64,000 nt of DNA from Candidatus Nanoarchaeia archaeon (GTDB taxonomy: Archaea > Nanobdellota > Nanobdellia > SCGC-AAA011-G17 > JAUYJU01). The stretch covers positions 5,954 to 69,953 of the forward strand of contig JAUYJU010000027.1 of NCBI GenBank assembly GCA_030700155.1. The letters are read 5' to 3'. The translations under genes were made by a program, and so were the position numbers. Under the pieces are notes generated by a model that did not search any database, was not told the origin of the DNA, and worked only from the letters and a program-made list of their open reading frames with translations. How positions within the stretch are numbered: the stretch's first letter is position 1; each line of letters opens with the position of its first letter. Positions 1 to 64,000 of this stretch are shown piece after piece.

Positions 1-419
1 AATCCACGGATATAATCCATCAATTTCTTTTCTTTCTTAAAAGTTATAGCTTCAGTCTCTATTATAGTTTCATAATATTCTATATTACGTTTTAATTTAT
101 CAGGGTCTTGTTTAATATTATGTTCTTTCAGTACTTTTCTTCTTTCATAATACTCTTTATTATATTCATTAACAAGTTCTTTAACCTTAGAATTAAGTTC
201 GTCTCTTTTTTTATAGAATTCCAGCTGTTCTTTAGAAGATTTATCTCTAACGTCTCTTACTTGCTTGGATTGTGAAATTAGGTTGGCTATTCTTCTTTTC
301 AGGTTCTCTTTTCTTTCAAACCATTCTTCTCTTTCTTTGCCAACCTGATTAAGTTTCTCTCTAAGCAAAGCTATCTCTTTATCCAAAGCTTGCAGAGAAT
401 TGCTTTGTTCTTTGAACAT
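1..419 (-). CDS. Coiled-coil protein, N-terminal part only; the gene runs off the window start
   Basis: Reverse-strand ORF starting at ATG 419..417 and running to position 1. The translation is Lys/Glu-rich heptad-like sequence (MFKEQSNSLQALDKEIALLREKLNQ...). It lies directly downstream of L12 on the same strand. Confidence 0.4.
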   Translation of the reverse strand, partial: MFKEQSNSLQALDKEIALLREKLNQVGKEREEWFERKENLKRRIANLISQSKQVRDVRDKSSKEQLEFYKKRDELNSKVKELVNEYNKEYYERRKVLKEHNIKQDPDKLKRNIEYYETIIETEAITFKKEKKLMDYIRG

Positions 420-438
420 TTACAATCTCAAGGCCGGA

Positions 439-741
439 TTAGCCGAATAGGGCACCTAATCCAGCAGCAGCTGCTTCGACAGCTTTATTGTCGTCTTCTT
501 TCTTCTTTTCTTCCTTCTTTTGCTCTCCGCCTGCAGGTGCTCCACCACTAGGTGCAGCAGCAACTACAGCAGCTTCTTTGATTGCAGATTCAATATCTAC
601 ATCACTCAGAGCAGCAACAAGAGCTTTAACTCTTCCGTCATCTGCTTGAGCACCAGCTGCTTCAAGAACCTTTTTAACAGATCCTTCGTCTACTTTCTTT
701 CCTGCTTTGTGTAGCAAAAGTGCTGCGTATATGTATTGCAT
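439..741 (-). CDS. rpl12: 50S ribosomal protein L12 (P1 stalk protein)
   Basis: 100 aa. Has the MQYIYAALLLH N-terminus, an Ala/Gly/Pro hinge and an acidic EEKKKEDD...GLGALFG C-terminal tail typical of the archaeal P1 stalk protein. Confidence 0.9.
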   Translation of the reverse strand: MQYIYAALLLHKAGKKVDEGSVKKVLEAAGAQADDGRVKALVAALSDVDIESAIKEAAVVAAAPSGGAPAGGEQKKEEKKKEDDNKAVEAAAAGLGALFG

Positions 742-762
742 TGCCTTTTGTCCTCCTAAGTT

Positions 763-1962
763 TTAAATTTCCCCTCTGCTTTTTTTATCTTTTAATTGAT
801 TGATTATATCTCCAACACTCTTATTTTGATCAGGTATAACTCTTTTCTTTGTAACTAGATTATTTACACCTGGAGTTTTTGTTAATTTTGAATCTTGGAT
901 TTTTTTCAAAACATCTTGTGCAATCTTAACTTGATCATCCAAACTAGGCTCTGATACTGGAGGTTGAGGTTTTGGTTCAGGTTCAGGTGGACTAGGTTCT
1001 GGTGGTCTTGGCTCAGGTTTAGGTTCTGGCTCTGGCGGTTTTTCTGCAACTATCTTAGCTTCAGTCTTTGGAATATCAGCTTGAGGCTGAGGTTTAGGTT
1101 CTTCTTTAACTTGTGGAGTAGATTTTTCTACTTGAGCATCTTGTTTTGATACTTCTATATTACTTACAACCACATCAGTTTCAAAGTTTACTTTTTTAGC
1201 AACACCTTTAGCAGTTATTTGTGCTTTTTGAACAACAAGTTTCAATATCTCAGGATCTGGGTGTTCAATGAAAACAGCCAAGTTCCTTGCCCAAGTGAAT
1301 GCTTTCTTAATATTATCAACATATTCTTTTTCATCAATTCCAAATACATTTTTATCCAAAACTTCTCCAGATTGATATGTAGCAACTAAGTTCAAACCAA
1401 TTTCCATTGGTTCTACACCAAATTTAGCTAATAAATCTGAAACCTCAGTAGTTATTATTTGTCCAGTTTTAACTAAAATTTTACCTTCCTTTAGATTAAT
1501 CTTTCCTTCTTTTACTTCAGTTTTCAAACCTAATTTACCTAACTCTCCAATAATTGGACCAGGTGCAAAGGGAGTTGGACCAGCGTCAACACCTAAATCA
1601 TTAGGCGCTATCTGTCCTGCTTTTGCTGCAGCACTTGATTTATTTTTACTTATTTTTTTATACAAAGAGAACGGATTATCTTTACTAAAAACCAAAGAAG
1701 GCATTCCATTCAAGTAAGGTAATAATTTCTCAACATGAGGTTTATCTTTCAGCTGCTCTATAGCCTTTATGATAAATCTTCTTTTTGTAATTTTAGTCTT
1801 CATTATATTCTTCAAAGAAGTTCTTATCTTCATGAATTGTAAAGCTGGTAAATTCTGTAGATTAATAACTCCAATAACAGGATACTCATTGAACAGTCTA
1901 ATAATATCCTTTACTTCATCCTTCTTCCACTGTTGTATTATTGGCTCAGGTTTTTTACTCAT
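763..1962 (-). CDS. rplP0: 50S ribosomal protein L10 (acidic P0) with a long Pro/Glu/Lys-rich C-terminal extension
   Basis: The N-terminal 300 aa align by eye with archaeal P0 (RLFNEYPVIGVINLQNLPALQFMKIR...). Gene order is L1-L10-L12. The C-terminus carries PEPEPKPEPRPPEPSPPEPEPKPQPP repeats. Confidence 0.85.
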   Translation of the reverse strand: MSKKPEPIIQQWKKDEVKDIIRLFNEYPVIGVINLQNLPALQFMKIRTSLKNIMKTKITKRRFIIKAIEQLKDKPHVEKLLPYLNGMPSLVFSKDNPFSLYKKISKNKSSAAAKAGQIAPNDLGVDAGPTPFAPGPIIGELGKLGLKTEVKEGKINLKEGKILVKTGQIITTEVSDLLAKFGVEPMEIGLNLVATYQSGEVLDKNVFGIDEKEYVDNIKKAFTWARNLAVFIEHPDPEILKLVVQKAQITAKGVAKKVNFETDVVVSNIEVSKQDAQVEKSTPQVKEEPKPQPQADIPKTEAKIVAEKPPEPEPKPEPRPPEPSPPEPEPKPQPPVSEPSLDDQVKIAQDVLKKIQDSKLTKTPGVNNLVTKKRVIPDQNKSVGDIINQLKDKKSRGEI

Positions 1963-2612
1963 TTTTCCTTAACCTCAATTGGTTTGCTCATTGTTAATTT
2001 TACTAAAACATTTTTGATATTTTCTTTACCCTGTGGCAAGGCATTTAAAATTGAGGTATAAACTAAATTCAAATTATCAGCAATATCTTCGTCCTTCATC
2101 TTTTCTGTACCAACAGCAGTTTTTATTGTAAGTTCATTTTTAGTTTCTAGTTTTGCAATTTTTTGTAATCTTTCAACTAAGGGTTTTAAGTCTGCAGTAG
2201 GCGGAACTACACATCCTGCTTTTGGATTAGGCATTTTTCCAAGAGGACCTAGAACTTTACCGAAAGCCATTGCTACCTGTGGCATTATTGTAGCTTGAGC
2301 AATGAAAAAATCTACTTTCTTAGCTAATACTTTAGTCTTTTTCTTATCATATTCTGCAAATTCTTCTTTAACTAAAACTACATCGCAGCTAGCTTTAGCT
2401 TTTGTTGAAAGTTCTTTATCAACTAAAGCGCCAACAGAAACTTTCTTTCCTTTGTTATGTGGTAAATTTACAAAAATAGATATTTTATTATCTTCTTTTT
2501 TCAAATCTAACTGTCTAAGATTTATAACTATATCAAAAGTCTGATCAAACTTCCTTTTAGAAGCAGTTTCTCTTAATTGTTTTATTGCATTAACGAAGTG
2601 ATTTTTTTCCAT
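1959..2612 (-). CDS. rpl1: 50S ribosomal protein L1
   Basis: 217 aa with the L1 family pattern (FDQTFDIVINL..., GKMPNPKAGCVVPP). Its stop overlaps the L10 start by 4 nt. Confidence 0.9.
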   Translation of the reverse strand: MEKNHFVNAIKQLRETASKRKFDQTFDIVINLRQLDLKKEDNKISIFVNLPHNKGKKVSVGALVDKELSTKAKASCDVVLVKEEFAEYDKKKTKVLAKKVDFFIAQATIMPQVAMAFGKVLGPLGKMPNPKAGCVVPPTADLKPLVERLQKIAKLETKNELTIKTAVGTEKMKDEDIADNLNLVYTSILNALPQGKENIKNVLVKLTMSKPIEVKEK

Positions 2613-2831
2613 TAACTCCCTCCTACTTTATGTAGTACAAATGGGTATCTAAATGGTAATTATAGCCTTTATAAATTTAATGGTAAAAAAGACCTTAAGA
2701 GCCTAAGAAAAAAGGCTCCCAGGTCGAGGTGAAATGGCTACTGCCATTGGCTAGAAATCTATGAAAGACGAACATATTATTAAAGCTTTCTCAAGAAACA
2801 TAAAAACTGCATTTAAACCTACCTAGTAAGC

Positions 2832-3365
2832 CTAAAATACCAAATCTCTACCATATCTAAGCTTACAAATATAAAGGCTTTCAAAGAATATTTTCTTCTC
2901 AGAAAGCTTCTCGTAACCATAATTTTGCTCCTCTAATACCTTAAAAACATCTCCAGAAAGACTGCTGAAAACAATTAAAATAATTCCATTTTCTTTCAAA
3001 TAACTTTTAGCTTCTTTTAAAAAACGTTCAATGATCTCATGACCTTTTTTTCCACCAGTTGTAACAATTCTGCTTTCCTCATCTTCAGCTTCGTCTAATG
3101 GTAAATAAGGTGGATTAAATACAATTAAATCAAATTTCCCTTTAACCTTCTCAAATAAATCTGATTGATAAGCCTTAACTCCTTTTGATTTAACATATTC
3201 AACTGCTTCTAAATTAATATCACAAGCTTCAACATCATCAGTTTTTTCTAAAGCTGCTAAAGCTTGTAATCCAGATCCAGTTCCTACGTCAAGGACTCTT
3301 CCAGTTGCAAATTTTCTTACCTGTTCCTGTAACAAGAAAGAATCTTCTCTTGGTTCATATATCAT
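2832..3365 (-). CDS. SAM-dependent methyltransferase, HemK/Mtq2-like (N5-glutamine MTase family)
   Basis: Has a VLDVGTGSG SAM-binding motif I and the NPPY motif IV. At 177 aa it is a small stand-alone methyltransferase. Confidence 0.6.
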   Translation of the reverse strand: MIYEPREDSFLLQEQVRKFATGRVLDVGTGSGLQALAALEKTDDVEACDINLEAVEYVKSKGVKAYQSDLFEKVKGKFDLIVFNPPYLPLDEAEDEESRIVTTGGKKGHEIIERFLKEAKSYLKENGIILIVFSSLSGDVFKVLEEQNYGYEKLSEKKIFFESLYICKLRYGRDLVF

Positions 3366-3984
3366 GCCTCAACCCTGGAAAATAAGGCTTATAAATGTAG
3401 TGCATTATACTAAAGCTATGAAAGTCATCTTAGAACATATGGAAAAAGAAGTATTCAAATGGTGTCAAATTGAATACAAACATATTTCTAAAATCATTGG
3501 AAAAGACAATTTAATTTTTACTAACATCCAAAAAAAATATAAAAATAAATTAAATAATTTAGGAGAAGTGAACACAAAAAGTGTCAAAGGCTTAAATATT
3601 AAAAGATTATGCGTTCTAGATCCTCGAGCAAAAAAAGTTCTTTCTCCAGAAGACGGTAAACTTTTTGATTATTTTGTTTTTGGAGGAATTCTTGGTTCAG
3701 AAATTATGGGCGGCAGAACTAAAAAAGAACTAAAAATTCATGGAGTAGCAAGAAGGAATCTAGGTAAAGTACAAATGCCAACAGATATAGCTGTATTGGT
3801 TACAAAAAAAATAATAAAAAATAAAATACCTTTTTCAAAACTTAAGTTTAAAGATGAGATTGAAATTCCAATAAAGAGAGGTATATCAACAATACTCCCT
3901 TACAGATATCTTATAGAAAAAGGAAAAGTAATTTTAGCTCCAGGACTTAAAGATTACCTTAGAAAAGAAGACTCATTTGACTAA
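3364..3984 (+). CDS. Hypothetical protein (possibly an RNA-modification enzyme; family not recognised)
   Basis: 206-aa ORF with tight packing against its neighbours. I see no diagnostic motif. It sits next to a pseudouridine synthase gene. Confidence 0.3.
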   Translation: MPQPWKIRLINVVHYTKAMKVILEHMEKEVFKWCQIEYKHISKIIGKDNLIFTNIQKKYKNKLNNLGEVNTKSVKGLNIKRLCVLDPRAKKVLSPEDGKLFDYFVFGGILGSEIMGGRTKKELKIHGVARRNLGKVQMPTDIAVLVTKKIIKNKIPFSKLKFKDEIEIPIKRGISTILPYRYLIEKGKVILAPGLKDYLRKEDSFD

Positions 3985-4905
3985 TTTATCCAAAACTTTT
4001 TTTAGGTCGTCAGGCAAGTTAGAAATAATTTCTATGTCTTTTCTGTTTTTTGGGTGTTTAAAAATTAATTTATGAGAATGCAAGAATTGTCTTCTTAATC
4101 CTAAACTCTTGAATTCATCATTTGTTTTTTCATCCCCATAAGAATCATCCCCAACGATCGGATGTCCTATTGCTGCCATATGCACCCTTATCTGATGCGT
4201 TCTTCCAGTTAATAATTCGGCCTCAATTAAGGAATAATCACCATAATTTTTAATTAAATTATATTTAGTTACAGATTCTTTACCTTCTTCAGATAACTTA
4301 ACTTTAAATTCATGTCCTAAACGTGTCTTCAGTAATTTTTCATCAACAATTCCGGATTTTACTCTGCCCTTAACTAAAGCAATATAACATTTCGTGATTT
4401 CATTATTGGCCATCTGTTTATTCAAGTGCTTCAATGATTCAAAAGTCTTACCTACAATCAAAGCTCCTGAAGTTCCCTTATCCAATCTATTAATAAACGA
4501 AGGTCTAAATGTTAAATTTTTAACAAAATTTAGATAATGTAAAACTTCATCAATCAAAGTATGGCTTTTTATTCCAGAAGCACCATGAGTAGATAATCCT
4601 GCAGGTTTATCCACAACTAAAAGGTCTTTATCTTCATACAAAATACTAAAATTAATTTTTGAAATTTTAAACTTCTTCCTTTCCTCACTGGTTAATTCTT
4701 GATATTGTTCGTCATTTAAAAATATTTTAACTTCATCATTTAACTTCAAAAAATATTCGGGTTTAACCTTTTTAGAATTTACTTTTATTTTACCTAACCT
4801 TAATAATTTATAAATTTGAGATAAAGAAGCTTTCCATAATAATTTTCTAAGAAATTTATCAGTTCTCTGTCCAGACTCATTCTTTCCTAAAATTAGTTTT
4901 TTCAT
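3973..4905 (-). CDS. RluA-family pseudouridine synthase with an N-terminal S4-like domain
   Basis: Has the HQIRVHMAAIGHPIVGDDSYG catalytic region typical of RluA/RluD. 310 aa. Confidence 0.8.
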   Translation of the reverse strand: MKKLILGKNESGQRTDKFLRKLLWKASLSQIYKLLRLGKIKVNSKKVKPEYFLKLNDEVKIFLNDEQYQELTSEERKKFKISKINFSILYEDKDLLVVDKPAGLSTHGASGIKSHTLIDEVLHYLNFVKNLTFRPSFINRLDKGTSGALIVGKTFESLKHLNKQMANNEITKCYIALVKGRVKSGIVDEKLLKTRLGHEFKVKLSEEGKESVTKYNLIKNYGDYSLIEAELLTGRTHQIRVHMAAIGHPIVGDDSYGDEKTNDEFKSLGLRRQFLHSHKLIFKHPKNRKDIEIISNLPDDLKKVLDKLVK

Positions 4906-5357
4906 TTAACAGCTTTAAAATATTCTTTAACTCTAGAAACAACGCTCTTAATAAGATATTCTTCGATTTTAGAATCAAACAAGACATGCAAATCTTCAAA
5001 TTCAGTTATCCTATACTCATTTTTTATCTTTTCTGCAATAAGTAAATCTCTTAATCTTTTAAGTTGTCTTCTTATATTACTTCCGGCAACACCTTTTAAA
5101 TTAAGTTTATTTTTTTTCCTAAGGTTAATTACTTCATCTTTTACTTGTTCAGAGTTCATCATTAATTTTTTTACTTTGGCATCTAATAATGCATGTAAAA
5201 CATCAACAACAACATCTCTCGAATCACCAGGTTGTAAAAGTCCAGTAGATAGACAAAGCTTTCTTATCAAATCCCTTCTAGACATATCATAAGGTTTCTC
5301 ATAACGTCTGAAAGTAAATTCAGAGAGGGGTAAATCCCTTGAGATAGTTTTTGGCAT
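4902..5357 (-). CDS. Hypothetical protein, possibly a winged-helix DNA-binding protein
   Basis: 151 aa. Overlaps the downstream gene by 4 nt, suggesting an operon. No strong motif. Confidence 0.3.
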   Translation of the reverse strand: MPKTISRDLPLSEFTFRRYEKPYDMSRRDLIRKLCLSTGLLQPGDSRDVVVDVLHALLDAKVKKLMMNSEQVKDEVINLRKKNKLNLKGVAGSNIRRQLKRLRDLLIAEKIKNEYRITEFEDLHVLFDSKIEEYLIKSVVSRVKEYFKAVK

Positions 5358-5441
5358 AGCCTAAAAATATCTATCAGATTTAAAAACCTTTTGAATTTTG
5401 AACAGAAAACGTTTATATACAGTGGTAACAACGAATTTCAC

Positions 5442-6425
5442 ATGAGAAAATTAACTTTACTCTTATTAGTATTATTCCTAATAGGATGTCAAACTCAAAT
5501 AGTTCAAAATGGAGTTACAGAAGAATTTATTGAAGTTGCAAATAAAGTGATTCCTGCTGTAGTCTCAATAGATGCAGGAGAAGCAACAGGTTCGGGGTTC
5601 ATAATCAATAATGAAGGTCATATTATTACTAATTATCATGTCATAAGGAATCGTGATGATATTAGAATTTATTTGGCTGACAAAAGAATATTCTCAGCAA
5701 AAGTTATTGGTTTTGATGAAGAAACAGATGTAGCCCTAATAAAGATAGAAGGCAAAGATTTACCAATTATAGCATTTGGAGATTCTAATTTACTTATGGT
5801 AGGACAAAAAGTAGCAGCAGTCGGTAGTCCATTTGGTTTAGAATCAACAATAACTACAGGAATAATTAGTGCTAAGCATAGGACAAGAGGAAGAACAATT
5901 TACAGAGATTTTATACAAACAGATGCAAACGTCAATCCTGGGAATTCAGGAGGACCACTGGTTAACTTAAATGGCGAAGTTATTGGTATGAATACTTTCA
6001 TATTAGCACAATCAGAAGGTTTAGGATTCTCAATACCTTCAAACTTAATTAAAAAAATTGTAGAATCTTTATTAGAAAACGGAAATATAACTCGTGGTTA
6101 TCTTGGAGTACAAGCAACTAATCTAATACAGGTTAATGAAGAAGGAAATGGTAAAATATTAAGTGGAGCATTGATAAAAAGTGTACAAAAAAACGCACCA
6201 GCAGATACAGCAGGAATACTTCCTGGAGATGTTATTAAAAAAGTAGGAAATTTAGAAATTGAAAATGCAAATCAGCTTCAAAATGAAGTTGCATGGTTAG
6301 AGATAGGATCAACTATTCAGTTAACTATTGATAGACCAACTGAAAAAGAAGGATTCCAGGAAATTTTATTGAACTTAACAATTGGAACAAGACCAGATTT
6401 CAATGAGGATAATCAAGAAGAATAA
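5442..6425 (+). CDS. htrA: HtrA/DegP-type trypsin-like serine protease with a C-terminal PDZ domain; probable lipoprotein
   Basis: Contains the GNSGGPL catalytic serine motif and the TNYHV histidine region. The likely true start is MRKLTLLLLVLFLIGCQ at 5442, which gives a signal peptide plus an L-I-G-C lipobox. The ORF track starts 51 nt earlier. Confidence 0.85.
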   Translation: MRKLTLLLLVLFLIGCQTQIVQNGVTEEFIEVANKVIPAVVSIDAGEATGSGFIINNEGHIITNYHVIRNRDDIRIYLADKRIFSAKVIGFDEETDVALIKIEGKDLPIIAFGDSNLLMVGQKVAAVGSPFGLESTITTGIISAKHRTRGRTIYRDFIQTDANVNPGNSGGPLVNLNGEVIGMNTFILAQSEGLGFSIPSNLIKKIVESLLENGNITRGYLGVQATNLIQVNEEGNGKILSGALIKSVQKNAPADTAGILPGDVIKKVGNLEIENANQLQNEVAWLEIGSTIQLTIDRPTEKEGFQEILLNLTIGTRPDFNEDNQEE

Positions 6426-6457
6426 AACTTATATAGTTTCTAAATTATTTTAACTCA

Positions 6458-6814
6458 ATGACGGAGTTAGTAGCATGTTTATCAACAGGAAAGGGTACTT
6501 GGGGTCATGTTTCTAGGCTTATTCAAGAAAAACCATGGGATAAGGTAATTCTAATAACCAACGAATATGGTAAGGAAAACTTCAATAAAGATGACAAAAC
6601 AGAGTTTATTGTTATCAACGCAAATCGTGGTATAAGTGAACTAAGGGATGAAATACAAGAAAAACTAAAAGCAATCGTCAAAGGAACAGAAGTTGCAGTA
6701 AATTTTGTTTCAGGAACAGGTAAGGAACATATGGCCTTAGTATCCGCACTGTTAAGACTAGGTGTTGGAATAAGATTTATAGCTTTGACAAAAGATGGAG
6801 CCCAAGAATTATAG
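6458..6814 (+). CDS. Hypothetical protein
   Basis: 118-aa ORF with no recognised motif, immediately upstream of orc1/cdc6. Confidence 0.3.
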   Translation: MTELVACLSTGKGTWGHVSRLIQEKPWDKVILITNEYGKENFNKDDKTEFIVINANRGISELRDEIQEKLKAIVKGTEVAVNFVSGTGKEHMALVSALLRLGVGIRFIALTKDGAQEL

Positions 6815-6849
6815 TAAATTATTTATAGCTAATTAACTTTTTTAATAAT

Positions 6850-7908
6850 ATGGGGATATTTAAAGATATATTATCAAATTCAGAATCTTTGTTCTTAAAT
6901 GAAGATGCATTAGACTCAGATTATACTCCCCCAATAATAAAATACAGGGAAAATCAGCAAGCATATGTAGCCAATTGCATAAAACCTCTATTGATGGGAA
7001 GAAGCGGGAAAAATCTTTTCATAAGCGGCAGTCCAGGAATAGGAAAAACAGTAGCTGTTACACATATATTAAATGAACTTAAAAATGAAACAGAAGAAAT
7101 AGAAACTATCTACATAAATTGTTGGAAAAAAGATACCGCTTACAAAGTAATGCTTGAAATTTGCAATCAAATAAATTATAGATTTACACAAAATAGGAGC
7201 ACAGATGAATTGCTTCAGTCTATAACAAAGATTCTTAACAAAAGCGGTGTTGTAATTGTTTTAGATGAAGCTGACAAACTAACAGAGAACTCAGTTATCT
7301 ATAGTTTGCTTGAAGATTTATACAAAAAAACCATAATTCTTATTGCAAACGACAAAACATGGTTATCAGATTTAGATGAAAGAATAAGATCAAGACTTAT
7401 GCCAGAAATTTTAGAGTTTAATGCTTACAATGCTGAAGAAACTTCAGGAATACTAAAACAAAGAATAGAATTTGCACTAGTACCTAATATCTTAGAAAAT
7501 GAAGCATTTGAATTAATTTCAAAAAAGACTTATGAGGCAAGAGATATAAGGTCAGGTTTATTTCTTCTAAAAGAAGCTGCTAACTCAGCAGAATCAGAAT
7601 CTTCAAAAAGAATAAGAATAGCTCACGCTAATAAAGCAGTCGAAAAACTAAATGAATTTCACATTAAAAAATCAGAAGAGTTCACAGAAGAAGAACTAAA
7701 AATTCTTGATTTTATCAAGGTTAATTCTGGAAAAGCTATGGGGGATATACATAAAGAATACGAAAAACAAAGCTCTATGCCTTATAGGACTTTTTTTAGA
7801 AAAATAAAATTATTAGAAAAAGCAAGAAGAATAAGCCTCCATAATGAAGGTATTGGAAAGGTTACTAAAGTAATTTATGGCAGTGAAAAAAAGATAAGCG
7901 ACTTCTAA
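6850..7908 (+). CDS. cdc6: Orc1/Cdc6 replication initiator (AAA+ ATPase plus C-terminal winged helix)
   Basis: Walker A motif LFISGSPGIGKT and Walker B motif IVLDEAD. The size (352 aa) and C-terminal winged-helix region fit the Orc1/Cdc6 family. Confidence 0.85.
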   Translation: MGIFKDILSNSESLFLNEDALDSDYTPPIIKYRENQQAYVANCIKPLLMGRSGKNLFISGSPGIGKTVAVTHILNELKNETEEIETIYINCWKKDTAYKVMLEICNQINYRFTQNRSTDELLQSITKILNKSGVVIVLDEADKLTENSVIYSLLEDLYKKTIILIANDKTWLSDLDERIRSRLMPEILEFNAYNAEETSGILKQRIEFALVPNILENEAFELISKKTYEARDIRSGLFLLKEAANSAESESSKRIRIAHANKAVEKLNEFHIKKSEEFTEEELKILDFIKVNSGKAMGDIHKEYEKQSSMPYRTFFRKIKLLEKARRISLHNEGIGKVTKVIYGSEKKISDF

Positions 7909-7936
7909 TATATTCTATAAACTATATATTCTATCC

Positions 7937-7958
7937 GTTGCCACCTTGCCAACCGCAC
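7937..7958. repeat. 22-bp motif GTTGCCACCTTGCCAACCGCAC, copy 1 (exact second copy at 60957..60978)
   Basis: Exact 22/22 match between the two loci. Flanking similarity extends the match to about 34 bp (tatatt(t)tcta.c.GTTGCC...GCAC.c). Confidence 0.7.
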
Positions 7959-8006
7959 GCATAGCCTACTTAAGAAAGAACCACCTATCATATCTTAACA
8001 AAGGAG

Positions 8007-8207
8007 GTGTCAGAAATGACCAAACAAAAAAACCCACAAGAACCATTGGAGGAATTCAGTAGACGCATAAGGAATTACGATTCACTCAATTTCCTTAAAG
8101 AAAGATCTATTCTCACTCATATCATGAATGAACTTGTAAAAGTAGATCCACAAACTATAGCTGAAATAACAAGTAAACAGCTTCAAGCTCTGCCAATTAG
8201 GAGGTAA
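8007..8207 (+). CDS. Hypothetical small protein
   Basis: 66-aa ORF preceded by a GGAGG ribosome-binding site. A second 39-aa ORF follows directly at 8210..8329. Confidence 0.25.
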   Translation: MSEMTKQKNPQEPLEEFSRRIRNYDSLNFLKERSILTHIMNELVKVDPQTIAEITSKQLQALPIRR

Positions 8208-8331
8208 AAATGAAAACTAAGGAATATGATATTTACCACGAAAGAGAGCTAATCAATTTGCTTGAAGATGACGAGATATCCTCATCAGAAGCAGCATTCA
8301 TGGAAGGCTACAATAAAGCCTTTTTTTAATT

Positions 8332-8796
8332 TTATATTAATTCTATGTCTTCCACCCTAAGGTCACCGTTAGCCATGACGTGTTCTCCAACTTTGGGGTG
8401 GAAAGATTTTTTCTTGCATTCTAAAGTAAATGTAAATTTTCCAGTGTCAATATCGAACTTAATGTTTCCATTATCTAATTCGTCCTCAGCCAAAACTTCT
8501 CCAGAAACTTCTGCTTCATAGGTAGCCTCTTTCTGAATTAATTTTCGTTCAGCAGCTTCATTTATTTTGAAAGTTTTTTCATAAGGGACAAACACAATAT
8601 TACAATTAATCGACCTTGATTTATATAATAACAAATCTTTTTTACTGATTGCGCCTAATGGTTCATCCGGAAAATCAGAATCACAATTCAAGACAAATCC
8701 ATCATCAGTTTCAAGAGTAAGTTGTGCTGTGATAATCTTACCATTATCCATAGCATCAGGAGTTATATCTAAAATTTTTAATTTTTCAGTTGGCAT
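8332..8796 (-). CDS. Hypothetical protein
   Basis: 154-aa ORF with no recognised motif. Confidence 0.35.
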   Translation of the reverse strand: MPTEKLKILDITPDAMDNGKIITAQLTLETDDGFVLNCDSDFPDEPLGAISKKDLLLYKSRSINCNIVFVPYEKTFKINEAAERKLIQKEATYEAEVSGEVLAEDELDNGNIKFDIDTGKFTFTLECKKKSFHPKVGEHVMANGDLRVEDIELI

Positions 8797-8871
8797 AGCT
8801 ATTGAACTATTCTATTATTTAAAAAGTTATCTATGGTAAACTATAAAAAACAGGCTAACAACCATTATTGT

Positions 8872-9462
8872 ATGAAAATATTAGCTTTTACAGACATTCA
8901 TGAAAATAAGATAAAGATAGATCAAATAATCAAAAAAGCAAAAGAAGTTGATCTTCTAATCTGCTGTGGAGATTTTACTTGGTTTGGAAATGATACAGAA
9001 GGTGTAATCTCAAAAATAGCTAAAACAAAAAAACCATGGATTCTTCTTTATGGTAATCATGAGAGTCCAAAAGAAGTAGAAAAAATAGCCAAGAAATATG
9101 ATAATGTTATATTTTTAGATGATGAGCTATATACTTTTGGAGATTTCCAATTTTTTGCTCATGGTGGAGGAGGATTTTCTTATAGGGATAAAGTTTTAGA
9201 GTCTAAAGTAAAAGATTTAAAGAAAAAATTAGATAAAAAGAAAAGATTAATTTTCTTAACTCATGCTCCACCATACGGAACTAAACTTGACATTATGCCA
9301 TTCCCAGGCCATGTAGGATGCCAATCAATAACTAAGGCGATACTGGAATTACAACCCATATTGTACATGTGTGGCCATATACACGAATGTGAAGGTAACA
9401 AAGATAAAATAGGAAAAACGTTAGCTTTAAATCCAGGAAGGGGAAAGGTAATTATAATATGA
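8872..9462 (+). CDS. Calcineurin-like metallophosphoesterase
   Basis: The motif order (ILAFTDIHEN, CCGDFT, GNHE, THAPP, GHIHE) matches the metallophosphoesterase signature. The likely start is MKILAF at 8872. Confidence 0.75.
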   Translation: MKILAFTDIHENKIKIDQIIKKAKEVDLLICCGDFTWFGNDTEGVISKIAKTKKPWILLYGNHESPKEVEKIAKKYDNVIFLDDELYTFGDFQFFAHGGGGFSYRDKVLESKVKDLKKKLDKKKRLIFLTHAPPYGTKLDIMPFPGHVGCQSITKAILELQPILYMCGHIHECEGNKDKIGKTLALNPGRGKVIII

Positions 9463-9989
9463 CAGAAATTGAAAAAATAATAAATGAAGAAATTAAATTT
9501 GCTGAAGAAGATTTAAAGAAACAAAGGAAAGAATATGATACTAAACAATTACTATTACATCGCGGAGCTTTGCTTAATTTAAGAAATCCTTTAGACTTAA
9601 TTATTTCTACACTTGATGAAATAGATAGTTTCACTGAAAAGGGAATAGTTGTTTTAAATGAAGATTATGTAATAAAGGGTATGACAAGAACTGCAAGCAG
9701 AATTCTAGGTTATAGGCAAAAACATGGAAATCCTCCTTGTTTTGGAAAATTGTATACAGAATTACTTTACAAAGAAGATATTAGCGAATTTGAAAAAAGG
9801 GTAAGAGAAAGAGCAACTAGAATAAAAAGCAATTCAGATTTTGAGGAATATTTTATACAAAAAATAGTTGTTCCGCATAGGGATGGAAGCAGAGTCCATA
9901 TAAAAAGTAGGGTACTTGCTTACAAAGAAACAAGGATAAGGAGTTTATACGGTATAATCTTAGGTTGGAATAAAATAAAAATACGTTAA
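9459..9989 (+). CDS. Hypothetical protein
   Basis: 176-aa ORF overlapping the upstream gene by 4 nt. Confidence 0.35.
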   Translation: MTEIEKIINEEIKFAEEDLKKQRKEYDTKQLLLHRGALLNLRNPLDLIISTLDEIDSFTEKGIVVLNEDYVIKGMTRTASRILGYRQKHGNPPCFGKLYTELLYKEDISEFEKRVRERATRIKSNSDFEEYFIQKIVVPHRDGSRVHIKSRVLAYKETRIRSLYGIILGWNKIKIR

Positions 9990-10035
9990 TTAAAATAAAA
10001 AAGAAAGAACCTCTTTTTAGAAGTTCTCAAGAGAA

Positions 10036-10161
10036 TTATCTTCTTCTCTTTCTTCTAGTTTTCTTAGCTGCTGTCTTTCTCTTCTTGGAAGTTGAAGCCT
10101 TTCTTCTCCTTCTCTTAGTAGTTGTCTTCTTAGCAGCGGATTTTCTTCTTCTTTTAGCCAT
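10036..10161 (-). CDS. Very small poly-basic protein (MAKRRRKSAAKKTTTKRRRRKASTSKKRKTAAKKTRRKRRR); possibly eL41-like or a nucleic-acid-binding peptide
   Basis: 41 codons, not in the ORF track. It has an ATG start and a TAA stop, and is about 60% Arg/Lys. It lies in a 300-bp region that is otherwise non-coding. Confidence 0.35.
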   Translation of the reverse strand: MAKRRRKSAAKKTTTKRRRRKASTSKKRKTAAKKTRRKRRR

Positions 10162-10304
10162 TTTTCTTTTCACCCCGCCTAGGTTGTTTGAGTTTTAGTA
10201 CGTAAGTACTGTATTTGTGATGTGTCAACATATAGTTTTTTACACTATTATGACACTATATACTAGTATTTTTTATTTAAAAAGGTTTCTATTTTCAATT
10301 TTAG

Positions 10305-11093
10305 TTAAGTTTTCAGAAAAGTTTTTTGAAAGTTCATAAAAATATTTTTTTCAACTTCATCTTCAGTTAATTTTTTTATTTTTGCAATTGTTTTCAATGA
10401 ATTTCTTACAAAACTTGGTTCACTTCTATCTTCACCAGTGGGTGGAGCATAAGGTGAATCAGTTTCAGTAAATAACTGATTTAAACTAACTCTTTCAACG
10501 ATTAATTGAAATTGTTGAGATCTATCAACAACTGCAGGTATTGAAAAAAACCAACCATTATCTTCAATTCTCTTCACTAATTTTTGGTTTCCACTGAAAA
10601 AATGCATCACAATCTTCTTCAGTTTAGTAGTCTCAAGCAGATCAACAACATCTTTCTCAGCACCTCTAGAATGAACAATGATTGGAATTTTCAGTTTTTC
10701 AGCAAGTTGAGCAAATTTCATAAGATTTTCAGCTTGCTCTTTATTTTTATCTTTAACAAATTTGTAATCTATTCCAACTTCACCAATAGCTACAATATCT
10801 TTTTTATTCTTTTTAATAAACTCAATTTCATCGTCCAAATCTACTTTCTCTAATTCCCTGGTTATTCCAATAGCATCAGGATCTTGAATATTTAAGCCAT
10901 CTAAAGGATAAACCCCTAATGCTGCTTTTACGACATCAGGATATTTTTTAGCTAATTCTAAACAACTTCTATTTGTTGCAGGATTTAAACCATTATTAAC
11001 TACAACTACTTTATTTTTTCTGCATCTTTCTATGACTTTATCTAGATCAGGAAATCTTGGGTGGTTTAGATGAGCATGTACATCTACTAACAT
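10305..11093 (-). CDS. tatD: TatD-family metal-dependent hydrolase/DNase
   Basis: Starts MLVDVHAHLNHP, the TatD signature. 262 aa. Confidence 0.85.
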   Translation of the reverse strand: MLVDVHAHLNHPRFPDLDKVIERCRKNKVVVVNNGLNPATNRSCLELAKKYPDVVKAALGVYPLDGLNIQDPDAIGITRELEKVDLDDEIEFIKKNKKDIVAIGEVGIDYKFVKDKNKEQAENLMKFAQLAEKLKIPIIVHSRGAEKDVVDLLETTKLKKIVMHFFSGNQKLVKRIEDNGWFFSIPAVVDRSQQFQLIVERVSLNQLFTETDSPYAPPTGEDRSEPSFVRNSLKTIAKIKKLTEDEVEKNIFMNFQKTFLKT

Positions 11094-11094
11094 T

Positions 11095-12309
11095 TTACAC
11101 CAACATACTTATTAAAAATAAAAATGGTTTAGCTAAGAAGATTAATAATTTTATTATAAAAGGTAATAAGTTAATCATAATAAACATAAATCCTAAGAAG
11201 CTTACTACACCCCACAATCTATGAGCTTTTGTTTGATTATTTCTGCATAAAGTCAAAGCAAGTAAATAGAACATCTTTCCACCATCTAATGGACCAAGTG
11301 GCAATAAATTAAATAAACCAATACCTACATTTATTATAAATAACCAAAATGATAACATAGTAATCCATAAAACAAATTTAGGAATAAAAATACCATATTC
11401 TGCTTCAGCAGCTTCTTTTATTTTGGTGTTTATCTCAAAATCACTTACGCCCATATAACCTCTTGATTTATTTTTTTCATTTTCAACCAAGATTAAAGTA
11501 AAATCACCTTTATCCGTAATTAATTTAGTTTCGTCTCCAGGTTTTAATTCTGCAGTTGCTTTCAAAAAATCACTTGAATTTATTGTTTTGTATCCATTAA
11601 CTTCTTTCAATATTAAAGGTGCCTCCAAGCCCATAATGTCAGCAGGACTTCCATCGACAATTTGTTTTATTTTTATTCCATCAGCTTCATAAAATTTATC
11701 CATTAAAGGATTAAATGCAAAATTCAATAACAATAAGAAAACTACGCCCATAACTAAATTAGAAAAAGCACCAGCAGATAATACTGCTAATTGCTGCATC
11801 TTTTTTTTCTTAAACATCTGTTTTTCATCAGGCTCAACAAAAGCCCCTAAAATTGGTCCAAACAAGACAAATCCTGAGCTTTTTACTTTTATCCCATATA
11901 ACCTAGCAAATATCCCATGCGAAAACTCATGTACTGCAGCTACAAGAAAGATTCCTATAACCCAGTGCCAAAAAGAAAGCGCAGGCAATCCCGGAACATT
12001 TATTCCAGGTAAGACTGGTGCTACAGCAGGCATAGAATCAGGAACAAACAAAAGGTTAAAAGTTCCTTTCAATAACCACCAAAAAATAAAACCCATACCA
12101 GCAAATCCGAATATTACGCTAATAACACCCAAAAATTTCCAAACAGGAGGAAGAATCTTAGCCAATCTATCCATGGCATTCAATCCAAGTTTAGTTCTAT
12201 AAAGCGCAATTATTTTTCCCTGAAATTGAAAATCTTTTTTGTTTCGAAGTATAAATAATAGAATTAAACCATAGAAGATTACTGCAAATATTAAATCATA
12301 GTTCACCAT
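11095..12309 (-). CDS. Site-2 protease (M50 family intramembrane zinc metalloprotease) with a PDZ domain
   Basis: Has the HEFSHGIFARLYG HExxH motif in a transmembrane context, multiple hydrophobic segments and a PDZ-like middle region. The ORF-track start at 12375 overlaps the L40e gene. MVNYDLIF at 12309 is the more likely start. Confidence 0.75.
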   Translation of the reverse strand: MVNYDLIFAVIFYGLILLFILRNKKDFQFQGKIIALYRTKLGLNAMDRLAKILPPVWKFLGVISVIFGFAGMGFIFWWLLKGTFNLLFVPDSMPAVAPVLPGINVPGLPALSFWHWVIGIFLVAAVHEFSHGIFARLYGIKVKSSGFVLFGPILGAFVEPDEKQMFKKKKMQQLAVLSAGAFSNLVMGVVFLLLLNFAFNPLMDKFYEADGIKIKQIVDGSPADIMGLEAPLILKEVNGYKTINSSDFLKATAELKPGDETKLITDKGDFTLILVENEKNKSRGYMGVSDFEINTKIKEAAEAEYGIFIPKFVLWITMLSFWLFIINVGIGLFNLLPLGPLDGGKMFYLLALTLCRNNQTKAHRLWGVVSFLGFMFIMINLLPFIIKLLIFLAKPFLFLISMLV

Positions 12310-12331
12310 CTTTTTTTTACCTAAATTAACT

Positions 12332-12499
12332 TTATGTCTTAGCCTTACGTACCGGTCTGAAAACTTTTGCTCCACAACCTCTGCAAATCAAGAGTTTTAG
12401 ATTTATTTTTCGAGCTGTACTCTTCATTTTTTTCTTGCATTTCCTACATACAAAAATATTTCTGTACATTCTCGCTGATGCTTCTGGAAATTTTACCAT
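12332..12499 (-). CDS. rpl40e: 50S ribosomal protein L40e
   Basis: Not in the ORF track. The translation MVKFPEASARMYRNIFVCRKCKKKMKSTAREINLKLLICRGCGAKVFRPVRKAKT matches the archaeal L40e pattern (MxxFPEAxxRxF...C-x2-C...C-x2-C). Confidence 0.75.
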   Translation of the reverse strand: MVKFPEASARMYRNIFVCRKCKKKMKSTARKINLKLLICRGCGAKVFRPVRKAKT

Positions 12500-12500
12500 T

Positions 12501-12890
12501 TTACTTTGTTTGTTTCATTATTCTTTCGTCAAGCATTATCCAATACATTATCTGCATTCCTTCTTTTACTTGACCTTTTAATTCTTCAGGAATCTCCAAA
12601 TCAAATGTCTCATAAGTCTTCATATCCATTACCGTAGCTTTATCTCCAGCAACCGAAACAACTTGAGCAGTTTCCTTTTCGATCATAGGAACATCAACAT
12701 TATCGTGGCTAGGGATGATCTTGATAGTTTTTTGACCGTCTTTAATAGACACGGCTTCTATCCTGCATTTAGTTCCGCCGTGTTTACCTGGTTTAGAAAT
12801 TTGTATTGATTTAACAATACAAGCTTTATCATCAAAAACTACATACTTTCCAGGCTTTAATGTACCTGCTTCTACTAGTGTGGTTGACAT
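12501..12890 (-). CDS. eif5a: Translation initiation factor 5A (aIF5A)
   Basis: 129 aa with the hypusine-loop motif SKPGKHGGTK and the overall IF5A pattern. Confidence 0.85.
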   Translation of the reverse strand: MSTTLVEAGTLKPGKYVVFDDKACIVKSIQISKPGKHGGTKCRIEAVSIKDGQKTIKIIPSHDNVDVPMIEKETAQVVSVAGDKATVMDMKTYETFDLEIPEELKGQVKEGMQIMYWIMLDERIMKQTK

Positions 12891-12928
12891 AGTATAAAGA
12901 AAATATAGACTCTTTATAAAGATTATGC

Positions 12929-13213
12929 TTATCTTTTTTTATTTCTTTTAACTGCTTTCTTTTGTTTTTCAGTTGCTTTTGAAATAGTAGTACTTCTAAT
13001 TAAATTATCCTGCACAACTCTTTCAAGATAATTTAATTTTACATTTATATTAAATAATTGCTTGGAGATATTAGCAATTGCAACCCACAACTGAGCATTA
13101 GCAGGATCTTTAGAATATCTAAAAGAACCACGGTACTTCATAGTTTCTCTTAATTGAGCTTCAAGGTGTGTTCTTAAAAACGGATCTATATTGTCTCTCC
13201 AATTTCGTTTCAT
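12929..13213 (-). CDS. Hypothetical protein
   Basis: 94-aa basic ORF. Confidence 0.3.
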   Translation of the reverse strand: MKRNWRDNIDPFLRTHLEAQLRETMKYRGSFRYSKDPANAQLWVAIANISKQLFNINVKLNYLERVVQDNLIRSTTISKATEKQKKAVKRNKKR

Positions 13214-13317
13214 ATATTAAATGGGAGATAAAGATTTTATAATGATTTCTATTTTAAAGTAGTTACATAAATAGTAGTAGGCAAACTTTTAAATAGGCTT
13301 TAGCTTCAAATCAAACC

Positions 13318-13980
13318 ATGGCAATAAAAAAAGGAGACTTCATTGAAGTGGATTACATAGGTAAACTTCTTGATTCAAATGAAATATTTGATTTAACTAA
13401 AGAAGAAGACGCTAAAAAAAATAAAGTGCACAATCCAAGAGCAAAATATGGTTCTAAGAAAGTTTGTGTTGGAGAAGGACAGTTAGTCAATGGTTTGGAT
13501 GAAGCTTTTATTGGAAAGGATTTAGATAAAATTTACAATATAGAATTAACTCCTGAAAAAGCTTTTGGGAAAAAAGATGCAAAGCTTATGAAGATAGTTC
13601 CAACAAATATTTTTACTAAACAGAATATAAGACCTATGCCAGGATTACAAGTTAATATCGATAATTCAATTGGAACTATAAAAACCGTTTCGGGTGGAAG
13701 GACAATTGTAGATTTTAATCATCCCCTAGCAGGAAGAGATGTAAAATATGAATTCAAAATAACAAAAATAATTAAAGATGATAAAGAAAAAATTGAAACT
13801 TTGATTAATCCGATAACCAACATGTTGAATATAACTCCTGAAATAGAGGTTAAAGAAGGCAATGCAAAAATAAAAACTCATATGAAAGACCTTTTTGAAA
13901 AAACCTTCAAAGAAAAAATTACAAAACTTATACCTTCTGTTAAAAAAGTAGCTTTTGAGGAAATATCTGCTAAAGTATAA
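13318..13980 (+). CDS. FKBP-type peptidyl-prolyl cis-trans isomerase (SlyD-like)
   Basis: Starts MAIKKGDFIEVDYIGKLLDSNEIFD, the FKBP signature, with a long insert-flap/C-terminal domain as in archaeal FKBPs. Confidence 0.8.
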   Translation: MAIKKGDFIEVDYIGKLLDSNEIFDLTKEEDAKKNKVHNPRAKYGSKKVCVGEGQLVNGLDEAFIGKDLDKIYNIELTPEKAFGKKDAKLMKIVPTNIFTKQNIRPMPGLQVNIDNSIGTIKTVSGGRTIVDFNHPLAGRDVKYEFKITKIIKDDKEKIETLINPITNMLNITPEIEVKEGNAKIKTHMKDLFEKTFKEKITKLIPSVKKVAFEEISAKV

Positions 13981-14032
13981 TTAAGTTTAAATACCTAGGT
14001 TGCTATCTTTCTACCATTCAAAAGAGGTCACA

Positions 14033-15142
14033 ATGGATTCTATTATACAACAAGCAATTGACAGAAGAGCACAAGAAGCTCCTAAAAGAGATTACAATCC
14101 TATTGATGATGAATTAGAGCAGTTACTTTCTAAACAAACAGCTAGAATCAAAGTAGTTGGGGCAGGTGGAGCAGGCAATAACACTATTGATAGGATAGCT
14201 GAAGTAGGCGTAATTGGTTGTGAAACCGTAGCTGTTAACACAGATGCTCAAGATTTACTATACACTAAAGCCGATGTTAAAATTTTAATAGGAAAAGAAT
14301 CAACTCGTGGATTGGGTGCAGGTTCAATTCCTCAAGTAGGAGAGGAAGCTGCCCGTGAAACAGAACACGAAATCAAAAGTAAACTTGCAGGGGCAGATAT
14401 GGTTTTCATCACTTGCGGTTTAGGCGGGGGTACAGGAACAGGTTCAGCACCAGTTATAGCTGAAGCAGCAAAGAAAAATGGTTCTTTAGTTGTAGGTATT
14501 GTTACAATTCCATTTAGCATGGAAGGTAAAAGAAGATTTGAAAACGCTATGATTGGTTTAGAAAAATTAGAAAACATTGTTGATACTTTAATAGTAATTC
14601 CAAATGATAAATTATTAGAATTAGCACCAGATTTACCATTACATACTGCATTCAAAGTTGCAGATGAAATTTTAACAAACGCAGTAAAGGGTATCGCAGA
14701 ATTAGTAACTAAATCTGGACTAGTTAACAGAGATTTCGCAGACGTAAGAACAGTAATGGGTAAAGGTGGGGTTGCTATGATTGGAGTTGGAGAAGCTGAC
14801 TCTGAAAACAGAGCAGTTGAAGCTGTTCAAAAAGCTATTCACAATCCATTATTAGATGTGGACATATCAGGAGCTAATGGGGCATTGGTAAATATTTCCG
14901 GTGGTTCTGACATGACTTTAGACGAAGCTAAGAAAGTAGTAGAAACAATTTCTGAAAAGTTAGACGAAGACGCAAGATTATTATGGGGAGCACAAATCTC
15001 AGAAGACTTAGGCAACACTATGAGGGTAATGCTTATAGTAACTGGAGTTTCAAGTCCTCAAATCTTCGGACCTAAACGTAAGATGGCTCAAAAAGCTACA
15101 CAAGAAATAGAACAGGAATTAGGAATAGAATTTATACGCTAA
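14033..15142 (+). CDS. ftsZ: Cell division GTPase FtsZ
   Basis: Has the GGGTGTG tubulin signature and VVGAGGAGNN. The likely start is MDSIIQQ at 14033. Confidence 0.9.
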   Translation: MDSIIQQAIDRRAQEAPKRDYNPIDDELEQLLSKQTARIKVVGAGGAGNNTIDRIAEVGVIGCETVAVNTDAQDLLYTKADVKILIGKESTRGLGAGSIPQVGEEAARETEHEIKSKLAGADMVFITCGLGGGTGTGSAPVIAEAAKKNGSLVVGIVTIPFSMEGKRRFENAMIGLEKLENIVDTLIVIPNDKLLELAPDLPLHTAFKVADEILTNAVKGIAELVTKSGLVNRDFADVRTVMGKGGVAMIGVGEADSENRAVEAVQKAIHNPLLDVDISGANGALVNISGGSDMTLDEAKKVVETISEKLDEDARLLWGAQISEDLGNTMRVMLIVTGVSSPQIFGPKRKMAQKATQEIEQELGIEFIR

Positions 15143-15443
15143 CTTCAAATTTCTTTGGTTCACCTTTAACATAAACTGCCCTAACCGTTGAAGACATAAG
15201 TTCTCCAAATCTATTATGTGCTTTAGTTACTAAAACTTCTCTGTAACCTACTGTATTATTATAATAGTTATGTAGTTCTTCATCTGTAGATAAAGCTAAC
15301 CTCATTCCAGGATCAATCCTGCTTACTAAATGGTAATTAGAAACACGGGACCAACCCTCACTTTCAAGTTTAAGTTCAAAATCAGACTTTTTAGAAGGTC
15401 TTTTTTTTTCCATATCTAGAAACATTTGTGCAAACGGATTCAT
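15132..15443 (-). CDS. Hypothetical protein
   Basis: 103-aa ORF. Confidence 0.3.
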   Translation of the reverse strand: MNPFAQMFLDMEKKRPSKKSDFELKLESEGWSRVSNYHLVSRIDPGMRLALSTDEELHNYYNNTVGYREVLVTKAHNRFGELMSSTVRAVYVKGEPKKFEVSV

Positions 15444-15564
15444 ACTATCACCATATTACTTCTATATTTTCAATCTATTTAAACATTATTAAGTTCTAAC
15501 ACCTATTTTAAGCCAAAAAAAGCCTAAGAGAAACCTTTTTAAAGCCATTTTCTACTGAAAACCT

Positions 15565-15735
15565 ATGTTTACTAAATTAAAAAGCTTTATTAGCAAGTGC
15601 ACTAGAGTATTCAAGATTACTAAGAAGCCTAGCGGTAGCGAGTTCAAAGCTATAGTCAAGGTTTCTGGTCTAGGCATCCTTATTATAGGACTAATAGGTT
15701 TTATTATCCACATTGCGTGGCAATTAATGATATAA
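15565..15735 (+). CDS. secE: Protein translocase subunit SecE (Sec61 gamma)
   Basis: Not in the ORF track. The 56-aa translation MFTKLKSFISKCTRVFKITKKPSGSEFKAIVKVSGLGILIIGLIGFIIHIAWQLMI has a single C-terminal transmembrane segment. It sits immediately upstream of spt5 and rpl11, the conserved SecE-NusG-L11 order. Confidence 0.7.
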   Translation: MFTKLKSFISKCTRVFKITKKPSGSEFKAIVKVSGLGILIIGLIGFIIHIAWQLMI

Positions 15736-15736
15736 A

Positions 15737-16204
15737 ATGGCAATATTCGCACTAAGAACAACGGCAAACAGGGAAGATCAAGTAATAGATTTTATACAAT
15801 CTAATGCTCAAAAGAAAGGTCTTCAAGTTTACTCCTTAATAAGAGCTCACGGCATGAGGGGTTACATTTTTATAGAAGCAGAAAGCAAGCAAATTGCTGA
15901 AGATGCATATCATGGAGTACCATACGCTCGCGGATTGCTTCCAGCACCGGTAGATTATAAAGAAATTGAACACATGCTTGAACAGGTTAAGGTTCAGGTT
16001 AATATTCAAAAGAATGATATTGTTGAAATTATTTCAGGTCCATTCAAGAGAGAAAAAGCAAAGGTTACAAGAATAGACCAAACAAAAGAAGAAGTGGTTG
16101 TAGAATTACTTGAAGCAGCGGTTCCAATCCCAATCACTGTAAAATTGGATTCTGTTAAAGTGATTAGAAGAGATACTGGCGAGGGAACAGAAACAAATGA
16201 GTAA
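15737..16204 (+). CDS. spt5: Transcription elongation factor Spt5 (NusG homolog)
   Basis: 155 aa with an NGN domain and a KOW motif. Conserved position between secE and rpl11. Confidence 0.85.
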   Translation: MAIFALRTTANREDQVIDFIQSNAQKKGLQVYSLIRAHGMRGYIFIEAESKQIAEDAYHGVPYARGLLPAPVDYKEIEHMLEQVKVQVNIQKNDIVEIISGPFKREKAKVTRIDQTKEEVVVELLEAAVPIPITVKLDSVKVIRRDTGEGTETNE

Positions 16205-16949
16205 AAAAGAAAAAATTGAAATGATGGTTGAAGGTGGAAAAGCAACACCAGGTCCAGAGATGGGACAAAAATTAGGACCACTTAAGATTCCCATTCCTAA
16301 TATTTTAAAAGATATTAATGCAAAAACTGAAGCTTTCAAAGGTGTGAAGGTTCCAGTTAAATTAATTATTGATACTGAAACAAAAGAGTACACTATTGAG
16401 GTTGGTACACCTCCTGTTTCTGAACTCATTAAAAAAGAACTTAGTTTAGAAAAAGGTTCAAGTACGGCAAACAAAATGAAGATTGCTAACATAGGTATTG
16501 AAACTTTAATAAAAATTTCAAAGATGAAAATGGATTCAATGTACACTGATAAAATAAAATCAGCAGTAAAAACTGTTGCAGGGTCTTGCAACTCAATGGG
16601 AATTTTAGTAGAAGGTAAACTTTCGTCAGAGTTCAACAAAGATTTAGAATCTGGTAAATATAATAAAGAATTACAAGAACAAAAAACAGAAATCTCTCCT
16701 GAAAAAGCAGCTATATTAAAAGAACAATTAACAGCTGCCCAGGAAGAATTAAGAAAGCAAGCTGAAAAATTAGCAGCTGAAGAAGCAGCTAAAGCAGCTG
16801 CAGCTGCACCAGTTAAAGTTGAAGGTGCAGAAGGTGAAGCAGCACCTGCAGCAGCAGAAGGAGAAAAGAAACCTGATGAAAAAGCAGCTGCAAAAGAAAA
16901 AGTAGCTGCAAAACCAGAAGCTAAGAAAGAAGAAAAACCTAAAAAATAA
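16197..16949 (+). CDS. rpl11: 50S ribosomal protein L11 with an Ala/Lys/Glu-rich C-terminal extension
   Basis: The N-terminal roughly 160 aa carry the L11 signature (GPLKIP, the PPVS region). A tail of about 80 aa (AAKAAAAAPVKVEGAEGE...KKEEKPKK) follows. Confidence 0.85.
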   Translation: MSKKEKIEMMVEGGKATPGPEMGQKLGPLKIPIPNILKDINAKTEAFKGVKVPVKLIIDTETKEYTIEVGTPPVSELIKKELSLEKGSSTANKMKIANIGIETLIKISKMKMDSMYTDKIKSAVKTVAGSCNSMGILVEGKLSSEFNKDLESGKYNKELQEQKTEISPEKAAILKEQLTAAQEELRKQAEKLAAEEAAKAAAAAPVKVEGAEGEAAPAAAEGEKKPDEKAAAKEKVAAKPEAKKEEKPKK

Positions 16950-16993
16950 CCCGAAAACTTTATAATCACACACTCCAGCCTTTAAAGAACTAA

Positions 16994-17068
16994 GGGGCTG
17001 TGGTGTAGCTTGGACTAGCATTTAAGGTTTGGGACCTTACGACCCCAGTTCAAATCTGGGCAGCCCCA
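16994..17068 (+). tRNA. tRNA-Pro (anticodon UGG)
   Basis: Manual fold gives a 7-bp acceptor stem, a perfect TΨC arm (CCCAG/TTCAAAT/CTGGG) and an anticodon stem TAAGG/CCTTA with loop TTTGGGA. The D-arm pairing is imperfect. CCA is not encoded. Confidence 0.85.
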
Positions 17069-17080
17069 TACAACAAAACA

Positions 17081-17293
17081 ATGGCAATTAAAAAGAAAGG
17101 ATCCGGAAGAAGATTTGGAGCAAGATATGGTAAGAAACTTCGTGATAAAGTTTCTGAGATAGAAAAAAAATATAAAAACAGAAGATTAACTTGTCCTTAT
17201 TGTACTAAACAACAAGTGAAGAGATTATCTTCAGGTATTTGGAATTGCAAGGCTTGTGAAACAAAATTCACAGGTAAAGCTTACGAGATATAA
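17081..17293 (+). CDS. rpl37ae: 50S ribosomal protein L37ae (eL43)
   Basis: Has GRRFGARYG and a C-x2-C...C-x2-C zinc ribbon. Confidence 0.85.
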   Translation: MAIKKKGSGRRFGARYGKKLRDKVSEIEKKYKNRRLTCPYCTKQQVKRLSSGIWNCKACETKFTGKAYEI

Positions 17294-17294
17294 A

Positions 17295-17432
17295 ATGACT
17301 CAATACAAATGTTTCGATTGTGGGAAAAAAATAAAAGATGAATATATCAAAAAGAGAGTAAGGTGCCCTTATTGTGGTTCTAAGATTTTGTTCAAACCAA
17401 GAACAGTATCTACTAAGGTTAAAGCAAGATGA
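17295..17432 (+). CDS. rpoP: DNA-directed RNA polymerase subunit P (Rpo12/RpoP)
   Basis: Not in the ORF track. The 45-aa translation MTQYKCFDCGKKIKDEYIKKRVRCPYCGSKILFKPR has the zinc ribbon of this subunit. The L37ae-RpoP order is conserved in archaea. Confidence 0.7.
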   Translation: MTQYKCFDCGKKIKDEYIKKRVRCPYCGSKILFKPRTVSTKVKAR

Positions 17433-17767
17433 CTCAAAAAATAAATAGAGAAACAGAACAAAATATTGCTCAACTACAATTAATGGAGCAAAACATTACA
17501 CAGTTAATGATGCAACGCCAGGCATTTCAAGGCCAATTACTTGAGATAGAAAATGCTATTAAAGAAATAGGACAAGCATCCGGTCAATCTTACAAGATTA
17601 TTGGTAATGTCATGGTTGCCTCTTCAAAAGAAGATCTAAAAAAGGATTTAGAAGAAAAGAAAGAAATGTTTGAATTAAGGATAAAAAATTATGAAAAGCA
17701 GGAAAAAACAATAAAAGAAAAGGCAGAGGAATTACAAGCGTCTGTTCTTAAGGAATTAAAGAAATGA
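17429..17767 (+). CDS. pfdB: Prefoldin beta subunit
   Basis: 112-aa coiled-coil protein with a central beta-hairpin region (YKIIGNVMV). Confidence 0.75.
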   Translation: MTQKINRETEQNIAQLQLMEQNITQLMMQRQAFQGQLLEIENAIKEIGQASGQSYKIIGNVMVASSKEDLKKDLEEKKEMFELRIKNYEKQEKTIKEKAEELQASVLKELKK

Positions 17768-17776
17768 GGTGTTTAC

Positions 17777-18016
17777 ATGGAAGACATAATATCAAACTTA
17801 AAGATAATAGAAGAAGATAATACGGTCCCTAGGAACGTTCGTTCTAAAATAAAATCAGCAATTTTAGCGCTAGAAGAACCTAATGGAAAAGAACCTAAGG
17901 TAAAAATCGATAAAGCCCTACAAGAGCTGGATGACTTATCAGATGATCCTAACTTACCTAGCTACACCAGAACTCAAATATGGAATGTGGTAAGCACACT
18001 GGAGAGTATAGCATAG
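17777..18016 (+). CDS. UPF0147-family small protein
   Basis: 79-aa helical protein in the conserved position after prefoldin. Family assignment is from memory. Confidence 0.45.
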   Translation: MEDIISNLKIIEEDNTVPRNVRSKIKSAILALEEPNGKEPKVKIDKALQELDDLSDDPNLPSYTRTQIWNVVSTLESIA

Positions 18017-18074
18017 AAAGCAGAAATATTTATATAGGAATACCATTGTATAATAATAAAAAACGGAGGCTTAA

Positions 18075-18473
18075 ATGGCATTTTTATCGCGTCTAAAAGA
18101 CAGATTGGGTTTCGGAAGTTCTAGAGACTACTACGAAGAAGATTATAGCCCTACAGAAGAATATATTGAAATTGATACCGGAAAAGACTCCAAAAAATCA
18201 AAGATAATGATTAAGCCATTTGTAATTGAAGATTTCTCAGATGTTAAAGATACTTTAGATGCATTAAGAGAGGGTTATACCATAGCCTTAATTAATATTA
18301 AACCTTTAAAAGATAAGGATATCATTGAACTAAAAAGAGCAATTAACAAAATTAAGAAAACTTGTGATGCTATAGAGGGTGACATAGCTGGTTTTGGAGA
18401 AGACTGGATTGTTGTTACGCCTTCATTCGCTCAGGTTTACAGGAATACTCAGACAGAAGAGTTGAAAGAGTAA
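18075..18473 (+). CDS. sepF: Cell division protein SepF (FtsZ membrane anchor)
   Basis: The C-terminal domain matches the SepF/DUF552 pattern (IKPFVIEDFSDVKDTLDALREGYTIALINIKPLKDKD...GDIAGFGEDWIVVTP). Confidence 0.7.
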   Translation: MAFLSRLKDRLGFGSSRDYYEEDYSPTEEYIEIDTGKDSKKSKIMIKPFVIEDFSDVKDTLDALREGYTIALINIKPLKDKDIIELKRAINKIKKTCDAIEGDIAGFGEDWIVVTPSFAQVYRNTQTEELKE

Positions 18474-18504
18474 GCTTTTTAAATTCTTTTCCTATTGATT
18501 AGTT

Positions 18505-19032
18505 ATGGATAAATTAGAAAAACAAAAATGTCCTTTCTGTTTTAAAGATTCATTAACTTTAATTGAAGATGAAACTGAAGTTCCTTACTTCGGTAAGTTA
18601 TTCGTATTCTCCATGGAATGTTCAAGTTGTAAGGCTAAACAAGCAGATGTAGAATCAGCAGAACAAAAAGAGCCATCTAAATACACTTTTACAGTAGAAT
18701 CAGAAAAAGATATGGAAATTAGAGTTGTAAAATCTTCCGCAGCAACAATAAAGATTCCTCAATTAAGAATGTCGTCTACTCCAGGGCCTGCATCAGAAGG
18801 TTATGTTTCAAATATTGAAGGTTTATTAGACAGATTTGTTGAAGTAATTGAACGTGAAAAAGAAACAACAGACGATGATACAGAAAGAAAACATGCAAAA
18901 AATCTTTTAAAGAAAATAAGAAAGATTAAGTATGGCGATATTCCATTAAAAATAATTATAGAAGATCCAACTGGAAATTCTGCAATAATCTCAGAAAAAG
19001 CAAATATAGAAAAATTAAAGGTTAAAAAATGA
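18505..19032 (+). CDS. ZPR1-type zinc-finger protein
   Basis: CPFC...CSSC zinc finger followed by the ZPR1 beta-rich domain. 175 aa. Confidence 0.6.
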   Translation: MDKLEKQKCPFCFKDSLTLIEDETEVPYFGKLFVFSMECSSCKAKQADVESAEQKEPSKYTFTVESEKDMEIRVVKSSAATIKIPQLRMSSTPGPASEGYVSNIEGLLDRFVEVIEREKETTDDDTERKHAKNLLKKIRKIKYGDIPLKIIIEDPTGNSAIISEKANIEKLKVKK

Positions 19033-19520
19033 AACAAAAAGAAGCATTATTTATAGCAGGAATTATTCTATTAGTTTCTCTCATAGCCCCAGTAAACACT
19101 GGATTTGTTATAGCAGATTTAGAAAAACCTCAAGTTAATTATGATTCAAATAAGTTCCCAATAATAACTGAAGAACATATTACTTATGTCCTATACGCAC
19201 TAGATGCTGAAAGCTTAAAAAAAATTATATTCACTTCTAACTACCCTCAGATGGAGATACTAACAGCAAGAACTAAAACTTACTACACTATTTATGTAGT
19301 AGATAACGAAATACAAACTTACAAAGGTCAAGCTACAGATCCGGACGGACAAATAAGATTGAGTGAAGAATCAATCGCCACTATTATCAATTCTGAAGAT
19401 CCTAAAGCAAAGGCTAAAGAACTTGCAAATCAGGGGTTAATAGGCTATACGCTATATTCTGGTTACACCGAATTGTTTTTAAAGGGTTATTGGAGTTTAT
19501 ACGATACTCTGAAAGCCTAA
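19029..19520 (+). CDS. Hypothetical membrane-anchored protein
   Basis: N-terminal transmembrane segment. 163 aa. Confidence 0.3.
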   Translation: MKQKEALFIAGIILLVSLIAPVNTGFVIADLEKPQVNYDSNKFPIITEEHITYVLYALDAESLKKIIFTSNYPQMEILTARTKTYYTIYVVDNEIQTYKGQATDPDGQIRLSEESIATIINSEDPKAKAKELANQGLIGYTLYSGYTELFLKGYWSLYDTLKA

Positions 19521-19521
19521 A

Positions 19522-20136
19522 ATGAAACTACTATTCTTACCGGCAAAAGCAAAAGCAGATGTTAAAAACTTTGTAGATAACATCAAAGTAAAAGGAAAAA
19601 TAGGTTTAGTTGCAGCAGTGCAATATGTTCATTTACTTCCAGAAATACAAAAATACATTCCAAATTCAATTATTGCGGGACAAGTTCTTGGTTGTAATGC
19701 AGAAAAACCTTACAAAGTTAAAGATCAAGTTGATGCTTTTCTGTATGTGGGTTCAGGAAGATTCCATCCAATAGCCGTTGCAATGATTACAAAAAAACCA
19801 ACTTATACTATTTCTCCAATAACAAAAGAATTTTCAAAAATAGACGAAAAAGAAATTCAAGATTATCAAAAGAAAAAACAAGGTAAACAATTAATGTTTA
19901 TGTCTGCTAAAAAGGTTGGAATTATAGTTTCAGTAAAACCAATACAACAATTATACAAAAAAGCATTGGAACTAAAAGCTAAATTAAAAAAAGAAGCTTT
20001 TATTTTTGTAACCAATACTTTTAATATAGGTGAATTTGAAAACTTTAATGATATAGATTGTTGGATTAATACTGCGTGTCCAAGAATTGAAGGCAAAAAC
20101 ATTATAAACCTTGAAGATTTACCACCATTAGAATGA
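19522..20136 (+). CDS. dph2: Dph2-like protein (diphthamide synthesis radical-SAM-type) that appears to lack the N-terminal domain
   Basis: Has LYVGSGRFHPIAVAM (the G-x-G-x-FH motif) plus Cys motifs (LGCN, TACPR) matching Dph2 domains 2 and 3. At 204 aa it is much shorter than the roughly 340 aa of typical Dph2. Confidence 0.5.
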   Translation: MKLLFLPAKAKADVKNFVDNIKVKGKIGLVAAVQYVHLLPEIQKYIPNSIIAGQVLGCNAEKPYKVKDQVDAFLYVGSGRFHPIAVAMITKKPTYTISPITKEFSKIDEKEIQDYQKKKQGKQLMFMSAKKVGIIVSVKPIQQLYKKALELKAKLKKEAFIFVTNTFNIGEFENFNDIDCWINTACPRIEGKNIINLEDLPPLE

Positions 20137-21647
20137 TTAGCATAGCAGACATTGCAAGATTTTGTAAAGAAAAGGGGTTTGTTTATCAAAATTCTGAAAT
20201 TTACAACCCTCTATCTGGATTCTGGGACTTTGGCCCTCTGGGTGTAGAACTAAAAAATAATATTAAATCTAATTGGTGGAAAAAGTTTGTTCAATCTCGC
20301 GAAGATGTGGTAGGTATTGACGGTGCTATATTTGCAGATAAAAGATTATGGGAAGCTTCAGGGCACATAGATAATTTCACTGACGCTTTAGTTGAATGTA
20401 AAAAATGTAAAACTAGATTCAGAGCAGATCAATTAATTGAAGACGAAATAAAGATGGATGTTGAAGGACTTTCTGAAGAAGATTTAACACAAATAATTAA
20501 AAAAGAAAATATCAAATGTTCAAAATGTCAATCAGAACTTGGCGATGCTAAAAAGTTTAACATGATGTTTAAGACCACTGTGGGTCCTGTTGAAGAAAAA
20601 ACAAATGAAGTTTTTTTAAGACCAGAAACTTGTGGATTAATATTTACTAATTTTAGATTAGTTCAGGAAAATGCAAGATTAAAGCTTCCATTTGGAATCG
20701 CACAAATTGGAAAAGCTTTCAGAAATGAAATATCTCCAAGAGATTTTTTATTCCGTTGCAGAGAATTTGAACAAATGGAAATGGAATTCTTTACCCATCC
20801 TAATAAAATAAATGATTGTCCTTATTACGATGAAGTAAAAGATATCAAAATAAATTTATTTTCAGCAGAAGATCAAAGTAAGGCTAAAAAAGAACATAAA
20901 AAAGCAAAGATTTCAGATTTAACAAAATTAACCTCTAAATGGCATACTTACTGGATTGCACAAGCTTACAAATGGTTCATTGATTTAGGAGTTAATCCAG
21001 AAAACTTAAGAATAACTCAACATCCAAAAGAGAAATTAGCACATTATGCTTCAGCATGTTTTGATATTGATTATAAATTTCCTTTCGGTTGGAAAGAAAT
21101 TTATGGTAATGCAGATCGTGGTCAATACGACTTAAACCAGCACATTAAATATTCAAAAAGAGATTTATCTATTTTTGATGAAGAAACAAAAGAAAAAGTA
21201 GTTCCTCGTGTAGCTTCAGAACCTTCTCAAGGGGTAGATCGTGCTTTCTTGACTTTTATCTTCGATGCTTATAATGACGACAAAGAACGTGGAAATATAG
21301 TTTTAAAACTGCATCCAAAACTAGCTCCAATTAAAGTGGGTATTTTCCCTTTAGTTAACAAAGTTAAAGATGAAGCTAAAGAAGTTTTCAATGATATAAA
21401 GGAAGAATTTCAAGCAACATTTGATAGTTCAGGTTCTGTTGGAAGAAGATACGCAAGAGCAGATGAAATCGGGATTCCATACTGTGTAACTTATGATTTT
21501 GATACTAAAGAAAAGGGAATTATTACTATCAGGGATAGAGATACAACAAAACAGATTACAATCAAATTAACAAATCTAAAGGAAACATTAAGAAAACTAT
21601 TAAACAAAGAAATTGAGTTTGAAAAAGCCGGTAAATTGGTCAAATAA
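20133..21647 (+). CDS. glyS: Glycyl-tRNA synthetase (archaeal/eukaryotic type)
   Basis: 504 aa with class II synthetase motifs and a GlyRS-like N-terminus (YQNSEIYNPLSGFWDFGPLG). Confidence 0.9.
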   Translation: MISIADIARFCKEKGFVYQNSEIYNPLSGFWDFGPLGVELKNNIKSNWWKKFVQSREDVVGIDGAIFADKRLWEASGHIDNFTDALVECKKCKTRFRADQLIEDEIKMDVEGLSEEDLTQIIKKENIKCSKCQSELGDAKKFNMMFKTTVGPVEEKTNEVFLRPETCGLIFTNFRLVQENARLKLPFGIAQIGKAFRNEISPRDFLFRCREFEQMEMEFFTHPNKINDCPYYDEVKDIKINLFSAEDQSKAKKEHKKAKISDLTKLTSKWHTYWIAQAYKWFIDLGVNPENLRITQHPKEKLAHYASACFDIDYKFPFGWKEIYGNADRGQYDLNQHIKYSKRDLSIFDEETKEKVVPRVASEPSQGVDRAFLTFIFDAYNDDKERGNIVLKLHPKLAPIKVGIFPLVNKVKDEAKEVFNDIKEEFQATFDSSGSVGRRYARADEIGIPYCVTYDFDTKEKGIITIRDRDTTKQITIKLTNLKETLRKLLNKEIEFEKAGKLVK

Positions 21648-21680
21648 GTTTTTAAATCCTAAACTAGACTTCCAAACTAT

Positions 21681-21755
21681 GGGCCGGTAATTCAACCTGG
21701 CTAGAATGCTCGGCTGGCAGTCGAGATGCTCCGCGTTCAAATCGCGGCCGGTCCA
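21681..21755 (+). tRNA. tRNA-Ala (anticodon GGC)
   Basis: Manual fold gives an acceptor stem with the G3:U70 alanine identity pair, D-stem ATTC/GAAT, anticodon loop CTGGCAG and TΨC arm CCGCG/TTCAAAT/CGCGG. Confidence 0.85.
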
Positions 21756-21757
21756 TT

Positions 21758-22159
21758 TTATTTTTTCATTATAATATACTTGTTTCCAAAAAGATTAACA
21801 AATTTAATTCTTTGATATATTGGATAAGGTGCACTTTCAACTCTTTTATAGCCAAATTTTCTATAAAAACTTTCTAAATCAGTCAAACAAGTTACATAAG
21901 AAGCAGGATGTTCTTTTAAGAAATATCTGATAACTTTTCCAGCATAACCCTTTCCCCTATAAACTTTTTTTGTTACAACGGTTCCAAGTTCAACACTGGT
22001 TTTCCAATCTTTAACAGTACAAAAAGAAATAAGCTCAGCTTTATCATACAAAGCATAAACCTCAGAATTCTTAAATATACTCCAAGGGTCCAATCTCTCT
22101 TTTATTATCAACCAGATAAATTCAAAATCTTTCCAAACCTTAGTCTTTTTAATATGCAT
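21758..22159 (-). CDS. GNAT-family N-acetyltransferase
   Basis: Has the acetyl-CoA motif A-like segment RGKGYAGKV. 133 aa. Confidence 0.7.
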   Translation of the reverse strand: MHIKKTKVWKDFEFIWLIIKERLDPWSIFKNSEVYALYDKAELISFCTVKDWKTSVELGTVVTKKVYRGKGYAGKVIRYFLKEHPASYVTCLTDLESFYRKFGYKRVESAPYPIYQRIKFVNLFGNKYIIMKK

Positions 22160-22211
22160 TAATCTTTATTACTAAGATAAATTTATAAAGCTAGCTGATA
22201 CAAATTAATTT

Positions 22212-22610
22212 ATGCCAGACTGCATATTTTGCAAGATAATTAAAGGTGAAATTCCTTGTAACAAAATCTACGAAGATAAAGATACTTTAGCTTTTCTAGA
22301 TATCAATCCAGTAAATCCAGGTCATGTTTTAGTTATCCCAAAAGAACATTACAAACTAATGCACGATGTTCCTGACGAAACTCTAAGTAAGGTTTTTATT
22401 AAATCTAAAGATTTAATGACTACTATTAAAAAAGCTACGAAAGCAGACTATGTAGCTGTTTCTATCGTAGGACTAGATGTTCCCCATTTTCATGTTCATT
22501 TGGTCCCAAGGTACTTTAATGATGGTATGGCGGCTTTCTGGCCAACTAAGAAATATAATGAAGGCGAAGCAGAAAAGCTAGCAATCAAAATCAAAAGCCT
22601 TTTAAAATAA
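22212..22610 (+). CDS. HIT-family (histidine triad) hydrolase
   Basis: Has the CIFCKII start and the HFHVHLVP histidine-triad motif. Confidence 0.85.
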   Translation: MPDCIFCKIIKGEIPCNKIYEDKDTLAFLDINPVNPGHVLVIPKEHYKLMHDVPDETLSKVFIKSKDLMTTIKKATKADYVAVSIVGLDVPHFHVHLVPRYFNDGMAAFWPTKKYNEGEAEKLAIKIKSLLK

Positions 22611-22630
22611 CTTTATTCTTGTATCCTTAT

Positions 22631-22705
22631 GCCTCGGTAGCTCAGCCTGGCTAGAGCACAAGTCTCATACGCTTGGGGTCGGGAGTTCAAATCTCCCCTG
22701 AGGCA
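22631..22705 (+). tRNA. tRNA with CAU anticodon (elongator Met or Ile2)
   Basis: Clean cloverleaf: acceptor GCCTCGG/CTGAGGC, D-stem GCTC/GAGC, anticodon loop CTCATAC and TΨC arm GGGAG/TTCAAAT/CTCCC. G1:C72 argues against an initiator. Confidence 0.8.
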
Positions 22706-22713
22706 TTTTTGAT

Positions 22714-23541
22714 ATGTTCAACGAGTATAAGGAAAATATGATTTATTTTGAATTCAGGTTTGGGAGGGCCATTATACCAACCAAAATATTAAATTCAAAA
22801 GAAGTAGATTTCTTAAGAAAGAAAGATATTAAAAAGAACGATAAATTAGATAGATATTATGGGGATGTTTACGATTTACCAACTATATTTTATAACTCTA
22901 CAGCAACTAATTTTTTTGACATAAAAGTTCCAAGGTATGTTCAAGCATTATCCTCAGAGCCATTTTCAAGTGTATTTGAACACTATAATAAGGATTATAA
23001 TAAAGAAGTTTTAAAATCAGAAATAAAGTTATTCCAGCAAGATTTAGAAGAGTTAGATATTAATCCATTTTATAATCACCTATTTAACCTAAGTAATATA
23101 AATATTAGTTTTGATAAAGAATCGAACGTGGGTAGTCATTTTGATTTTAATTCAAGATCTATTATTTACGGAGAGGCTTTCAAGAAAAACCTTAGTGATT
23201 TAGACTGGTTCACAATCAGTTTTATGCACGAACTTTATCACCTTATTGAAGTAGAACTTGAAAATAAAGTAAAGGAAAGCTTTGACAATGGAAGGTGGAA
23301 GTTAAGAAGTTTAGGCGTCAAAGATACAAAAAACAAAATAAATAATCTTAGTTGGGCATATAACCAAAATAATTACGGTTCCTTGCACCTTGCAGAATTA
23401 CTAGCGGCATTAACTTTTATAAGAAAACCAGAGGTTAAAGAAAAGATCCTGCCCTACCACCACTCTTTATGTGAAAGACTAGATTCAAACTACATGCCCC
23501 TATTTCCTTCAGAAGGACTAAATGTTTGGGGAAAACCTTAA
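22714..23541 (+). CDS. Hypothetical protein with an HExxH motif (possible metallopeptidase-like)
   Basis: Contains FMHELYHLIE. Otherwise unrecognised. 275 aa. Confidence 0.35.
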   Translation: MFNEYKENMIYFEFRFGRAIIPTKILNSKEVDFLRKKDIKKNDKLDRYYGDVYDLPTIFYNSTATNFFDIKVPRYVQALSSEPFSSVFEHYNKDYNKEVLKSEIKLFQQDLEELDINPFYNHLFNLSNINISFDKESNVGSHFDFNSRSIIYGEAFKKNLSDLDWFTISFMHELYHLIEVELENKVKESFDNGRWKLRSLGVKDTKNKINNLSWAYNQNNYGSLHLAELLAALTFIRKPEVKEKILPYHHSLCERLDSNYMPLFPSEGLNVWGKP

Positions 23542-23565
23542 ATATTATTAATACTTCTAAGTCCT

Positions 23566-23889
23566 ATGGGAGTAGAATACGTATTTGAACCATCACACGT
23601 TCTAGAATTCGACACGTATTATCCTGTAGCAAACATTGATGAATCCGGAAACGTAACTATAACAATGGGAATTATTAGGGTTAAAGAACAATTATACACC
23701 TTTTATAGCAGACAGAAATCCCCAATTGCTCCAACCCAAATAATACAAAAAAACAATAATGCATCTAATTCAAGAAAATTTTCTGGTGTAGGAGACCCTT
23801 TAGACAGGATTAGTGGACCAAGTCCATTGGATAAAATAATTTGCCAAGAACCATTGAGTAGACTAACGATAGAAGATTTAGTTCAATAA
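23566..23889 (+). CDS. Hypothetical protein
   Basis: 107-aa ORF. Confidence 0.25.
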   Translation: MGVEYVFEPSHVLEFDTYYPVANIDESGNVTITMGIIRVKEQLYTFYSRQKSPIAPTQIIQKNNNASNSRKFSGVGDPLDRISGPSPLDKIICQEPLSRLTIEDLVQ

Positions 23890-24338
23890 TCAAAACCGTT
23901 TATCCAATCAAATAATAGATATAATTCAAGTTGATTGAGTTCTGCATCGAAATTAAGTTTAGTTTTAATATCTTCTAATAATTTAGGTTTTAAAGATTCT
24001 AAAATTTCAAAACTTGGAAGTTTTTTTGCAAAATTAATATAACTTTCATTTGCAACAGTATAACCAACTAAAGCTTCATTTTCAAAATGTCGCCCTTTGT
24101 TATATCCACCATAACCCATTAACCAAATCCCTAAAAGAGGATTTTCTAAATCAACATCAGCAGTACCTTTTACACTGCCATGCACAAGATCTGCTCCAAA
24201 TTTAGGTATTTCACCAACAGTAGAAATCAATTTCCCATTTACTCTATAAAGCTTATCTTCTTCAACAACTTCAGCAGATAACTTTAATCCAAGAACATTA
24301 TAAATTTCACCTTGAGTTCCCATTTTATTTTCCACCAC
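23883..24338 (-). CDS. Hypothetical protein
   Basis: 151 aa. Overlaps the upstream gene by 14 nt, suggesting an operon. Confidence 0.3.
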   Translation of the reverse strand: MVENKMGTQGEIYNVLGLKLSAEVVEEDKLYRVNGKLISTVGEIPKFGADLVHGSVKGTADVDLENPLLGIWLMGYGGYNKGRHFENEALVGYTVANESYINFAKKLPSFEILESLKPKLLEDIKTKLNFDAELNQLELYLLFDWINGFDY

Positions 24339-25101
24339 GCTTTATAACTCTATTTCTCATAGCAACACAAAATTTCAAAGGATCAGCTCCAACATCCATA
24401 TCAAAGCTGTAACCTTTTTCTTTTGCCAACTCATATAAGTAATGTCCCCAGAAATAAGAGATCATTGTAGTCTCACTTGGATGATAATCTTCATCAAATT
24501 CATCCCACTCCATTTCCATCAAAGTATCTTCACAAGGCCCACCAGAAGGTTCATACAAAATTGCTTTTTGTAAAACAGATACGGGATAATCTTTCAAAAC
24601 TTCATGAATAATCTTTGGTTCTTTGAGAACGGGAATTTCTCCAGACATATGCAACATCATCGCTTCATGATACTTATTAAAGAAAGGTTTCCAATGTTCT
24701 TCCATATTTTGTCTAGTTTCCATAACATCAACATCTCTAAATTTTTCCCAAGCACTACGCTCTTTGCTTTTTTTGTCAAGACCTTGGCCAAGTGTATCAT
24801 AAACTAAAAAAATTGAATCATAAAAAGTAGGTGGTGAAGCAACAGGCCCCCTCTTCCAGCCTTTCAAAATAGTTTCATAATCTATCTTAGATTGAAAAGA
24901 ATAAACAACTCCTTCAAGATCCTTAACTAATCTAAAAGTAGCAGAACTTTCAGAAACTTCAACAACAAAACCTTTAGTTCTAAATGCTTCTAAAAAGGCC
25001 CACAATCCAATATTTGGATGAATTGGTAAGTTAATCTGCCAAGCTAATTCATTTAGTTCAGGACCTACAAAATTATACAAATCTAATTCAAGTTTTTCCA
25101 T
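24325..25101 (-). CDS. Hypothetical protein
   Basis: 258 aa. No recognised motif. Confidence 0.3.
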   Translation of the reverse strand: MEKLELDLYNFVGPELNELAWQINLPIHPNIGLWAFLEAFRTKGFVVEVSESSATFRLVKDLEGVVYSFQSKIDYETILKGWKRGPVASPPTFYDSIFLVYDTLGQGLDKKSKERSAWEKFRDVDVMETRQNMEEHWKPFFNKYHEAMMLHMSGEIPVLKEPKIIHEVLKDYPVSVLQKAILYEPSGGPCEDTLMEMEWDEFDEDYHPSETTMISYFWGHYLYELAKEKGYSFDMDVGADPLKFCVAMRNRVIKRGGK

Positions 25102-25103
25102 TC

Positions 25104-25343
25104 TTACTTCTTGCCTAATTTAATCTCTATAGTAGAAACTCTTACTTGCTTTCCTTCAGTATTTTGAAATTCCTCAGAATTAATAGCAATGTCTTTAACT
25201 TCAACTTGCCCTTCTAAAAATCTTCTAGTAGCTACTTCAGCTATATCTACTGCCCTAGAAATAAATTTACCTCTAGCTTTAACTGTAACTTCACTAGCAC
25301 CTTGGGTTGTGAATTGCATCACCACACCTGTCACGTAGTTCAA
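25104..25343 (-). CDS. albA: Alba (Sso10b-family DNA/RNA-binding protein)
   Basis: KARGKFISRAVDIAEVATRRF...VSTIEIKLGKK matches the Alba core. The ORF begins at a TTG, and an in-frame stop lies immediately upstream. Confidence 0.6.
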   Translation of the reverse strand: MNYVTGVVMQFTTQGASEVTVKARGKFISRAVDIAEVATRRFLEGQVEVKDIAINSEEFQNTEGKQVRVSTIEIKLGKK

Positions 25344-25364
25344 TCTTCAAGAGCAAGCACGCAA

Positions 25365-26333
25365 CTACGCTCTTTTAAAAGGTTTACTACCGACAAACAC
25401 AGTATGTTCTTCACTAACGCGGGTTGGTTTTTCTGTCATTTTATTGTCCTCCGTCTTAGCTTTAATTGAAGTAACTTGTTCAGTTATCCTCCTCTGCTTT
25501 CTCTTTATTGTAAAACCAATAAGGGCATTATAATTTAAAACGCTGTCTTTCCTGTAGATGTTTAAGTAATAGTATGGTTTTCCCGCTGGAGTTTTAGATT
25601 GAGTTATTGTAGACAAAACAGATAAACTTTCTAATAATTTTTTGACCAATAAAACTAATTCTTTCTTAGTGTTAAAAAAACGTATGCCTCTATCCAACAC
25701 ATGAGCTTCACTATCAAACAACCCCCTCAAAAAAGAGCATTTAATATTCTGCGAAAAATCAATTAATTTATTTATGTCAACTTTTTTTAGAAAAGAACTG
25801 GCCTCTTTAGAATCTATATAAGTCAAATATTGCAACTTTCTACTTTTAATGCCTTCGGAAAGTTTTAGTTTTCTTGTAGTGTATCTTGCTTCAAACTTAC
25901 TCCATTTTTCTAAATTTGCTTTAAATTCTAAAACAAAATCTTCATCAGTTGCACTTAACATTACTCTTCTTTGTTTTGTACTTATATGCCCATCTCCATA
26001 GACTACGCCCAATATATATGCTAATTCTTCACTCATGGTTTTAGCTCTTTCTGGTAGTCGTTTGGTTCTAAGCTCAGCAGAAATTTGCACAGCCTTATGT
26101 TGAGTCAATTTGTTCATGGCACGCATTCTTTCAACATTTTCAATTGAATTAGAAGCCCTGATTCTCTTTTCAGAAAAATAATAAGGTTTCATGCCTCGAT
26201 TTATCCAACCTTCCACTGTACTCCTGTTAGGCAGATTTAAAAGTTTAGAAATTCTCTGACTGCCATATCCCTTATTTTTTAATTCCATGGATTTGGTATA
26301 CTGTTCTAAGGTATACTTAGTTATTTCAGTCAA
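25365..26333 (-). CDS. Free-standing protein with an N-terminal HTH and two LAGLIDADG motifs (homing-endonuclease fold)
   Basis: Two LAGLIDADG-type motifs, LAYILGVVYGDGHIS and FLRGLFDSEAHV, plus an N-terminal HTH-like segment (GYGSQRISKLLNLPNRSTVEGWI). It is not inserted in a host gene. Confidence 0.6.
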   Translation of the reverse strand: MTEITKYTLEQYTKSMELKNKGYGSQRISKLLNLPNRSTVEGWINRGMKPYYFSEKRIRASNSIENVERMRAMNKLTQHKAVQISAELRTKRLPERAKTMSEELAYILGVVYGDGHISTKQRRVMLSATDEDFVLEFKANLEKWSKFEARYTTRKLKLSEGIKSRKLQYLTYIDSKEASSFLKKVDINKLIDFSQNIKCSFLRGLFDSEAHVLDRGIRFFNTKKELVLLVKKLLESLSVLSTITQSKTPAGKPYYYLNIYRKDSVLNYNALIGFTIKRKQRRITEQVTSIKAKTEDNKMTEKPTRVSEEHTVFVGSKPFKRA

Positions 26334-26354
26334 TGTACCCCTTTTTTGTTAAAA

Positions 26355-26549
26355 TTATTTAGCTTCTTCTTGTTTTACTAACCTTGTGATATATCCAGCA
26401 ATAACATTCTTCATTTTCTTGCTTGGAACATCAGCTAACTCAGCTACAGCAACTTTATCTTGCGCAAAGTTACCAGTAAACTTAGTTTTGTGTATAGTAA
26501 ATAGCTTCTTAGCTGTTCTCTTAATCAGTGTAGTCTTTATTCTTCCCAT
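26355..26549 (-). CDS. rps17e: 30S ribosomal protein S17e
   Basis: MGRIKTTLIKRTAKKL...AGYITRL matches S17e. Confidence 0.85.
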   Translation of the reverse strand: MGRIKTTLIKRTAKKLFTIHKTKFTGNFAQDKVAVAELADVPSKKMKNVIAGYITRLVKQEEAK

Positions 26550-26567
26550 ACCACTATATAGGACTCA

Positions 26568-26588
26568 CAGGCTATTTAAAGTTTTCCT
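26568..26588 (-). promoter_or_regulatory. Archaeal promoter core (BRE/TATA, AAGGAAAACTTTAAATAGCCT on the coding strand) upstream of rps17e
   Basis: The TTTAAATA TATA box lies about 25 nt upstream of the ATG, which implies a leaderless transcript. The same 21-mer recurs at 27707..27727. Confidence 0.45.
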
Positions 26589-26615
26589 TAAGTAATAATA
26601 ATAGCAAGAATATGG

Positions 26616-27170
26616 CTAATACTTACCTCCAAACTCGTCTTCATAAATACGCTCAAAATCCCTAAATTTACCCATTAGGTAACCTTTGTCTTTTTGGTAA
26701 CCCCTTAAAAATAATCCAAAGCGATTTTGAATATCCAAAAAACTATAATTCTTCTCCGAGATGATATGTTGAATATCTTTTGCATCGTCACTATCAAATC
26801 TACCAATTTTGGATACTAAAACGTCCAATGGATCCAAAGCATAAAGTTTAATATGTTTTAGTCCCACATTCAATTTCTCAATTTCAGTACTACGTTGTTT
26901 ATAATCAGAAGGTAACTTATAGAAAGGAGAAATTCTTCCTTTAGGCGAAACATCAATTCTAACTCCAAGTTTTTCGTGTAAGAATTTCTTAATTTCAGCA
27001 CGAGTAGCTTTGTCAGCATCAATAATTAAATCAATATCTTCAGAAGTAGTTTTTAATCCCAAAAAAGTTAAAGAAGTTCCGCCAAAAGCAACGATATCAA
27101 CTCTATTTTTAAGTTGTTTATCTAATTCTTTAAGATTTATTTTTAATATTTGGTAGTCAATTTTTTCCAT
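26616..27170 (-). CDS. Minimal nucleotidyltransferase (pol-beta superfamily)
   Basis: IVAFGGTSLTFLGLKTTSEDIDLIID fits the hG[GS]...DhD nucleotidyltransferase motif. 184 aa. Its start overlaps the stop of the upstream gene. Confidence 0.45.
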   Translation of the reverse strand: MEKIDYQILKINLKELDKQLKNRVDIVAFGGTSLTFLGLKTTSEDIDLIIDADKATRAEIKKFLHEKLGVRIDVSPKGRISPFYKLPSDYKQRSTEIEKLNVGLKHIKLYALDPLDVLVSKIGRFDSDDAKDIQHIISEKNYSFLDIQNRFGLFLRGYQKDKGYLMGKFRDFERIYEDEFGGKY

Positions 27171-27688
27171 TAGGCGGATTTACAATAAAGATCTACCCTA
27201 TCGCACCTTTTATCTAAATCATAAACAATAGGCACACCACATTTTTTAGCTACAGGACTAGCGGAATTCCTGATCCATTGTTTGCGGCCTTTAGAATAAG
27301 ATGCAATTTCATTTTCCAAAGAACGAGTATATTCTATAAATAGAGGTAAATATCTTTTTAAAGTTTCAGCATGTTTTTTCTTGCCCTTAATTTCTAAGGC
27401 AGGAATATAATCTCTCATCAACCAATGAACTCTATGACCTATATCTGCTTCAACAGCCTTATCATGTAAACTGTAAAAATCAAAATTTGGAGATGTAATA
27501 ACTGCAATCAAAGCTCCAACATAACGAGGTTCTACAGTAAGATAATTTTGTAAAACGTCAACAACTAAGTCCTCTCCACTAATTTTTCTGAAATTTTTAT
27601 TTACCTTATGACCAAAAAATTTAACATTGTAACTAAAGAAATTATCCATTACCCCTTCTGGATTTAACCTAGCAGTAACTTGAGTCAT
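27170..27688 (-). CDS. Hypothetical protein with HD-like histidine/aspartate motifs
   Basis: FFGHKV...SLHDKAVEADIGHRVHW resembles an HD-phosphohydrolase metal site. This is weak. Confidence 0.3.
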   Translation of the reverse strand: MTQVTARLNPEGVMDNFFSYNVKFFGHKVNKNFRKISGEDLVVDVLQNYLTVEPRYVGALIAVITSPNFDFYSLHDKAVEADIGHRVHWLMRDYIPALEIKGKKKHAETLKRYLPLFIEYTRSLENEIASYSKGRKQWIRNSASPVAKKCGVPIVYDLDKRCDRVDLYCKSA

Positions 27689-27706
27689 AAAATGCTAGTA
27701 GTAAAT

Positions 27707-27727
27707 AGGCTATTTAAAGTTTTCCTT
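27707..27727 (-). promoter_or_regulatory. Second copy of the 21-bp BRE/TATA promoter core, upstream of the gene starting at 27688
   Basis: Identical to the 21-mer upstream of rps17e. The TATA box lies about 25 nt upstream of the ATG. Confidence 0.45.
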
Positions 27728-28160
27728 TGATAGTAGTATTCTCAGACTTTTTAATCTCTAGATTATATAAGGAAATTGCCATAAGCCTAAGAAGCGGTTC
27801 TGAAAAATAATAACCATCTGCTTTAAACTGCTTAACATAAGCTAGATATTCTTCTAATGCGCTATCATTAAATAAATTTGTAGAACTAGAATCCAATTGA
27901 TGTATCAAATAATCAAAATTACCTTTATAGAATTTCCTCATATGCTCATTTGATTCTTCCTCAAAATATTCTTTAAAACAATTTATTTCAGTTTCTATAT
28001 TTTGTCTTAATAGGGCTTCCAATTTAGGTCTATCTTCTTTTGATATATGAAGTATTTTCCCATGCAATTTCTTAGCTTCGCTAACTACTTTTCTTAATTC
28101 TTGCGGACCTTTAAAGGACATATCGCAAAGTTTTACAAATATATAGTACCAATCTGTCAT
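27714..28160 (-). CDS. Hypothetical protein
   Basis: 148-aa ORF. Confidence 0.3.
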   Translation of the reverse strand: MTDWYYIFVKLCDMSFKGPQELRKVVSEAKKLHGKILHISKEDRPKLEALLRQNIETEINCFKEYFEEESNEHMRKFYKGNFDYLIHQLDSSSTNLFNDSALEEYLAYVKQFKADGYYFSEPLLRLMAISLYNLEIKKSENTTIKGKL

Positions 28161-28197
28161 AACTTAATAAAAGACTTTCATCAATTTAAAGTTTTCT

Positions 28198-29262
28198 CTA
28201 AACAGACTCAAGAACATAAATAAAACGCTCTAACCTGCTCTTTGTTTCAAAATAAGGAAGAGGCATAGAAATCGCTTTTACTGGTTGATAAAGCCTAAAT
28301 CCAGCTGCAGTTATTATACTATTAATATCTATCTCCCTTCTACCACCTTTAGTCTTAAATCTTGGTATTATTATGGCAATCTTTCCTTTCAATACATTCT
28401 TTAAATCTTTCAATAATGCTAAATACAATAACGACAATTCTTTAATCACCTTATTAGCCTCTTCCTCACTCGGTATTCTTTCCCAATAAGGACCCATATA
28501 AGGTTCAGAAGCAACAGATTCAATTTCTTTTATATTAGTAGACAATTTTCTAGCATCGCCTTTAATTAATTTCCATTTATTTCCATATTTTTTACCTAAC
28601 CATTCTAAATTTTCTTTTGCACTTGCAATATCTTTATCAACACCAATCACATTTAAACCCATTAACAAACCTTCTTGCAATATTGTTCCTTGTCCACAGA
28701 AAGGATCTAAAACTTCATGCTTAGCTTGACTTAGATTTATCATTATTTTAGCTAATCTTATTGAAATTGCAGATAAAGCATCAAATGCTGGTCTTTTTTC
28801 ATCTCTTTCCTTATACTCTTTAGGATTTGAAGTTGCAACAACCCTATACACCTGACCTTTATTCCATAAAAATTCTAAATCAAGATTTGCAGACTTACTG
28901 GGCATGACTTGAGTTTCATCTTTTACAGGAGTTTTAAACATAGCTTTTAATTTTTCTTTCTTAAACTTTAATTTTAATTCATCCAAGAAATCACTATCGT
29001 CTCCTTTTATTATTCCAACAGAATAAGTTATTGCTTTTTTAGGCCCATAATATTCGTAATCTTCGGTTAATTCAGCAATTTTTACTGTACCGCCTAATCT
29101 CATCATGACCTTAGAAGGATTAATCTGATCAACATCAAATATGGCTATTTTGTCATCATGATACTTAATGCTATGATTTATCTTAAAAGCTTGAAAATAA
29201 GACTCTATCTCAACTAAACTAAGTTCTGGGTCTCTCCCTAATATAAACATGTACTCTTGCAT
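28198..29262 (-). CDS. THUMP-domain RNA methyltransferase, Trm11/Trm-G10-like (tRNA guanine N2-methyltransferase family)
   Basis: N-terminal THUMP-like region plus a DPFCGQGT SAM/substrate motif (the D-P-x-C-G-x-G family motif). 354 aa. Confidence 0.5.
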   Translation of the reverse strand: MQEYMFILGRDPELSLVEIESYFQAFKINHSIKYHDDKIAIFDVDQINPSKVMMRLGGTVKIAELTEDYEYYGPKKAITYSVGIIKGDDSDFLDELKLKFKKEKLKAMFKTPVKDETQVMPSKSANLDLEFLWNKGQVYRVVATSNPKEYKERDEKRPAFDALSAISIRLAKIMINLSQAKHEVLDPFCGQGTILQEGLLMGLNVIGVDKDIASAKENLEWLGKKYGNKWKLIKGDARKLSTNIKEIESVASEPYMGPYWERIPSEEEANKVIKELSLLYLALLKDLKNVLKGKIAIIIPRFKTKGGRREIDINSIITAAGFRLYQPVKAISMPLPYFETKSRLERFIYVLESV

Positions 29263-29284
29263 AGGTTGCCTTTAGAAACAGCCT

Positions 29285-30166
29285 TTATAAATCTATTCTC
29301 CTAAAAACAACAAAACCCTTCATATTATCCTCAATATACTTCTCAGCCTTCTTAATCATTTCTCCTGAGCTTAAGAACAAAACAGGTAATTTCCTTTTTT
29401 GCCCTTCATGATAGGCTAAACTAATATCACCTTCATTTATTTTATTTTTATCCCTTGCAACTACAAAATAATGTAACTCTCCAATTTGAGAAGGAACTTT
29501 AACTACAAAATGAGACTCTTTATTTTTCTTGATAGCTATCTCCTCAATAATCTGCATCTCATTCTTTTTCAGATAATTAGAAATATCTACTAAAAAATTA
29601 TTAGGAGTATCATTTTTAATTTTTGGTTTAGCCTTTCTAACTTTGGGCTTCTCAACCTCTTTCAATTCAATAGTTGAGGTTTCAAGCTTAGGTTCTTCTT
29701 GAACGGTCTGAATTGTTTTTTGTTCTTCTTTTTTATGGAATAGTTCAGACAATTCCTCATTACTTGATGTATGCCATCTCCAGAACAATTCTTTATTACT
29801 ATTCACTTCAGTCTCAAAAGGAACAGCAAAATCTTTAATGCTCCTTAGAGCAACCCTTATAGAAGGTTCTTGGTTTTTATCCATTAAAATTTTATTTTCT
29901 TTCAATAAATTGTAAGCTTCTTTTTCTTTATCAGGTAAACTTGAATACAAAACAGATAATTTAGCTTCCTGTCCTGTTTGATAATAAACAGGACTTCCAC
30001 CAATTTTAGCATAACTTAATTTTAACAGTCTTTTAGAAACCAATTGAGAAAGTAAAGCTCCTGCAAATAATAAATCCTTACCTACAGCTTTAGCCACATC
30101 AATAGGTAAAACTGGACCCCTCATACTAATAACACTCAAAATTTTACTCTCTAACTGATCATCCAT
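29285..30166 (-). CDS. Hypothetical protein with an N-terminal winged-helix-like domain
   Basis: 293 aa with no cysteines. The N-terminus looks winged-helix-like (MRGPVLPIDVAKAVG...KIGGSPVYY). Confidence 0.3.
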   Translation of the reverse strand: MDDQLESKILSVISMRGPVLPIDVAKAVGKDLLFAGALLSQLVSKRLLKLSYAKIGGSPVYYQTGQEAKLSVLYSSLPDKEKEAYNLLKENKILMDKNQEPSIRVALRSIKDFAVPFETEVNSNKELFWRWHTSSNEELSELFHKKEEQKTIQTVQEEPKLETSTIELKEVEKPKVRKAKPKIKNDTPNNFLVDISNYLKKNEMQIIEEIAIKKNKESHFVVKVPSQIGELHYFVVARDKNKINEGDISLAYHEGQKRKLPVLFLSSGEMIKKAEKYIEDNMKGFVVFRRIDL

Positions 30167-30208
30167 ACAAAAGAAAATATCTATTAAGGTTTAAATGTAT
30201 TATTGTTC

Positions 30209-30733
30209 TTAAGGCTTAGTCCAAGTACATTCATAATAAGTACAATCATTTTCGTCATCTACAATGCCAATTAATAGCTTTTTCTTAGTGCTATGAGCCA
30301 CCCTATTTTTAGCGGCAAACTCATACCAAGTTAAAGCCTCAGCCTCATTAACCGGATAAAGAATCCACTTAGCATGTTCTTCTCCAGGTTTTTTACCCCT
30401 ATCATAAACTCTAAAGTCAGCTCCAAATTTCAAAGCAGTCTTCACAATATAGCCTCTATCTCTCATATCTCTATAAACACAATATCTTGTCCAAAATCTT
30501 TTATCTTTCTTACTAGTCAATTTTACAAAATCATCAAAAGTTATCTTCTTATCTTTAGGATCAAAAATATCCATTTTTCCTTTATCAACTAAGTAAAGAG
30601 CTTCAGCTGCAGAATACTGAAACTTTCCACTGACTAATTCACCATATCTTGAGCTGTCAAATAAAGTTTGAGCTTCCTGACTAGATTCAGCAGTTACAAT
30701 ATCCCTAGATAATTGTGCTTGTATCTTTGTCAT
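30209..30733 (-). CDS. endA: tRNA-splicing endonuclease EndA
   Basis: YRDMRDRGYIVKTALKFGADFRVY...H matches the catalytic domain of the archaeal tRNA intron endonuclease. Confidence 0.8.
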   Translation of the reverse strand: MTKIQAQLSRDIVTAESSQEAQTLFDSSRYGELVSGKFQYSAAEALYLVDKGKMDIFDPKDKKITFDDFVKLTSKKDKRFWTRYCVYRDMRDRGYIVKTALKFGADFRVYDRGKKPGEEHAKWILYPVNEAEALTWYEFAAKNRVAHSTKKKLLIGIVDDENDCTYYECTWTKP

Positions 30734-30783
30734 GATTCAATTAAACAGAAAGGTATTTAAAAAGCTTTCCTATAACCTAATTT

Positions 30784-31677
30784 ATGAAAATAACATTTTT
30801 AGGTACTTCGTCATCAATACCTACTAAAGAAAGAAATCATTCAGCATTTTTACTTAGTTATAAAACTGAAAACATTTTATTTGATTGTGGAGAAAATGTT
30901 CAAAGACAATTAACAATAGCTAAAATTTCTCCAGCAAAAATAACTAAAATATTAATCTCACATTGGCATGGGGATCATGTTTTAGGAATTCCAGGACTAT
31001 TAACAACTATAGGTAACATTAGTGCTGATAAAATTGTAGAAATTTACGGTCCAGAAGGAACAAAAAAACAGTTCGAATATGTAAAAAAAGCCTTTTTAAC
31101 AGAAACAATCCCAAAAGTCAAGATTATAGAAATCAAAAAAGTAGGAAAATTCTTTGAAAATCATGATTTTTGTTTAGATGCTCAAAAACTAAAGCATCCA
31201 ATACCCTGTTTAGCCTTTTCTTTTATTGAAAAAGATAAGTTAAGGATAAACAAAGATAAATTAAAGCAATTAAAAATTCCAAAAGGCCCAATAATCAAAG
31301 ACCTTACAGAAGGAAAAAATATTAAACTAAATAATAAAGTTATAAGGTATAAAGAGATTACATATCTACAAAAAGGAAAGAAATTAACTTATTTGTCAAA
31401 TACTGGAGTTTCTCCTTCTTGTATAAAAGCGGCAAAAAATGCAGATGTAATAATATCAGAGGCAACATTTTCAAAAGCAGATGAAAAAAAAGCAATAGAA
31501 TATCAACATTTAACTTCAGAACAGGCTGCACAAATTGCAAAAAAAGCTAAGGCTAAAAAATTAATCCTAACACACTTTAGTCCACGTTATAAGGATACAA
31601 AGGATTTAGAGAAAGAAGCTAAAACAATTTTTAAAAATACTGAATGCGCTTCAGATTTTATTTCTTTTTCTTTTTAG
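30784..31677 (+). CDS. rnz: Ribonuclease Z (tRNA 3' processing; metallo-beta-lactamase fold)
   Basis: HWHGDH motif. Starts MKITFLGTSS. 297 aa. Confidence 0.85.
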   Translation: MKITFLGTSSSIPTKERNHSAFLLSYKTENILFDCGENVQRQLTIAKISPAKITKILISHWHGDHVLGIPGLLTTIGNISADKIVEIYGPEGTKKQFEYVKKAFLTETIPKVKIIEIKKVGKFFENHDFCLDAQKLKHPIPCLAFSFIEKDKLRINKDKLKQLKIPKGPIIKDLTEGKNIKLNNKVIRYKEITYLQKGKKLTYLSNTGVSPSCIKAAKNADVIISEATFSKADEKKAIEYQHLTSEQAAQIAKKAKAKKLILTHFSPRYKDTKDLEKEAKTIFKNTECASDFISFSF

Positions 31678-32446
31678 TTCTAAAATGATAAGCACTAAAT
31701 AAAAATATATCTGCCCAGATTCCAACTATAATATTAACTAGAAAAGAAACTGCTTGGAAAACAAACACATTTATGGTCGCGATGAATCCATTCAAAAAAG
31801 TAGCTAAAAAAGAAACTAAAACAAGTGCCAAAGCACAAAGAATAACATATCTAGGTTCTCTTTTAAAGAAATAATAAGATTCTCTCAAAGCTTCTCTAGG
31901 TTTTTTATTTTCCAATATCAAAATAGGATACCTAAAGAAAAATCCAAAGGAAATCAATAAATAAAGTCCGCTGGCAGTTATCAAAAACGCAGGCAGGCTA
32001 ACATTAGCAACACCCAAAGCACTTAACAGCATAGAAGGTATAAGAGAGAGTATTGCAGCTATCGCATATACAACCCCCATCCATAGCCTAAGAATCAATA
32101 CAGGCTTGAAAAAAGCTTTTAGATGCGCTTTACAAGTGCTCAATAAACATTTATTTTTATTTAGTATATCTGAGATTAAACCATAAATTACAGCTGAAAA
32201 ACATACTCCCAAAATAAACAAAAATAATCCATACAATCCAAGGTAAATTAAAGAATTAGTAGCTTGTGCAGGAACTAAAAGCGGATCTACAACTTCACTT
32301 TCAAAAAAAGCTTCAAAAATTTTAAAATGTTTCTGTAACAAAAAACCTATGTAAACCGTAATAGCTAGATAAATAAATTTAGGAACAAGAATTTTAGGGT
32401 GTTTTTTTAAATAACGCCAAGCTTCAACAAATGGCTTTCCAATCAC
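31658..32446 (-). CDS. Hypothetical polytopic membrane protein
   Basis: 262 aa with at least five hydrophobic helices. Confidence 0.35.
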   Translation of the reverse strand: MIGKPFVEAWRYLKKHPKILVPKFIYLAITVYIGFLLQKHFKIFEAFFESEVVDPLLVPAQATNSLIYLGLYGLFLFILGVCFSAVIYGLISDILNKNKCLLSTCKAHLKAFFKPVLILRLWMGVVYAIAAILSLIPSMLLSALGVANVSLPAFLITASGLYLLISFGFFFRYPILILENKKPREALRESYYFFKREPRYVILCALALVLVSFLATFLNGFIATINVFVFQAVSFLVNIIVGIWADIFLFSAYHFRTKKKKK

Positions 32447-33360
32447 TTCTCTTTCACCTTTTTCTTAATCTTCTCTTTCAATTTAAGTTTCTTTAATAGT
32501 TCCTTATATCTATTTCTAATTGTAACCTCAGTTACTCCAGCAATATCTGCAACTTCTCTTTGAGTTCTCTTCTCATTATTAATCAAAGCAGCAACATACA
32601 ACGCAGCAGCAGCAATTCCGGTTGGACCTCTACCTGAAGTTAATTCAGAATTTTCAGCTTGTTCTAAAATTTCTACAGCTTTACTTTGAGTTTCAGCACT
32701 TAATTTCAAAGCGCTAGCAAATCTAGGTATATAATCAACAGGATTTGAAGGTAAGATTCTTATTCCTAATTCTCTTGTTACAAATCTATAAGTTCTTCCA
32801 ATTTCTTTTTTATCTATACCTGAAGCTTCACTTAATTCATCCAAAGTTCTTGGAACTTCATGTCTTCTGCATGCAGCATATAATGCTCCAGCAACAACAG
32901 ATTCCATACTTCTTCCTCTAACTAAACCTCTCTGAACAGCTAGAGTATAAATTCTAGCAGCTTCTTCCTCAACAGATCTTGGTAATTTCAAAAATGAAGC
33001 AACCCTCTTCAATTCAGCTAGGGCTAATTTTAAATTTCTCTCAATAGCAGTACTTATTCTATACTGCCACTTTCTTAATCTAAAGAATTTGTTCTTTCCT
33101 TTCCCCTTTAACTGGAAAATATCTCCTTTTTGACCTACATCAGTACCTAAACCACGATCATATTTAGTATAAGATAATGGGGCTCCTACTCTCTTTTGTT
33201 TAGAAGCTTGATCAGAATCAAATTCACGCCACTCTTGACTGAAGTCAATCATCCTTTCTTCGATGACTAAACCGCAATCCCTACAAATGACTTCTCCTTT
33301 ATCTTTATCCAAACGTAAATTTATACTTCCACAGTCTGGACATTTCTTAATATAAGCCAA
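32443..33360 (-). CDS. tfb: Transcription initiation factor TFB (TFIIB homolog)
   Basis: N-terminal zinc ribbon (CPDCGS...CRDCG) and two cyclin-like repeats. 305 aa. Confidence 0.9.
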   Translation of the reverse strand: MAYIKKCPDCGSINLRLDKDKGEVICRDCGLVIEERMIDFSQEWREFDSDQASKQKRVGAPLSYTKYDRGLGTDVGQKGDIFQLKGKGKNKFFRLRKWQYRISTAIERNLKLALAELKRVASFLKLPRSVEEEAARIYTLAVQRGLVRGRSMESVVAGALYAACRRHEVPRTLDELSEASGIDKKEIGRTYRFVTRELGIRILPSNPVDYIPRFASALKLSAETQSKAVEILEQAENSELTSGRGPTGIAAAALYVAALINNEKRTQREVADIAGVTEVTIRNRYKELLKKLKLKEKIKKKVKEK

Positions 33361-33439
33361 AACTATTTGCCCCCTGAACTATTGTTTTAAACAATAATAA
33401 TCTTTATATACTCTAAAAAGAAGTAGTATTTAAAGCTTT

Positions 33440-33703
33440 CTATTCAGTTCTACCAGAAGCCGTCTCTTGCTCTTTTTTAAGCCTTCCAAGAACATACGCA
33501 GCCAATTCCTTCATGTACAAGGCATTATGAGGAATAGTCTGAACATCCCAACCTTTAAACTTTACAAAGTCAACCCACAAAGCATCAGCTTCAGTTTTAT
33601 CGCCTTCTGTTAGAATCCAGCCACTATTGCAGTCATAGCAAATACCTATGCCACCTTTATACTTATCAACAATTTCATTACCACAAACTCTACAATCAGT
33701 CAT
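33440..33703 (-). CDS. Small zinc-ribbon protein, function unknown
   Basis: C-x2-C...C-x2-C pattern (CRVCG...CYDC). 87 aa. Confidence 0.3.
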   Translation of the reverse strand: MTDCRVCGNEIVDKYKGGIGICYDCNSGWILTEGDKTEADALWVDFVKFKGWDVQTIPHNALYMKELAAYVLGRLKKEQETASGRTE

Positions 33704-33704
33704 T

Positions 33705-34085
33705 TTATTTGATTAAAACAGCGTTAATAGAACCTTCTTGACCTGGTCTAGAAGTAACTCTAGCATCACCCTTAGGAGTTTTAATTACAGCTCCTTTAGT
33801 CATTATATTACGTCTTATAAAATTTCTATTAGCAGGGTTATCTACCACACCTTCAATATCTATTTTAAAATGTTTCTTAGATTTAGGATCATAAATATTA
33901 ACAATATTACAAGTCAATAATCTATTCTTATTACTTCCACCACTAATTCTAATTGTTCTTTTTTTGGTAACGTCTACTTTAGTATGTGTAGGGATACTGC
34001 CTAAATATCTTTGTTTCTTTTTCTTTACAGAAACATATCTTCCACCAGAAGCTTTTCTCCTTGATCTTAATTGGTGTATTGCCAT
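33705..34085 (-). CDS. rps8e: 30S ribosomal protein S8e
   Basis: MAIHQLRSRRKASGGRY matches S8e. Confidence 0.85.
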   Translation of the reverse strand: MAIHQLRSRRKASGGRYVSVKKKKQRYLGSIPTHTKVDVTKKRTIRISGGSNKNRLLTCNIVNIYDPKSKKHFKIDIEGVVDNPANRNFIRRNIMTKGAVIKTPKGDARVTSRPGQEGSINAVLIK

Positions 34086-34181
34086 TAACTTTCCTAGGAA
34101 ATAAACCCTTTATATAACTTACTCTTCAGGACCAAGCCAAAAGCTTTAAATACTCAGTTTAAGGCTTATAGACCATGTTCA

Positions 34182-34421
34182 ATGGGGGTTTTTATTATGG
34201 AATCTGAGAGACCTTTAGACGCATTAAATCAAGCTCGTGGAAAGCGCGTTCTTGTTGAATTAAAGAACGGAAAGCAATTCATAGGCAATCTAAAAGCGTT
34301 TGATATCCACATTAATACTGTTCTAGAAGAAGCTGAAGAGCATGAAAATGGTCAGCTAAAAAGAAAGATTGGAACAGCATTCTTACGTGGAGATACAATT
34401 ATACTAATATCACCGCAGTAA
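34182..34421 (+). CDS. Sm-like archaeal protein (LSm/SmAP)
   Basis: Sm1 and Sm2 motifs (VLVELKNGKQFIGNLKAFDIHINTVLE...RGDTIILISP). The Sm-L37e pairing is conserved. Confidence 0.85.
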   Translation: MGVFIMESERPLDALNQARGKRVLVELKNGKQFIGNLKAFDIHINTVLEEAEEHENGQLKRKIGTAFLRGDTIILISPQ

Positions 34422-34430
34422 TTCTAAAAA

Positions 34431-34616
34431 ATGACAAAAGGAACATCAGCACACGGTAAGAAATCTAAAGGAAAAAATTTCATTAGATGCAGACGTTGTG
34501 GTAAGCCTGCTTATCATATCAGGAAGAAAAAATGTTCCTCTTGTGGATTTGGAAAAACTCCTAGGATGAGAAAGTATAATACAAATAAGAAGAAAAAATC
34601 CAATAAAAGAATTTAG
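34431..34616 (+). CDS. rpl37e: 50S ribosomal protein L37e
   Basis: CRRCG...CSSCG zinc ribbon with a basic tail. Confidence 0.85.
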   Translation: MTKGTSAHGKKSKGKNFIRCRRCGKPAYHIRKKKCSSCGFGKTPRMRKYNTNKKKKSNKRI

Positions 34617-34662
34617 TTCTTTAGTAATCTTTATAAATCTAATAAAAGTTAGTTTGACTTAC

Positions 34663-34746
34663 GCAGGGGTGCCGGAGTGGTCAAACGGGCTGGGCTTAGG
34701 ACCCAGTAGCTTAGTGCTTACGCAGGTTCGAACCCTGTCCCCCGCA
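34663..34746 (+). tRNA. tRNA-Leu (anticodon UAG), with an A3-C70 mismatch in the acceptor stem
   Basis: Type II tRNA with a long variable arm. Anticodon stem CTGGG/CCCAG with loop CTTAGGA. TΨC arm GCAGG/TTCGAAC/CCTGT. Acceptor GCAGGGG/CCCCCGC has one A-C mispair. Confidence 0.8.
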
Positions 34747-34787
34747 TATTTTACTTTTTCTTATGCGTGCACTAAACAATATAAACC

Positions 34788-36059
34788 ATGTTTGGTTGGG
34801 AGCATATTATGGCAGAGGACGATATATACAAGAGCAAGGCACGCTATGAGAAGATAATTAAAAATCTTAGCTTATTAGCAGTAAAACCAGAAAACGGCTC
34901 TAGAAGAAAATATTATTGCAAGAACATTAATAATTTAGAATGTTTTAAACAAATGTGCAAGATATTTGAAGTTAAAGATACTTCATACATAAGAAGAATC
35001 AGATTATTTAAGAGCTTAATATTTATCGTAGATTCTACAGAAAAAGACCTTAAAAAATGTGAAAGAGAAGATGTCAACGAAATTGTAGCTCGAGGTCATA
35101 AGACATATAACACTCCAAAAACCAAAGAAGATATAATTAGGGATCTTAAGTACATGTGGAAATGTCTATTTCCAGAAAAAGATGAAAAAGGCAGAGTCGA
35201 TGAAACAATTGTGCCTTATACAGTCAGACATTTATCACCTAAGGTTGATAAGAGCAAACAAAAAAGACGCAAGGATAGATTAAATATTGAGCAGTTGGAG
35301 AAGTTGATGAACTTCTTTAGCAGAAGCCCAATGATGCAGTTTTATATTGCTTTAATTATTGAAAGTCTAGGAAGACCTCAAGAGTTAAGCTATCTTCGTA
35401 TTAGTGATTTAGAAATCCACGACAATACTTATGCTAAAATTTATGTTTCTGAACATGGAAAAGAAGGCACTAAGTTTTTACAATGTATTGATAGCTACCC
35501 TTACTTATTAAAATGGTTTACAGTACATCCATTTAAGGATAATAAAAATGCTTTTTTGTTTATTGCTAGTGGAAGAGAAGATAATCAATTTACTCCTGTA
35601 AATGCAACAAAGCAACTGCAGAAAGCTTGTGAGAGATTGAACTTGCCAAGAGTTACTGCTTACTCTCTTAAGAGAAATGGGGTAACATTTGCTAGATTAA
35701 GAGGAGAAAGTGATGTAGAGATACAGCATAAAGCAGGCTGGACTTCTACAAAGCAGATTAATACTTATGACCAAAGTAATGCAGAAGATGTGCTAAAAAA
35801 TCAATTAGCCAAGCGTGGGTTGATAAAAGATAAAAACTATGATATGTTTACTCCTAAGCAGAAAACTTGTTTATGTGGTGAAAATCTTGGCTTTGCTGAA
35901 AGAATATGCCCTAAATGCAAGAGACTTATTCATCAAGAAGATATTAAAAAACAGATGAATGCTGATAACTTAACAACCCAAGTGTTAAAGAAGATAGGTG
36001 AGCAGAATAAAGAATTAATATTAAAAGCTATGGCTGAATTGGGGGTGAGAAATGTTTGA
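34788..36059 (+). CDS. int: Tyrosine recombinase/integrase
   Basis: The C-terminal catalytic region shows an R...HxxR...Y pattern (AYSLKRNGVTFARLRG...HKAGWTSTKQINTY). Extra C-x2-C...C-x2-C tail. Located adjacent to the tRNA. Confidence 0.8.
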   Translation: MFGWEHIMAEDDIYKSKARYEKIIKNLSLLAVKPENGSRRKYYCKNINNLECFKQMCKIFEVKDTSYIRRIRLFKSLIFIVDSTEKDLKKCEREDVNEIVARGHKTYNTPKTKEDIIRDLKYMWKCLFPEKDEKGRVDETIVPYTVRHLSPKVDKSKQKRRKDRLNIEQLEKLMNFFSRSPMMQFYIALIIESLGRPQELSYLRISDLEIHDNTYAKIYVSEHGKEGTKFLQCIDSYPYLLKWFTVHPFKDNKNAFLFIASGREDNQFTPVNATKQLQKACERLNLPRVTAYSLKRNGVTFARLRGESDVEIQHKAGWTSTKQINTYDQSNAEDVLKNQLAKRGLIKDKNYDMFTPKQKTCLCGENLGFAERICPKCKRLIHQEDIKKQMNADNLTTQVLKKIGEQNKELILKAMAELGVRNV

Positions 36060-36075
36060 TTTTATTCTTTCCTAT

Positions 36076-36342
36076 CTAAATGCTCAACCCCTTCTGCACC
36101 ACATATCTCAAAGCAGAGCTTATAGAAACTTTATAAGAAACAGCTCTATTTTCTAATTGTTTCCATAGTTCGTCTTTACAGAAGACAACCCTTCTTTTTT
36201 GAATAGAATTAGGCATAATGTCCTCTTCAGCTAACTTGAAGGTTTTAAGATTGTTATCTTTCTTTGATTCTTCTAATAATCTTCTAAAGAACTGAATAGA
36301 TTGAGGCTCAAATACATGTTCCTTATTTTCTTTTGTTTCCAT
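36076..36342 (-). CDS. Hypothetical small protein
   Basis: 88-aa ORF inside the element. Confidence 0.25.
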   Translation of the reverse strand: METKENKEHVFEPQSIQFFRRLLEESKKDNNLKTFKLAEEDIMPNSIQKRRVVFCKDELWKQLENRAVSYKVSISSALRYVVQKGLSI

Positions 36343-36545
36343 GTTGTTCTATCTCGATTTACCCATTTTAAACCCTGACTTTAATATTAATATATTATTA
36401 ATTTATTAACGTTAACAAATGTCCTCTATGTCCAGTATGCCACTTAGGTTACAAGGATATAGGTCAAGCTTTATATAATTTAGGCGACGTGCACGTGCAC
36501 CTAAGCTTAAAAATACAATAAACTAGATTCTTTTCATGTTTTAAA

Positions 36546-37352
36546 ATGTCAAACAACGACACATTTCCAGCCATAGTATTTTGTTTTGTTATTCTGATTA
36601 CCTTTAATGAATTTCTAAATCCAATTTTACAGGATTTTCTTGCTGTGGACTGGAAGCGAATAGGCATTATCTTTGGTGCTGTTGTTGGAATTTTGATTTT
36701 AGCCTTTTTTACAATAAGAAATATTATTTTGAAGAAAAAAGTAAAAGAAGGCTATATTCCTTACAGTAATCCAGAACCAGAAGAGAATGAAGAACGTCTG
36801 ATTGAAGAGGTTGAAGAACCTGAAGAGCGAGTTATTGAGCAACCTGTTCATAGGGTAGTTAATATTCGAGTAGATGAAACTAAAGGCTTCTTTAAGAAAT
36901 CTGAAATAACTGATGATGAAGTTACATACCTAAAGAATAAAGGATATATAGAAAGCACTCATATGAGCATAGTTACTAAATCTATGGAAAGATATTTGCT
37001 AAAACCAGCTTCTAACGAAAGCCCTAGTCACTTTTTCTTAATACAAGACATTTGTAATTATATTAAGAAATTCACAGACAAAGTCTGGACGTATAATACT
37101 GTTAAGCCTGATATTGTTTTCATTGATAAACGTGGAAGAAAGGTTGCTATTGAAGTTGAAACAGGAAAAGTATTGAAATATAAACCAGAAAGATTACCTC
37201 AAAAAGTTAAACACATGACTGAGAATTATGATGACTGGTTTTTTGTGGTTACAGATGGCAATTTGGTAAGAGAATACAAGAATTATGGTAAAACCTATGA
37301 AAAAAGAAGTATAACTAAAATTCTAAGCAATCTTGTAAGTGGCACAAATTGA
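36546..37352 (+). CDS. Membrane-anchored protein with a PD-(D/E)xK nuclease-like C-terminal domain
   Basis: Two N-terminal transmembrane segments. The C-terminus (VKPDIVFIDKRGRKVAIEVETGK) resembles a restriction-endonuclease-fold core (D...E-x-K). Confidence 0.4.
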   Translation: MSNNDTFPAIVFCFVILITFNEFLNPILQDFLAVDWKRIGIIFGAVVGILILAFFTIRNIILKKKVKEGYIPYSNPEPEENEERLIEEVEEPEERVIEQPVHRVVNIRVDETKGFFKKSEITDDEVTYLKNKGYIESTHMSIVTKSMERYLLKPASNESPSHFFLIQDICNYIKKFTDKVWTYNTVKPDIVFIDKRGRKVAIEVETGKVLKYKPERLPQKVKHMTENYDDWFFVVTDGNLVREYKNYGKTYEKRSITKILSNLVSGTN

Positions 37353-37501
37353 GCTAGAAGCCATACTTACAAGGAATTCTGGCACTACAGCGCTTTTAGT
37401 CAGTAGACATAATAAGGCTATCAGCCAAGTCATTGTGGAAAACGTCTAGTGATAAGGAATTTTGATGTTTTAACTGTTTTAAGAGGCTGGTTAAACTAAG
37501 T

Positions 37502-38581
37502 TTATGTAGTTTTTAATGGTCGGTGTAAGTTAACAATTCTAGCAATAACCTCTTTTCGCAGCCGATATGTATTCGCCCATATAGCGTAACCAAACCAACC
37601 TTGCAGACCTTCTAAAATATTATCTTTAACTAGGACTCCTTCTTTCAAGAGTATTAACTTCTCATTAAAATCTCTTTCGAACCTTCTTTTATTATTTTTT
37701 CTCAACAACCTATAATAATAAAAGTTTTTATAGCCCAAGAATGTTACACCGTTCTTTAAAGGGATTATCTTAGATTTATCTGAATGTAGTTTCAGTTTTA
37801 AACTATTCATGAGATAATAATCTATTTTTTGCTTGTAGCTTTCAAGAACATCTTTCTGTTGGTGCATTATTACAAAATCATCAACATATCTTATATAATA
37901 TCTTGCTCTGATTTCCTGCTTAACAAAGTAATCCAATTCATTAAGATAAATATTAGCAAAGAATTGAGAAGTTAAATTTCCAAGAGGCATCCCTTTGCCA
38001 GCTATCTTTATATCAAAATTGTTTAATATCTGCTTAATTAACCATATAACTCTCTCATCTTTTATTCTTCTCTCTAAAACGTTTAATAAAACCTCATGAT
38101 CTACAGTTTCAAAATAATGTCTTATATCTGCCTTTAAGATATATCCTTTAACTGAATTGTTATCCTTAGCGTTTTTAACCAGCCTGCCGTTATTTGAAAC
38201 TTTTCTTTTGAATTTATCAAATCTTAAAATTGCATTGTGAGTTCCTTTGTTAATTCTGCTCGCATAAGAATCATGAATAAATCTCTTTTCAAATATTGGG
38301 CTAATAATATTAACTAAAGCATGATAGACAACTCGGTCTCTGAATGAAGATGCATGAATTGTTCTTGTTTTTGGGTCTCTGACAATAAACCTCTTTAATT
38401 GCTGCGGTTTATACGTTTGATATTCTAACTCTTGTTTTAATTTATTTAACTCGTTTAATAGATTAGCTTCAAATTCTTTGACATATGGTCTCTTTGATTT
38501 TCTCTTTTTAGCCTTTTTGAAAGCCAATTCTAAATTTTTAAAAGAGTATAGCTCGCCGTATAAGTTATTGTAAGTTTTCAT
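37502..38581 (-). CDS. Reverse transcriptase of a diversity-generating retroelement (DGR)
   Basis: RT motifs 1 to 7 are present, with YVDDFVIM (the YxDD box). The DGR-diagnostic motif MPLGNLTSQFFANIYLNELD (I/LGxxxSQ) replaces the QGxxxSP motif of group II introns. The likely true start is MKTYNN at 38581. The 49 codons the ORF track places upstream are the template repeat read through. Confidence 0.85.
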   Translation of the reverse strand: MKTYNNLYGELYSFKNLELAFKKAKKRKSKRPYVKEFEANLLNELNKLKQELEYQTYKPQQLKRFIVRDPKTRTIHASSFRDRVVYHALVNIISPIFEKRFIHDSYASRINKGTHNAILRFDKFKRKVSNNGRLVKNAKDNNSVKGYILKADIRHYFETVDHEVLLNVLERRIKDERVIWLIKQILNNFDIKIAGKGMPLGNLTSQFFANIYLNELDYFVKQEIRARYYIRYVDDFVIMHQQKDVLESYKQKIDYYLMNSLKLKLHSDKSKIIPLKNGVTFLGYKNFYYYRLLRKNNKRRFERDFNEKLILLKEGVLVKDNILEGLQGWFGYAIWANTYRLRKEVIARIVNLHRPLKTT

Positions 38582-38609
38582 TTTGTGATGTCCTATAACT
38601 TGGGTTATT

Positions 38610-38710
38610 CCGAGCTCCGGATTCTCGTCTTTTTTAGATTTCGAATTCTGCGGATTCCTGTTGCAATTGAGGTTAGCCCTATCGGAATTCGCATTGAACC
38701 TCGCGACAGC
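38610..38710 (-). repeat. DGR template repeat (TR), directly upstream of the RT
   Basis: A segment of about 100 bp is homologous to the 3' ends of the two target genes. Every alignable difference lies at a T on the plus strand, which is an A on the minus (coding) strand. Confidence 0.75.
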
Positions 38711-38956
38711 TTTTAGCAGGTTCATCAAGTTTCACCATAACTTCAGGTTTCACTCCAGCTTCCCCAAGACCATCATTGCTACTAACTGTTGTTATTGTAT
38801 TTTATGGCGTTTAGACTTAAATCGTCCACGCACTATGAACCTGCGTGTAGCCCAAGTCGTCGTTTTTCATTGATTTTCCTTTTGGTTATTAAGGAAAACT
38901 CCATACGACATCTAGGACGAAATAAAAAAGATTGATTAGATTAATAAATTTACTGT

Positions 38957-39748
38957 TTAAATTTTTGCGCGCGCCTGACGTACCCCGAGCTCCGGACCCG
39001 AACTCCGCGGATCCCAGTAGCAATCGAGGAAAGCCCTACCGGAACCCGCAACGAACCCCGCGACGCTTCCATCTCTTGGATACCAATAATATAAGTCACC
39101 TTGCTTAATATCTCTTGGAGGCAAACCTTGGATAGTTGCCCTTTCTAACCAATCATCTAAATTTATTCCTGGAGTTCTATCTTCCATTAAACATTCTTCC
39201 AATGGCTCGGAATATTTCGGTTGCGACTGTCCGTTGACAAACATATGACCATAATCAACAACTAATTCACTTCTTCTCAAAAGACCTTTGGATTGTTTTC
39301 TGAACTTTGCATCAAGCCATTCTGCCCTATAGGGGCTTCTAACTGTTAAAATTTCGTCAACAATCTTAGCCAACTTAGCACGATCTACTCTATTACCGCT
39401 AGCGTCAAAAGGTTTTCCAGTAGTTATTAAATTCAAGAAATCAACATATTGTCTTATTGTAAGCATAAAGTTTCCTTCATTATGCAAAATTTCCTGTGTT
39501 TTATGCCAATTATTATTGTGATGAACTACATTAGCAGAAACTAACAAATCAGGATAAGAATAACTGCCATAGGTTTTTCCTTCTAGAATTATATATTCTT
39601 TTTTATTTGATATGTTTGAAGCAGGGATTATTGCTGGAATTATTTTACTTTCTGGCTGAGTTTCAACTTTGGGAACTTTAGATTCTTCCAAGTACTTCTT
39701 CAATTCTGCTTCTCTGTCCTTTCCGAAAATATTATCTGGTATTTTCAT
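38957..39748 (-). CDS. DGR target protein 2 (lectin-like or FGE-sulfatase-fold C-terminal domain carrying VR2)
   Basis: 263 aa. It shares its N-terminal 24 aa and its C-terminal ...LGVRQARAKI with target 1. The C-terminal region is encoded by VR2. Confidence 0.75.
   Translation of the reverse strand: MKIPDNIFGKDREAELKKYLEESKVPKVETQPESKIIPAIIPASNISNKKEYIILEGKTYGSYSYPDLLVSANVVHHNNNWHKTQEILHNEGNFMLTIRQYVDFLNLITTGKPFDASGNRVDRAKLAKIVDEILTVRSPYRAEWLDAKFRKQSKGLLRRSELVVDYGHMFVNGQSQPKYSEPLEECLMEDRTPGINLDDWLERATIQGLPPRDIKQGDLYYWYPRDGSVAGFVAGSGRAFLDCYWDPRSSGPELGVRQARAKI
38985..39066 (-). repeat. DGR variable repeat 2 (VR2), carrying an in-frame 18-nt deletion relative to the template repeat
   Basis: Matches the template repeat except at template-A positions. 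It is flanked on the 3' side by a GC-rich palindromic element (GGCGCGCGC) that is conserved in VR1 but absent from the template repeat, a candidate initiation-of-mutagenic-homing site. Confidence 0.75.
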
Positions 39749-41469
39749 TGCTTTGTAAACCTCTTGTAGGTATTTGTAGCTGTATTAACCATCAATTTTG
39801 AAAGTTCTTCTCCTGAACTTACGTAAAACACAGGCAGACCCATACCTTCTAAATCTTGGGTAAATCTATTTGAACCGCCAATTTGAATATGTGCAAAATA
39901 GTTTTCTTTAGCTAATTTTTCAAATTCGGACTTAGCTGAACTCCAGTTTTCTATTTCTCCGTCTGAAATAGATAAAACAAAACTCTCTCTGCCTTGCAAA
40001 GCATCAACTAATGTCCTTGCATCCAATTTTGTACCTCCCCAATCTGGAGATAAAGCTAATTTTCTTAATTGATGTATATTTTTAAAATCTGATTCTTCAT
40101 ATCTTGTGCTTGAAGAAAATAAAGCAAGTCCGTGTCCAATATACTGAGCTATTCCCTGCGCTTGTAAAAACTGTTCAATTCCATAAAAACCAAGTAAAGC
40201 ATAGTGATACTTACTATTGTCGCCCCAAGGAATAAAAGTTTGGTCTCCCTGATGCCCATTAATTCCTTCTTTCATAGTTCCTGAATTATCCAAAACAACC
40301 ATCTTAAAATCTGGGAAAGACTTTCTTTGGAATTTTGCTTTTTGAGCTATTGTTAAAGGTGTTCTTTGGTGTCCAAATGTAACTCCTTCATCATTAGCAT
40401 ATAATTTAGATTTTATTTTTCTTACGTCATCAGTTTCAGGATCAAAAGCTCTGAAATTTAATGGTGCTATTGCTAAACTTTGTTCTCTAGTCATTGCTTC
40501 AACTTCCACAGGTATTGATCTTGCTAATCTTTTATATAACAAATCTAGCTGTTCGTGTGATTCAAAATTTGGAGATAAACCATCCCCAGATTTATAACGC
40601 CCATAAGTAATTTCTTCCTTGCCTTCTTTTGCTGAAGCTTTTTCTTCCAATCCATTTCCTTCCTGTTCCTTTTCACCATTTTGATAGGCTGAAAGTCTTT
40701 CTGTTGGAGGTATTTCCAGCAAAGGTGCTAATGCAGCTGCAAATTGTGAAGCCATTTCAGGCCATTCTGATTTATTGAAAAGTTTAACTGTATCTACTTT
40801 ATCTAATGATAATTCCTTTACTACTTTATTTACAGCTTCTTCAACTTTTACAGCTTGTTCAATTTCTTTGGTATTATGTCTTTTTAATAAAGCTTTATCT
40901 GAATTATCTCCCCATAAATGCATATTTAATTTAACAAACGCTTCATAAAAAGGAGTGTAACCTTTTTGCCCTGCTCTTTTACATTGAAAACCTTCGTCGT
41001 CCCAGAATAAAACTTGTCCTGAGAAATTTCCAGTATATTCTTTACATCTTGTATTGTTAATCAAATCTTCAAAAGCATTTGCAACATAACCAGCCTGCCC
41101 TTGTTTATCTTCTGGCAGTGCTTCTTTGACTGCTTCTAAAATTAAATCATGATTATAAACATCATAAGGGCATCCAAAACCTGAATGGAAAGGCAGCTCC
41201 CAATGTCCTAATTCGTGATGCAGAATATCAGTTAATAATTGTTTTTTGCCGTCTTCAATCTTCTTTTTTCTTGCGTAAGCTTTTTGTCTTCTGTCAGTTA
41301 TTGGATTAAATCCTCTATTAATATTTAATTCAATGCTCCAGTTTCTTGGATCAATATGTGCTGAAACGTTTTTATCTGTATCATCATACTCATTTAATTT
41401 CAACGTTCCGCTAACTAGACCTATACTGTTCTTTATCCTATTTAATTCTTGAATTAAAGTCATTTTCAA
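39745..41469 (-). CDS. Protein with an HExxH motif (metallopeptidase-like) and a C-terminal von Willebrand factor A domain
   Basis: HHELGHWELP motif. The vWA domain has a MIDAS motif, VVLDNSGTM. 574 aa. It overlaps both target genes by 4 nt. Confidence 0.6.
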   Translation of the reverse strand: MKMTLIQELNRIKNSIGLVSGTLKLNEYDDTDKNVSAHIDPRNWSIELNINRGFNPITDRRQKAYARKKKIEDGKKQLLTDILHHELGHWELPFHSGFGCPYDVYNHDLILEAVKEALPEDKQGQAGYVANAFEDLINNTRCKEYTGNFSGQVLFWDDEGFQCKRAGQKGYTPFYEAFVKLNMHLWGDNSDKALLKRHNTKEIEQAVKVEEAVNKVVKELSLDKVDTVKLFNKSEWPEMASQFAAALAPLLEIPPTERLSAYQNGEKEQEGNGLEEKASAKEGKEEITYGRYKSGDGLSPNFESHEQLDLLYKRLARSIPVEVEAMTREQSLAIAPLNFRAFDPETDDVRKIKSKLYANDEGVTFGHQRTPLTIAQKAKFQRKSFPDFKMVVLDNSGTMKEGINGHQGDQTFIPWGDNSKYHYALLGFYGIEQFLQAQGIAQYIGHGLALFSSSTRYEESDFKNIHQLRKLALSPDWGGTKLDARTLVDALQGRESFVLSISDGEIENWSSAKSEFEKLAKENYFAHIQIGGSNRFTQDLEGMGLPVFYVSSGEELSKLMVNTATNTYKRFTKQ

Positions 41470-42158
41470 ATTTTTGCGCGCGCCTGACGTACCCCGAGCA
41501 CCGGACCCCCGTCCCTAGATCCCGAATACCGCGGACCCCTGTCGCAATCGAGGCCAGCCCCACCGGAACCCGCATAGAACCCCGCGACAGCTCCATCTCT
41601 TGGATACCAATAATCAAAATCGCTGCCTTTTGTTGTTGGGAAGCCTTGCTTGTTGAAACTTCCTAAATCAACTTTACAATCTTCCATCAAACAAGCTTCT
41701 AAAGGTTCTTTATTTTGAGGTGCTAATTTACCATTAATTATTCTATGATTATAACTAATCTGATCTGCATTTTTTAAAGTTTTGAAAGATGCATCAAGCC
41801 ACTCTGCTCTCCACGGATCTCTTACTTCTGTTATTTCTTTGTATAATCTTTTGAAATCAGCATTTCCATTTTTTAATATTGCTAAGAAGTCAGCAAATTC
41901 TCTCAAATTAAGCATTCTTGCACCTTCTGAATTTAATGATTCATGTGCTTTGTACCAATCTTCATTAAAATGAGTTCTTTGTTTAGATACGTAGAGATTA
42001 TGATTAGGCAGATAAATATAATCTCCTTTATCAAAACCTTCTAGATTTATTTGTGGTTTAGGTTGTTCTTTAACTTCAGGCTGTCTTTTAGATTCTTCCA
42101 AGTACTTCTTTAACTCTGCTTCTCTGTCCTTTCCGAAAATATTATCTGGTATTTTCAT
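41466..42158 (-). CDS. DGR target protein 1 (paralog of target 2; the C-terminus carries VR1)
   Basis: 230 aa with the same N-terminal MKIPDNIFGKDREAELKKYLEESK and the same C-terminal tail as target 2. Confidence 0.75.
   Translation of the reverse strand: MKIPDNIFGKDREAELKKYLEESKRQPEVKEQPKPQINLEGFDKGDYIYLPNHNLYVSKQRTHFNEDWYKAHESLNSEGARMLNLREFADFLAILKNGNADFKRLYKEITEVRDPWRAEWLDASFKTLKNADQISYNHRIINGKLAPQNKEPLEACLMEDCKVDLGSFNKQGFPTTKGSDFDYWYPRDGAVAGFYAGSGGAGLDCDRGPRYSGSRDGGPVLGVRQARAKI
41494..41592 (-). repeat. DGR variable repeat 1 (VR1)
   Basis: Roughly 100 bp aligned to the template repeat with substitutions only at template-A positions, plus a 3-nt length change inside an A-homopolymer tract. 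Confidence 0.75.
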
Positions 42159-43347
42159 CAGCTACCCTCTCGAATAAATTTTTCATGAAAGACCATCTTC
42201 CTGTAAACTCTCCAGCTAACTTCTCGCTTTTCTTGCCTTTAGCAGCTAATGCAAAAGCTGCAGCAATTTTACCTTTTCTATCATCGCTGAACTCTGTTTG
42301 AGTAGTTGTAATTACAGCGTCCATTGCTTTGTAATGATCTTCTCCATAAGTTTGTCTTACTAAAGCCTCGTTTAATATTCCTGAATAAGCTGAAATAAAT
42401 TTAAATGCTTGCATCATTGATTCAAAGTTATCAGGTGCTTCAGCGCCTTTTTCCTGAACAATCTGATCCAAAGCTTGGCTTAAAGATATAACAGCTTTTG
42501 CAGCTCTTGGTGAAACTGGCAGTATCAAAGCAGCATCTGAACCTTTTTCATGATTTTCCACAGCATTAGGCCATGCAGATTTCATTCCTATCTTGCTTTT
42601 ACCGCCGTCTAAATAATCAAGGCCGTGAATTAAATATGAAGCTATTAACAACTTATTAAATGGTACTTCAGTTTCATTTAATTTTTTGTAAGCTTCTTTT
42701 ATTTCTTCAGTCTTATCTACAGTTTCAGAACCAAAATTAACTCTAGGGTTCCTATCACCAGCAAGCATTTCAAGAGTGTCAATAGGCTGAGGTCTAAAAT
42801 AATCAGTATCTAGAACTAAATGCATTCTATCCTTTAAAGCCCTTCCTAAATCATTTGAAGACTCAGTAAATTGCTGCCCTATATTTCCTGTAGCAATACC
42901 AACTGAATATCCAGAACCAAGAGGATAAGCCTTTCCATCTATTTCTATAAATCCATCAAATAAGTTAAACAACTGAGCACGAACAGCAGGTACACAGTTA
43001 GGCAGTTCATCAACAACAGTTAAATTATAATCGATTTTATCTGTTAATTCTTTAAACTTTACAGCTCCATCTCCTTGTCCTTTCAATGCTTTCAAAAACT
43101 CAGGATTAACTTGCTGGAATAATTCTCTTGTATCCATATCATTTCTTCCTAAAATAAATAAAGACTTATCTCCAAAATAATGAACTACATCTCTTGCTAA
43201 TTGAGTTTTACCAGAACCAGTATCACCCTGTAAGAATACGTTTAATCTTCCTCTTAGAGCAGCTTCTACCATATCATGCATGTAAATTGGAACTCCATTC
43301 AGTGTAGTCAATTCAGTACTATTTCTGTAATTCTTCGGTTTGAACAT
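42142..43347 (-). CDS. MoxR-like AAA+ ATPase
   Basis: Walker A VFLQGDTGSGKT and a Walker B/sensor region VVDELPNCVPAVRAQLFNLFDG resembling the MoxR DEINRA segment. 401 aa. Overlaps target 1 by 17 nt. Confidence 0.65.
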   Translation of the reverse strand: MFKPKNYRNSTELTTLNGVPIYMHDMVEAALRGRLNVFLQGDTGSGKTQLARDVVHYFGDKSLFILGRNDMDTRELFQQVNPEFLKALKGQGDGAVKFKELTDKIDYNLTVVDELPNCVPAVRAQLFNLFDGFIEIDGKAYPLGSGYSVGIATGNIGQQFTESSNDLGRALKDRMHLVLDTDYFRPQPIDTLEMLAGDRNPRVNFGSETVDKTEEIKEAYKKLNETEVPFNKLLIASYLIHGLDYLDGGKSKIGMKSAWPNAVENHEKGSDAALILPVSPRAAKAVISLSQALDQIVQEKGAEAPDNFESMMQAFKFISAYSGILNEALVRQTYGEDHYKAMDAVITTTQTEFSDDRKGKIAAAFALAAKGKKSEKLAGEFTGRWSFMKNLFERVADENTR

Positions 43348-43489
43348 TTTGATCCTCCTTAATAACGCTTATTTTTACTTCTACTATTGTTTTTGGTTTA
43401 AGCTCGTCTTTTAAGAAGCTGGGAATAACTATTACAGCTTGATTTCCGTGCTTTGCTATTTTCTTTGTTATTGTGTATATTTTTGACAT
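43319..43489 (-). CDS. Small AbrB/MazE-like (swapped-hairpin) DNA-binding protein
   Basis: Not in the ORF track. The 56-aa translation MSKIYTITKKIAKHGNQAVIVIPSFLKDELKPKTIVEVKI... resembles the AbrB/SpoVT fold. It overlaps the ATPase start. Confidence 0.35.
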   Translation of the reverse strand: MSKIYTITKKIAKHGNQAVIVIPSFLKDELKPKTIVEVKISVIKEDQNVQTEELQK

Positions 43490-43608
43490 TTTTATGTATA
43501 GATTATATGTATTTTACTACTTTAAAGTGGTATATAAAGCTTTCTATAGAACTAGCTTTGCACAAGTAAAATCAAAAAGTTTATAAATATGTAACTATTA
43601 GACATTAA

Positions 43609-43896
43609 TTGATAAACATGACACAAGTCTTAGAGCAACAAAGAGTAGCACATAGCCCAACACTAGCTACAATCCAGATGGTAGAAGAAACTATTCATGG
43701 AGCAAAAGAAGTCCTGAATATTGCAGAAATCAAACGTAGACTTCCCAAAAAAGTTAACCATAATACCCTAAAAGTAATACTTAGATATTTGCAAGAAATA
43801 GGCAAAATAGAATTTACTCCAGATGGAGTTATTTGGATTTTCGTGCCAAAAGAAGACGTAGCAGCCATACTAAGTAAAGGCCGAACATGGATTTAA
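43609..43896 (+). CDS. Putative antitoxin, partner of the downstream RelE/ParE-like toxin
   Basis: 95-aa ORF overlapping the toxin gene by 10 nt, the typical antitoxin-then-toxin order. Confidence 0.4.
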   Translation: MINMTQVLEQQRVAHSPTLATIQMVEETIHGAKEVLNIAEIKRRLPKKVNHNTLKVILRYLQEIGKIEFTPDGVIWIFVPKEDVAAILSKGRTWI

Positions 43897-44261
43897 AAGA
43901 CAAACAAAAAATTGTACAGGTTATTGGAACTGCAGAAACAGCACTAACAAAATTAGAAGAAAACATTCATGCACTAGAAGCTCAAGGCAAAACGCCACCA
44001 AAATCAGATGCACAATTGTTAAGAAGTATTGAACGTGCTTTAAAAACACTTGAAGTAAATCCCTTTGTAGGAGATAATGTTGCAGGCAGATTATGGCCAA
44101 AAGAATTTCAAAATCTTCCAAATTTATTTCGACTCGAACTCTCGCAATTTTGGAGATTACTTTATTATGTTATAGGCGATGAAGTAAAAGTAATTAGTGT
44201 TGTCTTCGAAATTTGTGATCATGATTACTACAACAAACTATTTGGTTATAAAAATAAATAG
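43887..44261 (+). CDS. RelE/ParE-family toxin
   Basis: The C-terminal region FWRLLYYVIGDEVKVISVVFEICDHDYY resembles the RelE/ParE core. 124 aa. Confidence 0.5.
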   Translation: MDLKDKQKIVQVIGTAETALTKLEENIHALEAQGKTPPKSDAQLLRSIERALKTLEVNPFVGDNVAGRLWPKEFQNLPNLFRLELSQFWRLLYYVIGDEVKVISVVFEICDHDYYNKLFGYKNK

Positions 44262-44363
44262 TGCACATTCACGTGCCACCTTACCAAAAGTTATTTATAG
44301 AAGCTATGCTACAAATATATGGGTTCGCATAAGAAATCTCTCGCGAGGCATGTCCCCTGCATA

Positions 44364-45164
44364 TTAATGCCTTTCTAAATAAACCACTAAAAACAATTTA
44401 TACCAAATCAAAGCACTTACAAGAATTAACAAGGCAACAGTCCAAGGTAAAACATTCATTAAACTAAAAGTACCTATAATCTTATTAGTATAAATATTAA
44501 AGAAAATAAATATAGTCGTCATAAGCAAAATAAACATGGGTATGAATAAAGGAACTAAAAATTTAGCTTTTCTAACTGAAATATTAAAAGCCCTCTTTAA
44601 AGTATTTTTTAGAGTATCATTTCTAATTGTAAATCCATAAAATACAAACAGATAATAAAATATTAAAAATGAAAATACTAAGTAACCTAAAAAAGGCATT
44701 AATTTTATTTCAAATACACTTGTAATTGAAGAAATTGTATAATAACCAACCATAAATAGTAAACCTAAAGCAATAAAACTAACAATAAAAAATCTAGTAA
44801 AATATAATTTTAAATTATTTAATTTATTAGTTAATAAAGACCAGCTAAATCCTTGAAAAACGCTCCATAAAACAATAGTCATTATTGGAATAGCCCAAAA
44901 TAATATTAAAGTTTGATTATTCAATGCTCCAATCTGATCTAAAGTTTGTTGTAATTGAGGCAAAGCTTCAGGAGACTGCTCTAATAAAGCGCCCAACTGT
45001 TGTAAAGCTGGAGATAAAGTACCTAACTTCAACATATTAGAATGGATTTTCATTCTAGCTAAAACTAAAAAAGCCAAATAAACAACTGCAAAAAGTATAT
45101 TAATCATAAATAGATTAAGAAATTTCGCTTTGAACAATTTATTTACTTTATGAAGATTACTCAT
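44364..45164 (-). CDS. Polytopic membrane protein (last gene of the giant-protein operon)
   Basis: 266 aa with at least six transmembrane helices. Its start overlaps the stop of the 1811-aa gene. Confidence 0.4.
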   Translation of the reverse strand: MSNLHKVNKLFKAKFLNLFMINILFAVVYLAFLVLARMKIHSNMLKLGTLSPALQQLGALLEQSPEALPQLQQTLDQIGALNNQTLILFWAIPIMTIVLWSVFQGFSWSLLTNKLNNLKLYFTRFFIVSFIALGLLFMVGYYTISSITSVFEIKLMPFLGYLVFSFLIFYYLFVFYGFTIRNDTLKNTLKRAFNISVRKAKFLVPLFIPMFILLMTTIFIFFNIYTNKIIGTFSLMNVLPWTVALLILVSALIWYKLFLVVYLERH

Positions 45165-48100
45165 TTTTTTCCCAAGCTACAAATTCCTTTATTAAATCAA
45201 AATATTCTTTCTCAAGATTTTTAATTATCTCAGGAGATAACTCGTTTATAAAATTATTCCCACGTCCAGGGGTAATTACTTGACTTGAAAGTTTACCATT
45301 TAAATTACTATTAAAGAACCACTTCCTATTATCCAAAGTAACTTCTAGATTAATCGAATTGCTAGGTTCATAATAGTTAACAGTAAAACTTCTGCCGCGT
45401 ATTTCAGTCTCTTCCAAGGAGTATTTAAAAATTCCAGAACCACTATGAGTTTCTGTTTTAAGTGTATCTGAATCAGCTTTTACAATTTCAATTAAATCTT
45501 CAAAAATAGCTACTTTATTTTGAATTATTATTTCATCTTCTGTAATATCATATGAATAGGATGAATCAAATTCTCCAACATCAAAAAGTAGTTCCATAAA
45601 ACCATTTAAATCTTGAACATCAGCTAAGCTAAACAACCTATTAGTTTTCGGAATCTTCAACCCAGCCAAAGGACCAGCTTTATCACCATACCTTATATTT
45701 CTTTTAGAAGCTTCTCCAACTGCTTTTAACAAATTAGACATTTTATTATTCGCATCAGAACTTTGTTTTAGATAAATTCCAACCACTTCCTCAACTAATT
45801 CAGTTTGTATTTCCGCTTCTTGTTCCTCTTCATACTGTTTCTTAAATGCTAAGAAATCTTTTTCTCCAAGATATGTTTTTGCTCTGTCTTCCACTTCAGC
45901 ATCCGGAAGATATGTCGGATCCATTACTTCTTTAGCATCTTCTTCTGTCTCTCCATACTCAGTCATTAATTTAGTGAATATAAGTTGTCTCAATGCAGTT
46001 AAATAAGCTGATTCTACTTTTGCAGTTGGAGTAGGAAGACTTGTGAGTGCAACTCCCCACCTATTATAAGTATTTCCTATTTCAAACTGAGCAACCATTA
46101 CAATATCTAAACTTAAGGATTTATCCATAACTACTTTTAAATTTTCCAGGGCAAGACTAAATTTAGATTGAGTAGTAAGCTCTTTAGCTTGTTTTATTTT
46201 GTCTATAGCAGTTTTATCATCTAAGGCATACTCACTAATAGATTTGTTCAGTCCTTCTAATTCAACTTTCTTTTGTGTTTCATATAATCCTTTATCTAAC
46301 TGTTCTCTTGAATATTCCTGTTGTAAAGCTTGTCTAGCACTTGGCTTATACAACCAGCAAGTTCCTAAATCTCTTCCATCATCATCAGTTCCACAGTTTC
46401 CAACAATTTCCCAATTAGCAGAATCAGTACCTACTCCAGGATTATCTCTTGCGCAAGTTCTTACAATACCTAACTGACCAGCACTTGGTATTCCAGGTAA
46501 AGTGCTAGCTGCAACACCTAAAGCACCAGTAGCTTGATATTCTCCTTTTATACTTCCATAATTTTCAGGAACACATTCTTTCTCTGTTCTGATTTGTTTG
46601 GCAGCTTGATTCTTAACATATTGCTCACTCAAATAATTCATTCCAAAATCAGTTGTAACTTTTCCTGGCCCACAATTTTGTTGTGTTCCATAAAGTTTAG
46701 TAGTTGTGATTATACAAATCTCTGTAAATCCTTCGGGCATTACTCTTTCTAAATTTTCACTGGAATATTCTCCAGCTTTGATTTGTCTATTCGAAACAAT
46801 TGTTATTGGATTAATCAATGGTTTTCCAGGAGCGGGTGTTCCTCTCATAAATAGGCTATAAGTTGTATCTTCATTTTCTCCTGCATAAACATGATAAAAT
46901 ATAGTATACAATGATTGCGGGAATTTATCAACATCTGAATAAGGAACCGCATCAAAGAACGCAGTAAACTGAGGAGGACTTTCAGGTCTTGATACACTGT
47001 TTAATAAATCTCCAACGCTAGGCGATTTTCCAAATATTGCTGCTTTACAAATTTCAGCACCAACTTCTCCAAATCCAGCACCAGCATAACCTGCAAACAC
47101 ATTCTTAGCATAACTCTCAGTAAAGTAACCAACAGCACCTACTGAACTATCTACAGCAGTTGAGAATGCACTATACTCTCCCCCACCAGAACTTGCTCCA
47201 GATACTTTATCTATTAATAATCCTAAAACTCCTTCTTTGGTTCCTAATAATGCTACTCCTTCTCTCCATAATATTTCACATAAGTAATAAGATCTTAATC
47301 TATCACAAATTCCAACTGATCTATCATTCAATTGAGATTCTTTCAAACATTGATTGTAACCTTGTAATATTGATTTTATGTTCTGCAATCCAGCAAGTAT
47401 TCCAGTTAAACAAACCGGCATAACTACATCTCCACCAAACACAACCCAGTTAGGCGCACACAATACTGCTGAACCAACTATTCCAGTTTCAACTACATTA
47501 TCAACCTGCCACTTTCCTCCTAAATTACATCTTGTTGGAGGACAAATTACAGGATCACAAGCATTAAACAATAATTTACAATCTTCAGCACTCATATACT
47601 CAACACAACTTGGTCCTTTAGCTATAGGCGCTGATTTAGCTACAGCATATCTTCCTAACGAACAACCAATATTTGCAGTAGTTGGAATTGCATATCCTGA
47701 TTCAACTTTTTGTCTGCTTAATTGATTATTCATTCCAGCTATGCAATTAGGTAACTGAGATAAACTTTTCTTTAAATTTTGATCATCTGTAGTAGCCTGA
47801 ACAGTATTAATATCACCAACTCTAGCATCTCCAGGACCACCCATTGGAGCATTTGCATAAGGCCTCTCATAAACATAACTTTCTTTAGAATCAATTCTTC
47901 CACCGGTGGTATACTTAACATCAGCATAGTGTCTTGAATCAAGACTTATCTTATCTAAACTACCATCATTCTTTCCCTCAGTAATTACTGTAATCTGACC
48001 TTTATGTTCCTCTTCAGCTTTAGTCTTCTTGCCATCAGCAGTTTGAAGAGCCGGATTTTTAGCTTCTACATATCCCTTTACATAATCAGCATATGCAGTA

Positions 48101-50592
48101 TCATCAGCCACGTTAACTGCACTTAAAGCCTTCTTATACTCTTCTTTATAAAAATAAGAAGCATAATTCGCTTGTAATTGTTTTTGTCTTGCAGTAGCTA
48201 TAATTTCTCTTCTATTACTCTGATCCTTCCAAGTATTCTCTAAATTTCCCTCACCAGCACTAAATCCAATCAAAAGTTTTTCCTGTTCTGTTAACTCACT
48301 CCACTGTTTCGTTTGCATAGATGAAAGCTGGCCATCAACTTTTACTTCTTGGGCCCTCATATCATTCGCTAAATGATTTTTAACAACTACTTCATCAGCA
48401 GGTTTAGCTTTTGCATTTTCAAAACTATAATAATAATCTTTGGCAAAGGCTTCATCAGTTTTAGCAAGTTCTGCAGCTACAGCATTATTTTTATAATTAC
48501 CTTTATTAATATCTTCAACTATTTTCTTAGTTCGTTCGTAATCTTCATTGTATTCTTTTATATTCTCAGAAACATATTGATCAAAACTTCCTTGATAACC
48601 AGAAGCTCTCTGCTGATTGTATTTCTCTTTCCATTCTGGATTTACTTTATTTCTAGTTATAGCTGCGGTGCTTCCAAACACACCAGAAAGCAAGTTCTTA
48701 GCAAACAAAGTTCCAAAAGTTATCAAACATAAATTAGTCCAAAATTTATGCAATTTTTCCATCTGATTAATGTACTTATCTAAATCGTTTATTATGTCAG
48801 CAGTTTTGTTAATTTCTTTTTCAATAGTACTACTAAACAGGGGAATTCCAACAGCTCTTTTCTCAACAGGAATATGTAATTTAAAATTAGTATCACTTGT
48901 TCCTCTTTTAACTTCAGGGAATACACTTAAATAAGCTATTCTCTTTAAATCTAAACTCTTTAACTGTAAATCAATTTTCTTTCCAGAAATTTCAACTTGT
49001 TTTTGATCAAATCCAACATTAATCCTAGTGTTTCCAGATTGTAACAACACATCTCTTGCTCTTATCTGCATTACTTTATAATTAGTTCCGCCTAAATCGA
49101 AAGTTGCACCAGTTTCAACGTTTTGAGATTTGCCATTGATTAAAATTTCAGCTTTAGGCTTCTTCACATCTTTAGCTCTTACAACATCAACTACACTTAT
49201 AGTGACATATTCAGTACCCAAATCACCTAAAATCTTAGTTTCAGATTTAACTTTATTCAAAGCGTTCAATTTTTCCTGTATCAAATCAGCATCTTTCATG
49301 GAAGCAGCATAATTGCTTACTAAAGTCTGCGCAGCTTCTTTTTGTTTGTTAACAAAACCTAAAGTACCATATATCTCTGCTATTTCTCTTTGAGCTTGAG
49401 CAGCTAAATTTCCACTATAACTGTCTACTTTAATATTCCTATCAGCTTCTCTGACAACTTTTTCATAATTAGCTATGGCATAGGCATAAGCTTCTCTTTG
49501 ATTAGTTGGAGTTGCCTTAAGATTAGATCTGGCTTTATTCAATAAAGTTTCAAATTGAGATTCTTCTGTTGTTTGAGTAGTCTTAACCTGTCCAAATTCA
49601 ATATTAAACTTCTCATTAGCCCCATTTATTGAATTTCTTAGTGTAACAACTGCTTTCTTATCATCAGAAGTTATATCATTAACAACCCAATCAGAATTAT
49701 CATATAATCTATCTCCTTTTATCAATCTGACAATATCAGAACCCCCTGTAACTTTCTGAACTAAGAAAACAACTTCATCTTCTTGTCCTCTAATCTGATT
49801 TAATTTTATTCTAAATCTATCATAAGCTCCACTTAATCCAGCTAGACCTTGAACTCCAGTCAAAGGACCAGAAGTTGAACCTTCACTTAATCTTATAGGT
49901 TCTCTAATTACTCTGCCTTGATTATCATACAAAAATAAAGTAGCACCATTCTCATCAATAATATGCGCTCTTAAAAATCCGCCAGAAAAACTATACTGGT
50001 CTCTTTGAGGTAGCCAATCTTGCTCAGTCAAGGCAGGCATACTCAAATCTTTTCTGCTCATAGTTATAGTTTCAGAAATATCAAAGTCAATCCTAGCTTC
50101 AACATCAATATTGATTACATCAGGAACATCATGCTCTTTAGGTATTTTTGAAATTGGAATTACTAAGTAACCAAAATTCCTATAATCAATAAAACCTTGC
50201 GCAGGAGGTAAATACCTTATTGCTCTAACATTGGGAGCTTTTTTACTCGGAGGATCAACAGAAACATTGACAGATTTAATAGCAACATTTCTTATGGCAG
50301 GGATAGTAATTGTAGGATTTGTAGGAGTTCCAATTAACGAAGCATAAACATAAACATCTTGTTCTTCCAATAAACCAGCACGTAAAACTTTAGGTTGATA
50401 AGAATCAACTTGAACTAAAATATCCTCTCCATAAGTTCCAGGCTCTTTAATACCTAACTTGGTTTCTTGCAACTCTTGCCCAAATTGTTGTAAGGTCTGT
50501 TCACCTTGAGTCTGAGCATAAACACTAGCAGAAGATATTGGTATCATAACTACCAAAAACATACAAAATAATGCATTCAATCTTTTTTTCAT
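45157..50592 (-). CDS. Giant secreted or surface protein (1811 aa)
   Basis: N-terminal signal peptide (MKKRLNALFCMFLVVMIPISSASVYAQ), a Cys-rich central region and a long uninterrupted ORF in AT-rich DNA. It overlaps the 683-aa gene by 4 nt. Confidence 0.6.
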   Translation of the reverse strand: MKKRLNALFCMFLVVMIPISSASVYAQTQGEQTLQQFGQELQETKLGIKEPGTYGEDILVQVDSYQPKVLRAGLLEEQDVYVYASLIGTPTNPTITIPAIRNVAIKSVNVSVDPPSKKAPNVRAIRYLPPAQGFIDYRNFGYLVIPISKIPKEHDVPDVINIDVEARIDFDISETITMSRKDLSMPALTEQDWLPQRDQYSFSGGFLRAHIIDENGATLFLYDNQGRVIREPIRLSEGSTSGPLTGVQGLAGLSGAYDRFRIKLNQIRGQEDEVVFLVQKVTGGSDIVRLIKGDRLYDNSDWVVNDITSDDKKAVVTLRNSINGANEKFNIEFGQVKTTQTTEESQFETLLNKARSNLKATPTNQREAYAYAIANYEKVVREADRNIKVDSYSGNLAAQAQREIAEIYGTLGFVNKQKEAAQTLVSNYAASMKDADLIQEKLNALNKVKSETKILGDLGTEYVTISVVDVVRAKDVKKPKAEILINGKSQNVETGATFDLGGTNYKVMQIRARDVLLQSGNTRINVGFDQKQVEISGKKIDLQLKSLDLKRIAYLSVFPEVKRGTSDTNFKLHIPVEKRAVGIPLFSSTIEKEINKTADIINDLDKYINQMEKLHKFWTNLCLITFGTLFAKNLLSGVFGSTAAITRNKVNPEWKEKYNQQRASGYQGSFDQYVSENIKEYNEDYERTKKIVEDINKGNYKNNAVAAELAKTDEAFAKDYYYSFENAKAKPADEVVVKNHLANDMRAQEVKVDGQLSSMQTKQWSELTEQEKLLIGFSAGEGNLENTWKDQSNRREIIATARQKQLQANYASYFYKEEYKKALSAVNVADDTAYADYVKGYVEAKNPALQTADGKKTKAEEEHKGQITVITEGKNDGSLDKISLDSRHYADVKYTTGGRIDSKESYVYERPYANAPMGGPGDARVGDINTVQATTDDQNLKKSLSQLPNCIAGMNNQLSRQKVESGYAIPTTANIGCSLGRYAVAKSAPIAKGPSCVEYMSAEDCKLLFNACDPVICPPTRCNLGGKWQVDNVVETGIVGSAVLCAPNWVVFGGDVVMPVCLTGILAGLQNIKSILQGYNQCLKESQLNDRSVGICDRLRSYYLCEILWREGVALLGTKEGVLGLLIDKVSGASSGGGEYSAFSTAVDSSVGAVGYFTESYAKNVFAGYAGAGFGEVGAEICKAAIFGKSPSVGDLLNSVSRPESPPQFTAFFDAVPYSDVDKFPQSLYTIFYHVYAGENEDTTYSLFMRGTPAPGKPLINPITIVSNRQIKAGEYSSENLERVMPEGFTEICIITTTKLYGTQQNCGPGKVTTDFGMNYLSEQYVKNQAAKQIRTEKECVPENYGSIKGEYQATGALGVAASTLPGIPSAGQLGIVRTCARDNPGVGTDSANWEIVGNCGTDDDGRDLGTCWLYKPSARQALQQEYSREQLDKGLYETQKKVELEGLNKSISEYALDDKTAIDKIKQAKELTTQSKFSLALENLKVVMDKSLSLDIVMVAQFEIGNTYNRWGVALTSLPTPTAKVESAYLTALRQLIFTKLMTEYGETEEDAKEVMDPTYLPDAEVEDRAKTYLGEKDFLAFKKQYEEEQEAEIQTELVEEVVGIYLKQSSDANNKMSNLLKAVGEASKRNIRYGDKAGPLAGLKIPKTNRLFSLADVQDLNGFMELLFDVGEFDSSYSYDITEDEIIIQNKVAIFEDLIEIVKADSDTLKTETHSGSGIFKYSLEETEIRGRSFTVNYYEPSNSINLEVTLDNRKWFFNSNLNGKLSSQVITPGRGNNFINELSPEIIKNLEKEYFDLIKEFVAWEKNE

Positions 50593-52640
50593 CTAATCTC
50601 CGGTTTCCTGAAATTAGGATTCTGTGAATTAGTCTTTATATTTTGTGATATCTGTCCAACTTCTTCTAAAGTATTAGGTACTTTATCTCTAAAGCTATAC
50701 AACAAAACAGTATTTCCAGTTGCTAATTGTCCAGCACTAACACTCCAATCAAAGTTAGCCCCTCCAATCAAGGCATTTGTCAATGTAGTTCCTTCAATTG
50801 TAGTAGATCTGCATTCTTTCTTAGTTGATCCGATCAAACCCAAAATTCCAGGTCTAGGAACCTCAGTACAAGTTTCAACTTGACTTGCAGGAACTTTTAT
50901 TCCTTTAGTATCTTCTAACATCACTTGTGAACTCACTGCATAAATTCCAGAAGTTAATTTAATTGTTTCAGATCCGGGCCATACTGCATTTGCAACGTAA
51001 TCATTATCTAAGTTTTGTAAAGTAAATACTATCTTTTCATTTGCAGCTAAATTTCTTACATCTCCGCTGCTTGTAATCAGTCTAACATCTAAATTTAACT
51101 CATAAATTTTATCCATAATTACAGATACTATTGAATCACTTGTAGTTGACAATTGTTCTTCTCCAATCCAATAACCTTCTCTCTCAGCCTGAACAAATCC
51201 ATTTATACATAAGGGGAATTTAGTTTCCAATCCATCATTTCCAGTAACTCCCATCTGACAAACAGTATTAATACATTTATAATTTATTCTTGCACCCTGA
51301 ACTTGGGTTAATCTTCCAGCAACATCAGGAGCTAAAGCATAAACTTTTGTGTCAACTACACCTTTATCACAAATTGGAATTTCAGTATCATAGTTATAAT
51401 CAATGCTAACTCTGTTTTCCCTTGCTTGGTTATTATCTATAATACTCATTAAACCAAATTGGAATATATAATCACCATCACTTAATATAACTACAACAGG
51501 GTATTTAATATCATAAACAAAATGATATTGATTCAAACAAAATAAACTAGCTAAATAAGCTGCTCCTGCATTCTCTAAAGTATATGGTTCTCCTCTCAAT
51601 AATTCTTTATCTTTGTGAGAAACAACTTCAATATAAGTAGGCCAGTCAGCAGAATATAAGAAATTAACTCCAACATCAGCCCCACTAACACCAGCATCAA
51701 CTTCGTAATATCTATGAGATTGATCACTTAAGATATAATCAGTATTTTCAATTTTTATGTAAGCTAAATTAGTTTCAAGTATATTCTTCAAGCTAGTTAC
51801 AACCTGAGATTTTGTCCAAGTCCTAGGACTACAATCAAAATCAACACCTGAAAATGGAATTTCATCATAAACAATCATATCATCTAAGGTTTTATTCTCT
51901 AAAAACATCTCTCTATTCTCAGTTTCAAGTATATCCAAGGCTATTTCATACAACCTTCCTAAAGGAATATCTACTTTTTCATAGAATTTTTCAAATTTAA
52001 ACTCAAAGTCCCTTAAATCTAAATCAACAGGATAATCTACAGAAACTAAAACTTGGTCGTCATCAATTTCAACACTACTTATTGGTCTTCCAGCCTGAAC
52101 AGAATATCCTTGTTCTCCAAATTGTTCATAATTAAAACATTTATTCAAATTATTATCCAAATAACTTTCTAATTCTATCTGCATTTGACTTATACTAGGC
52201 ACCTGCTCCCTTTGAATTCCAGCACTATTCTCATAATACCAGTAAGGAACTTCAGCCCCGCCACCTAATTCAACAGAATTAGAAAAAGGATTTAATGGAT
52301 TTCTTACAGTTAAATCTTCAGGAATATCAATATAACCTGATTGAGCCCCCAAAAGTCTAGCCCCTTGCTCAGCTACTTCTTTTACGCATGATTCTACATG
52401 GGTTTTTATTAACTGAGCTTGACTTGGAACACTGGCAGCTTTCTCTCTTTCCCTCTCCCATCCGGATTTTAAAACTTGAGAACTGAAAAAGTAAGCAGTA
52501 ACTACAGCCGCAACAATAACAATTCCAATAATCACAAAAACAGTAACCTGCCCCTTACTTTTTGCCACTCTTCTCCCTCCGTAACTTCTCTTCCAGGGCT
52601 TCATTAATAGTCTGCTGAATGGTCTTCCCACTAAGCGCAC
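50589..52640 (-). CDS. Large extracellular protein with an archaeal class III (type IV pilin-like) signal peptide
   Basis: The N-terminus RRVAKSKGQVTVFVIIGIVIVAAVV has the basic-region/KG|Q/hydrophobic-core pattern of prepilin-peptidase substrates. The likely start is MKPWKR at 52604. Confidence 0.5.
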   Translation of the reverse strand: MRLVGRPFSRLLMKPWKRSYGGRRVAKSKGQVTVFVIIGIVIVAAVVTAYFFSSQVLKSGWEREREKAASVPSQAQLIKTHVESCVKEVAEQGARLLGAQSGYIDIPEDLTVRNPLNPFSNSVELGGGAEVPYWYYENSAGIQREQVPSISQMQIELESYLDNNLNKCFNYEQFGEQGYSVQAGRPISSVEIDDDQVLVSVDYPVDLDLRDFEFKFEKFYEKVDIPLGRLYEIALDILETENREMFLENKTLDDMIVYDEIPFSGVDFDCSPRTWTKSQVVTSLKNILETNLAYIKIENTDYILSDQSHRYYEVDAGVSGADVGVNFLYSADWPTYIEVVSHKDKELLRGEPYTLENAGAAYLASLFCLNQYHFVYDIKYPVVVILSDGDYIFQFGLMSIIDNNQARENRVSIDYNYDTEIPICDKGVVDTKVYALAPDVAGRLTQVQGARINYKCINTVCQMGVTGNDGLETKFPLCINGFVQAEREGYWIGEEQLSTTSDSIVSVIMDKIYELNLDVRLITSSGDVRNLAANEKIVFTLQNLDNDYVANAVWPGSETIKLTSGIYAVSSQVMLEDTKGIKVPASQVETCTEVPRPGILGLIGSTKKECRSTTIEGTTLTNALIGGANFDWSVSAGQLATGNTVLLYSFRDKVPNTLEEVGQISQNIKTNSQNPNFRKPEIR

Positions 52641-52786
52641 AAGCCACTTTCAGTTTCTTATGCAGTTCATTTTCAATTTCTACGTTGACTCTTCCCATTA
52701 TAAGTTATATAACCTACCTAATAAAACTAAGTAATATAACTTATTTCAAATTAATAAAGCTTTTGGTCTTAAACCAAAAATTAGAG

Positions 52787-54190
52787 TTATTTAATCTCTT
52801 CAGCAACTTGCTTATTCAGCACCTGCGCAGCTAATTTCAAGAATTCTTCCTCTTTTTCCTGTGGAATAGTAGCTCCAGCAGCTAATCTATGTCCTCCTCC
52901 TTCTCCACCAGTAGTCTTCAGAATCTTCTTAACTAATTCATTCAGATTAATATGGCTATCAGAAAATCCAGCTATCCTTGTACTAACTTTACTTTCTTCC
53001 CCCAAAGTATGCGCAACTCCAACAATAACCGTTCCATCATCATACAAATTACTTTTAGAAACAATTGAAGTCAAAGTTCCAATTAAAGTATCTCTTACTG
53101 AGTCTTCAGCATTTATCAAAACATAACCTTTGCCTTCTTTTACTTTATCAGTGCCTCTGTGATTATAAAACCATTCCAAAGACTGAATTATGTCTCTTCT
53201 ATACTGATTTAATAAATTCACAGCTTTAATTTTAAAGGTTGCGTCTCCTAAACAGGTTGCAATTCCTAAACTGGGTTTTCCCAATCTACCGCAGCAATTC
53301 AATAAAGTAGAAAATTCTCTGACATCTCTTGTTGGACTTTCATCATTTTCACCTTTTATCAAATAAATAGGACCAAATATATCTCCGGGGTTTTCTTCAC
53401 TTCCCATTCTCTTCAAAATAATTGCAGTAATTAATCTTCTCATCTCATCTTCAGTCAAATCAGACAGTCTTCTATGTTTCCCTTTGTCTTTTACTTTGAT
53501 ATTAATATCCTCTAAAAATTTTATAGCTCCTTTTTCATTACCGGTAACATTTGGGATATAAGGATTTGTACTGTATTCTAAAACTTTATACAAAGGTTTA
53601 GTTTGCATTCCAAACATTCTCAAACTTTCTTTCACTTCTAATTTAGCAAATTCAGAAGCTTCATTCATAATCAAAGAATTAACTCCATAAAATCCATTCT
53701 TCTCCTGATTATCTCCTATGGCCCCTATAATTGCTAAATGAGCCAAATCCTTATTTTCCTCATTAATAGCTTTGGCAAATAAATAACAAACACCAGCTGC
53801 GCTGATATCTTTAGCCCCATCTAAATTAAAAATATAAGGATTAATATGCACAGCAAAAATTGGTTTATAATCTTCAGGTTTATGATGGTCTAAAATAAAA
53901 ATATTTTTCCCTTTCAAAGTTTTCTCAATTGAACTTAGTAAATTAGAACCAATATCTACAAAAATTATAGTTTCATATTGTTCAATTTTAAATGTATTAA
54001 GAACTTCATTAGTTAATTGTCTTAATATAGACAAAGAAAATTTTATTCCTTCCTTGGAAAAAGCAGAAACTAAAATTGCTGCAGCTGCAATACCATCGCA
54101 ATCGTGATTGCTAACTATCTTTATTGGTTTAGTTCTATCTAAGTGGCTAAACTTCTCAGCCACCCCCCGGAAGGCCTCAATAAAATCCAT
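52787..54190 (-). CDS. DHH-family phosphoesterase, archaeal RecJ/Cdc45-like (GAN-like) nuclease
   Basis: DHH motif region VSNHDCDGIAAAAIL, the DHHA1 C-terminal GGGH motif and a length of 467 aa. Confidence 0.7.
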   Translation of the reverse strand: MDFIEAFRGVAEKFSHLDRTKPIKIVSNHDCDGIAAAAILVSAFSKEGIKFSLSILRQLTNEVLNTFKIEQYETIIFVDIGSNLLSSIEKTLKGKNIFILDHHKPEDYKPIFAVHINPYIFNLDGAKDISAAGVCYLFAKAINEENKDLAHLAIIGAIGDNQEKNGFYGVNSLIMNEASEFAKLEVKESLRMFGMQTKPLYKVLEYSTNPYIPNVTGNEKGAIKFLEDINIKVKDKGKHRRLSDLTEDEMRRLITAIILKRMGSEENPGDIFGPIYLIKGENDESPTRDVREFSTLLNCCGRLGKPSLGIATCLGDATFKIKAVNLLNQYRRDIIQSLEWFYNHRGTDKVKEGKGYVLINAEDSVRDTLIGTLTSIVSKSNLYDDGTVIVGVAHTLGEESKVSTRIAGFSDSHINLNELVKKILKTTGGEGGGHRLAAGATIPQEKEEEFLKLAAQVLNKQVAEEIK

Positions 54191-54205
54191 CTTTTTTAAA
54201 ACTAG

Positions 54206-54664
54206 TTAAGACTCTACCAATACTTTAGCTTTAGCTCTATCATATTGCCATTCAACTGGTAGCTTGCCTTCTCTTTTATAATATTTAGCAAGTCTTAAAA
54301 TTTTACTTAATGTTAAGATCAATCCTCTTTTAACAGACTCATCTTTCTTATTAATTTCCATATGCTTCATTAATCTAATATCTTTTCTTATCAAATTTCT
54401 TACATCTTCAGGTAAGTTTGATTTTAATTTATTTTCTTCTAAAATTTGATTTATTTTCTTCTTAGTTATTGCTTTAACATCAGGTACGCCGTAAGCATCC
54501 CTTAAATTAATTCCAATTTGACTTGAAGTATTTCCAGATTTAGCTAATTTAACAACTAATTGTTCAACGGTTTTAGCATCATGAGTTACCCATGAAGGTA
54601 CAGGTCTTCCTATTGGTTTTCTACTTCCAGACTTTCCTCTTGCCCTTGAATGCATCTTTGCCAT
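54206..54664 (-). CDS. rps15: 30S ribosomal protein S15 (S13e)
   Basis: MAKMHSRARGKSGSRKP... matches archaeal S15. Confidence 0.85.
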   Translation of the reverse strand: MAKMHSRARGKSGSRKPIGRPVPSWVTHDAKTVEQLVVKLAKSGNTSSQIGINLRDAYGVPDVKAITKKKINQILEENKLKSNLPEDVRNLIRKDIRLMKHMEINKKDESVKRGLILTLSKILRLAKYYKREGKLPVEWQYDRAKAKVLVES

Positions 54665-54895
54665 TGTTTTAGTAACCTAGAATAAGCTAATATTCCAGGC
54701 ATAAGTTAGTCGAAACCGACTCATCCTTCTAGTGTAAACTAGTAACTATGTTTATAAAGGTTTTGTCCACCTTTATTTCATAAAATAATAGATAGCTCCT
54801 ACGACGACAACAACGATTATTGCCCATCCAAGCCATCCTAAAGCTCTTTTATTCATAGATTAATACACCTACTCAAGAATTTATAAAGTTATCCA

Positions 54896-54968
54896 TAGTC
54901 CCAGGCGGATTCGAACCGCCGTTACAAGGTCCAGAACCTCGTGTGCTTGGCCTCTACACTATGGGACT
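54896..54968 (-). tRNA. tRNA-Gln (anticodon CUG)
   Basis: 73-nt manual fold: acceptor AGTCCCA/TGGGACT, D-stem GTGT/GCAC, anticodon stem CGAGG/CCTTG with loop TTCTGGA, TΨC arm GGCGG/TTCGAAT/CCGCC. Confidence 0.8.
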
Positions 54969-55018
54969 TTGATTTAAATTATGATTAAACAATTTATAAA
55001 GATTTCCAGATTAAAAAA

Positions 55019-55127
55019 TAGCCCCGCCCGGATTTGAACCGGGGTCACAGGCCCCAAAAACCCGTATCCTTGGCCGTTATCTCTGGTCATAAGGTTACCC
55101 TCAAAAACCAGTCTAGACGACGGGGCT
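55019..55127 (-). tRNA. tRNA gene of about 109 nt with an intervening sequence; isotype unresolved
   Basis: Perfect 7-bp acceptor stem (AGCCCCG/CGGGGCT), a perfect TΨC arm (CCCGG/TTCAAAT/CCGGG) and discriminator A. No canonical D or anticodon arm can be drawn, which suggests an intron of about 35 nt or more at a non-canonical position, or two introns. Confidence 0.5.
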
Positions 55128-55163
55128 ATTAGACTAAATTCAAATTAAAACTACTTATAAAAC

Positions 55164-55769
55164 TTACTGCTTCTTTCCTTTATATCTTCCACGAGCATCA
55201 ACTTTTTCTAGCCTACTTAAAACTTCTTCAGCAAGTTCGTAACTTTGTTTATATCCTTTAAGAACACAATTAAAAGAATCATCAAAATGTTCATGATGTC
55301 TACTCTCCAAAGCATGTTTAAGCAAATTTAAATCAACTGCTTTATCTTCATTTTTTATAGAATTAAAACCAAGTCCAAAATCAATAAAGATTACTTTATC
55401 TCCATTAAGCATCATGTTAGAAGTAGTCAAGTCACCATGGATTATATTTTGTTTATGCAGACTTCCAACACACTTTCCAATTTCAATGCAGGTATTTTCT
55501 CTTTTTTTCTTGTCCATATAATCTAAAACATCTTTCAATAAAGGACCATCAATAAATTCCATAACTATCTTCATATCTTTTTCAGAAAAATCAATTACTT
55601 TTGGTGCATTTTCAACTTTCTTCAGTAATTTAACTTCTTGTCTAGTTCTTGATTTGCGTAGCTTATCATCAATCTCAGAAATCCTATAATCTTTTTTCAC
55701 CCTTTCTTTTACGATTGTATTTCCATCCAAAGATATAACAGCTTCAGCACCTTGTTTTAAAAATTTCAT
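55164..55769 (-). CDS. bud32: Bud32-type protein kinase (KEOPS component, Kae1-associated)
   Basis: Small RIO-like kinase with a catalytic loop IIHGDLTTSNMML. 201 aa. Confidence 0.8.
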   Translation of the reverse strand: MKFLKQGAEAVISLDGNTIVKERVKKDYRISEIDDKLRKSRTRQEVKLLKKVENAPKVIDFSEKDMKIVMEFIDGPLLKDVLDYMDKKKRENTCIEIGKCVGSLHKQNIIHGDLTTSNMMLNGDKVIFIDFGLGFNSIKNEDKAVDLNLLKHALESRHHEHFDDSFNCVLKGYKQSYELAEEVLSRLEKVDARGRYKGKKQ

Positions 55770-57106
55770 AATTTCATTCCGCCAAACTTCTTCATAAGTT
55801 TTTCAGGATTCTTGCCTTTCATCATCTTCATCATTTTTTTACTTTGTTTATACTGTTTTAGTAATTGTCTTACTGCACCAACACTTACTCCAGCCCCTAA
55901 AGCAATCCGGTCTATTCTAGATCTTGTCAAAACATCAGGATCTTCCAGCTCCTCTTTGGTCATTGACTGCATAACAATTTTCCAGGTATCTAAACTTCCT
56001 TCCTGTTGTTCTAAAACTTCCTTGGGAATTTGTAGTTTACCAAATCCAGGTATCATCTCAATTACCTTAGTTAAGGGACCCATCTTTTTAACAGCACTTA
56101 ACTGTTCATATAAATCTAAGAAATTAAATTCCCCTTTTAGGAATTTCTTACCTAAATCTTGAGCTTGTTCTTCTGAAATAGTTTCTTTAGTTTTCTCTAA
56201 TAAGGCTTCAATATCTCCCATACCTAAAATTCTTCCAACAAAACCTTTAGGGTTAAAAGTCTCTAAATCATCTGTTCTTTCTCCAACTCCAATAAATTTA
56301 ATAGAAGCTTTAGTAGTTGCACAAGCAGTCAAAGCACCTCCTCCTTTTGCAGTACCATCCAACTTTGTAACAATAACTCCTGTAACGCCGCAGCTTTTAT
56401 GAAATTGTTCTGCTTGTTTCTGTGCAGATTGTCCAATATCTCCAGAAATAACTAACAAATTTTCATCAGGTTCTACTTCTTTATTAATAGCTTCTATTTC
56501 TTCAATTAAATCTTTACTTAAAGCGTCTCTTCCAGCTGTATCAATTATTACTAAATCAAATTTATCAAGTTCTTTTACAAATTTTTTATAAATTTTAACT
56601 GCATTTTTTTCTTTTTTATCTATGAAACAACTAACTCCTACTTTTTCAGAAACTTGTTCAAGTTGATCAGCAGCAGCAGGCCTGTAAGTGTCTAATCCTA
56701 AAGTTGCAACTTTATGCCCCCTCTTCTTATAATAATTGGCTAATTTACCGCAACTTGTGGTTTTACCACTTCCAAACAATCCAAGCATCATAATTTTAAA
56801 TGGTTTCTTTTTAGGATCAATTTTAACCTCAGATTTTTCCTCTCCTAAGAATTTAACTAATTCTTCATAAACAATATTTACTAAAAATTCTTTCTGGGTT
56901 ACTCCAGCAGGAGCTTTCTCTTTCAAAGCTCTTTCTTTGATACCTTTAGTCAATTCAAAAACTAAACTAACATTAACATCAGCAGATAATAATGCTCTTT
57001 GGATTTCCTTCACAATCTCGTCTACTAATTTCTCATTGACTAATCCAGCACCAGCTATCTTCTTCAGTACATTCTTCAATGAATTTCCTAGCTTCTCTAA
57101 GACCAT
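55766..57106 (-). CDS. srp54: Signal recognition particle protein SRP54
   Basis: NG domain with LGLFGSGKTTSCGKLA and a Met-rich M domain (KKMMKMMKG). Confidence 0.9.
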   Translation of the reverse strand: MVLEKLGNSLKNVLKKIAGAGLVNEKLVDEIVKEIQRALLSADVNVSLVFELTKGIKERALKEKAPAGVTQKEFLVNIVYEELVKFLGEEKSEVKIDPKKKPFKIMMLGLFGSGKTTSCGKLANYYKKRGHKVATLGLDTYRPAAADQLEQVSEKVGVSCFIDKKEKNAVKIYKKFVKELDKFDLVIIDTAGRDALSKDLIEEIEAINKEVEPDENLLVISGDIGQSAQKQAEQFHKSCGVTGVIVTKLDGTAKGGGALTACATTKASIKFIGVGERTDDLETFNPKGFVGRILGMGDIEALLEKTKETISEEQAQDLGKKFLKGEFNFLDLYEQLSAVKKMGPLTKVIEMIPGFGKLQIPKEVLEQQEGSLDTWKIVMQSMTKEELEDPDVLTRSRIDRIALGAGVSVGAVRQLLKQYKQSKKMMKMMKGKNPEKLMKKFGGMKL

Positions 57107-57196
57107 AAGTTAGAACACGAGAAAATGCTTTATAAAGGTTACTGAGGGAAAGTTATTTAAATGATTTAAACAAACTAAATAGTAATAATTTTAGAG

Positions 57197-57646
57197 GTGA
57201 AATTAAGGGCAAAAAGAAAAACTCAAAAAAAGGACGTAAGTTCTAAAAACTTAATCACTATAATTCTTATCGTAGCAGCTGCTTTTTTAATTAGTGGCAA
57301 TGGTTTAACAGGCGCTTTTTCATGGAGTGAATTTCAAAAACAAGTATATATTCCTCCTGCACCAACTAATCCAATTATTCAACCAACAATAACTGAACCA
57401 ATAATTATTCAAGGGCCTACTACTGAACCTGGAACTACAACTACAACAACCTCTGATGGCACAACAACAACAACTACTCTATCAAGTGATGGAACAGTAA
57501 CAACAGAAAAAGTATGGTCTGATGGGTATACAATAACAATAACAACAAGTGCTGATGGTTCATCAACCGAATTCATATATAAAGATACAAATGGAAGAAT
57601 CAGGACTACTACACTGACTTCCGATGGTAAAAGTACACAATATTAA
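57197..57646 (+). CDS. Thr-rich secreted or anchored protein
   Basis: N-terminal transmembrane/signal segment followed by NGLTGAFSW and then TTTTT-rich sequence. Confidence 0.35.
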   Translation: MKLRAKRKTQKKDVSSKNLITIILIVAAAFLISGNGLTGAFSWSEFQKQVYIPPAPTNPIIQPTITEPIIIQGPTTEPGTTTTTTSDGTTTTTTLSSDGTVTTEKVWSDGYTITITTSADGSSTEFIYKDTNGRIRTTTLTSDGKSTQY

Positions 57647-57687
57647 ATATTGGGAGCATAAAACGTGCTCCAACTTATCTTTTTATT

Positions 57688-58275
57688 TTATTCTGGCCTT
57701 ACAGAATCAAAAATATACACTCTATCAAGATTGTCCATTTTTGTATCAGATATAGCCATTAAATCTTCCCTATCTCTATTAGTATACACTAATTTAATAT
57801 CCTCACTAAAACTTTCTAATAACTTAAGATCAATGCAATAAGTTTCTTCCCATTCTTTAGAATTTATTTGTTCAGCAGTGCATAATTCAACAGCGTATAA
57901 GTCACTTTTAGTTTTATAGATATAAAGATTCCAATCAAGTAAATCTTGATTCTGGTCTAATAATTCCTGTCCTTTAAAGTTATAAGAAACATGTGCAACA
58001 TTGTTCAAAAATATTCTTTCAACTTTTTCTAAAACAATTCTAGCTCCATCTTGAGTTACATCATAAACTGGACCTTTATCTTCTTCAACGACATTCTCAA
58101 CTTCATCAATAATATCATCAATATCATCTAAATTATCAAGATCATCAATTGGTTCGATAACACTTTCATCCCCACTGTCGTTAGAACCAACAGCATAATT
58201 ATAGGTAGTTTGTGAAATAGAACATCCTGTTAAAAATACAATTAATAATAGTAGTAAATATAGTGTTTTCATCAT
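57688..58275 (-). CDS. Putative lipoprotein
   Basis: Signal peptide plus the lipobox LLLLIVFLTGCS, followed by an acidic Asp-rich linker. Confidence 0.35.
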   Translation of the reverse strand: MMKTLYLLLLLIVFLTGCSISQTTYNYAVGSNDSGDESVIEPIDDLDNLDDIDDIIDEVENVVEEDKGPVYDVTQDGARIVLEKVERIFLNNVAHVSYNFKGQELLDQNQDLLDWNLYIYKTKSDLYAVELCTAEQINSKEWEETYCIDLKLLESFSEDIKLVYTNRDREDLMAISDTKMDNLDRVYIFDSVRPE

Positions 58276-58306
58276 CTACATAGAAGAATATAGTTTAAAA
58301 ATCTTT

Positions 58307-58894
58307 CTAATAATCAGGATTGAAATGTTTAGTAACTAGCTTTCCATATCTACAATCTATACCTCTTTCTGTAACCTTTTCTGTAACGAACATAGGATCG
58401 CTCCATTCCATATACCTATCTCCATCGTAATTTCCACAAAGTTGATATCTCCTGTCACCAACACATTTTAATGCTCCTCTAGAACAATCATCAGTTCTCT
58501 GTCTTACAGAATCATCTTCATTTTGTCCACTTATCGTTGGGTTAAGTTCCCATTCATATAAAATCCTGTTATCAATATGTTCATATCTACCATTCCCGTC
58601 AATATCTAATTCAGGAATACAATGAGGACTCCATAAAGCATCAAGGCACCTTCTCAAAACATTATTATGATCTCTAACATCATCTTTATTTACAACCCCA
58701 TCTTTATTAAAATCAAATCTCTCAACAGGAATAGTTCCTGGAGCATCTGCAGTAGATCTATAACCAACTACTCTATAATGCAAGCTTCCAGTATCATAAA
58801 TACTTTCTCCAGTTAAACCTTCAACAACAACTGAAGAAATAAAACCTGCTAATAAAATCAAAAATGTAGCTAAAAATAAAGGTAAATTCCTCAT
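58307..58894 (-). CDS. Secreted Cys-containing protein
   Basis: N-terminal hydrophobic segment followed by EGLTGESIYD. 195 aa. Confidence 0.35.
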   Translation of the reverse strand: MRNLPLFLATFLILLAGFISSVVVEGLTGESIYDTGSLHYRVVGYRSTADAPGTIPVERFDFNKDGVVNKDDVRDHNNVLRRCLDALWSPHCIPELDIDGNGRYEHIDNRILYEWELNPTISGQNEDDSVRQRTDDCSRGALKCVGDRRYQLCGNYDGDRYMEWSDPMFVTEKVTERGIDCRYGKLVTKHFNPDY

Positions 58895-59398
58895 CTAATG
58901 TAACCTCGCTGCAGCCCTATACTCACATTGACCATTTCTGCACCTGCTTCCTTTATCACAAGGTTCAGTTACAAATTCAGGAACGCCGTAATTATTAATT
59001 GTACAAATCATTACTGTTCCAGTGCCACTGTAAGTATTTCTTCCACAGTAAGTTTCATCAGGGGTACAAACTCCACTTCTAGGCAATATATAACCACTAC
59101 CTTGACCAGAAGCTATAAAGTCTTCAAGCAAAGCGTAATCAATCATATCCAAATCTCCATCATTATCCAAATCTCCTTGTTTATCATAATTTCTTAGAGA
59201 AATTAAATTTTTCAACTTTTTCAAATCAAATTGATCTATATGTCCACTAGGGTCATGATCAACATTACCTTTAGCATATCTGGTATCACTAATTGAAGGC
59301 GCACCAGAATTATAGAACTGTCCTGTTAAACCACCATTCAATACAAAACCTAATGCTAAGATAACAATAACAAGAGTTAAAAGATTTTTTTGTAACAT
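58895..59398 (-). CDS. Secreted protein with a dockerin/EF-hand-like Asp-rich motif
   Basis: N-terminal hydrophobic segment followed by NGGLTGQF, then DLDNDGDLDMIDYALLEDF, a calcium-binding-like segment. Confidence 0.35.
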   Translation of the reverse strand: MLQKNLLTLVIVILALGFVLNGGLTGQFYNSGAPSISDTRYAKGNVDHDPSGHIDQFDLKKLKNLISLRNYDKQGDLDNDGDLDMIDYALLEDFIASGQGSGYILPRSGVCTPDETYCGRNTYSGTGTVMICTINNYGVPEFVTEPCDKGSRCRNGQCEYRAAARLH

Positions 59399-59453
59399 TT
59401 AATCACCCTCTTTCTTCTATTTATAAATTGATAATAATAGTATTTAAATTTAT

Positions 59454-59858
59454 CTATTCAACTACAATGACTTTTCCCCTTAACCTTCCATGCCATAAGG
59501 GGATAATATTATGCTCTCCAACAATATCAAAAGTATGTGTAAATTGCTGTCCAGCTAAAATTTTACCGCTAGGAATTTTATTTATTTCCTTGCTTCTTTC
59601 ATTTTCTACAGTAGTATAAATATTAAAAAAATAAGGATCTTCATCTTCATTCTTCCAGGTTACAGTGCCACCTTTTTTAATAGTTACTTCATTTTTATCG
59701 AAAATACCGCCTTTCATGATTATTGTTTCATAAGCAGGTATAGTCTCTTCAACTTCTTCTGTAGTTTCAACAGCCTTTTTAGGGGCAAAAATATTATTTA
59801 CAGTTTGACAACCTACTAGAAATACAACTAAAACCATCAAAACTGTAAGTTTTCTCAT
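59454..59858 (-). CDS. Putative lipoprotein
   Basis: Has the lipobox LVVFLVGCQ. 134 aa. Confidence 0.35.
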   Translation of the reverse strand: MRKLTVLMVLVVFLVGCQTVNNIFAPKKAVETTEEVEETIPAYETIIMKGGIFDKNEVTIKKGGTVTWKNEDEDPYFFNIYTTVENERSKEINKIPSGKILAGQQFTHTFDIVGEHNIIPLWHGRLRGKVIVVE

Positions 59859-59889
59859 ATTATTCTAAGAGTTAGTGTTACTTATAAAT

Positions 59890-60840
59890 TTATCGTGAAA
59901 ACCAGTCAGATATTAGTAACCTATACCTGGTTTCTTCCCTATACTTAGTTACTTCTCTTTGTTTTTGGACAAGCCCATCTTGTTTAACTTGAACACATTT
60001 TGTTTTTCCGACTTCACAAGTCAGATCAACAAAATAATCTACAGCAGGTCTAGTATTTCCATCAAAATATTCCCACTCAAATTTAATCATATTCGTTCCT
60101 ATTCCATCAATCTTTGATCTTACAAAATTTCTTTTATTTTCATAACCTCTATTATCACATAAATAATTATAAATTGCAAATCCTGAAAAAGTTTCTGGAA
60201 CAGGATTATAAGATTCTCCAATTCCTCTCCAATCAAAAGCATTGGCATCACTAGTAACAGTCTGTGTAAATTGATCAGCATATCCTTCAAAACTTCCACT
60301 AGCTCCATGACAATACTGTCCACTACTTACCCAATTATCAGTTTTCCATGTTCCGGTTATCTTACAATTATTAACTTTAGTGGGGAAAACTTTCTCAACA
60401 GAACTTCCAAAACCTTGATATTTCAAATAATTAGCTTGTGCTCTAAAGGTTATCCTTTCATTAACTAAAGATTCTGAATCACATACTTCATCCATAATTG
60501 GAACTATCACATCATAAGTTTCTATAGAAGTATAAGGAACGCTAACTGTATATGGAACTTTAGTTGTAAATCCATAAATTGTAAAAGCCCCTAGTAAAAC
60601 TACAGCAGTTAAAATTGCAATAGTTATCACAAGACCAACAGGACCTAATTGAGCTAATTTATGAAATTCTTTTCCACAAAATCTGCAAAATTTGGCAAGG
60701 GGATCTATTATTGCCTTACATTCAGGACAATTTTTTTCTAATCTTTTTTCAAGAGCTGCAAGTTCAGTTCCACAATGTTTACAGAAGTTAGATAAAGATT
60801 CAACTGTCTTATCACAGGTTGGACAACTCTTTTTGGCCAT
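59890..60840 (-). CDS. Membrane protein with an N-terminal cytoplasmic double zinc ribbon and an extracellular domain
   Basis: Two C-x2-C...C-x2-C units (CPTC...CKHCG, CPEC...CRFCG), then a transmembrane helix and about 230 aa of likely extracellular sequence. Confidence 0.4.
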   Translation of the reverse strand: MAKKSCPTCDKTVESLSNFCKHCGTELAALEKRLEKNCPECKAIIDPLAKFCRFCGKEFHKLAQLGPVGLVITIAILTAVVLLGAFTIYGFTTKVPYTVSVPYTSIETYDVIVPIMDEVCDSESLVNERITFRAQANYLKYQGFGSSVEKVFPTKVNNCKITGTWKTDNWVSSGQYCHGASGSFEGYADQFTQTVTSDANAFDWRGIGESYNPVPETFSGFAIYNYLCDNRGYENKRNFVRSKIDGIGTNMIKFEWEYFDGNTRPAVDYFVDLTCEVGKTKCVQVKQDGLVQKQREVTKYREETRYRLLISDWFSR

Positions 60841-60956
60841 ATATGGTATAAAATATCTAATGTTTATAAACCTATTGGCAATGAAATTAAAATCTGAAAC
60901 TCTAGAAATATTCCGGAAATCTTTCGAAATTTCCTTCTAATGTATATTTTCTAACT

Positions 60957-60978
60957 GTTGCCACCTTGCCAACCGCAC
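60957..60978. repeat. 22-bp motif GTTGCCACCTTGCCAACCGCAC, copy 2
   Basis: Exact match to 7937..7958, with a similar upstream TATATTTTCTA context. It lies about 40 bp upstream of the second LAGLIDADG protein gene. Confidence 0.7.
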
Positions 60979-61015
60979 ACAAAAACGATATATAAATAAA
61001 AGATGTCTCTACTTA

Positions 61016-62299
61016 GTGAAAGAGCTAATCAGAGTTAAAATAAATGAGGGGCAACAGAGGAAAATTTTTCAAATATTCCTCAAAAAATTTAATAAAAACT
61101 TTTCAAAGGCTAGCAATTACTTAAACACAACTTCCTCTAAATTAAGTAAATATAAAATGGCAGTAATTAAATATTTACCAGAAGAAATAATAGACAAAAC
61201 TACAAACTATTTAAAAATAGATAAACCAAAGATTATTGAAAGAAAAAGTTTAACAAATTTGAGACGAGAATATTTGAATAAAGCGCATAAAGTACTAGAA
61301 AATAAATATGGGAAAAACTGGGCTCGTGAACTTACCATAAGAAGAGATTATAAAGGAATACGACTGGATGATTTTCCAGACTATCTTTTTGTTTATCTGC
61401 AAGAAGATTATAGAAAAAGGTTATTTAAAGTGGCGTATAACGTAGCTGGTAACTTAAACAAATTAGCAACAACCCTGCGGGTGAGCCCATCAAGATTATC
61501 ATGCTGGTACGAAGGAAAACAAAAAGACTATACAAAAAAAGTAATTGCGACGCAATTTACACCTCTATCAAAATTGAAATTAATTTCAGAATTGCTCGTA
61601 AAGGATAACAATCACGAATTCTCAATGTTAAATATAGAAAATAATGTTATAGCCTATAGAATGCGAGCAGGAAACACAATAAAAAATCCAAAATTTCCAA
61701 TCCAAGAATCACCTGAAATGATAAGAATCCTATTTCATCTTCTAGGGGATGGTTATAGTGGTAATAAAAAGAATAATGCAAACTATAAGAATACCTGTCC
61801 ATTGCTCTTAGAGGGGTTCAAAAAAGATCTTAAAATATTTGGAGAAGTTCCAATTTATGAACAACAAGATTCTATAAAGTTTCCAAGATTATTCGCTGAA
61901 TTAATAGAAAATTTTTACAATGTAAACACAATGACTTTTGAGAGCAAAATCTCAAATGAGATACTAAAATTACCAAAAAAACTGTTGTATCAAGGTATAA
62001 AAGCATTCGCAGACGATGAAGGTACAATATATCAGAGCTCAATTAGACTATGCTCGGCAAATTATAACCTACTGAACGGAATCTCTAAAATAATCGATCT
62101 CATAAAACTAAAAAGAGGAGAGATTAAAAAACAACATAATGAGAGGGCTACATATGGAGTTACGTATTATCTCGACATAAAAGACATAGAAGCCTATCAT
62201 AAACACGTAGGATTTTCTCACCCGGTAAAAAAGAAAAAACTAGAGTTATTTGTCAAAAAGAAAAAATCGAAACTAAGAAGGAAAGAATTAAAGTCCTAA
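61016..62299 (+). CDS. Free-standing HTH + LAGLIDADG-fold protein, paralog of the one at 25365..26333
   Basis: Two LAGLIDADG-type motifs (ILFHLLGDGYSGN and IKAFADDEGTI) and an N-terminal HTH-like segment with the same S-x-x-S-x-x-L-N pattern as the paralog. Confidence 0.55.
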   Translation: MKELIRVKINEGQQRKIFQIFLKKFNKNFSKASNYLNTTSSKLSKYKMAVIKYLPEEIIDKTTNYLKIDKPKIIERKSLTNLRREYLNKAHKVLENKYGKNWARELTIRRDYKGIRLDDFPDYLFVYLQEDYRKRLFKVAYNVAGNLNKLATTLRVSPSRLSCWYEGKQKDYTKKVIATQFTPLSKLKLISELLVKDNNHEFSMLNIENNVIAYRMRAGNTIKNPKFPIQESPEMIRILFHLLGDGYSGNKKNNANYKNTCPLLLEGFKKDLKIFGEVPIYEQQDSIKFPRLFAELIENFYNVNTMTFESKISNEILKLPKKLLYQGIKAFADDEGTIYQSSIRLCSANYNLLNGISKIIDLIKLKRGEIKKQHNERATYGVTYYLDIKDIEAYHKHVGFSHPVKKKKLELFVKKKKSKLRRKELKS

Positions 62300-63355
62300 A
62301 CTTTTAATAAGGTCTTCTTTGCTGAACTTTTTGAGGTCATTCAAAGATTGCCCAACCCCCAAATATAATATTGGTTTATTTGTTATGTAAGAAACAGATA
62401 TTGCAGCTCCGCCTTTTTCATCAACATCGGCCTTACTTAAGATTATTCCATCAATACCAATAGTTTCGTCAAATAGCTTAGCCTGCTCTACACAATCATT
62501 TCCAGTAATAGATTCTCCAATGAAAATTTTCAAATCTGGTTTTGAAACTCTAACAATTTTTTTCATTTCATCCATCAAATTTTTATTGCTATGCATTCTT
62601 CCAGCTGTATCAATAAGAACAACATCGATATCCTTAGCTTCAGCATGTTTAATGGCATCAAAAGCAACAGCAGCTGGATCACTTCCATAATCTTGTTTGA
62701 TAACTTTAACTCCTAACCTTTCAGCATGTACTTCTAATTGATGTATGGCTGCAGCCCTAAAAGTATCAGAAGCTGCAAGGACTACTCTCAAACCTTGTTC
62801 TTGCAACATGCGAACAAATTTGGCTATCGTAGTAGTTTTACCTGCTCCATTAATTCCAAAAAAACAGATTACATAAGGTTTTTTGTTTTTTATCCTATCT
62901 AAAACATCAAAAGGTTGAACAAATGAATTTTCAAGCGTGATTCTTAAAGTATCTTGCACAACTTTCATTGTCTCTCCCCTTTTAATTGGATTATTAACTA
63001 AACTTTTTTTAAGGTTTTCTTTTATTTTTTCAATAATTTCAACAGCTACATTATTTTCAAGCAAGGCTAATTCTAACTCCCAGAATAAATCATCAAATTT
63101 ATCTTCAGAAATCTTCGTTGTAGTTATTTTCTCTTTTAATTTTCCGAAAAACCCTTTCTTTTCTTCCTTCGGTTCTTCTTTGACTTCTAATTTCGGTTTT
63201 TCCTTTTTTTCTTTCTTGATTTCAGGTTTATTTTCCTCTTTTTTAGGTTTTTCTTCTACTTGAACCTTCTCAATTACTGGCTCTGCTTCTGCCTCTACTT
63301 TTTTTGAGAATTTATCCAGAGCGCCTTTTAATTTTTCTTTTAAAAATTTAAACAT
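62288..63355 (-). CDS. ftsY: Signal recognition particle receptor FtsY
   Basis: NG domain with a FFGINGAGKTTT Walker A motif and a Lys/Glu-rich N-terminal region. Confidence 0.9.
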   Translation of the reverse strand: MFKFLKEKLKGALDKFSKKVEAEAEPVIEKVQVEEKPKKEENKPEIKKEKKEKPKLEVKEEPKEEKKGFFGKLKEKITTTKISEDKFDDLFWELELALLENNVAVEIIEKIKENLKKSLVNNPIKRGETMKVVQDTLRITLENSFVQPFDVLDRIKNKKPYVICFFGINGAGKTTTIAKFVRMLQEQGLRVVLAASDTFRAAAIHQLEVHAERLGVKVIKQDYGSDPAAVAFDAIKHAEAKDIDVVLIDTAGRMHSNKNLMDEMKKIVRVSKPDLKIFIGESITGNDCVEQAKLFDETIGIDGIILSKADVDEKGGAAISVSYITNKPILYLGVGQSLNDLKKFSKEDLIKSLGL

Positions 63356-63387
63356 AAACTACTAATCTAGAACTGCATTTATAAAAG

Positions 63388-63876
63388 TTACCTTTTAATC
63401 CTTTTATATCTCTTCTTAGCGATTTCATGCTCCCCATGAAAGAGTAATTTTCTTATGTTATCAAACTCTGAATGTATTTCAGATTCAATATCCTTCTCTA
63501 TTCTAGCAACATAATTAGTTGCATTTACAATTGGCTTTCTAACTTCTTTAAATACGGGCTTAAATGGAACTGGAATCTGTAAATTGGGTTTTGGTACAAC
63601 TTCAATTCCAGAAGGTCTTGGAATTTTTGAATAGCCACCTGGTAATTTCAAGGTCTTGTATATCAAATAAATCATAAAGATTATCAATAAAAAGAAAACA
63701 AATTGTAAAGAACCAACAGCAAATGAAGAAGGCACCTCTGCTACAACCTTTCCGGATATTATTTGACTTGGCTTTTCAGAGATTACTGTAGTAAGAATCT
63801 GAGATAAAAATAAAAGTAGCATAATTAATGCTAATGCTCCTGCGATTAGAAAAGTATCTTTTAGTAATTTTATCAT
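63388..63876 (-). CDS. Hypothetical membrane protein
   Basis: Two transmembrane helices. 162 aa. Confidence 0.35.
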   Translation of the reverse strand: MIKLLKDTFLIAGALALIMLLLFLSQILTTVISEKPSQIISGKVVAEVPSSFAVGSLQFVFFLLIIFMIYLIYKTLKLPGGYSKIPRPSGIEVVPKPNLQIPVPFKPVFKEVRKPIVNATNYVARIEKDIESEIHSEFDNIRKLLFHGEHEIAKKRYKRIKR

Positions 63877-64000
63877 TCTCTTTTCCCTTATATAGCTATA
63901 CTAAATTAATTTATAATGTTTTTGTTAAAAGAGTTTTGACAACCATTGTTGCATATTCCCCTTTATTTAGACTAAAACTTAATCGTAATTTATTTTTTCC

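Follow-up and report, generated by a model that had tools for sequence, protein, structure and literature searches.

The 64-kb window analyzed here, by which we mean the whole stretch of DNA, belongs to a tiny DPANN archaeon of the Nanoarchaeia/Woesearchaeota type and carries two free-standing genes, ORF1 and ORF2, whose products join N-terminal HTH modules to a double-LAGLIDADG core (Table 1). ORF1 begins 21 nt after the gene for ribosomal protein S17e and lies upstream of alba, and ORF2 lies between ftsY and a gene for a zinc-ribbon protein, its 3' end overlapping that of the convergent ftsY by 12 nt, as it does also at loci L009-L012. Both reading frames are present with the positions and sizes that a previous sequence-only reading of this DNA had given them.

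Table 1. Features of the ORF1 and ORF2 loci and of the two promoter-module copies in the window
Feature	Position	Strand	Remarks
Promoter-module copy 1	7918..7961	(+)	AT box + 22-mer 7937..7958; isolated; neither a TATA box nor a LAGLIDADG gene follows
Two small ORFs after copy 1	8007..8207, 8210..8329		Copy 1 lies between orc1/cdc6 and these
alba exon 2	25104..25342	(-)	Pfam Alba
33-nt BHB intron of alba	25343..25375	(-)	Minimum-free-energy fold
alba exon 1	25376..25439	(-)	GGAGG Shine-Dalgarno; ATG at 25439; MTEKPTRVSEEHTVFVGSKPF + first base of Met codon; read from sequence
ORF1, free-standing double-LAGLIDADG endonuclease gene, N-terminal HTH	25365..26333	(-)	322 aa; Pfam + AlphaFold
Ribosomal protein S17e gene, upstream flank of ORF1 insertion	26355..26549	(-)	Pfam
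Zinc-ribbon protein gene, other flank of ORF2 insertion	59890..60840	(-)	Pfam DZR/Zn_ribbon_3
ORF2 cassette, ~1.47 kb, including promoter module	60876..62348	.	Between ftsY and zinc-ribbon gene; boundaries approximate, blastn
Promoter-module copy 2	60938..60981	(+)	AT box (TGTATATTTTCTAACT) + 22-mer GC box 60957..60978
TATA box of ORF2 (TATATAAATA)	60989..60998	(+)	17-19 nt before GTG start; inferred
ORF2, free-standing gene, two HTH modules + double-LAGLIDADG core	61016..62299	(+)	427 aa; homologs + AlphaFold model
ftsY, flank of ORF2 insertion	62288..63355	(-)	Pfam SRP54

The assignment of both products to the double-LAGLIDADG family, with two motifs and a pseudo-symmetric alpha-beta-beta-alpha-beta-beta-alpha core, was proposed from the sequence and is confirmed by Pfam, structural models and profile comparison. 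LAGLIDADG_3 matches ORF1 over two stretches (E 4.9e-20), and the top PDB match of the ORF1 AlphaFold model (pLDDT 85) is I-DmoI, with a TM score of 0.70. ORF2 has no Pfam match at E<=0.01, the value being 0.013 when the threshold is relaxed; its assignment comes from homologs with 46-64% identity over the full length that carry HTH_3 and LAGLIDADG_3, and from an AlphaFold model (pLDDT 91) that matches intein endonucleases and I-DmoI. Retention of the acidic residues at the motif ends had been named beforehand as a check, and these are present in both proteins: D114 of GDG and E209 of DSE in ORF1, invariant across 20 homologs, and D245 of GDG and E335 of DDE in ORF2, invariant across 29 sequences, the call of these residues as catalytic being made by sequence position rather than by structural superposition of the active site. 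Pfam finds no Hint domain in either protein, and they are thus not intein-encoded. The earlier description of the two as paralogous is too strong, in that BLASTP of ORF1 against ORF2 gives E=0.42, although a profile of the ORF2 family does detect the ORF1 core (E 1.2e-10). Similarly, three-helix bundles are predicted in the models at both N-termini, as the claim of a similar HTH would have it, but they share no significant sequence similarity, and there are two in ORF2.

Each gene is an optional insertion that separates a conserved, normally adjacent pair of genes: ORF1 lies between S17e and alba, ORF2 between ftsY and the zinc-ribbon gene. Both sites are empty in close relatives. Among 80 alba loci, which are the top-scoring ones in species-representative genomes and thus a sample biased against split alba, 79 lack an ORF1-family gene, and in 79/79 of these S17e is followed directly by an uninterrupted alba. 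The nearest host relatives of carriers are often gene-free, as with L004 and L025, which share 88% identity over S17e and Alba. The insertion of ORF2 is analogous: its family comprises 70 homolog clusters vs at least 7863 for FtsY, and in the closest FtsY relatives (L133 and L134) ftsY and the zinc-ribbon gene are separated by 23 nt, the ORF2 segment is missing, and blastn homology to the window stops at ~62348 and resumes at ~60875. Within each family synteny is kept at 45-64% identity. Both are probably mobile LAGLIDADG endonuclease genes.

The earlier report of a 22-mer that occurs twice, exactly, beside orc1/cdc6 and before ORF2 with a TATATT-type flank holds in the window, where 100 shuffles gave 0 matches and a third copy is absent from the 64 kb even when 3 mismatches are allowed. 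The repeat widens to 44 nt with 86% identity when the flank is included, and both 22-mers are preceded, 6-7 nt away, by a TATA-like AT box; the first 22-mer begins 28 nt past the orc1/cdc6 stop, and the second ends 37 nt before ORF2. Comparison with other genomes reveals a cassette in the order AT box, GC box with the core G(A/C)CAAC(C/T), TATA box 17-21 nt on, and leaderless start. In several other genomes a related, position-locked GC box is found 5' of LAGLIDADG genes belonging to three families; it is missing from about half of the ORF1-family promoters and from 3/4 ORF2-homolog promoters. At copy 2 the GCCAACC core is 14 nt 5' of the TATA box, a spacing like that of other LAGLIDADG promoters; this TATA box was assigned by comparison with the TATA-to-start spacing that other genes, and tRNAs, show elsewhere in the window, and the ORF2 mRNA is probably leaderless. 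Variants of the 22-mer with up to 7 mismatches are absent upstream of four ORF2 homologs, and the exact 22-mer has no match in the species-representative genome collection or in viral contigs. By these comparisons the 22-mer is the predicted GC box of a promoter cassette that travels with LAGLIDADG genes, and copy 2 is predicted to drive ORF2. Copy 1, next to orc1, is either a solitary cassette or the relic of one; the small ORFs that follow it have nothing significant by Pfam, and a six-frame profile search finds no LAGLIDADG remnant beside it. These observations agree with the suggestion, made from the sequence, of a small mobile or regulatory element marked by the motif, as the 22-mer lies within the ~1.47-kb ORF2 insertion and a related box precedes three LAGLIDADG families.

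Other roles for the 22-mer were considered. Rather than being a protein-binding promoter element, it could be a recent neutral duplication, or the AT box could initiate a small RNA or leader with the 22-mer at its 5' end; from the TATA-like AT box, transcription would be expected to begin close to the 3' edge of the 22-mer, and a duplication would suit the presence of just two copies, both exact. However, Rfam, at gathering thresholds and at relaxed E-values, gives nothing relevant around either copy, the sequences downstream of the two are unrelated, and in other genomes, at a protein divergence of 45-60%, the related core is found again with a constant spacing to the TATA box, which is not expected from neutral duplication. 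We regard both of these explanations as unlikely. A split-tRNA half, C/D box sRNA, CRISPR repeat, origin recognition box or att site were each dropped by eye because there are no matching boxes, dyad symmetry or AT-rich unwinding neighbor, and housekeeping genes lie between the copies. As the GC box of a promoter cassette, the element may perhaps be a transcription-factor site, and possibly an operator for the HTH domain of the endonuclease itself. There is a precedent in I-TevI, which represses its own expression by binding an operator in its promoter (PMC2988022). The I-TevI operator resembles the homing site, whereas the GC box resembles neither the presumed alba target nor the ftsY junction, and the idea that it mimics a homing site was rejected.

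The sequence-only reading had proposed that these proteins are domesticated DNA-binding regulators. Bacterial WhiA (DUF199) is such a protein, with a LAGLIDADG core and an HTH, catalytic residues lost, and conservation throughout its lineage. If ORF1 and ORF2 were likewise non-cutting regulators the 22-mer could be their operator, and the N-terminal HTH modules of both, the presence of WhiA among the weaker structural matches of both models, the 22-mer in the ORF2 promoter with similar boxes before other LAGLIDADG genes, and the synteny conserved at 45-64% identity are all compatible with this. We nonetheless consider domestication quite improbable. The catalytic Asp and Glu are kept in every aligned homolog of both families, the top structural matches are active endonucleases, and the distribution is patchy with precise empty sites in close relatives, so that neither gene is a lineage-wide conserved regulator like WhiA. 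Moreover, the check for a shared 22-mer upstream of both LAGLIDADG genes came out negative, in that ORF1 in the window has no box, as is the case for 3/4 ORF2-homolog promoters.

The alba gene next to ORF1 is interrupted. It had been noted that neither gene is inserted in a host gene, and this is literally true, but it overlooks that the ORF1 frame continues through alba exon 1 and ends at a TAG within an alba intron. This fusion seemed at first to be conserved (12/19 protein hits), which proved to be query bias; it is present in only 4/22 distinct DNA loci and is thus incidental. The intron folds as a bulge-helix-bulge (BHB) with the central helix CUUU/GAAG, bulges UA|A and AU|U, and the inner helix AAGAGCG/UGCUCUU, and it contains in-frame TAG and TGA stops. 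Cleavage by the BHB rule (two 3-nt bulges with a 4-bp helix between, cut after bulge nucleotide 2) yields ..KPFMNYVTGVV.., and removal of 25375..25343 would give a predicted mRNA reading CCTTTTATGAACTAC. The Pfam Alba match covers only profile positions 12-65 when alba is unspliced; once it is spliced, the match extends over positions 1-65 and its score increases to 64.6 bits. Of shuffles of this intron, 0.9% pass the same BHB test.

The same organization is seen throughout the ORF1 family. In 22/22 distinct loci alba is split by one or two BHB introns directly after KPF, while introns are absent from 79/79 non-carrier alba loci; the 22 carriers are phylogenetically related and not fully independent, and since only top-scoring alba loci were sampled, intron-bearing alleles without the endonuclease gene could exist unseen. 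The introns occupy three positions, all within 5 nt at the codons Phe-Met-Asn, and four loci have double introns. They are 26-34 nt long, often not a multiple of three, and several junctions fall within a codon (A|TG, AA|T). The best solution under the canonical rule restores ..KPFMNYVTG.. in 20/22 carrier loci; a 4-nt 3' bulge is needed for the L001 intron, and those of L104, L105 and L108 were solved only with relaxed rules. Shuffled introns pass at rates of 0.3-1.3% per locus vs 16/16 of the single-intron loci. The inner helix has 4-10 bp in the 20 rule-solved loci; for L105 and L108, inspection by eye gives 3-4 bp and one mismatch. The inner-helix sequences are wholly different among loci with complementarity maintained, a pattern of covariation. 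The outer exon helix is weak and of a relaxed form, with only ~3-5 bp and mismatches as judged from the fold and by eye. Once spliced, the ..KPFMNYVTG.. of carriers is identical to that of 74 intron-less alleles, and in the 74 gene-free loci the first and second codon positions across the intron-site stretch are 97-100% conserved, all but one being invariant.

Because the alba pre-mRNA folds as a BHB at the junction, we infer that the tRNA-splicing endonuclease and a ligase excise the intron and yield an intact Alba. We note that the window also contains a tRNA-Gln with a non-canonical BHB intron, and that in the relative L007 a splicing-endonuclease gene is 2 kb from the ORF1-family locus. 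The interruption might instead remain unspliced, leaving a pseudogene or an N-terminally truncated Alba, or be crossed by ribosome hopping. Gene callers indeed annotate just 71-79 aa of Alba in carrier genomes, and in phage T4 the 50-nt bypass element of gene 60 travels with the mobile endonuclease gene mobA (PMC2988022; bioRxiv 10.1101/2022.08.31.505936). The T4 case is similar in that a free-standing endonuclease gene is accompanied by a short insertion that interrupts an essential gene and is left untranslated, but there the ribosome skips the gap, whereas the alba intron is predicted to be spliced. We find an unspliced alba barely credible, in that exon 1 is intact in 22/22 carriers with its Shine-Dalgarno, ATG and conserved ..VF(V/I)GxKPF, the BHB geometry occurs at exactly the boundaries needed, and the lengths, often not divisible by three, and the codon-splitting junctions are beyond repair by hopping. 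In particular, site-1 introns cut ATG as A|TG, a codon that only RNA joining restores.

The strict pairing of ORF1-family genes with BHB introns in alba suggests that the two are functionally coupled, in what may be an archaeal analog of the collaborative homing described in phages. The ORF1 endonuclease would recognize the highly conserved intron-less alba sequence AARCCNTTYATGAAYTAYGTNAC, its presumed target, and an intron there would interrupt this target and protect the carrier genome. Cutting of a naive alba allele would be followed by repair from a carrier allele, which would copy the intron together with the endonuclease gene ~70 nt upstream. The target is placed at the intron insertion site in alba because the gene co-occurs with introns and because all three insertion points cluster within 5 nt, in a 22-bp stretch that is conserved. 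A second model proposes that the endonuclease gene and the introns are inherited as one recombination block, with cutting elsewhere, in the S17e-alba spacer or S17e, and the introns as passengers. Free-standing endonuclease genes often cleave a flanking gene at a distance (PMC6083498, PMC2988022), and with only ~70-100 nt between gene and intron co-conversion alone could hold the two together. Passengers would be expected to separate sometimes, yet all 22 carriers have introns and the 79 non-carriers have none. The position, number and sequence of the introns also turn over among carriers, but always inside the same 5 nt, which points to continuing selection to interrupt that site. We find the passenger model rather unlikely. 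Overall, we hold it to be moderately probable that both ORFs are free-standing homing-endonuclease genes in optional cassettes, that ORF1 takes part in collaborative homing with the alba introns, and that the 22-mer is a promoter GC box.

A further possibility, which we put forward tentatively and as somewhat doubtful, is that the LAGLIDADG enzyme itself seeds intron gain in alba. LAGLIDADG homing endonucleases make site-specific double-strand cuts with 4-nt 3' overhangs. The alba introns at TTTA| and TTTATGAA| are 4 nt apart, a spacing that matches the two staggered nicks expected of such a cut, which would leave TGAA as the 3' overhang. If alba were cut and repaired again and again, short insertions could arise, of which only those able to form a BHB and undergo splicing would persist.

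Related systems share some of these features. In the cyanophage S-PM2, a free-standing F-CphI gene accompanies an endonuclease-less group I intron in psbA (Zeng, Bonocora and Shub 2009, via PMC6083498 and PMC2988022). The psbA and alba cases are alike in that a free-standing endonuclease gene adjoins and co-occurs with a conserved gene bearing an ORF-less intron at a highly conserved coding site, the intron being proposed to block self-cleavage. They differ in the host, a cellular archaeon rather than a phage; in the intron, which is a self-splicing group I ribozyme in psbA but in alba a 26-34 nt BHB element that host enzymes are predicted to remove; in the enzyme, a putatively cleaving LAGLIDADG protein rather than an Endo VII-like enzyme; and in the several intron positions and double introns at alba. 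The 16-44 nt cbf5 pre-mRNA intron of Archaea (Watanabe 2002; Yokobori 2009, PMC2738675) is likewise a short BHB intron in a coding gene, too small for a nuclease ORF and with lineage-specific presence and absence, but it is found in Crenarchaeota at one site without an associated endonuclease gene, whereas the alba introns have DPANN hosts, three sites within 5 nt and a strict linkage to a LAGLIDADG gene. ORF1 shares its monomeric double-LAGLIDADG fold and BHB-intron association with I-DmoI and the archaeal rRNA-intron enzymes. The ORFs of those enzymes sit inside their introns, whereas ORF1 lies upstream of exon 1, outside the ORF-free alba introns, and has an extra ~100-aa N-terminal HTH domain; it is therefore not of the intron-encoded class.

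Within the literature searched, we found no earlier report of a LAGLIDADG gene paired with a BHB-intron-split alba, and the BHB introns described in archaeal mRNAs were only cbf5 and one Haloferax 5' UTR (PMC7714728, PMC2738675). Alba would be the second coding-region case and would broaden the known range to an abundant chromatin protein in at least 22 (related) DPANN lineages, with movable intron positions and double introns. In practical terms, gene callers truncate Alba in carrier genomes, and in the window exon 1 is fused to ORF1. The conserved GC-box promoter cassette offers a handle on the expression of selfish endonuclease genes in as yet uncultivable organisms. That the mini-introns are strictly linked to a free-standing LAGLIDADG gene suggests that they spread and persist as immunity against the neighboring endonuclease. 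Collaborative homing, known for group I introns of phages, would then also apply to cellular Archaea and to introns spliced by proteins. If the enzyme does seed the introns, it would explain in concrete terms how protein-coding introns arise and turn over in Archaea, and the pair would form a self-immunizing gene-drive unit in a chromatin gene.

Both open reading frames (ORFs) singled out in the sequence-only reading are present at the coordinates it gave, in DNA of about 31% G+C that also carries genes for orc1/cdc6, Alba, ribosomal protein S17e and FtsY (Pfam). ORF1 has the double LAGLIDADG reported for it, with two stretches matching Pfam LAGLIDADG_3 (E 4.9e-20); NCBI names an identical protein LAGLIDADG family homing endonuclease and assigns it to a Candidatus Nanoarchaeia archaeon, which makes the source a DPANN archaeon, and the predicted structure (pLDDT 85, core >90) best matches I-DmoI (TM 0.70). 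At 0.01 Pfam finds nothing in ORF2 itself; HTH_3 and LAGLIDADG_3 do occur in its full-length homologs (46-64% identity), and the predicted structure of ORF2 (pLDDT 91) resembles intein endonucleases and I-DmoI. The NCBI record begins ORF2 at Met48 (61157 rather than 61016, giving 380 aa); alignment with 24 full-length homologs supports starting translation from the GTG at 61016 (427 aa). The description of the two as paralogous holds only in a broad sense, in that BLASTP finds no similarity between them (E 0.42) but an ORF2-family profile finds the ORF1 core (E 1.2e-10), and these comparisons place them in one superfamily, although close paralogy is not demonstrable.

ORF1 reads on in frame on the minus strand via GGAGG-N8-ATG(25439) MTEKPTRVSEEHTVFVGSKPF, ending at TAG, and the annotated truncated Alba (..NYVTGVVMQF..) starts beyond a second stop. 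The sequence between the exons folds into a motif of bulge-helix-bulge (BHB) type with a 4-bp helix (CUUU/GAAG), a 3-nt bulge (UAA), a 7-bp inner helix and a 3' bulge (AUU). In canonical tRNA introns the cut in each bulge falls behind its second base, and the same rule applied here would join ..UUU A to UG AAC.., giving ..GSKPFMNYVTGVV... With this predicted splice the Pfam Alba match grows from profile positions 12-65 (51.5 bits) to 1-65 (64.6 bits). The in-frame fusion of ORF1 to alba exon 1 is seen in only four of 22 loci and is incidental.

Among 80 loci from species-representative genomes, 79 lack the endonuclease gene and have S17e immediately upstream of an unbroken alba, and in the single carrier alba holds a 30-nt intron. 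Counting this carrier and the window, protein look-ups and a metagenome scan provide 22 distinct ORF1-family loci, all ordered S17e, endonuclease gene, alba, and in every one alba is interrupted directly after KPF. The best solution of a script built on the BHB rule restores ..G..KPFMNYVTG(V/I)(V/I)MQ in 20 of the 22, and visual inspection fits L105 and L108 to the rule if one mismatch is allowed. Intron length is 26-34 nt, and the inner helices are unrelated in sequence from locus to locus yet complementary in all; in a shuffle control at protein-defined boundaries 0.3-1.3% of trials pass, against 16/16 single-intron loci. The introns enter alba at three points (behind TTT, behind TTTA and behind TTTATGAA), and four loci (L004, L097, L104 and L114) have two introns in the alba 5' region, as tandem BHB motifs a few nucleotides apart. 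The central helix of the second L104 intron is weak, and in L004 the second intron would gain its central helix (UAUG) on removal of the first, which suggests ordered splicing. Ribosome hopping over the alba gap is rejected, because some exon junctions split a codon. In the literature searched, BHB introns in archaeal mRNAs are described only for cbf5 and the HVO_1309 5' UTR (PMC7714728, PMC2738675), and no paper joins alba, BHB introns and LAGLIDADG genes. L007 encodes a tRNA-splicing endonuclease some 2 kb upstream of its endonuclease-alba locus.

The nearest relatives of carrier loci, by S17e plus Alba identity, are often non-carriers (L004-L025, 88%; L109-L021, 84%), and L025 has the empty site TAA-TAACGGAGGACC-ATG; the ORF1 element is therefore patchy. 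Mean identity among carriers equals that between carriers and non-carriers. The loci compared indicate that the ORF1-type gene and the alba intron or introns are always gained or lost together. Every intron lies within the stretch AAR CCN TTY ATG AAY TAY GTN ACN, in which conservation at codon positions 1 and 2 is 97-100% across 74 loci without the gene, with a single position falling short of invariance. Homing endonucleases prefer highly conserved sites. We propose that this stretch is the predicted target of the ORF1 enzyme, that the intron would shield the carrier allele from it, and that co-conversion would carry intron and endonuclease gene together. Speculatively, the 4 nt separating two of the insertion points correspond to the length of a LAGLIDADG overhang. 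The proposal parallels F-CphI and the psbA intron, a case of 'collaborative homing' (PMC6083498, PMC2988022).

In L009-L012, the 3' end of the ORF2 homolog always overlaps that of a convergent ftsY, and the upstream neighbours differ. The loci of the closest FtsY relatives, L133 (69% identity) and L134 (65%), have the same flanks as the window without ORF2, running from ftsY through 23 nt to the zinc-ribbon gene. Homologs of ORF2 fall into 70 clusters, whereas FtsY has at least 7863, and residues D245 and E335 are invariant in the family alignment. The empty junction, the few homologs and the invariant residues together argue that ORF2 is also an optional free-standing endonuclease gene.

The 22-mer does occur exactly at 7937 (copy 1) and 60957 (copy 2); shuffles give none, there are no near-copies, and the surrounding repeat reaches 44 nt at 86% identity. 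Copy 2 lies within the ORF2 insertion, with a TATA box of TTTATAAA type 10 nt beyond it, and promoters in the source genome have such boxes about 22 nt ahead of leaderless starts. From an AT box (ATATTCTATAA..TATATATTCTA) the cassette continues with a GC-rich box, then a TATA box and, about 21 nt on, the start codon; in other genomes many spacers between S17e and an ORF1-family gene repeat this layout. The core G(A/C)CAAC(C/T) stands 17-21 nt ahead of the TATA box in all listed promoters: those of the ORF1 family (L001, L004, L097, L100, L104 and L108), the ORF2 family (copy 2 and L011), a third-family LAGLIDADG gene in L107, where alba has an endonuclease gene on either side, and L013. Across 627 kb, a set enriched for such loci by construction, all GC-rich matches with a readable downstream gene precede a LAGLIDADG gene. 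These arrangements identify the 22-mer as a predicted part of the promoter of endonuclease cassettes. Autorepression at the GC box by the endonuclease's HTH domain is a candidate scheme, likened to I-TevI, a precedent for such control (PMC2988022). At copy 1 the AT and GC boxes are present without a TATA box or an endonuclease gene, and no endonuclease relic was detected near it; it may now serve two small ORFs. The first of these has a strong Shine-Dalgarno sequence, with which CCACCU stretches in its 5' UTR could pair, and a family search with both gave no match.

Elsewhere in the window, tRNA-Gln(UUG) was overlooked by default ARAGORN and Rfam, and 37502..42158(-) is likely a diversity-generating retroelement. 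Its paralogous ORFs (38957..39748 and 41466..42158, minus strand) resemble each other at 84-86% over GC-rich 3' ends of 113-128 nt; a template repeat was not located there.

Features of the window and of loci from other genomes (L-numbers)
Feature	Coordinates	Strand	Description
Small ORFs after copy 1	8007..8329	+	66 aa and 39 aa
alba BHB intron	25375..25343	-	33 nt
GC-rich element	36481..36503		tandem GTGCAC repeat (TAGGCGACGTGCACGTGCACCTA), promoter region of gene starting at 36546
Reverse transcriptase	37502..38728	-	RVT_1, putative retroelement
RT-16 RNA	38708..38916	-	Rfam, putative retroelement
tRNA-Gln(CUG)	54896..54968		adjoins tRNA-Gln(UUG)
tRNA-Gln(UUG)	55020..55127	-	D-loop BHB intron, ~36 nt (GUCU AG/A CUGGUU..GACCAG AGAU AA/C)
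ORF2 insertion	~60876..62348		~1.47 kb, blastn
L007 tRNA-splicing endonuclease	735..1319	+	tRNA_int_endo_N + tRNA_int_endo, 194 aa
L013 GC-box + TATA promoter	~372	-	GACAACCACCTGCGTGAGG-TATATAAA; locus without ORF1-family gene; downstream gene (MKSWHIW..) off the fetched DNA
L107 third-family double-LAGLIDADG gene	2955..3899	+	314 aa, Pfam E 2e-9; directly downstream of alba; own GC-box + TATA promoter

The objects that had been read as possible domesticated regulators and their binding site are real, but their meaning differs, with the 22-mer belonging to the predicted promoter of the cassettes. As judged from comparative sequence analysis, the window holds two optional homing-endonuclease cassettes, one of them coupled to newly recognised mini-introns in alba.

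Follow-up and report, generated by a model that had tools for sequence, protein, structure and literature searches.

We analysed a 64-kb stretch of DNA (hereafter the window) from an ultra-small archaeon of the DPANN group, deposited at NCBI as a MAG named Candidatus Nanoarchaeia. A tRNA-Leu(UAG) gene at positions 34663-34746 of the forward strand (ARAGORN; Rfam tRNA, 52 bits), the integration target, is followed on the same strand by the gene for a tyrosine integrase (Pfam PF00589; PHROG integrase). The longest open reading frame of this integrase (34788-36059) encodes 423 aa and starts 41 nt past the tRNA, much as the initial annotation had described it, but the start supported by the family alignment and by the NCBI annotation is 34809, giving a protein of 416 aa (MAEDDIY...; 34809-36059) at 62 nt after the tRNA. 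The match to Pfam Phage_integrase is just above the cut-off (E 2.2e-6), that to the PHROG integrase is stronger (E 6e-15), and the integrase profile matches XerA (5hxy) with an E value of 2.8e-6. R189, K218, Y285/K288/R289, W311 and Y320 are invariant among 600 homologues, and the catalytic residues are intact; the C-terminus carries a CxC...CxxC zinc ribbon. The leader between the tRNA and the integrase (34747-34808, forward strand) includes a putative promoter with the TATA-like box ATATAAAC about 25-35 nt before the ATG, of which the sequence and spacing are kept across the integrase family (80 loci compared directly; similar in the related locus L002).

The reverse strand at 36076-36342 encodes an 88-aa protein without a Pfam match of its own, with an RHH-like C-terminus recognised by eye; L002 has a 74% identical homologue in this position, the integrase of L004 is followed by an RHH_5 gene, and the protein is a candidate regulator or excision factor. 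The 268-aa protein encoded next (36546-37352, forward strand) has two hydrophobic N-terminal transmembrane helices and a C-terminal domain. Its AF2 model (pLDDT 86.8) gave NucS/EndoMS, Card1, YaeQ, XPF and restriction enzymes as the best Foldseek matches, and residues E158, H162, D189, E203, E205 and K220 are invariant. The model thus supports the early description of a membrane-anchored protein with a PD-(D/E)xK-type fold, for which we infer a role as a nuclease. L002 carries a 71% identical homologue of this protein together with a 72% identical integrase; only the integrase, 88-aa and 268-aa genes are common to the two loci, and the remaining cargo is different. One contig, L120, of the same fragmented assembly as the contigs considered below, also breaks off inside the gene for the 268-aa protein, without an obvious cause.

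The central part of the region is occupied by a diversity-generating retroelement (DGR), all on the reverse strand. The reverse transcriptase (RT; 37502-38584; Pfam RVT_1, 1.4e-20; PHROG RT, 5e-120) is a 360-aa protein starting from MKTYNN; a longer 408-aa frame with a TTG start overruns the template repeat (TR), which has a length of 107 nt (38604-38710). Directly 5' of the TR is the RT-16 RNA motif (Rfam RF03019; 38708-38916), which scores 91.5 bits where the gathering score is 50 (E 3e-13). Two paralogous target proteins, target 1 (263 aa; 38957-39748; VR1 at 38979-39067) and target 2 (230 aa; 41466-42158; VR2 at 41488-41591), are 46% identical, the first 72 nt of both genes being 97% identical, and a signal peptide or transmembrane segment was found in neither. 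The mismatches between TR and VR fall on TR adenines in 20 of 22 cases for VR1 and in 26 of 28 for VR2 (46/50 over both). The DGR within the island, as initially annotated, is therefore real and complete in its RT, RT-16 RNA, TR and adenine-specific TR-to-VR changes; an Avd-like gene was not recognised in the DGR of the window. Between the two targets lies the gene for a 574-aa protein (39745-41469) that matches no family in Pfam, PHROG, NCBIfam or PDB, in which HExxH and DxSxT (VWA-like) motifs were noted by eye. The target operon begins with a 56-aa ORF (43319-43489), a possible regulator that looks AbrB/MazE-like by eye and gave no family match in profile searches, followed as second gene by a 401-aa AAA+ ATPase (42142-43347; Pfam AAA_5, 4e-9; NCBI 'AAA family ATPase'). 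Homologues of these associated genes occur near related DGRs: a 50% identical one of the 56-aa ORF about 3 kb from a related RT (L021), and a 54% identical one of the 574-aa protein beside a target and an RT (L022).

At the right end, a 95-aa protein (43609-43896, forward strand), the putative antitoxin, overlaps by 10 nt with a 124-aa ParE/RelE-like protein (43887-44261, forward strand), the putative toxin, and this pair is kept beside a related RT in L017. The RelE/ParE-type toxin and upstream antitoxin of the initial annotation thus exist as a gene pair, but the toxin assignment is weak: the matches of the 124-aa protein (Pfam ParE_toxin 0.0065, ParE_like 0.028, YoeB 0.18; PHROG RelE-like 0.0037) are all below threshold, its single-sequence AF2 model is unusable (pLDDT 55), and the 95-aa protein gave only faint matches of winged-helix type. 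The pair may stabilise the island.

A 15-bp repeat, TGTCCCC[C/T]GCATATT, is present at 34736-34750 (attL core TGTCCCCCGCATATT, made up of the final 11 nt of the tRNA and the next 4 nt) and at 44351-44365 (attR core TGTCCCCTGCATATT), both on the forward strand. The near-repeat proposed earlier was recovered with identity at 14 of 15 positions, as the sole such match in the 64-kb window, and its right copy abuts the stop codon of a 266-aa chromosomal gene (44364-45164, reverse strand). An island of about 9.7 kb at 34663-44365 had been proposed; the right end stands, whereas the left end is to be shifted, because the element starts inside the tRNA 3' end (34736/34747) and measures 9.6 kb. The score of the repeat was reached by 2.6% of Markov shuffles (p 0.026) when the 3' part of the tRNA was compared with the downstream 29 kb by best local match, but by 29% once the query included the AT-rich downstream bases. 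The repeat is thus only weakly significant alone (p about 0.03), and it is by comparative evidence that the att sites are established. Composition gave no contrast between island and flanks of the kind that had been suggested as a check: GC is 0.337 against 0.319, tetranucleotides likewise do not separate the two, and the tetranucleotide distance of the island ranks 16th among 37 segments, 15 of the 36 control windows being at least as distant.

The comparative evidence was obtained first of all from L013, a related metagenome contig with the same flanking genes (big 1811-aa-like, 267-aa, L37e, LSM, S8e, orf87 and TFIIB; 52-99% amino acid identity over the main alignments), in which the 3' end of tRNA-Leu(UAG) is fused directly to the end of the 267-aa gene. 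The junction reads TGTCCCCTGCATACTTAATGCCTTTC, as compared with TGTCCCCTGCATATTAATGCCTTTC at attR of the window. L013 therefore carries the empty site, the region from the tRNA-Leu 3' end to 44365 being absent there; it comes from a relative with 64% identity in a flanking protein and not from the same species. The variable position is T in both attR and the attB of L013, which gives the Watson-Crick pair A3-U70, and C in attL. In the window the acceptor stem, 5' GCAGGGG against 3' CCCCCGC, is paired throughout save A34665·C34743, the A3·C70 mismatch that would result from final bases of the tRNA now coming from the element. This polarity, with the ancestral T kept in attR, is that expected for integration. 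The same chromosomal site has been used repeatedly: LSM-L37e are followed by an integrase in L047 (TFIIB and S8e adjacent too) and L077 (an S8e homologue about 5 kb further upstream), L012 retains a 39-aa integrase remnant beside tRNA-Leu, and L011 has an att remnant with different DNA alongside. Two independent Logan contigs (k=31; PMC12424806) from SRR13727534 also break here; one starts at 34713, its first 31-mer ending on the attL-specific C, and the other, L001, stops exactly where the attR core begins, at 44351. Both breaks would be branch points of the k=31 graph if an empty-site allele were also present, an indirect reading of a fragmented assembly.

The behaviour of the integrase family agrees with these observations. 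The homologues P0002, P0014 and P0020 are located 66 nt 3' of Rfam-detected tRNAs, and P0007 (L003) follows a tRNA-like 3' end read by eye and undetected by both tools. Of 80 metagenome loci, at least 30 carry a tRNA called by ARAGORN ahead of the ATG of the integrase, mostly ending 60-90 nt before it, and in most of the remaining loci a ...GCA end is seen between -62 and -66. Exact tRNA-end repeats bound islands of 8.2 kb (L002, 15 bp), 9.4 kb (L004, 11 bp), 7.6 kb (L064, 16 bp), 7.9 kb (L097, 33 bp), 10.4 kb (L110, 12 bp) and 8.7 kb (L119, 17 bp); the repeat of L002 has the geometry of the window (-10 to +4 relative to the tRNA end), and that of L004 is confined to the 11 nt at the tRNA end. 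The integrase is a member of a large DPANN family that is consistently found just 3' of tRNA genes and bounds islands of 7.6-10.4 kb with this repeat geometry. With the empty site, the ancestral T in attR, the family repeats and the contig breaks as four independent lines, attL and attR are confirmed, the right copy being the displaced original 3' end of tRNA-Leu, in agreement with the second attachment site that had been postulated.

We therefore conclude that 34736/34747-44365 is very probably a cryptic integrative element, or genomic island, of 9.6 kb that resides in this archaeon's chromosome, largely as the initial annotation had interpreted its observation, which holds. That annotation also allowed for a provirus; its DGR would then diversify a receptor-binding protein of the virion, like the DGRs of Bordetella phage BPP-1 and archaeal virus ANMV-1. 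An integrase beside a tRNA, flanking repeats and the frequency of DGRs in viruses (PMC5758913) would fit, and the phage-collection integrases closest to that of the window belong to archaeal viruses (about 25% identity); yet PHROGs matched only the integrase, RT, ATPase and the weak RelE-like toxin, structural genes such as those for capsid, portal or terminase were not found, single-protein and profile searches of IMG/VR gave no relative of the integrase, the DGR operon accounts for most of the 12 genes in 9.6 kb, and the targets lack the signal peptides or transmembrane segments looked for, all of which makes a provirus very unlikely. The other suggestion, a plasmid origin, is hinted at by Prim-Pol genes in some members of the integrase family, but the element in the window is without Prim-Pol.

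Even less probable is a composite or tandem island, in which the mobile element would comprise only the integrase, 88-aa and 268-aa genes, the DGR and toxin pair being chromosomal or having arrived separately. The three-gene overlap with L002 is as such a composite would predict, and related DGRs mostly have no such integrase nearby (0 of 25 related-RT loci within at most 10 kb on each side, several contigs being of 2-7 kb), so that the link between DGR and integrase is not general. Against this, the window has two matches to the att core only, none of them between 36 and 44 kb; the empty site in L013 is without the DGR and toxin pair too; L022 keeps the order of the window (574-aa homologue, target, RT, 268-aa homologue), which suggests that the DGR and the core module have long been linked; and exchange of cargo inside the element would be in keeping with a single integrative element. 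Least credible of all, and already disfavoured, is a fixed, vertically inherited variable region with a neighbouring or domesticated integrase, a chance 15-bp match and a deletion in L013, for although the repeat is statistically weak, the composition equals that of the host and the integrase is unusually conserved next to unrelated cargo (identities of 43-72% between the seven delimited islands), the region is missing from L013 with base precision at the att core, the tRNA there being intact and bearing the ancestral T, six other loci have islands bounded by the same repeat geometry, different contents occupy the same site in L011, L012, L047 and L077, and contigs break at both att cores.

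As a cryptic integrative element, the island would have been formed when its own integrase recombined attP (TGTCCCCCGCATATT) with attB, which comprises the final 11 nt of the tRNA-Leu(UAG) gene plus 4 nt. Strand exchange would take place left of the single mismatch, presumably inside TGTCCCC, and the rebuilt tRNA would then have the C of the element (A3·C70), the displaced far-end copy keeping the T (A3-U70). The integrase, the RHH-like 88-aa protein and the membrane-anchored PD-(D/E)xK-fold protein form a conserved integration module, and the cargo is the complete DGR, from the AbrB-like ORF through the AAA+ ATPase, target 2, the 574-aa protein and target 1 to the RT-16 RNA with TR and the RT. 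Virion, capsid, transfer and replication genes were not found in the element, so that 'cryptic integrative island' is a better label for it than provirus, which could not be demonstrated, and transfer therefore probably requires either other elements or excision followed by uptake.

Archaeal islands in tRNA genes are known as Islander-type islands (PMC4383910) and as 'cryptic integrated elements' of Thaumarchaeota (PMC6563490), and the tyrosine recombinases of archaea have been reviewed (PMC8371274). As in these, the tyrosine integrase gene adjoins the target tRNA gene, the 3' end of which serves as attB, and the tRNA is regenerated, with its displaced 3' fragment marking the opposite boundary; the integrase gene is kept whole (non-suicidal) as in pNOB8, and the att site is short as in SNJ2. 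Unlike them, the host belongs to DPANN, a term with no occurrence in the full text of the 2021 review (PMC8371274), the integrase reads Y-S-L-K-R without a clean YxxR or KxxR box and ends in the zinc ribbon, integration leaves an acceptor-stem mismatch, and the cargo is a DGR. The operon resembles the MoxR-vWA ternary conflict systems with DGR-diversified FGS domains of cyanobacteria and proteobacteria (Kaur et al. 2020, PMC7159879) in that an AAA+ ATPase (AAA_5) and a large partner are encoded with diversified targets. This is a resemblance only, as no profile detects vWA in the window, the DxSxT motif was seen by eye, and the targets are separate small proteins instead of vWA fusions.

The RT, TR, C-terminal VRs, adenine-specific mutagenesis, orphan target proteins and several targets per RT are shared with the DGRs of DPANN and Nanoarchaeota (Paul et al. 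2015, PMC4372165; Wu et al. 2018, PMC5758913), for the RTs of which horizontal acquisition was already suspected from composition. The words integrase, tRNA and island are absent from the full text of PMC4372165, and in contrast to the earlier DPANN DGRs, the vehicle is here identified as an integrase-borne island that is delimited by attL and attR and for which an empty site was found. As in bacteria, where DGRs are borne by the temperate phage BPP-1, plasmids and prophages (PMC5758913), the DGR is the cargo of a site-specifically integrating element, although this one resides in an archaeon and has neither phage structural nor plasmid replication genes. We infer that the element is mobile at the present day; neither an excision product nor a circular junction was observed directly. 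Because the DGR lies wholly within the attL-attR boundaries, and the whole region is absent from the empty site for which a related genome was to be searched, the DGR is, as first supposed, the movable cargo of a 9.6-kb element, itself of an ordinary type, in an unusually well documented case.

The island is flanked on both sides by archaeal information-processing genes (TFIIB, S8e, L37e, S13/S15, an Sm/LSM protein, SRP54 and diphthamide synthesis genes) in an AT-rich window (about 32% GC), and its integrase is 100% identical to the NCBI protein Q8R00_03145 of a 'Candidatus Nanoarchaeia archaeon' MAG, which therefore identifies the host as a DPANN archaeon. The target tRNA-Leu(UAG) was located at 34663-34746 on the forward strand, in agreement between ARAGORN and Rfam; elsewhere in the window ARAGORN called a tRNA-Ala(GGC) at 21680-21756, which is absent from the Rfam tRNA matches at the gathering threshold. 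Between the copy of the 15-bp core at the tRNA end (attL, 34736-34750, TGTCCCCCGCATATT) and the far copy (attR, 44351-44365, TGTCCCCTGCATATT), 14 of the 15 bases match, confirming the near-repeat of the tRNA 3′ end with one mismatch, and no other such match was found within the 64-kb window. By itself this repeat is weak evidence, and the early doubt that it might be no better than chance stands for the repeat taken alone: its score was equaled by 2.6% of shuffles with the 3′ part of the tRNA as query, and by 29% with the AT-rich downstream bases included. It is the comparative evidence that upholds the attachment-site reading, and the assignment of 44351-44365 as the other attachment site is supported by an empty site in a relative, the polarity of the mismatch, the geometry of the integrase family, repeated use of the site and breaks in assembled contigs.

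The empty tRNA-Leu site sought among relatives was found, precise to the att core, on the JGI contig Ga0256668_1018316 (L013), which encodes a homologue, with 64% identity, of the 266-aa membrane protein next to the repeat in the window. The genes of L013 (big-protein, 267-aa gene, tRNA-Leu, an extra LAGLIDADG-like ORF, L37e, LSM, S8e, orf87 and TFIIB) follow the order of the two window flanks, with the 9.6 kb missing. Its tRNA-Leu(UAG), ending in ...GGTTCGATCCCTGTCCCCTGCA, is continued directly by TACTTAATGCCTTTCTAAATAG, which closes the 267-aa gene; the corresponding attR of the window reads ATGTCCCCTGCATATTAATGCCTTTCTAAATAA. Base-by-base reading of the L013 tRNA revealed a non-canonical intron of approximately 35 nt in the anticodon stem, because of which the gene is missed by both ARAGORN and Rfam. 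This stretch of L013 (3300-4160, minus strand) also holds, between L37e and the intron-bearing tRNA, the ORF recognized by eye as LAGLIDADG-like.

The single mismatch between the two copies of the core is also in accord with integration. In the present tRNA, the 5′ acceptor strand GCAGGGG is opposed by the 3′ strand CCCCCGC with an A3·C70 mismatch (34665 / 34743), left in the acceptor stem by the integration, whereas with the attR copy, CCCCTGC as in the L013 tRNA, the stem pairs throughout, including A3-U70. A C in attL against a T in attR and L013 is the polarity to be expected if element DNA replaced the tRNA end and the original end was displaced; we therefore infer that strand exchange took place to the left of the mismatch, within the 7-bp TGTCCCC. 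The attB junction, the empty chromosomal target, would then read tRNA ...CCCTGTCCCCTGCATATTAATGCCTTTC, and the attP junction of the circular element would read ...GAGGCATGTCCCCCGCATATTTTACTTTT. The boundaries coincide, in addition, with breaks in two independent Logan contigs, contigs of this kind being derived from de Bruijn graphs with k=31 (PMC12424806). Contig SRR13727534_94553 begins at window position 34713 (L120:1-31), which puts the attL-specific C (34743) at the end of its first 31-mer, and contig SRR13727534_38769 stops where the attR core begins, at 44351 (L001:10784-10814). The presence of an additional attB allele (tRNA...CCCCT-GCATATTAATGCC) would make the graph branch at just these points. 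This evidence is indirect: the assembly of SRR13727534 is fragmented, contig _94553 also ending within the 268-aa gene, and the breaks give a hint that the island is polymorphic in this sample, with an unoccupied tRNA-Leu site coexisting.

As judged from the comparison of related loci, the chromosomal site at this tRNA-Leu is a hot spot. In two integrase-family loci (L047 and L077), LSM-L37e is followed by an integrase of 51-55% identity; TFIIB and S8e are adjacent in L047, whereas in L077 an S8e homologue is found some 5 kb farther upstream. In L012, a 39-aa remnant of the integrase N-terminus is situated beside tRNA-Leu(CAG), before a 272-aa gene. This locus, L012:10819-13863 of the Nanoarchaeia MAG GCA_040961615.1, is a decayed island at the equivalent site, in which genes for an AAA_14/DUF4143 ATPase and for a HEPN/nucleotidyltransferase pair come after the remnant; another contig of this MAG bears the island with the 72% identical integrase (L002). 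In an 81% relative (L011), an att remnant, CCCCCTGCATAT, is followed by different DNA. At L011:1413-1470, the 17-nt stretch ATTTTTCTAACTTAAGC after CCCCCTGCATAT resembles the element side of attL and is immediately followed by the 267-aa gene end, and this stretch may be the scar of an earlier element. Beyond attR, the window carries on the minus strand a cluster of 683-aa, 1811-aa and 266-aa proteins (45157-52640 and 44364-45164), the last with seven hydrophobic segments. The Pfam scan of the 266- and 683-aa proteins gave no matches, and the search of GTDB genomes for loci with the 1811-aa protein returned none, the source genome included; look-ups of the exact L37e and LSM proteins likewise gave no match. 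The cluster is conserved beside tRNA-Leu, as a whole in L012 and, in L013 and L011, in the parts reached by these short contigs, and in these archaea it probably represents a large complex of the surface or envelope.

The tyrosine integrase placed by the initial annotation right after tRNA-Leu is indeed present, but with a corrected start and length. Its longest ORF, 34788-36059 on the forward strand, codes for 423 aa, and the alignment of 25 homologues together with the NCBI model sets the real start at 34809, giving 416 aa (MAEDDIY) and a distance of 62 nt from the tRNA, a spacing that recurs across the integrase family. The match to Pfam PF00589 (Phage_integrase) is barely over the cut-off (28.0 bits vs 27.1), a PHROG integrase family was matched at E 6e-15, and the family profile matches the catalytic domain of XerA (5hxy) at E 2.8e-6 with the catalytic residues aligned. 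R189, K218, Y285-S-L-K288-R289, W311 and Y320, together with four C-terminal cysteines, are invariant in 25 sequences, and the catalytic pattern of tyrosine recombinases, R...K...H/YxxR...H/W...Y, is present. In the SSV-type (suicidal) integrases the att site lies within the integrase gene, which is split upon integration; this type is ruled out by the full-length 416-aa gene downstream of attL. The pNOB8-type (non-suicidal) archaeal integrases retain an intact gene after integration and carry the motif R...YxxR...Y (PMC8371274). The island integrase is like these in its intact gene and in the att site outside the gene, but differs in the Y-S-L-K-R box, where either Lys stands in place of Arg or the Arg has moved by one position.

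Homologues of this integrase form a large family: the 90% clusters gave 600 matches (E <= 1e-3), and the 50% clusters gave 135 representatives (E <= 1e-30). Of the first four homologues to be inspected (54-72% identity), three start 66 nt 3′ of a same-strand tRNA detected by Rfam, and the fourth (L003, 57% identity) follows a tRNA-like 3′ end that is visible by eye and missed by ARAGORN and Rfam. With introns allowed, ARAGORN identified a tRNA upstream of the ATG in at least 30 of 80 metagenome loci, mostly ending about 60-90 nt before it, and the tRNAs concerned are those for Gly, Leu, Glu, Gln, Ser and Val. The majority of the remaining loci carry an acceptor end ...GCA at -62 to -66, often with a T-loop intron; a conserved AATGCG box and a TATA-like box come after it. 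A pairing test of the acceptor stem, applied to the 80 loci to detect an adjacent tRNA, proved too permissive (36/58 vs 14/58 for the control), and the ARAGORN counts were used instead. Seven loci (L062, L063, L065, L066, L070, L072 and L075) show two successive acceptor-like ends, ...GCGCA/...CCGCA, about 60-110 nt upstream of the integrase ATG, which may be tandem att remnants of serial integrations.

Exact repeats of the tRNA end delimit six further islands of the family: L002 (8.2 kb; 15 bp, with the geometry of the window, 11 nt from the tRNA end and 4 nt beyond it), L004 (9.4 kb; 11 bp, the last 11 nt of the tRNA alone), L064 (7.6 kb; 16 bp), L097 (7.9 kb; 33 bp), L110 (10.4 kb; 12 bp) and L119 (8.7 kb; 17 bp), the range of sizes being bounded by the 10-kb flank limit of the loci. 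Within the available 10 kb of L008, L047, L077, L111 and L112, no att repeats were detected. The integrase, at 43-72% identity, is the sole gene shared by all seven delimited islands. Among the kinds of cargo encountered across the family to date are DGRs, nucleases, Fic/DOC, surface proteins and Prim-Pol replicons, with Prim-Pol/PriCT genes in L008/L042 and L110, Fic/DOC and a PDDEXK_1 nuclease in L097, and a Laminin_G_3 surface protein in L002.

With respect to the kind of element, the initial observation is confirmed and its interpretation as a mobile island is supported with minor corrections, and the element of the window is best described as a cryptic integrative island that is probably non-autonomous. 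Searches of the island against Pfam, PHROGs, PADLOC and NCBIfam detected no virion, packaging, replication or transfer genes; this result, together with the lack of IMG/VR relatives and the Prim-Pol genes of some kin, leads to the assignment as a cryptic island of a family with plasmid-like members. The suggestion of a plasmid-derived island draws on those Prim-Pol-bearing members, but the island itself has no Prim-Pol, Rep or MCM gene. A provirus is ruled against by the absence of virion structural genes (PHROGs) and of any relative in IMG/VR, which was scanned with the integrase protein itself and with the profile, the phage and plasmid collections giving integrase matches of about 25% identity only, to those of archaeal viruses and haloarchaeal plasmids. 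Tetranucleotide distance and GC do not set the island apart from its flanks; this comparison neither supports nor refutes mobility, and the host-like composition would fit an element that circulates among close relatives or one that has long been resident. A scan for bacterial promoters and terminators was uninformative for this archaeal DNA.

Besides the integrase, the window and L002 share an 88-aa gene (74% identity) and a 268-aa gene (71%), and these three genes common to both constitute a core module. The 88-aa protein, without a profile match of its own, is ribbon-helix-helix-like by eye, and an RHH_5 gene follows the integrase in L004. The 268-aa protein (36546-37352), for which a membrane-anchored PD-(D/E)xK-like protein had been proposed, has two N-terminal hydrophobic helices, and the proposed fold is upheld by a predicted structure: the AlphaFold model (40 homologues; pLDDT 86.8) gave top Foldseek matches drawn almost entirely from the PD-(D/E)xK nucleases (lowest E 6e-4, with a probability of 0.98), including NucS/EndoMS, Card1, YaeQ, XPF/ERCC1, VRR-NUC and restriction enzymes. 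D189, E203, E205 and K220 are invariant and are the putative catalytic residues. Homologues of this protein recur near DGR RTs and family integrases (L022:4101-4280, L024:2046-2471, L111:15003-15632, L112:12606-13235, L047:10414-11025, L076:6637-6855 and L087:7282-7821), some being fused to Pfam PF19044. At the right end of the island, the overlapping pair of 95-aa and 124-aa genes is present as described and recurs beside the related RT of L017, but its designation as a RelE/ParE-type toxin with an upstream antitoxin is backed by sub-threshold family matches only: the 124-aa protein matched ParE_toxin at 0.0065 (17.5 bits vs a cut-off of 23), ParE_like at 0.028, YoeB at 0.18 and the PHROG RelE-like family at 0.0037, and profile searches assigned no family to the 95-aa upstream gene. 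A single-sequence AF2 model of the putative toxin was discarded for its pLDDT of 55.

The DGR (37502-43489, minus strand) comprises the RT, the TR, an RT-16 RNA, two targets, the 574-aa protein, an ATPase and a 56-aa ORF. The RT matches RVT_1 at 1.4e-20 and the PHROG RT at 5e-120. The TR is located at 38604-38710 (minus strand), and the RT-16 RNA motif (RF03019; 38708-38916, minus strand; Rfam 91.5 bits) lies directly 5′ of it with a 3-nt overlap, being probably part of the TR transcript. VR1 (38979-39067) and VR2 (41488-41591) lie at the C-termini of the 263-aa target and of its 230-aa paralogue, respectively. Adenines of the TR host 20 of the 22 TR/VR1 mismatches and 26 of the 28 TR/VR2 mismatches, the two exceptions of each pair being at the 3′ boundary. 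The RT, the TR, the two C-terminal VRs, the adenine-specific mismatches and the RT-16 RNA together establish the presence of the DGR. In all island ORFs, a search for an accessory protein of Avd or HRDC type (Pfam, PHROGs, NCBIfam) gave no Avd-like match; such an accessory is not universal, so that its absence does not exclude membership among DGRs. The 574-aa protein, encoded between the two targets, is without any family match, the 401-aa AAA+ ATPase matches AAA_5, and the 56-aa ORF is AbrB-like by eye. In the MoxR-vWA DGR conflict system, a MoxR-type ATPase is combined with a vWA protein and a diversified FGS effector; the island has the AAA_5 ATPase, but no vWA or FGE profile match was obtained for the 574-, 263- and 230-aa proteins. 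PDB sequence searches with the 574-, 263-, 268- and 124-aa proteins gave nothing useful, and the 90%-identity clusters of the two targets, inspected for VR variants, have a single member each and thus carry no information on DGR activity. In IMG/VR the RT has one match, of 32% identity, and PADLOC recovered from the island the RT alone, plus faint matches to the ATPase.

Since the DGR lies within the boundaries set by the att sites and the empty site, its proposed status as cargo of a mobile element holds. At 25 genome loci with related RTs (35-66% identity; flanks of at most 10 kb, several contigs being 2-7 kb), no integrase of this family was found in the available DNA, and a related RT is near 3 of 80 integrase loci (2 unique), the island ends of these three not being found. 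L022, a related-RT locus, has the same order as the window (574-aa homologue, target, RT and 268-aa homologue), and 268-aa homologues are also near RTs in L024 and L111/L112. The link between DGR and integrase is not general; the DGR is thus cargo gained by this lineage of the element and does not define the family.

DGRs are known on phages, prophages and plasmids (PMC5758913), and those of Nanoarchaeota have been suspected from their composition to be horizontally acquired (PMC4372165). Our literature search, the scope of which did not extend to the 2017 survey (Paul et al., Nat Microbiol), found no paper on an integrase-delimited DGR island of DPANN or on this integrase family. A tRNA-integrating island with cargo is a textbook principle, and the finding is a well-delimited new example of it. 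We tentatively propose, at somewhat less than even confidence, a DPANN-wide class of small elements (about 8-10 kb in the seven delimited) that integrate at tRNA 3′ ends, share solely the unusually conserved 416-aa zinc-ribbon integrase and carry unrelated cargo, serving ultra-small archaea as shuttles for cargo in general; what would be on the move here is an entire hypervariation system, still polymorphic for presence or absence in the sampled population. For the DGRs, which are abundant in DPANN archaea, horizontal spread has so far been inferred from composition and phylogeny only; the vehicle is now delimited to the base, the integrase-borne tRNA-Leu island and the empty site of a relative providing a testable route of DGR transfer, and the defined integrase/att pair with a 15-bp core, from an uncultivated lineage, is testable in vitro. 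An operon for hypervariable proteins can thus belong to the accessory DNA that varies between strains and not to the core genome of the symbiont, and this accessory status bears on the interpretation of DGR targets as factors for host attachment or defence.
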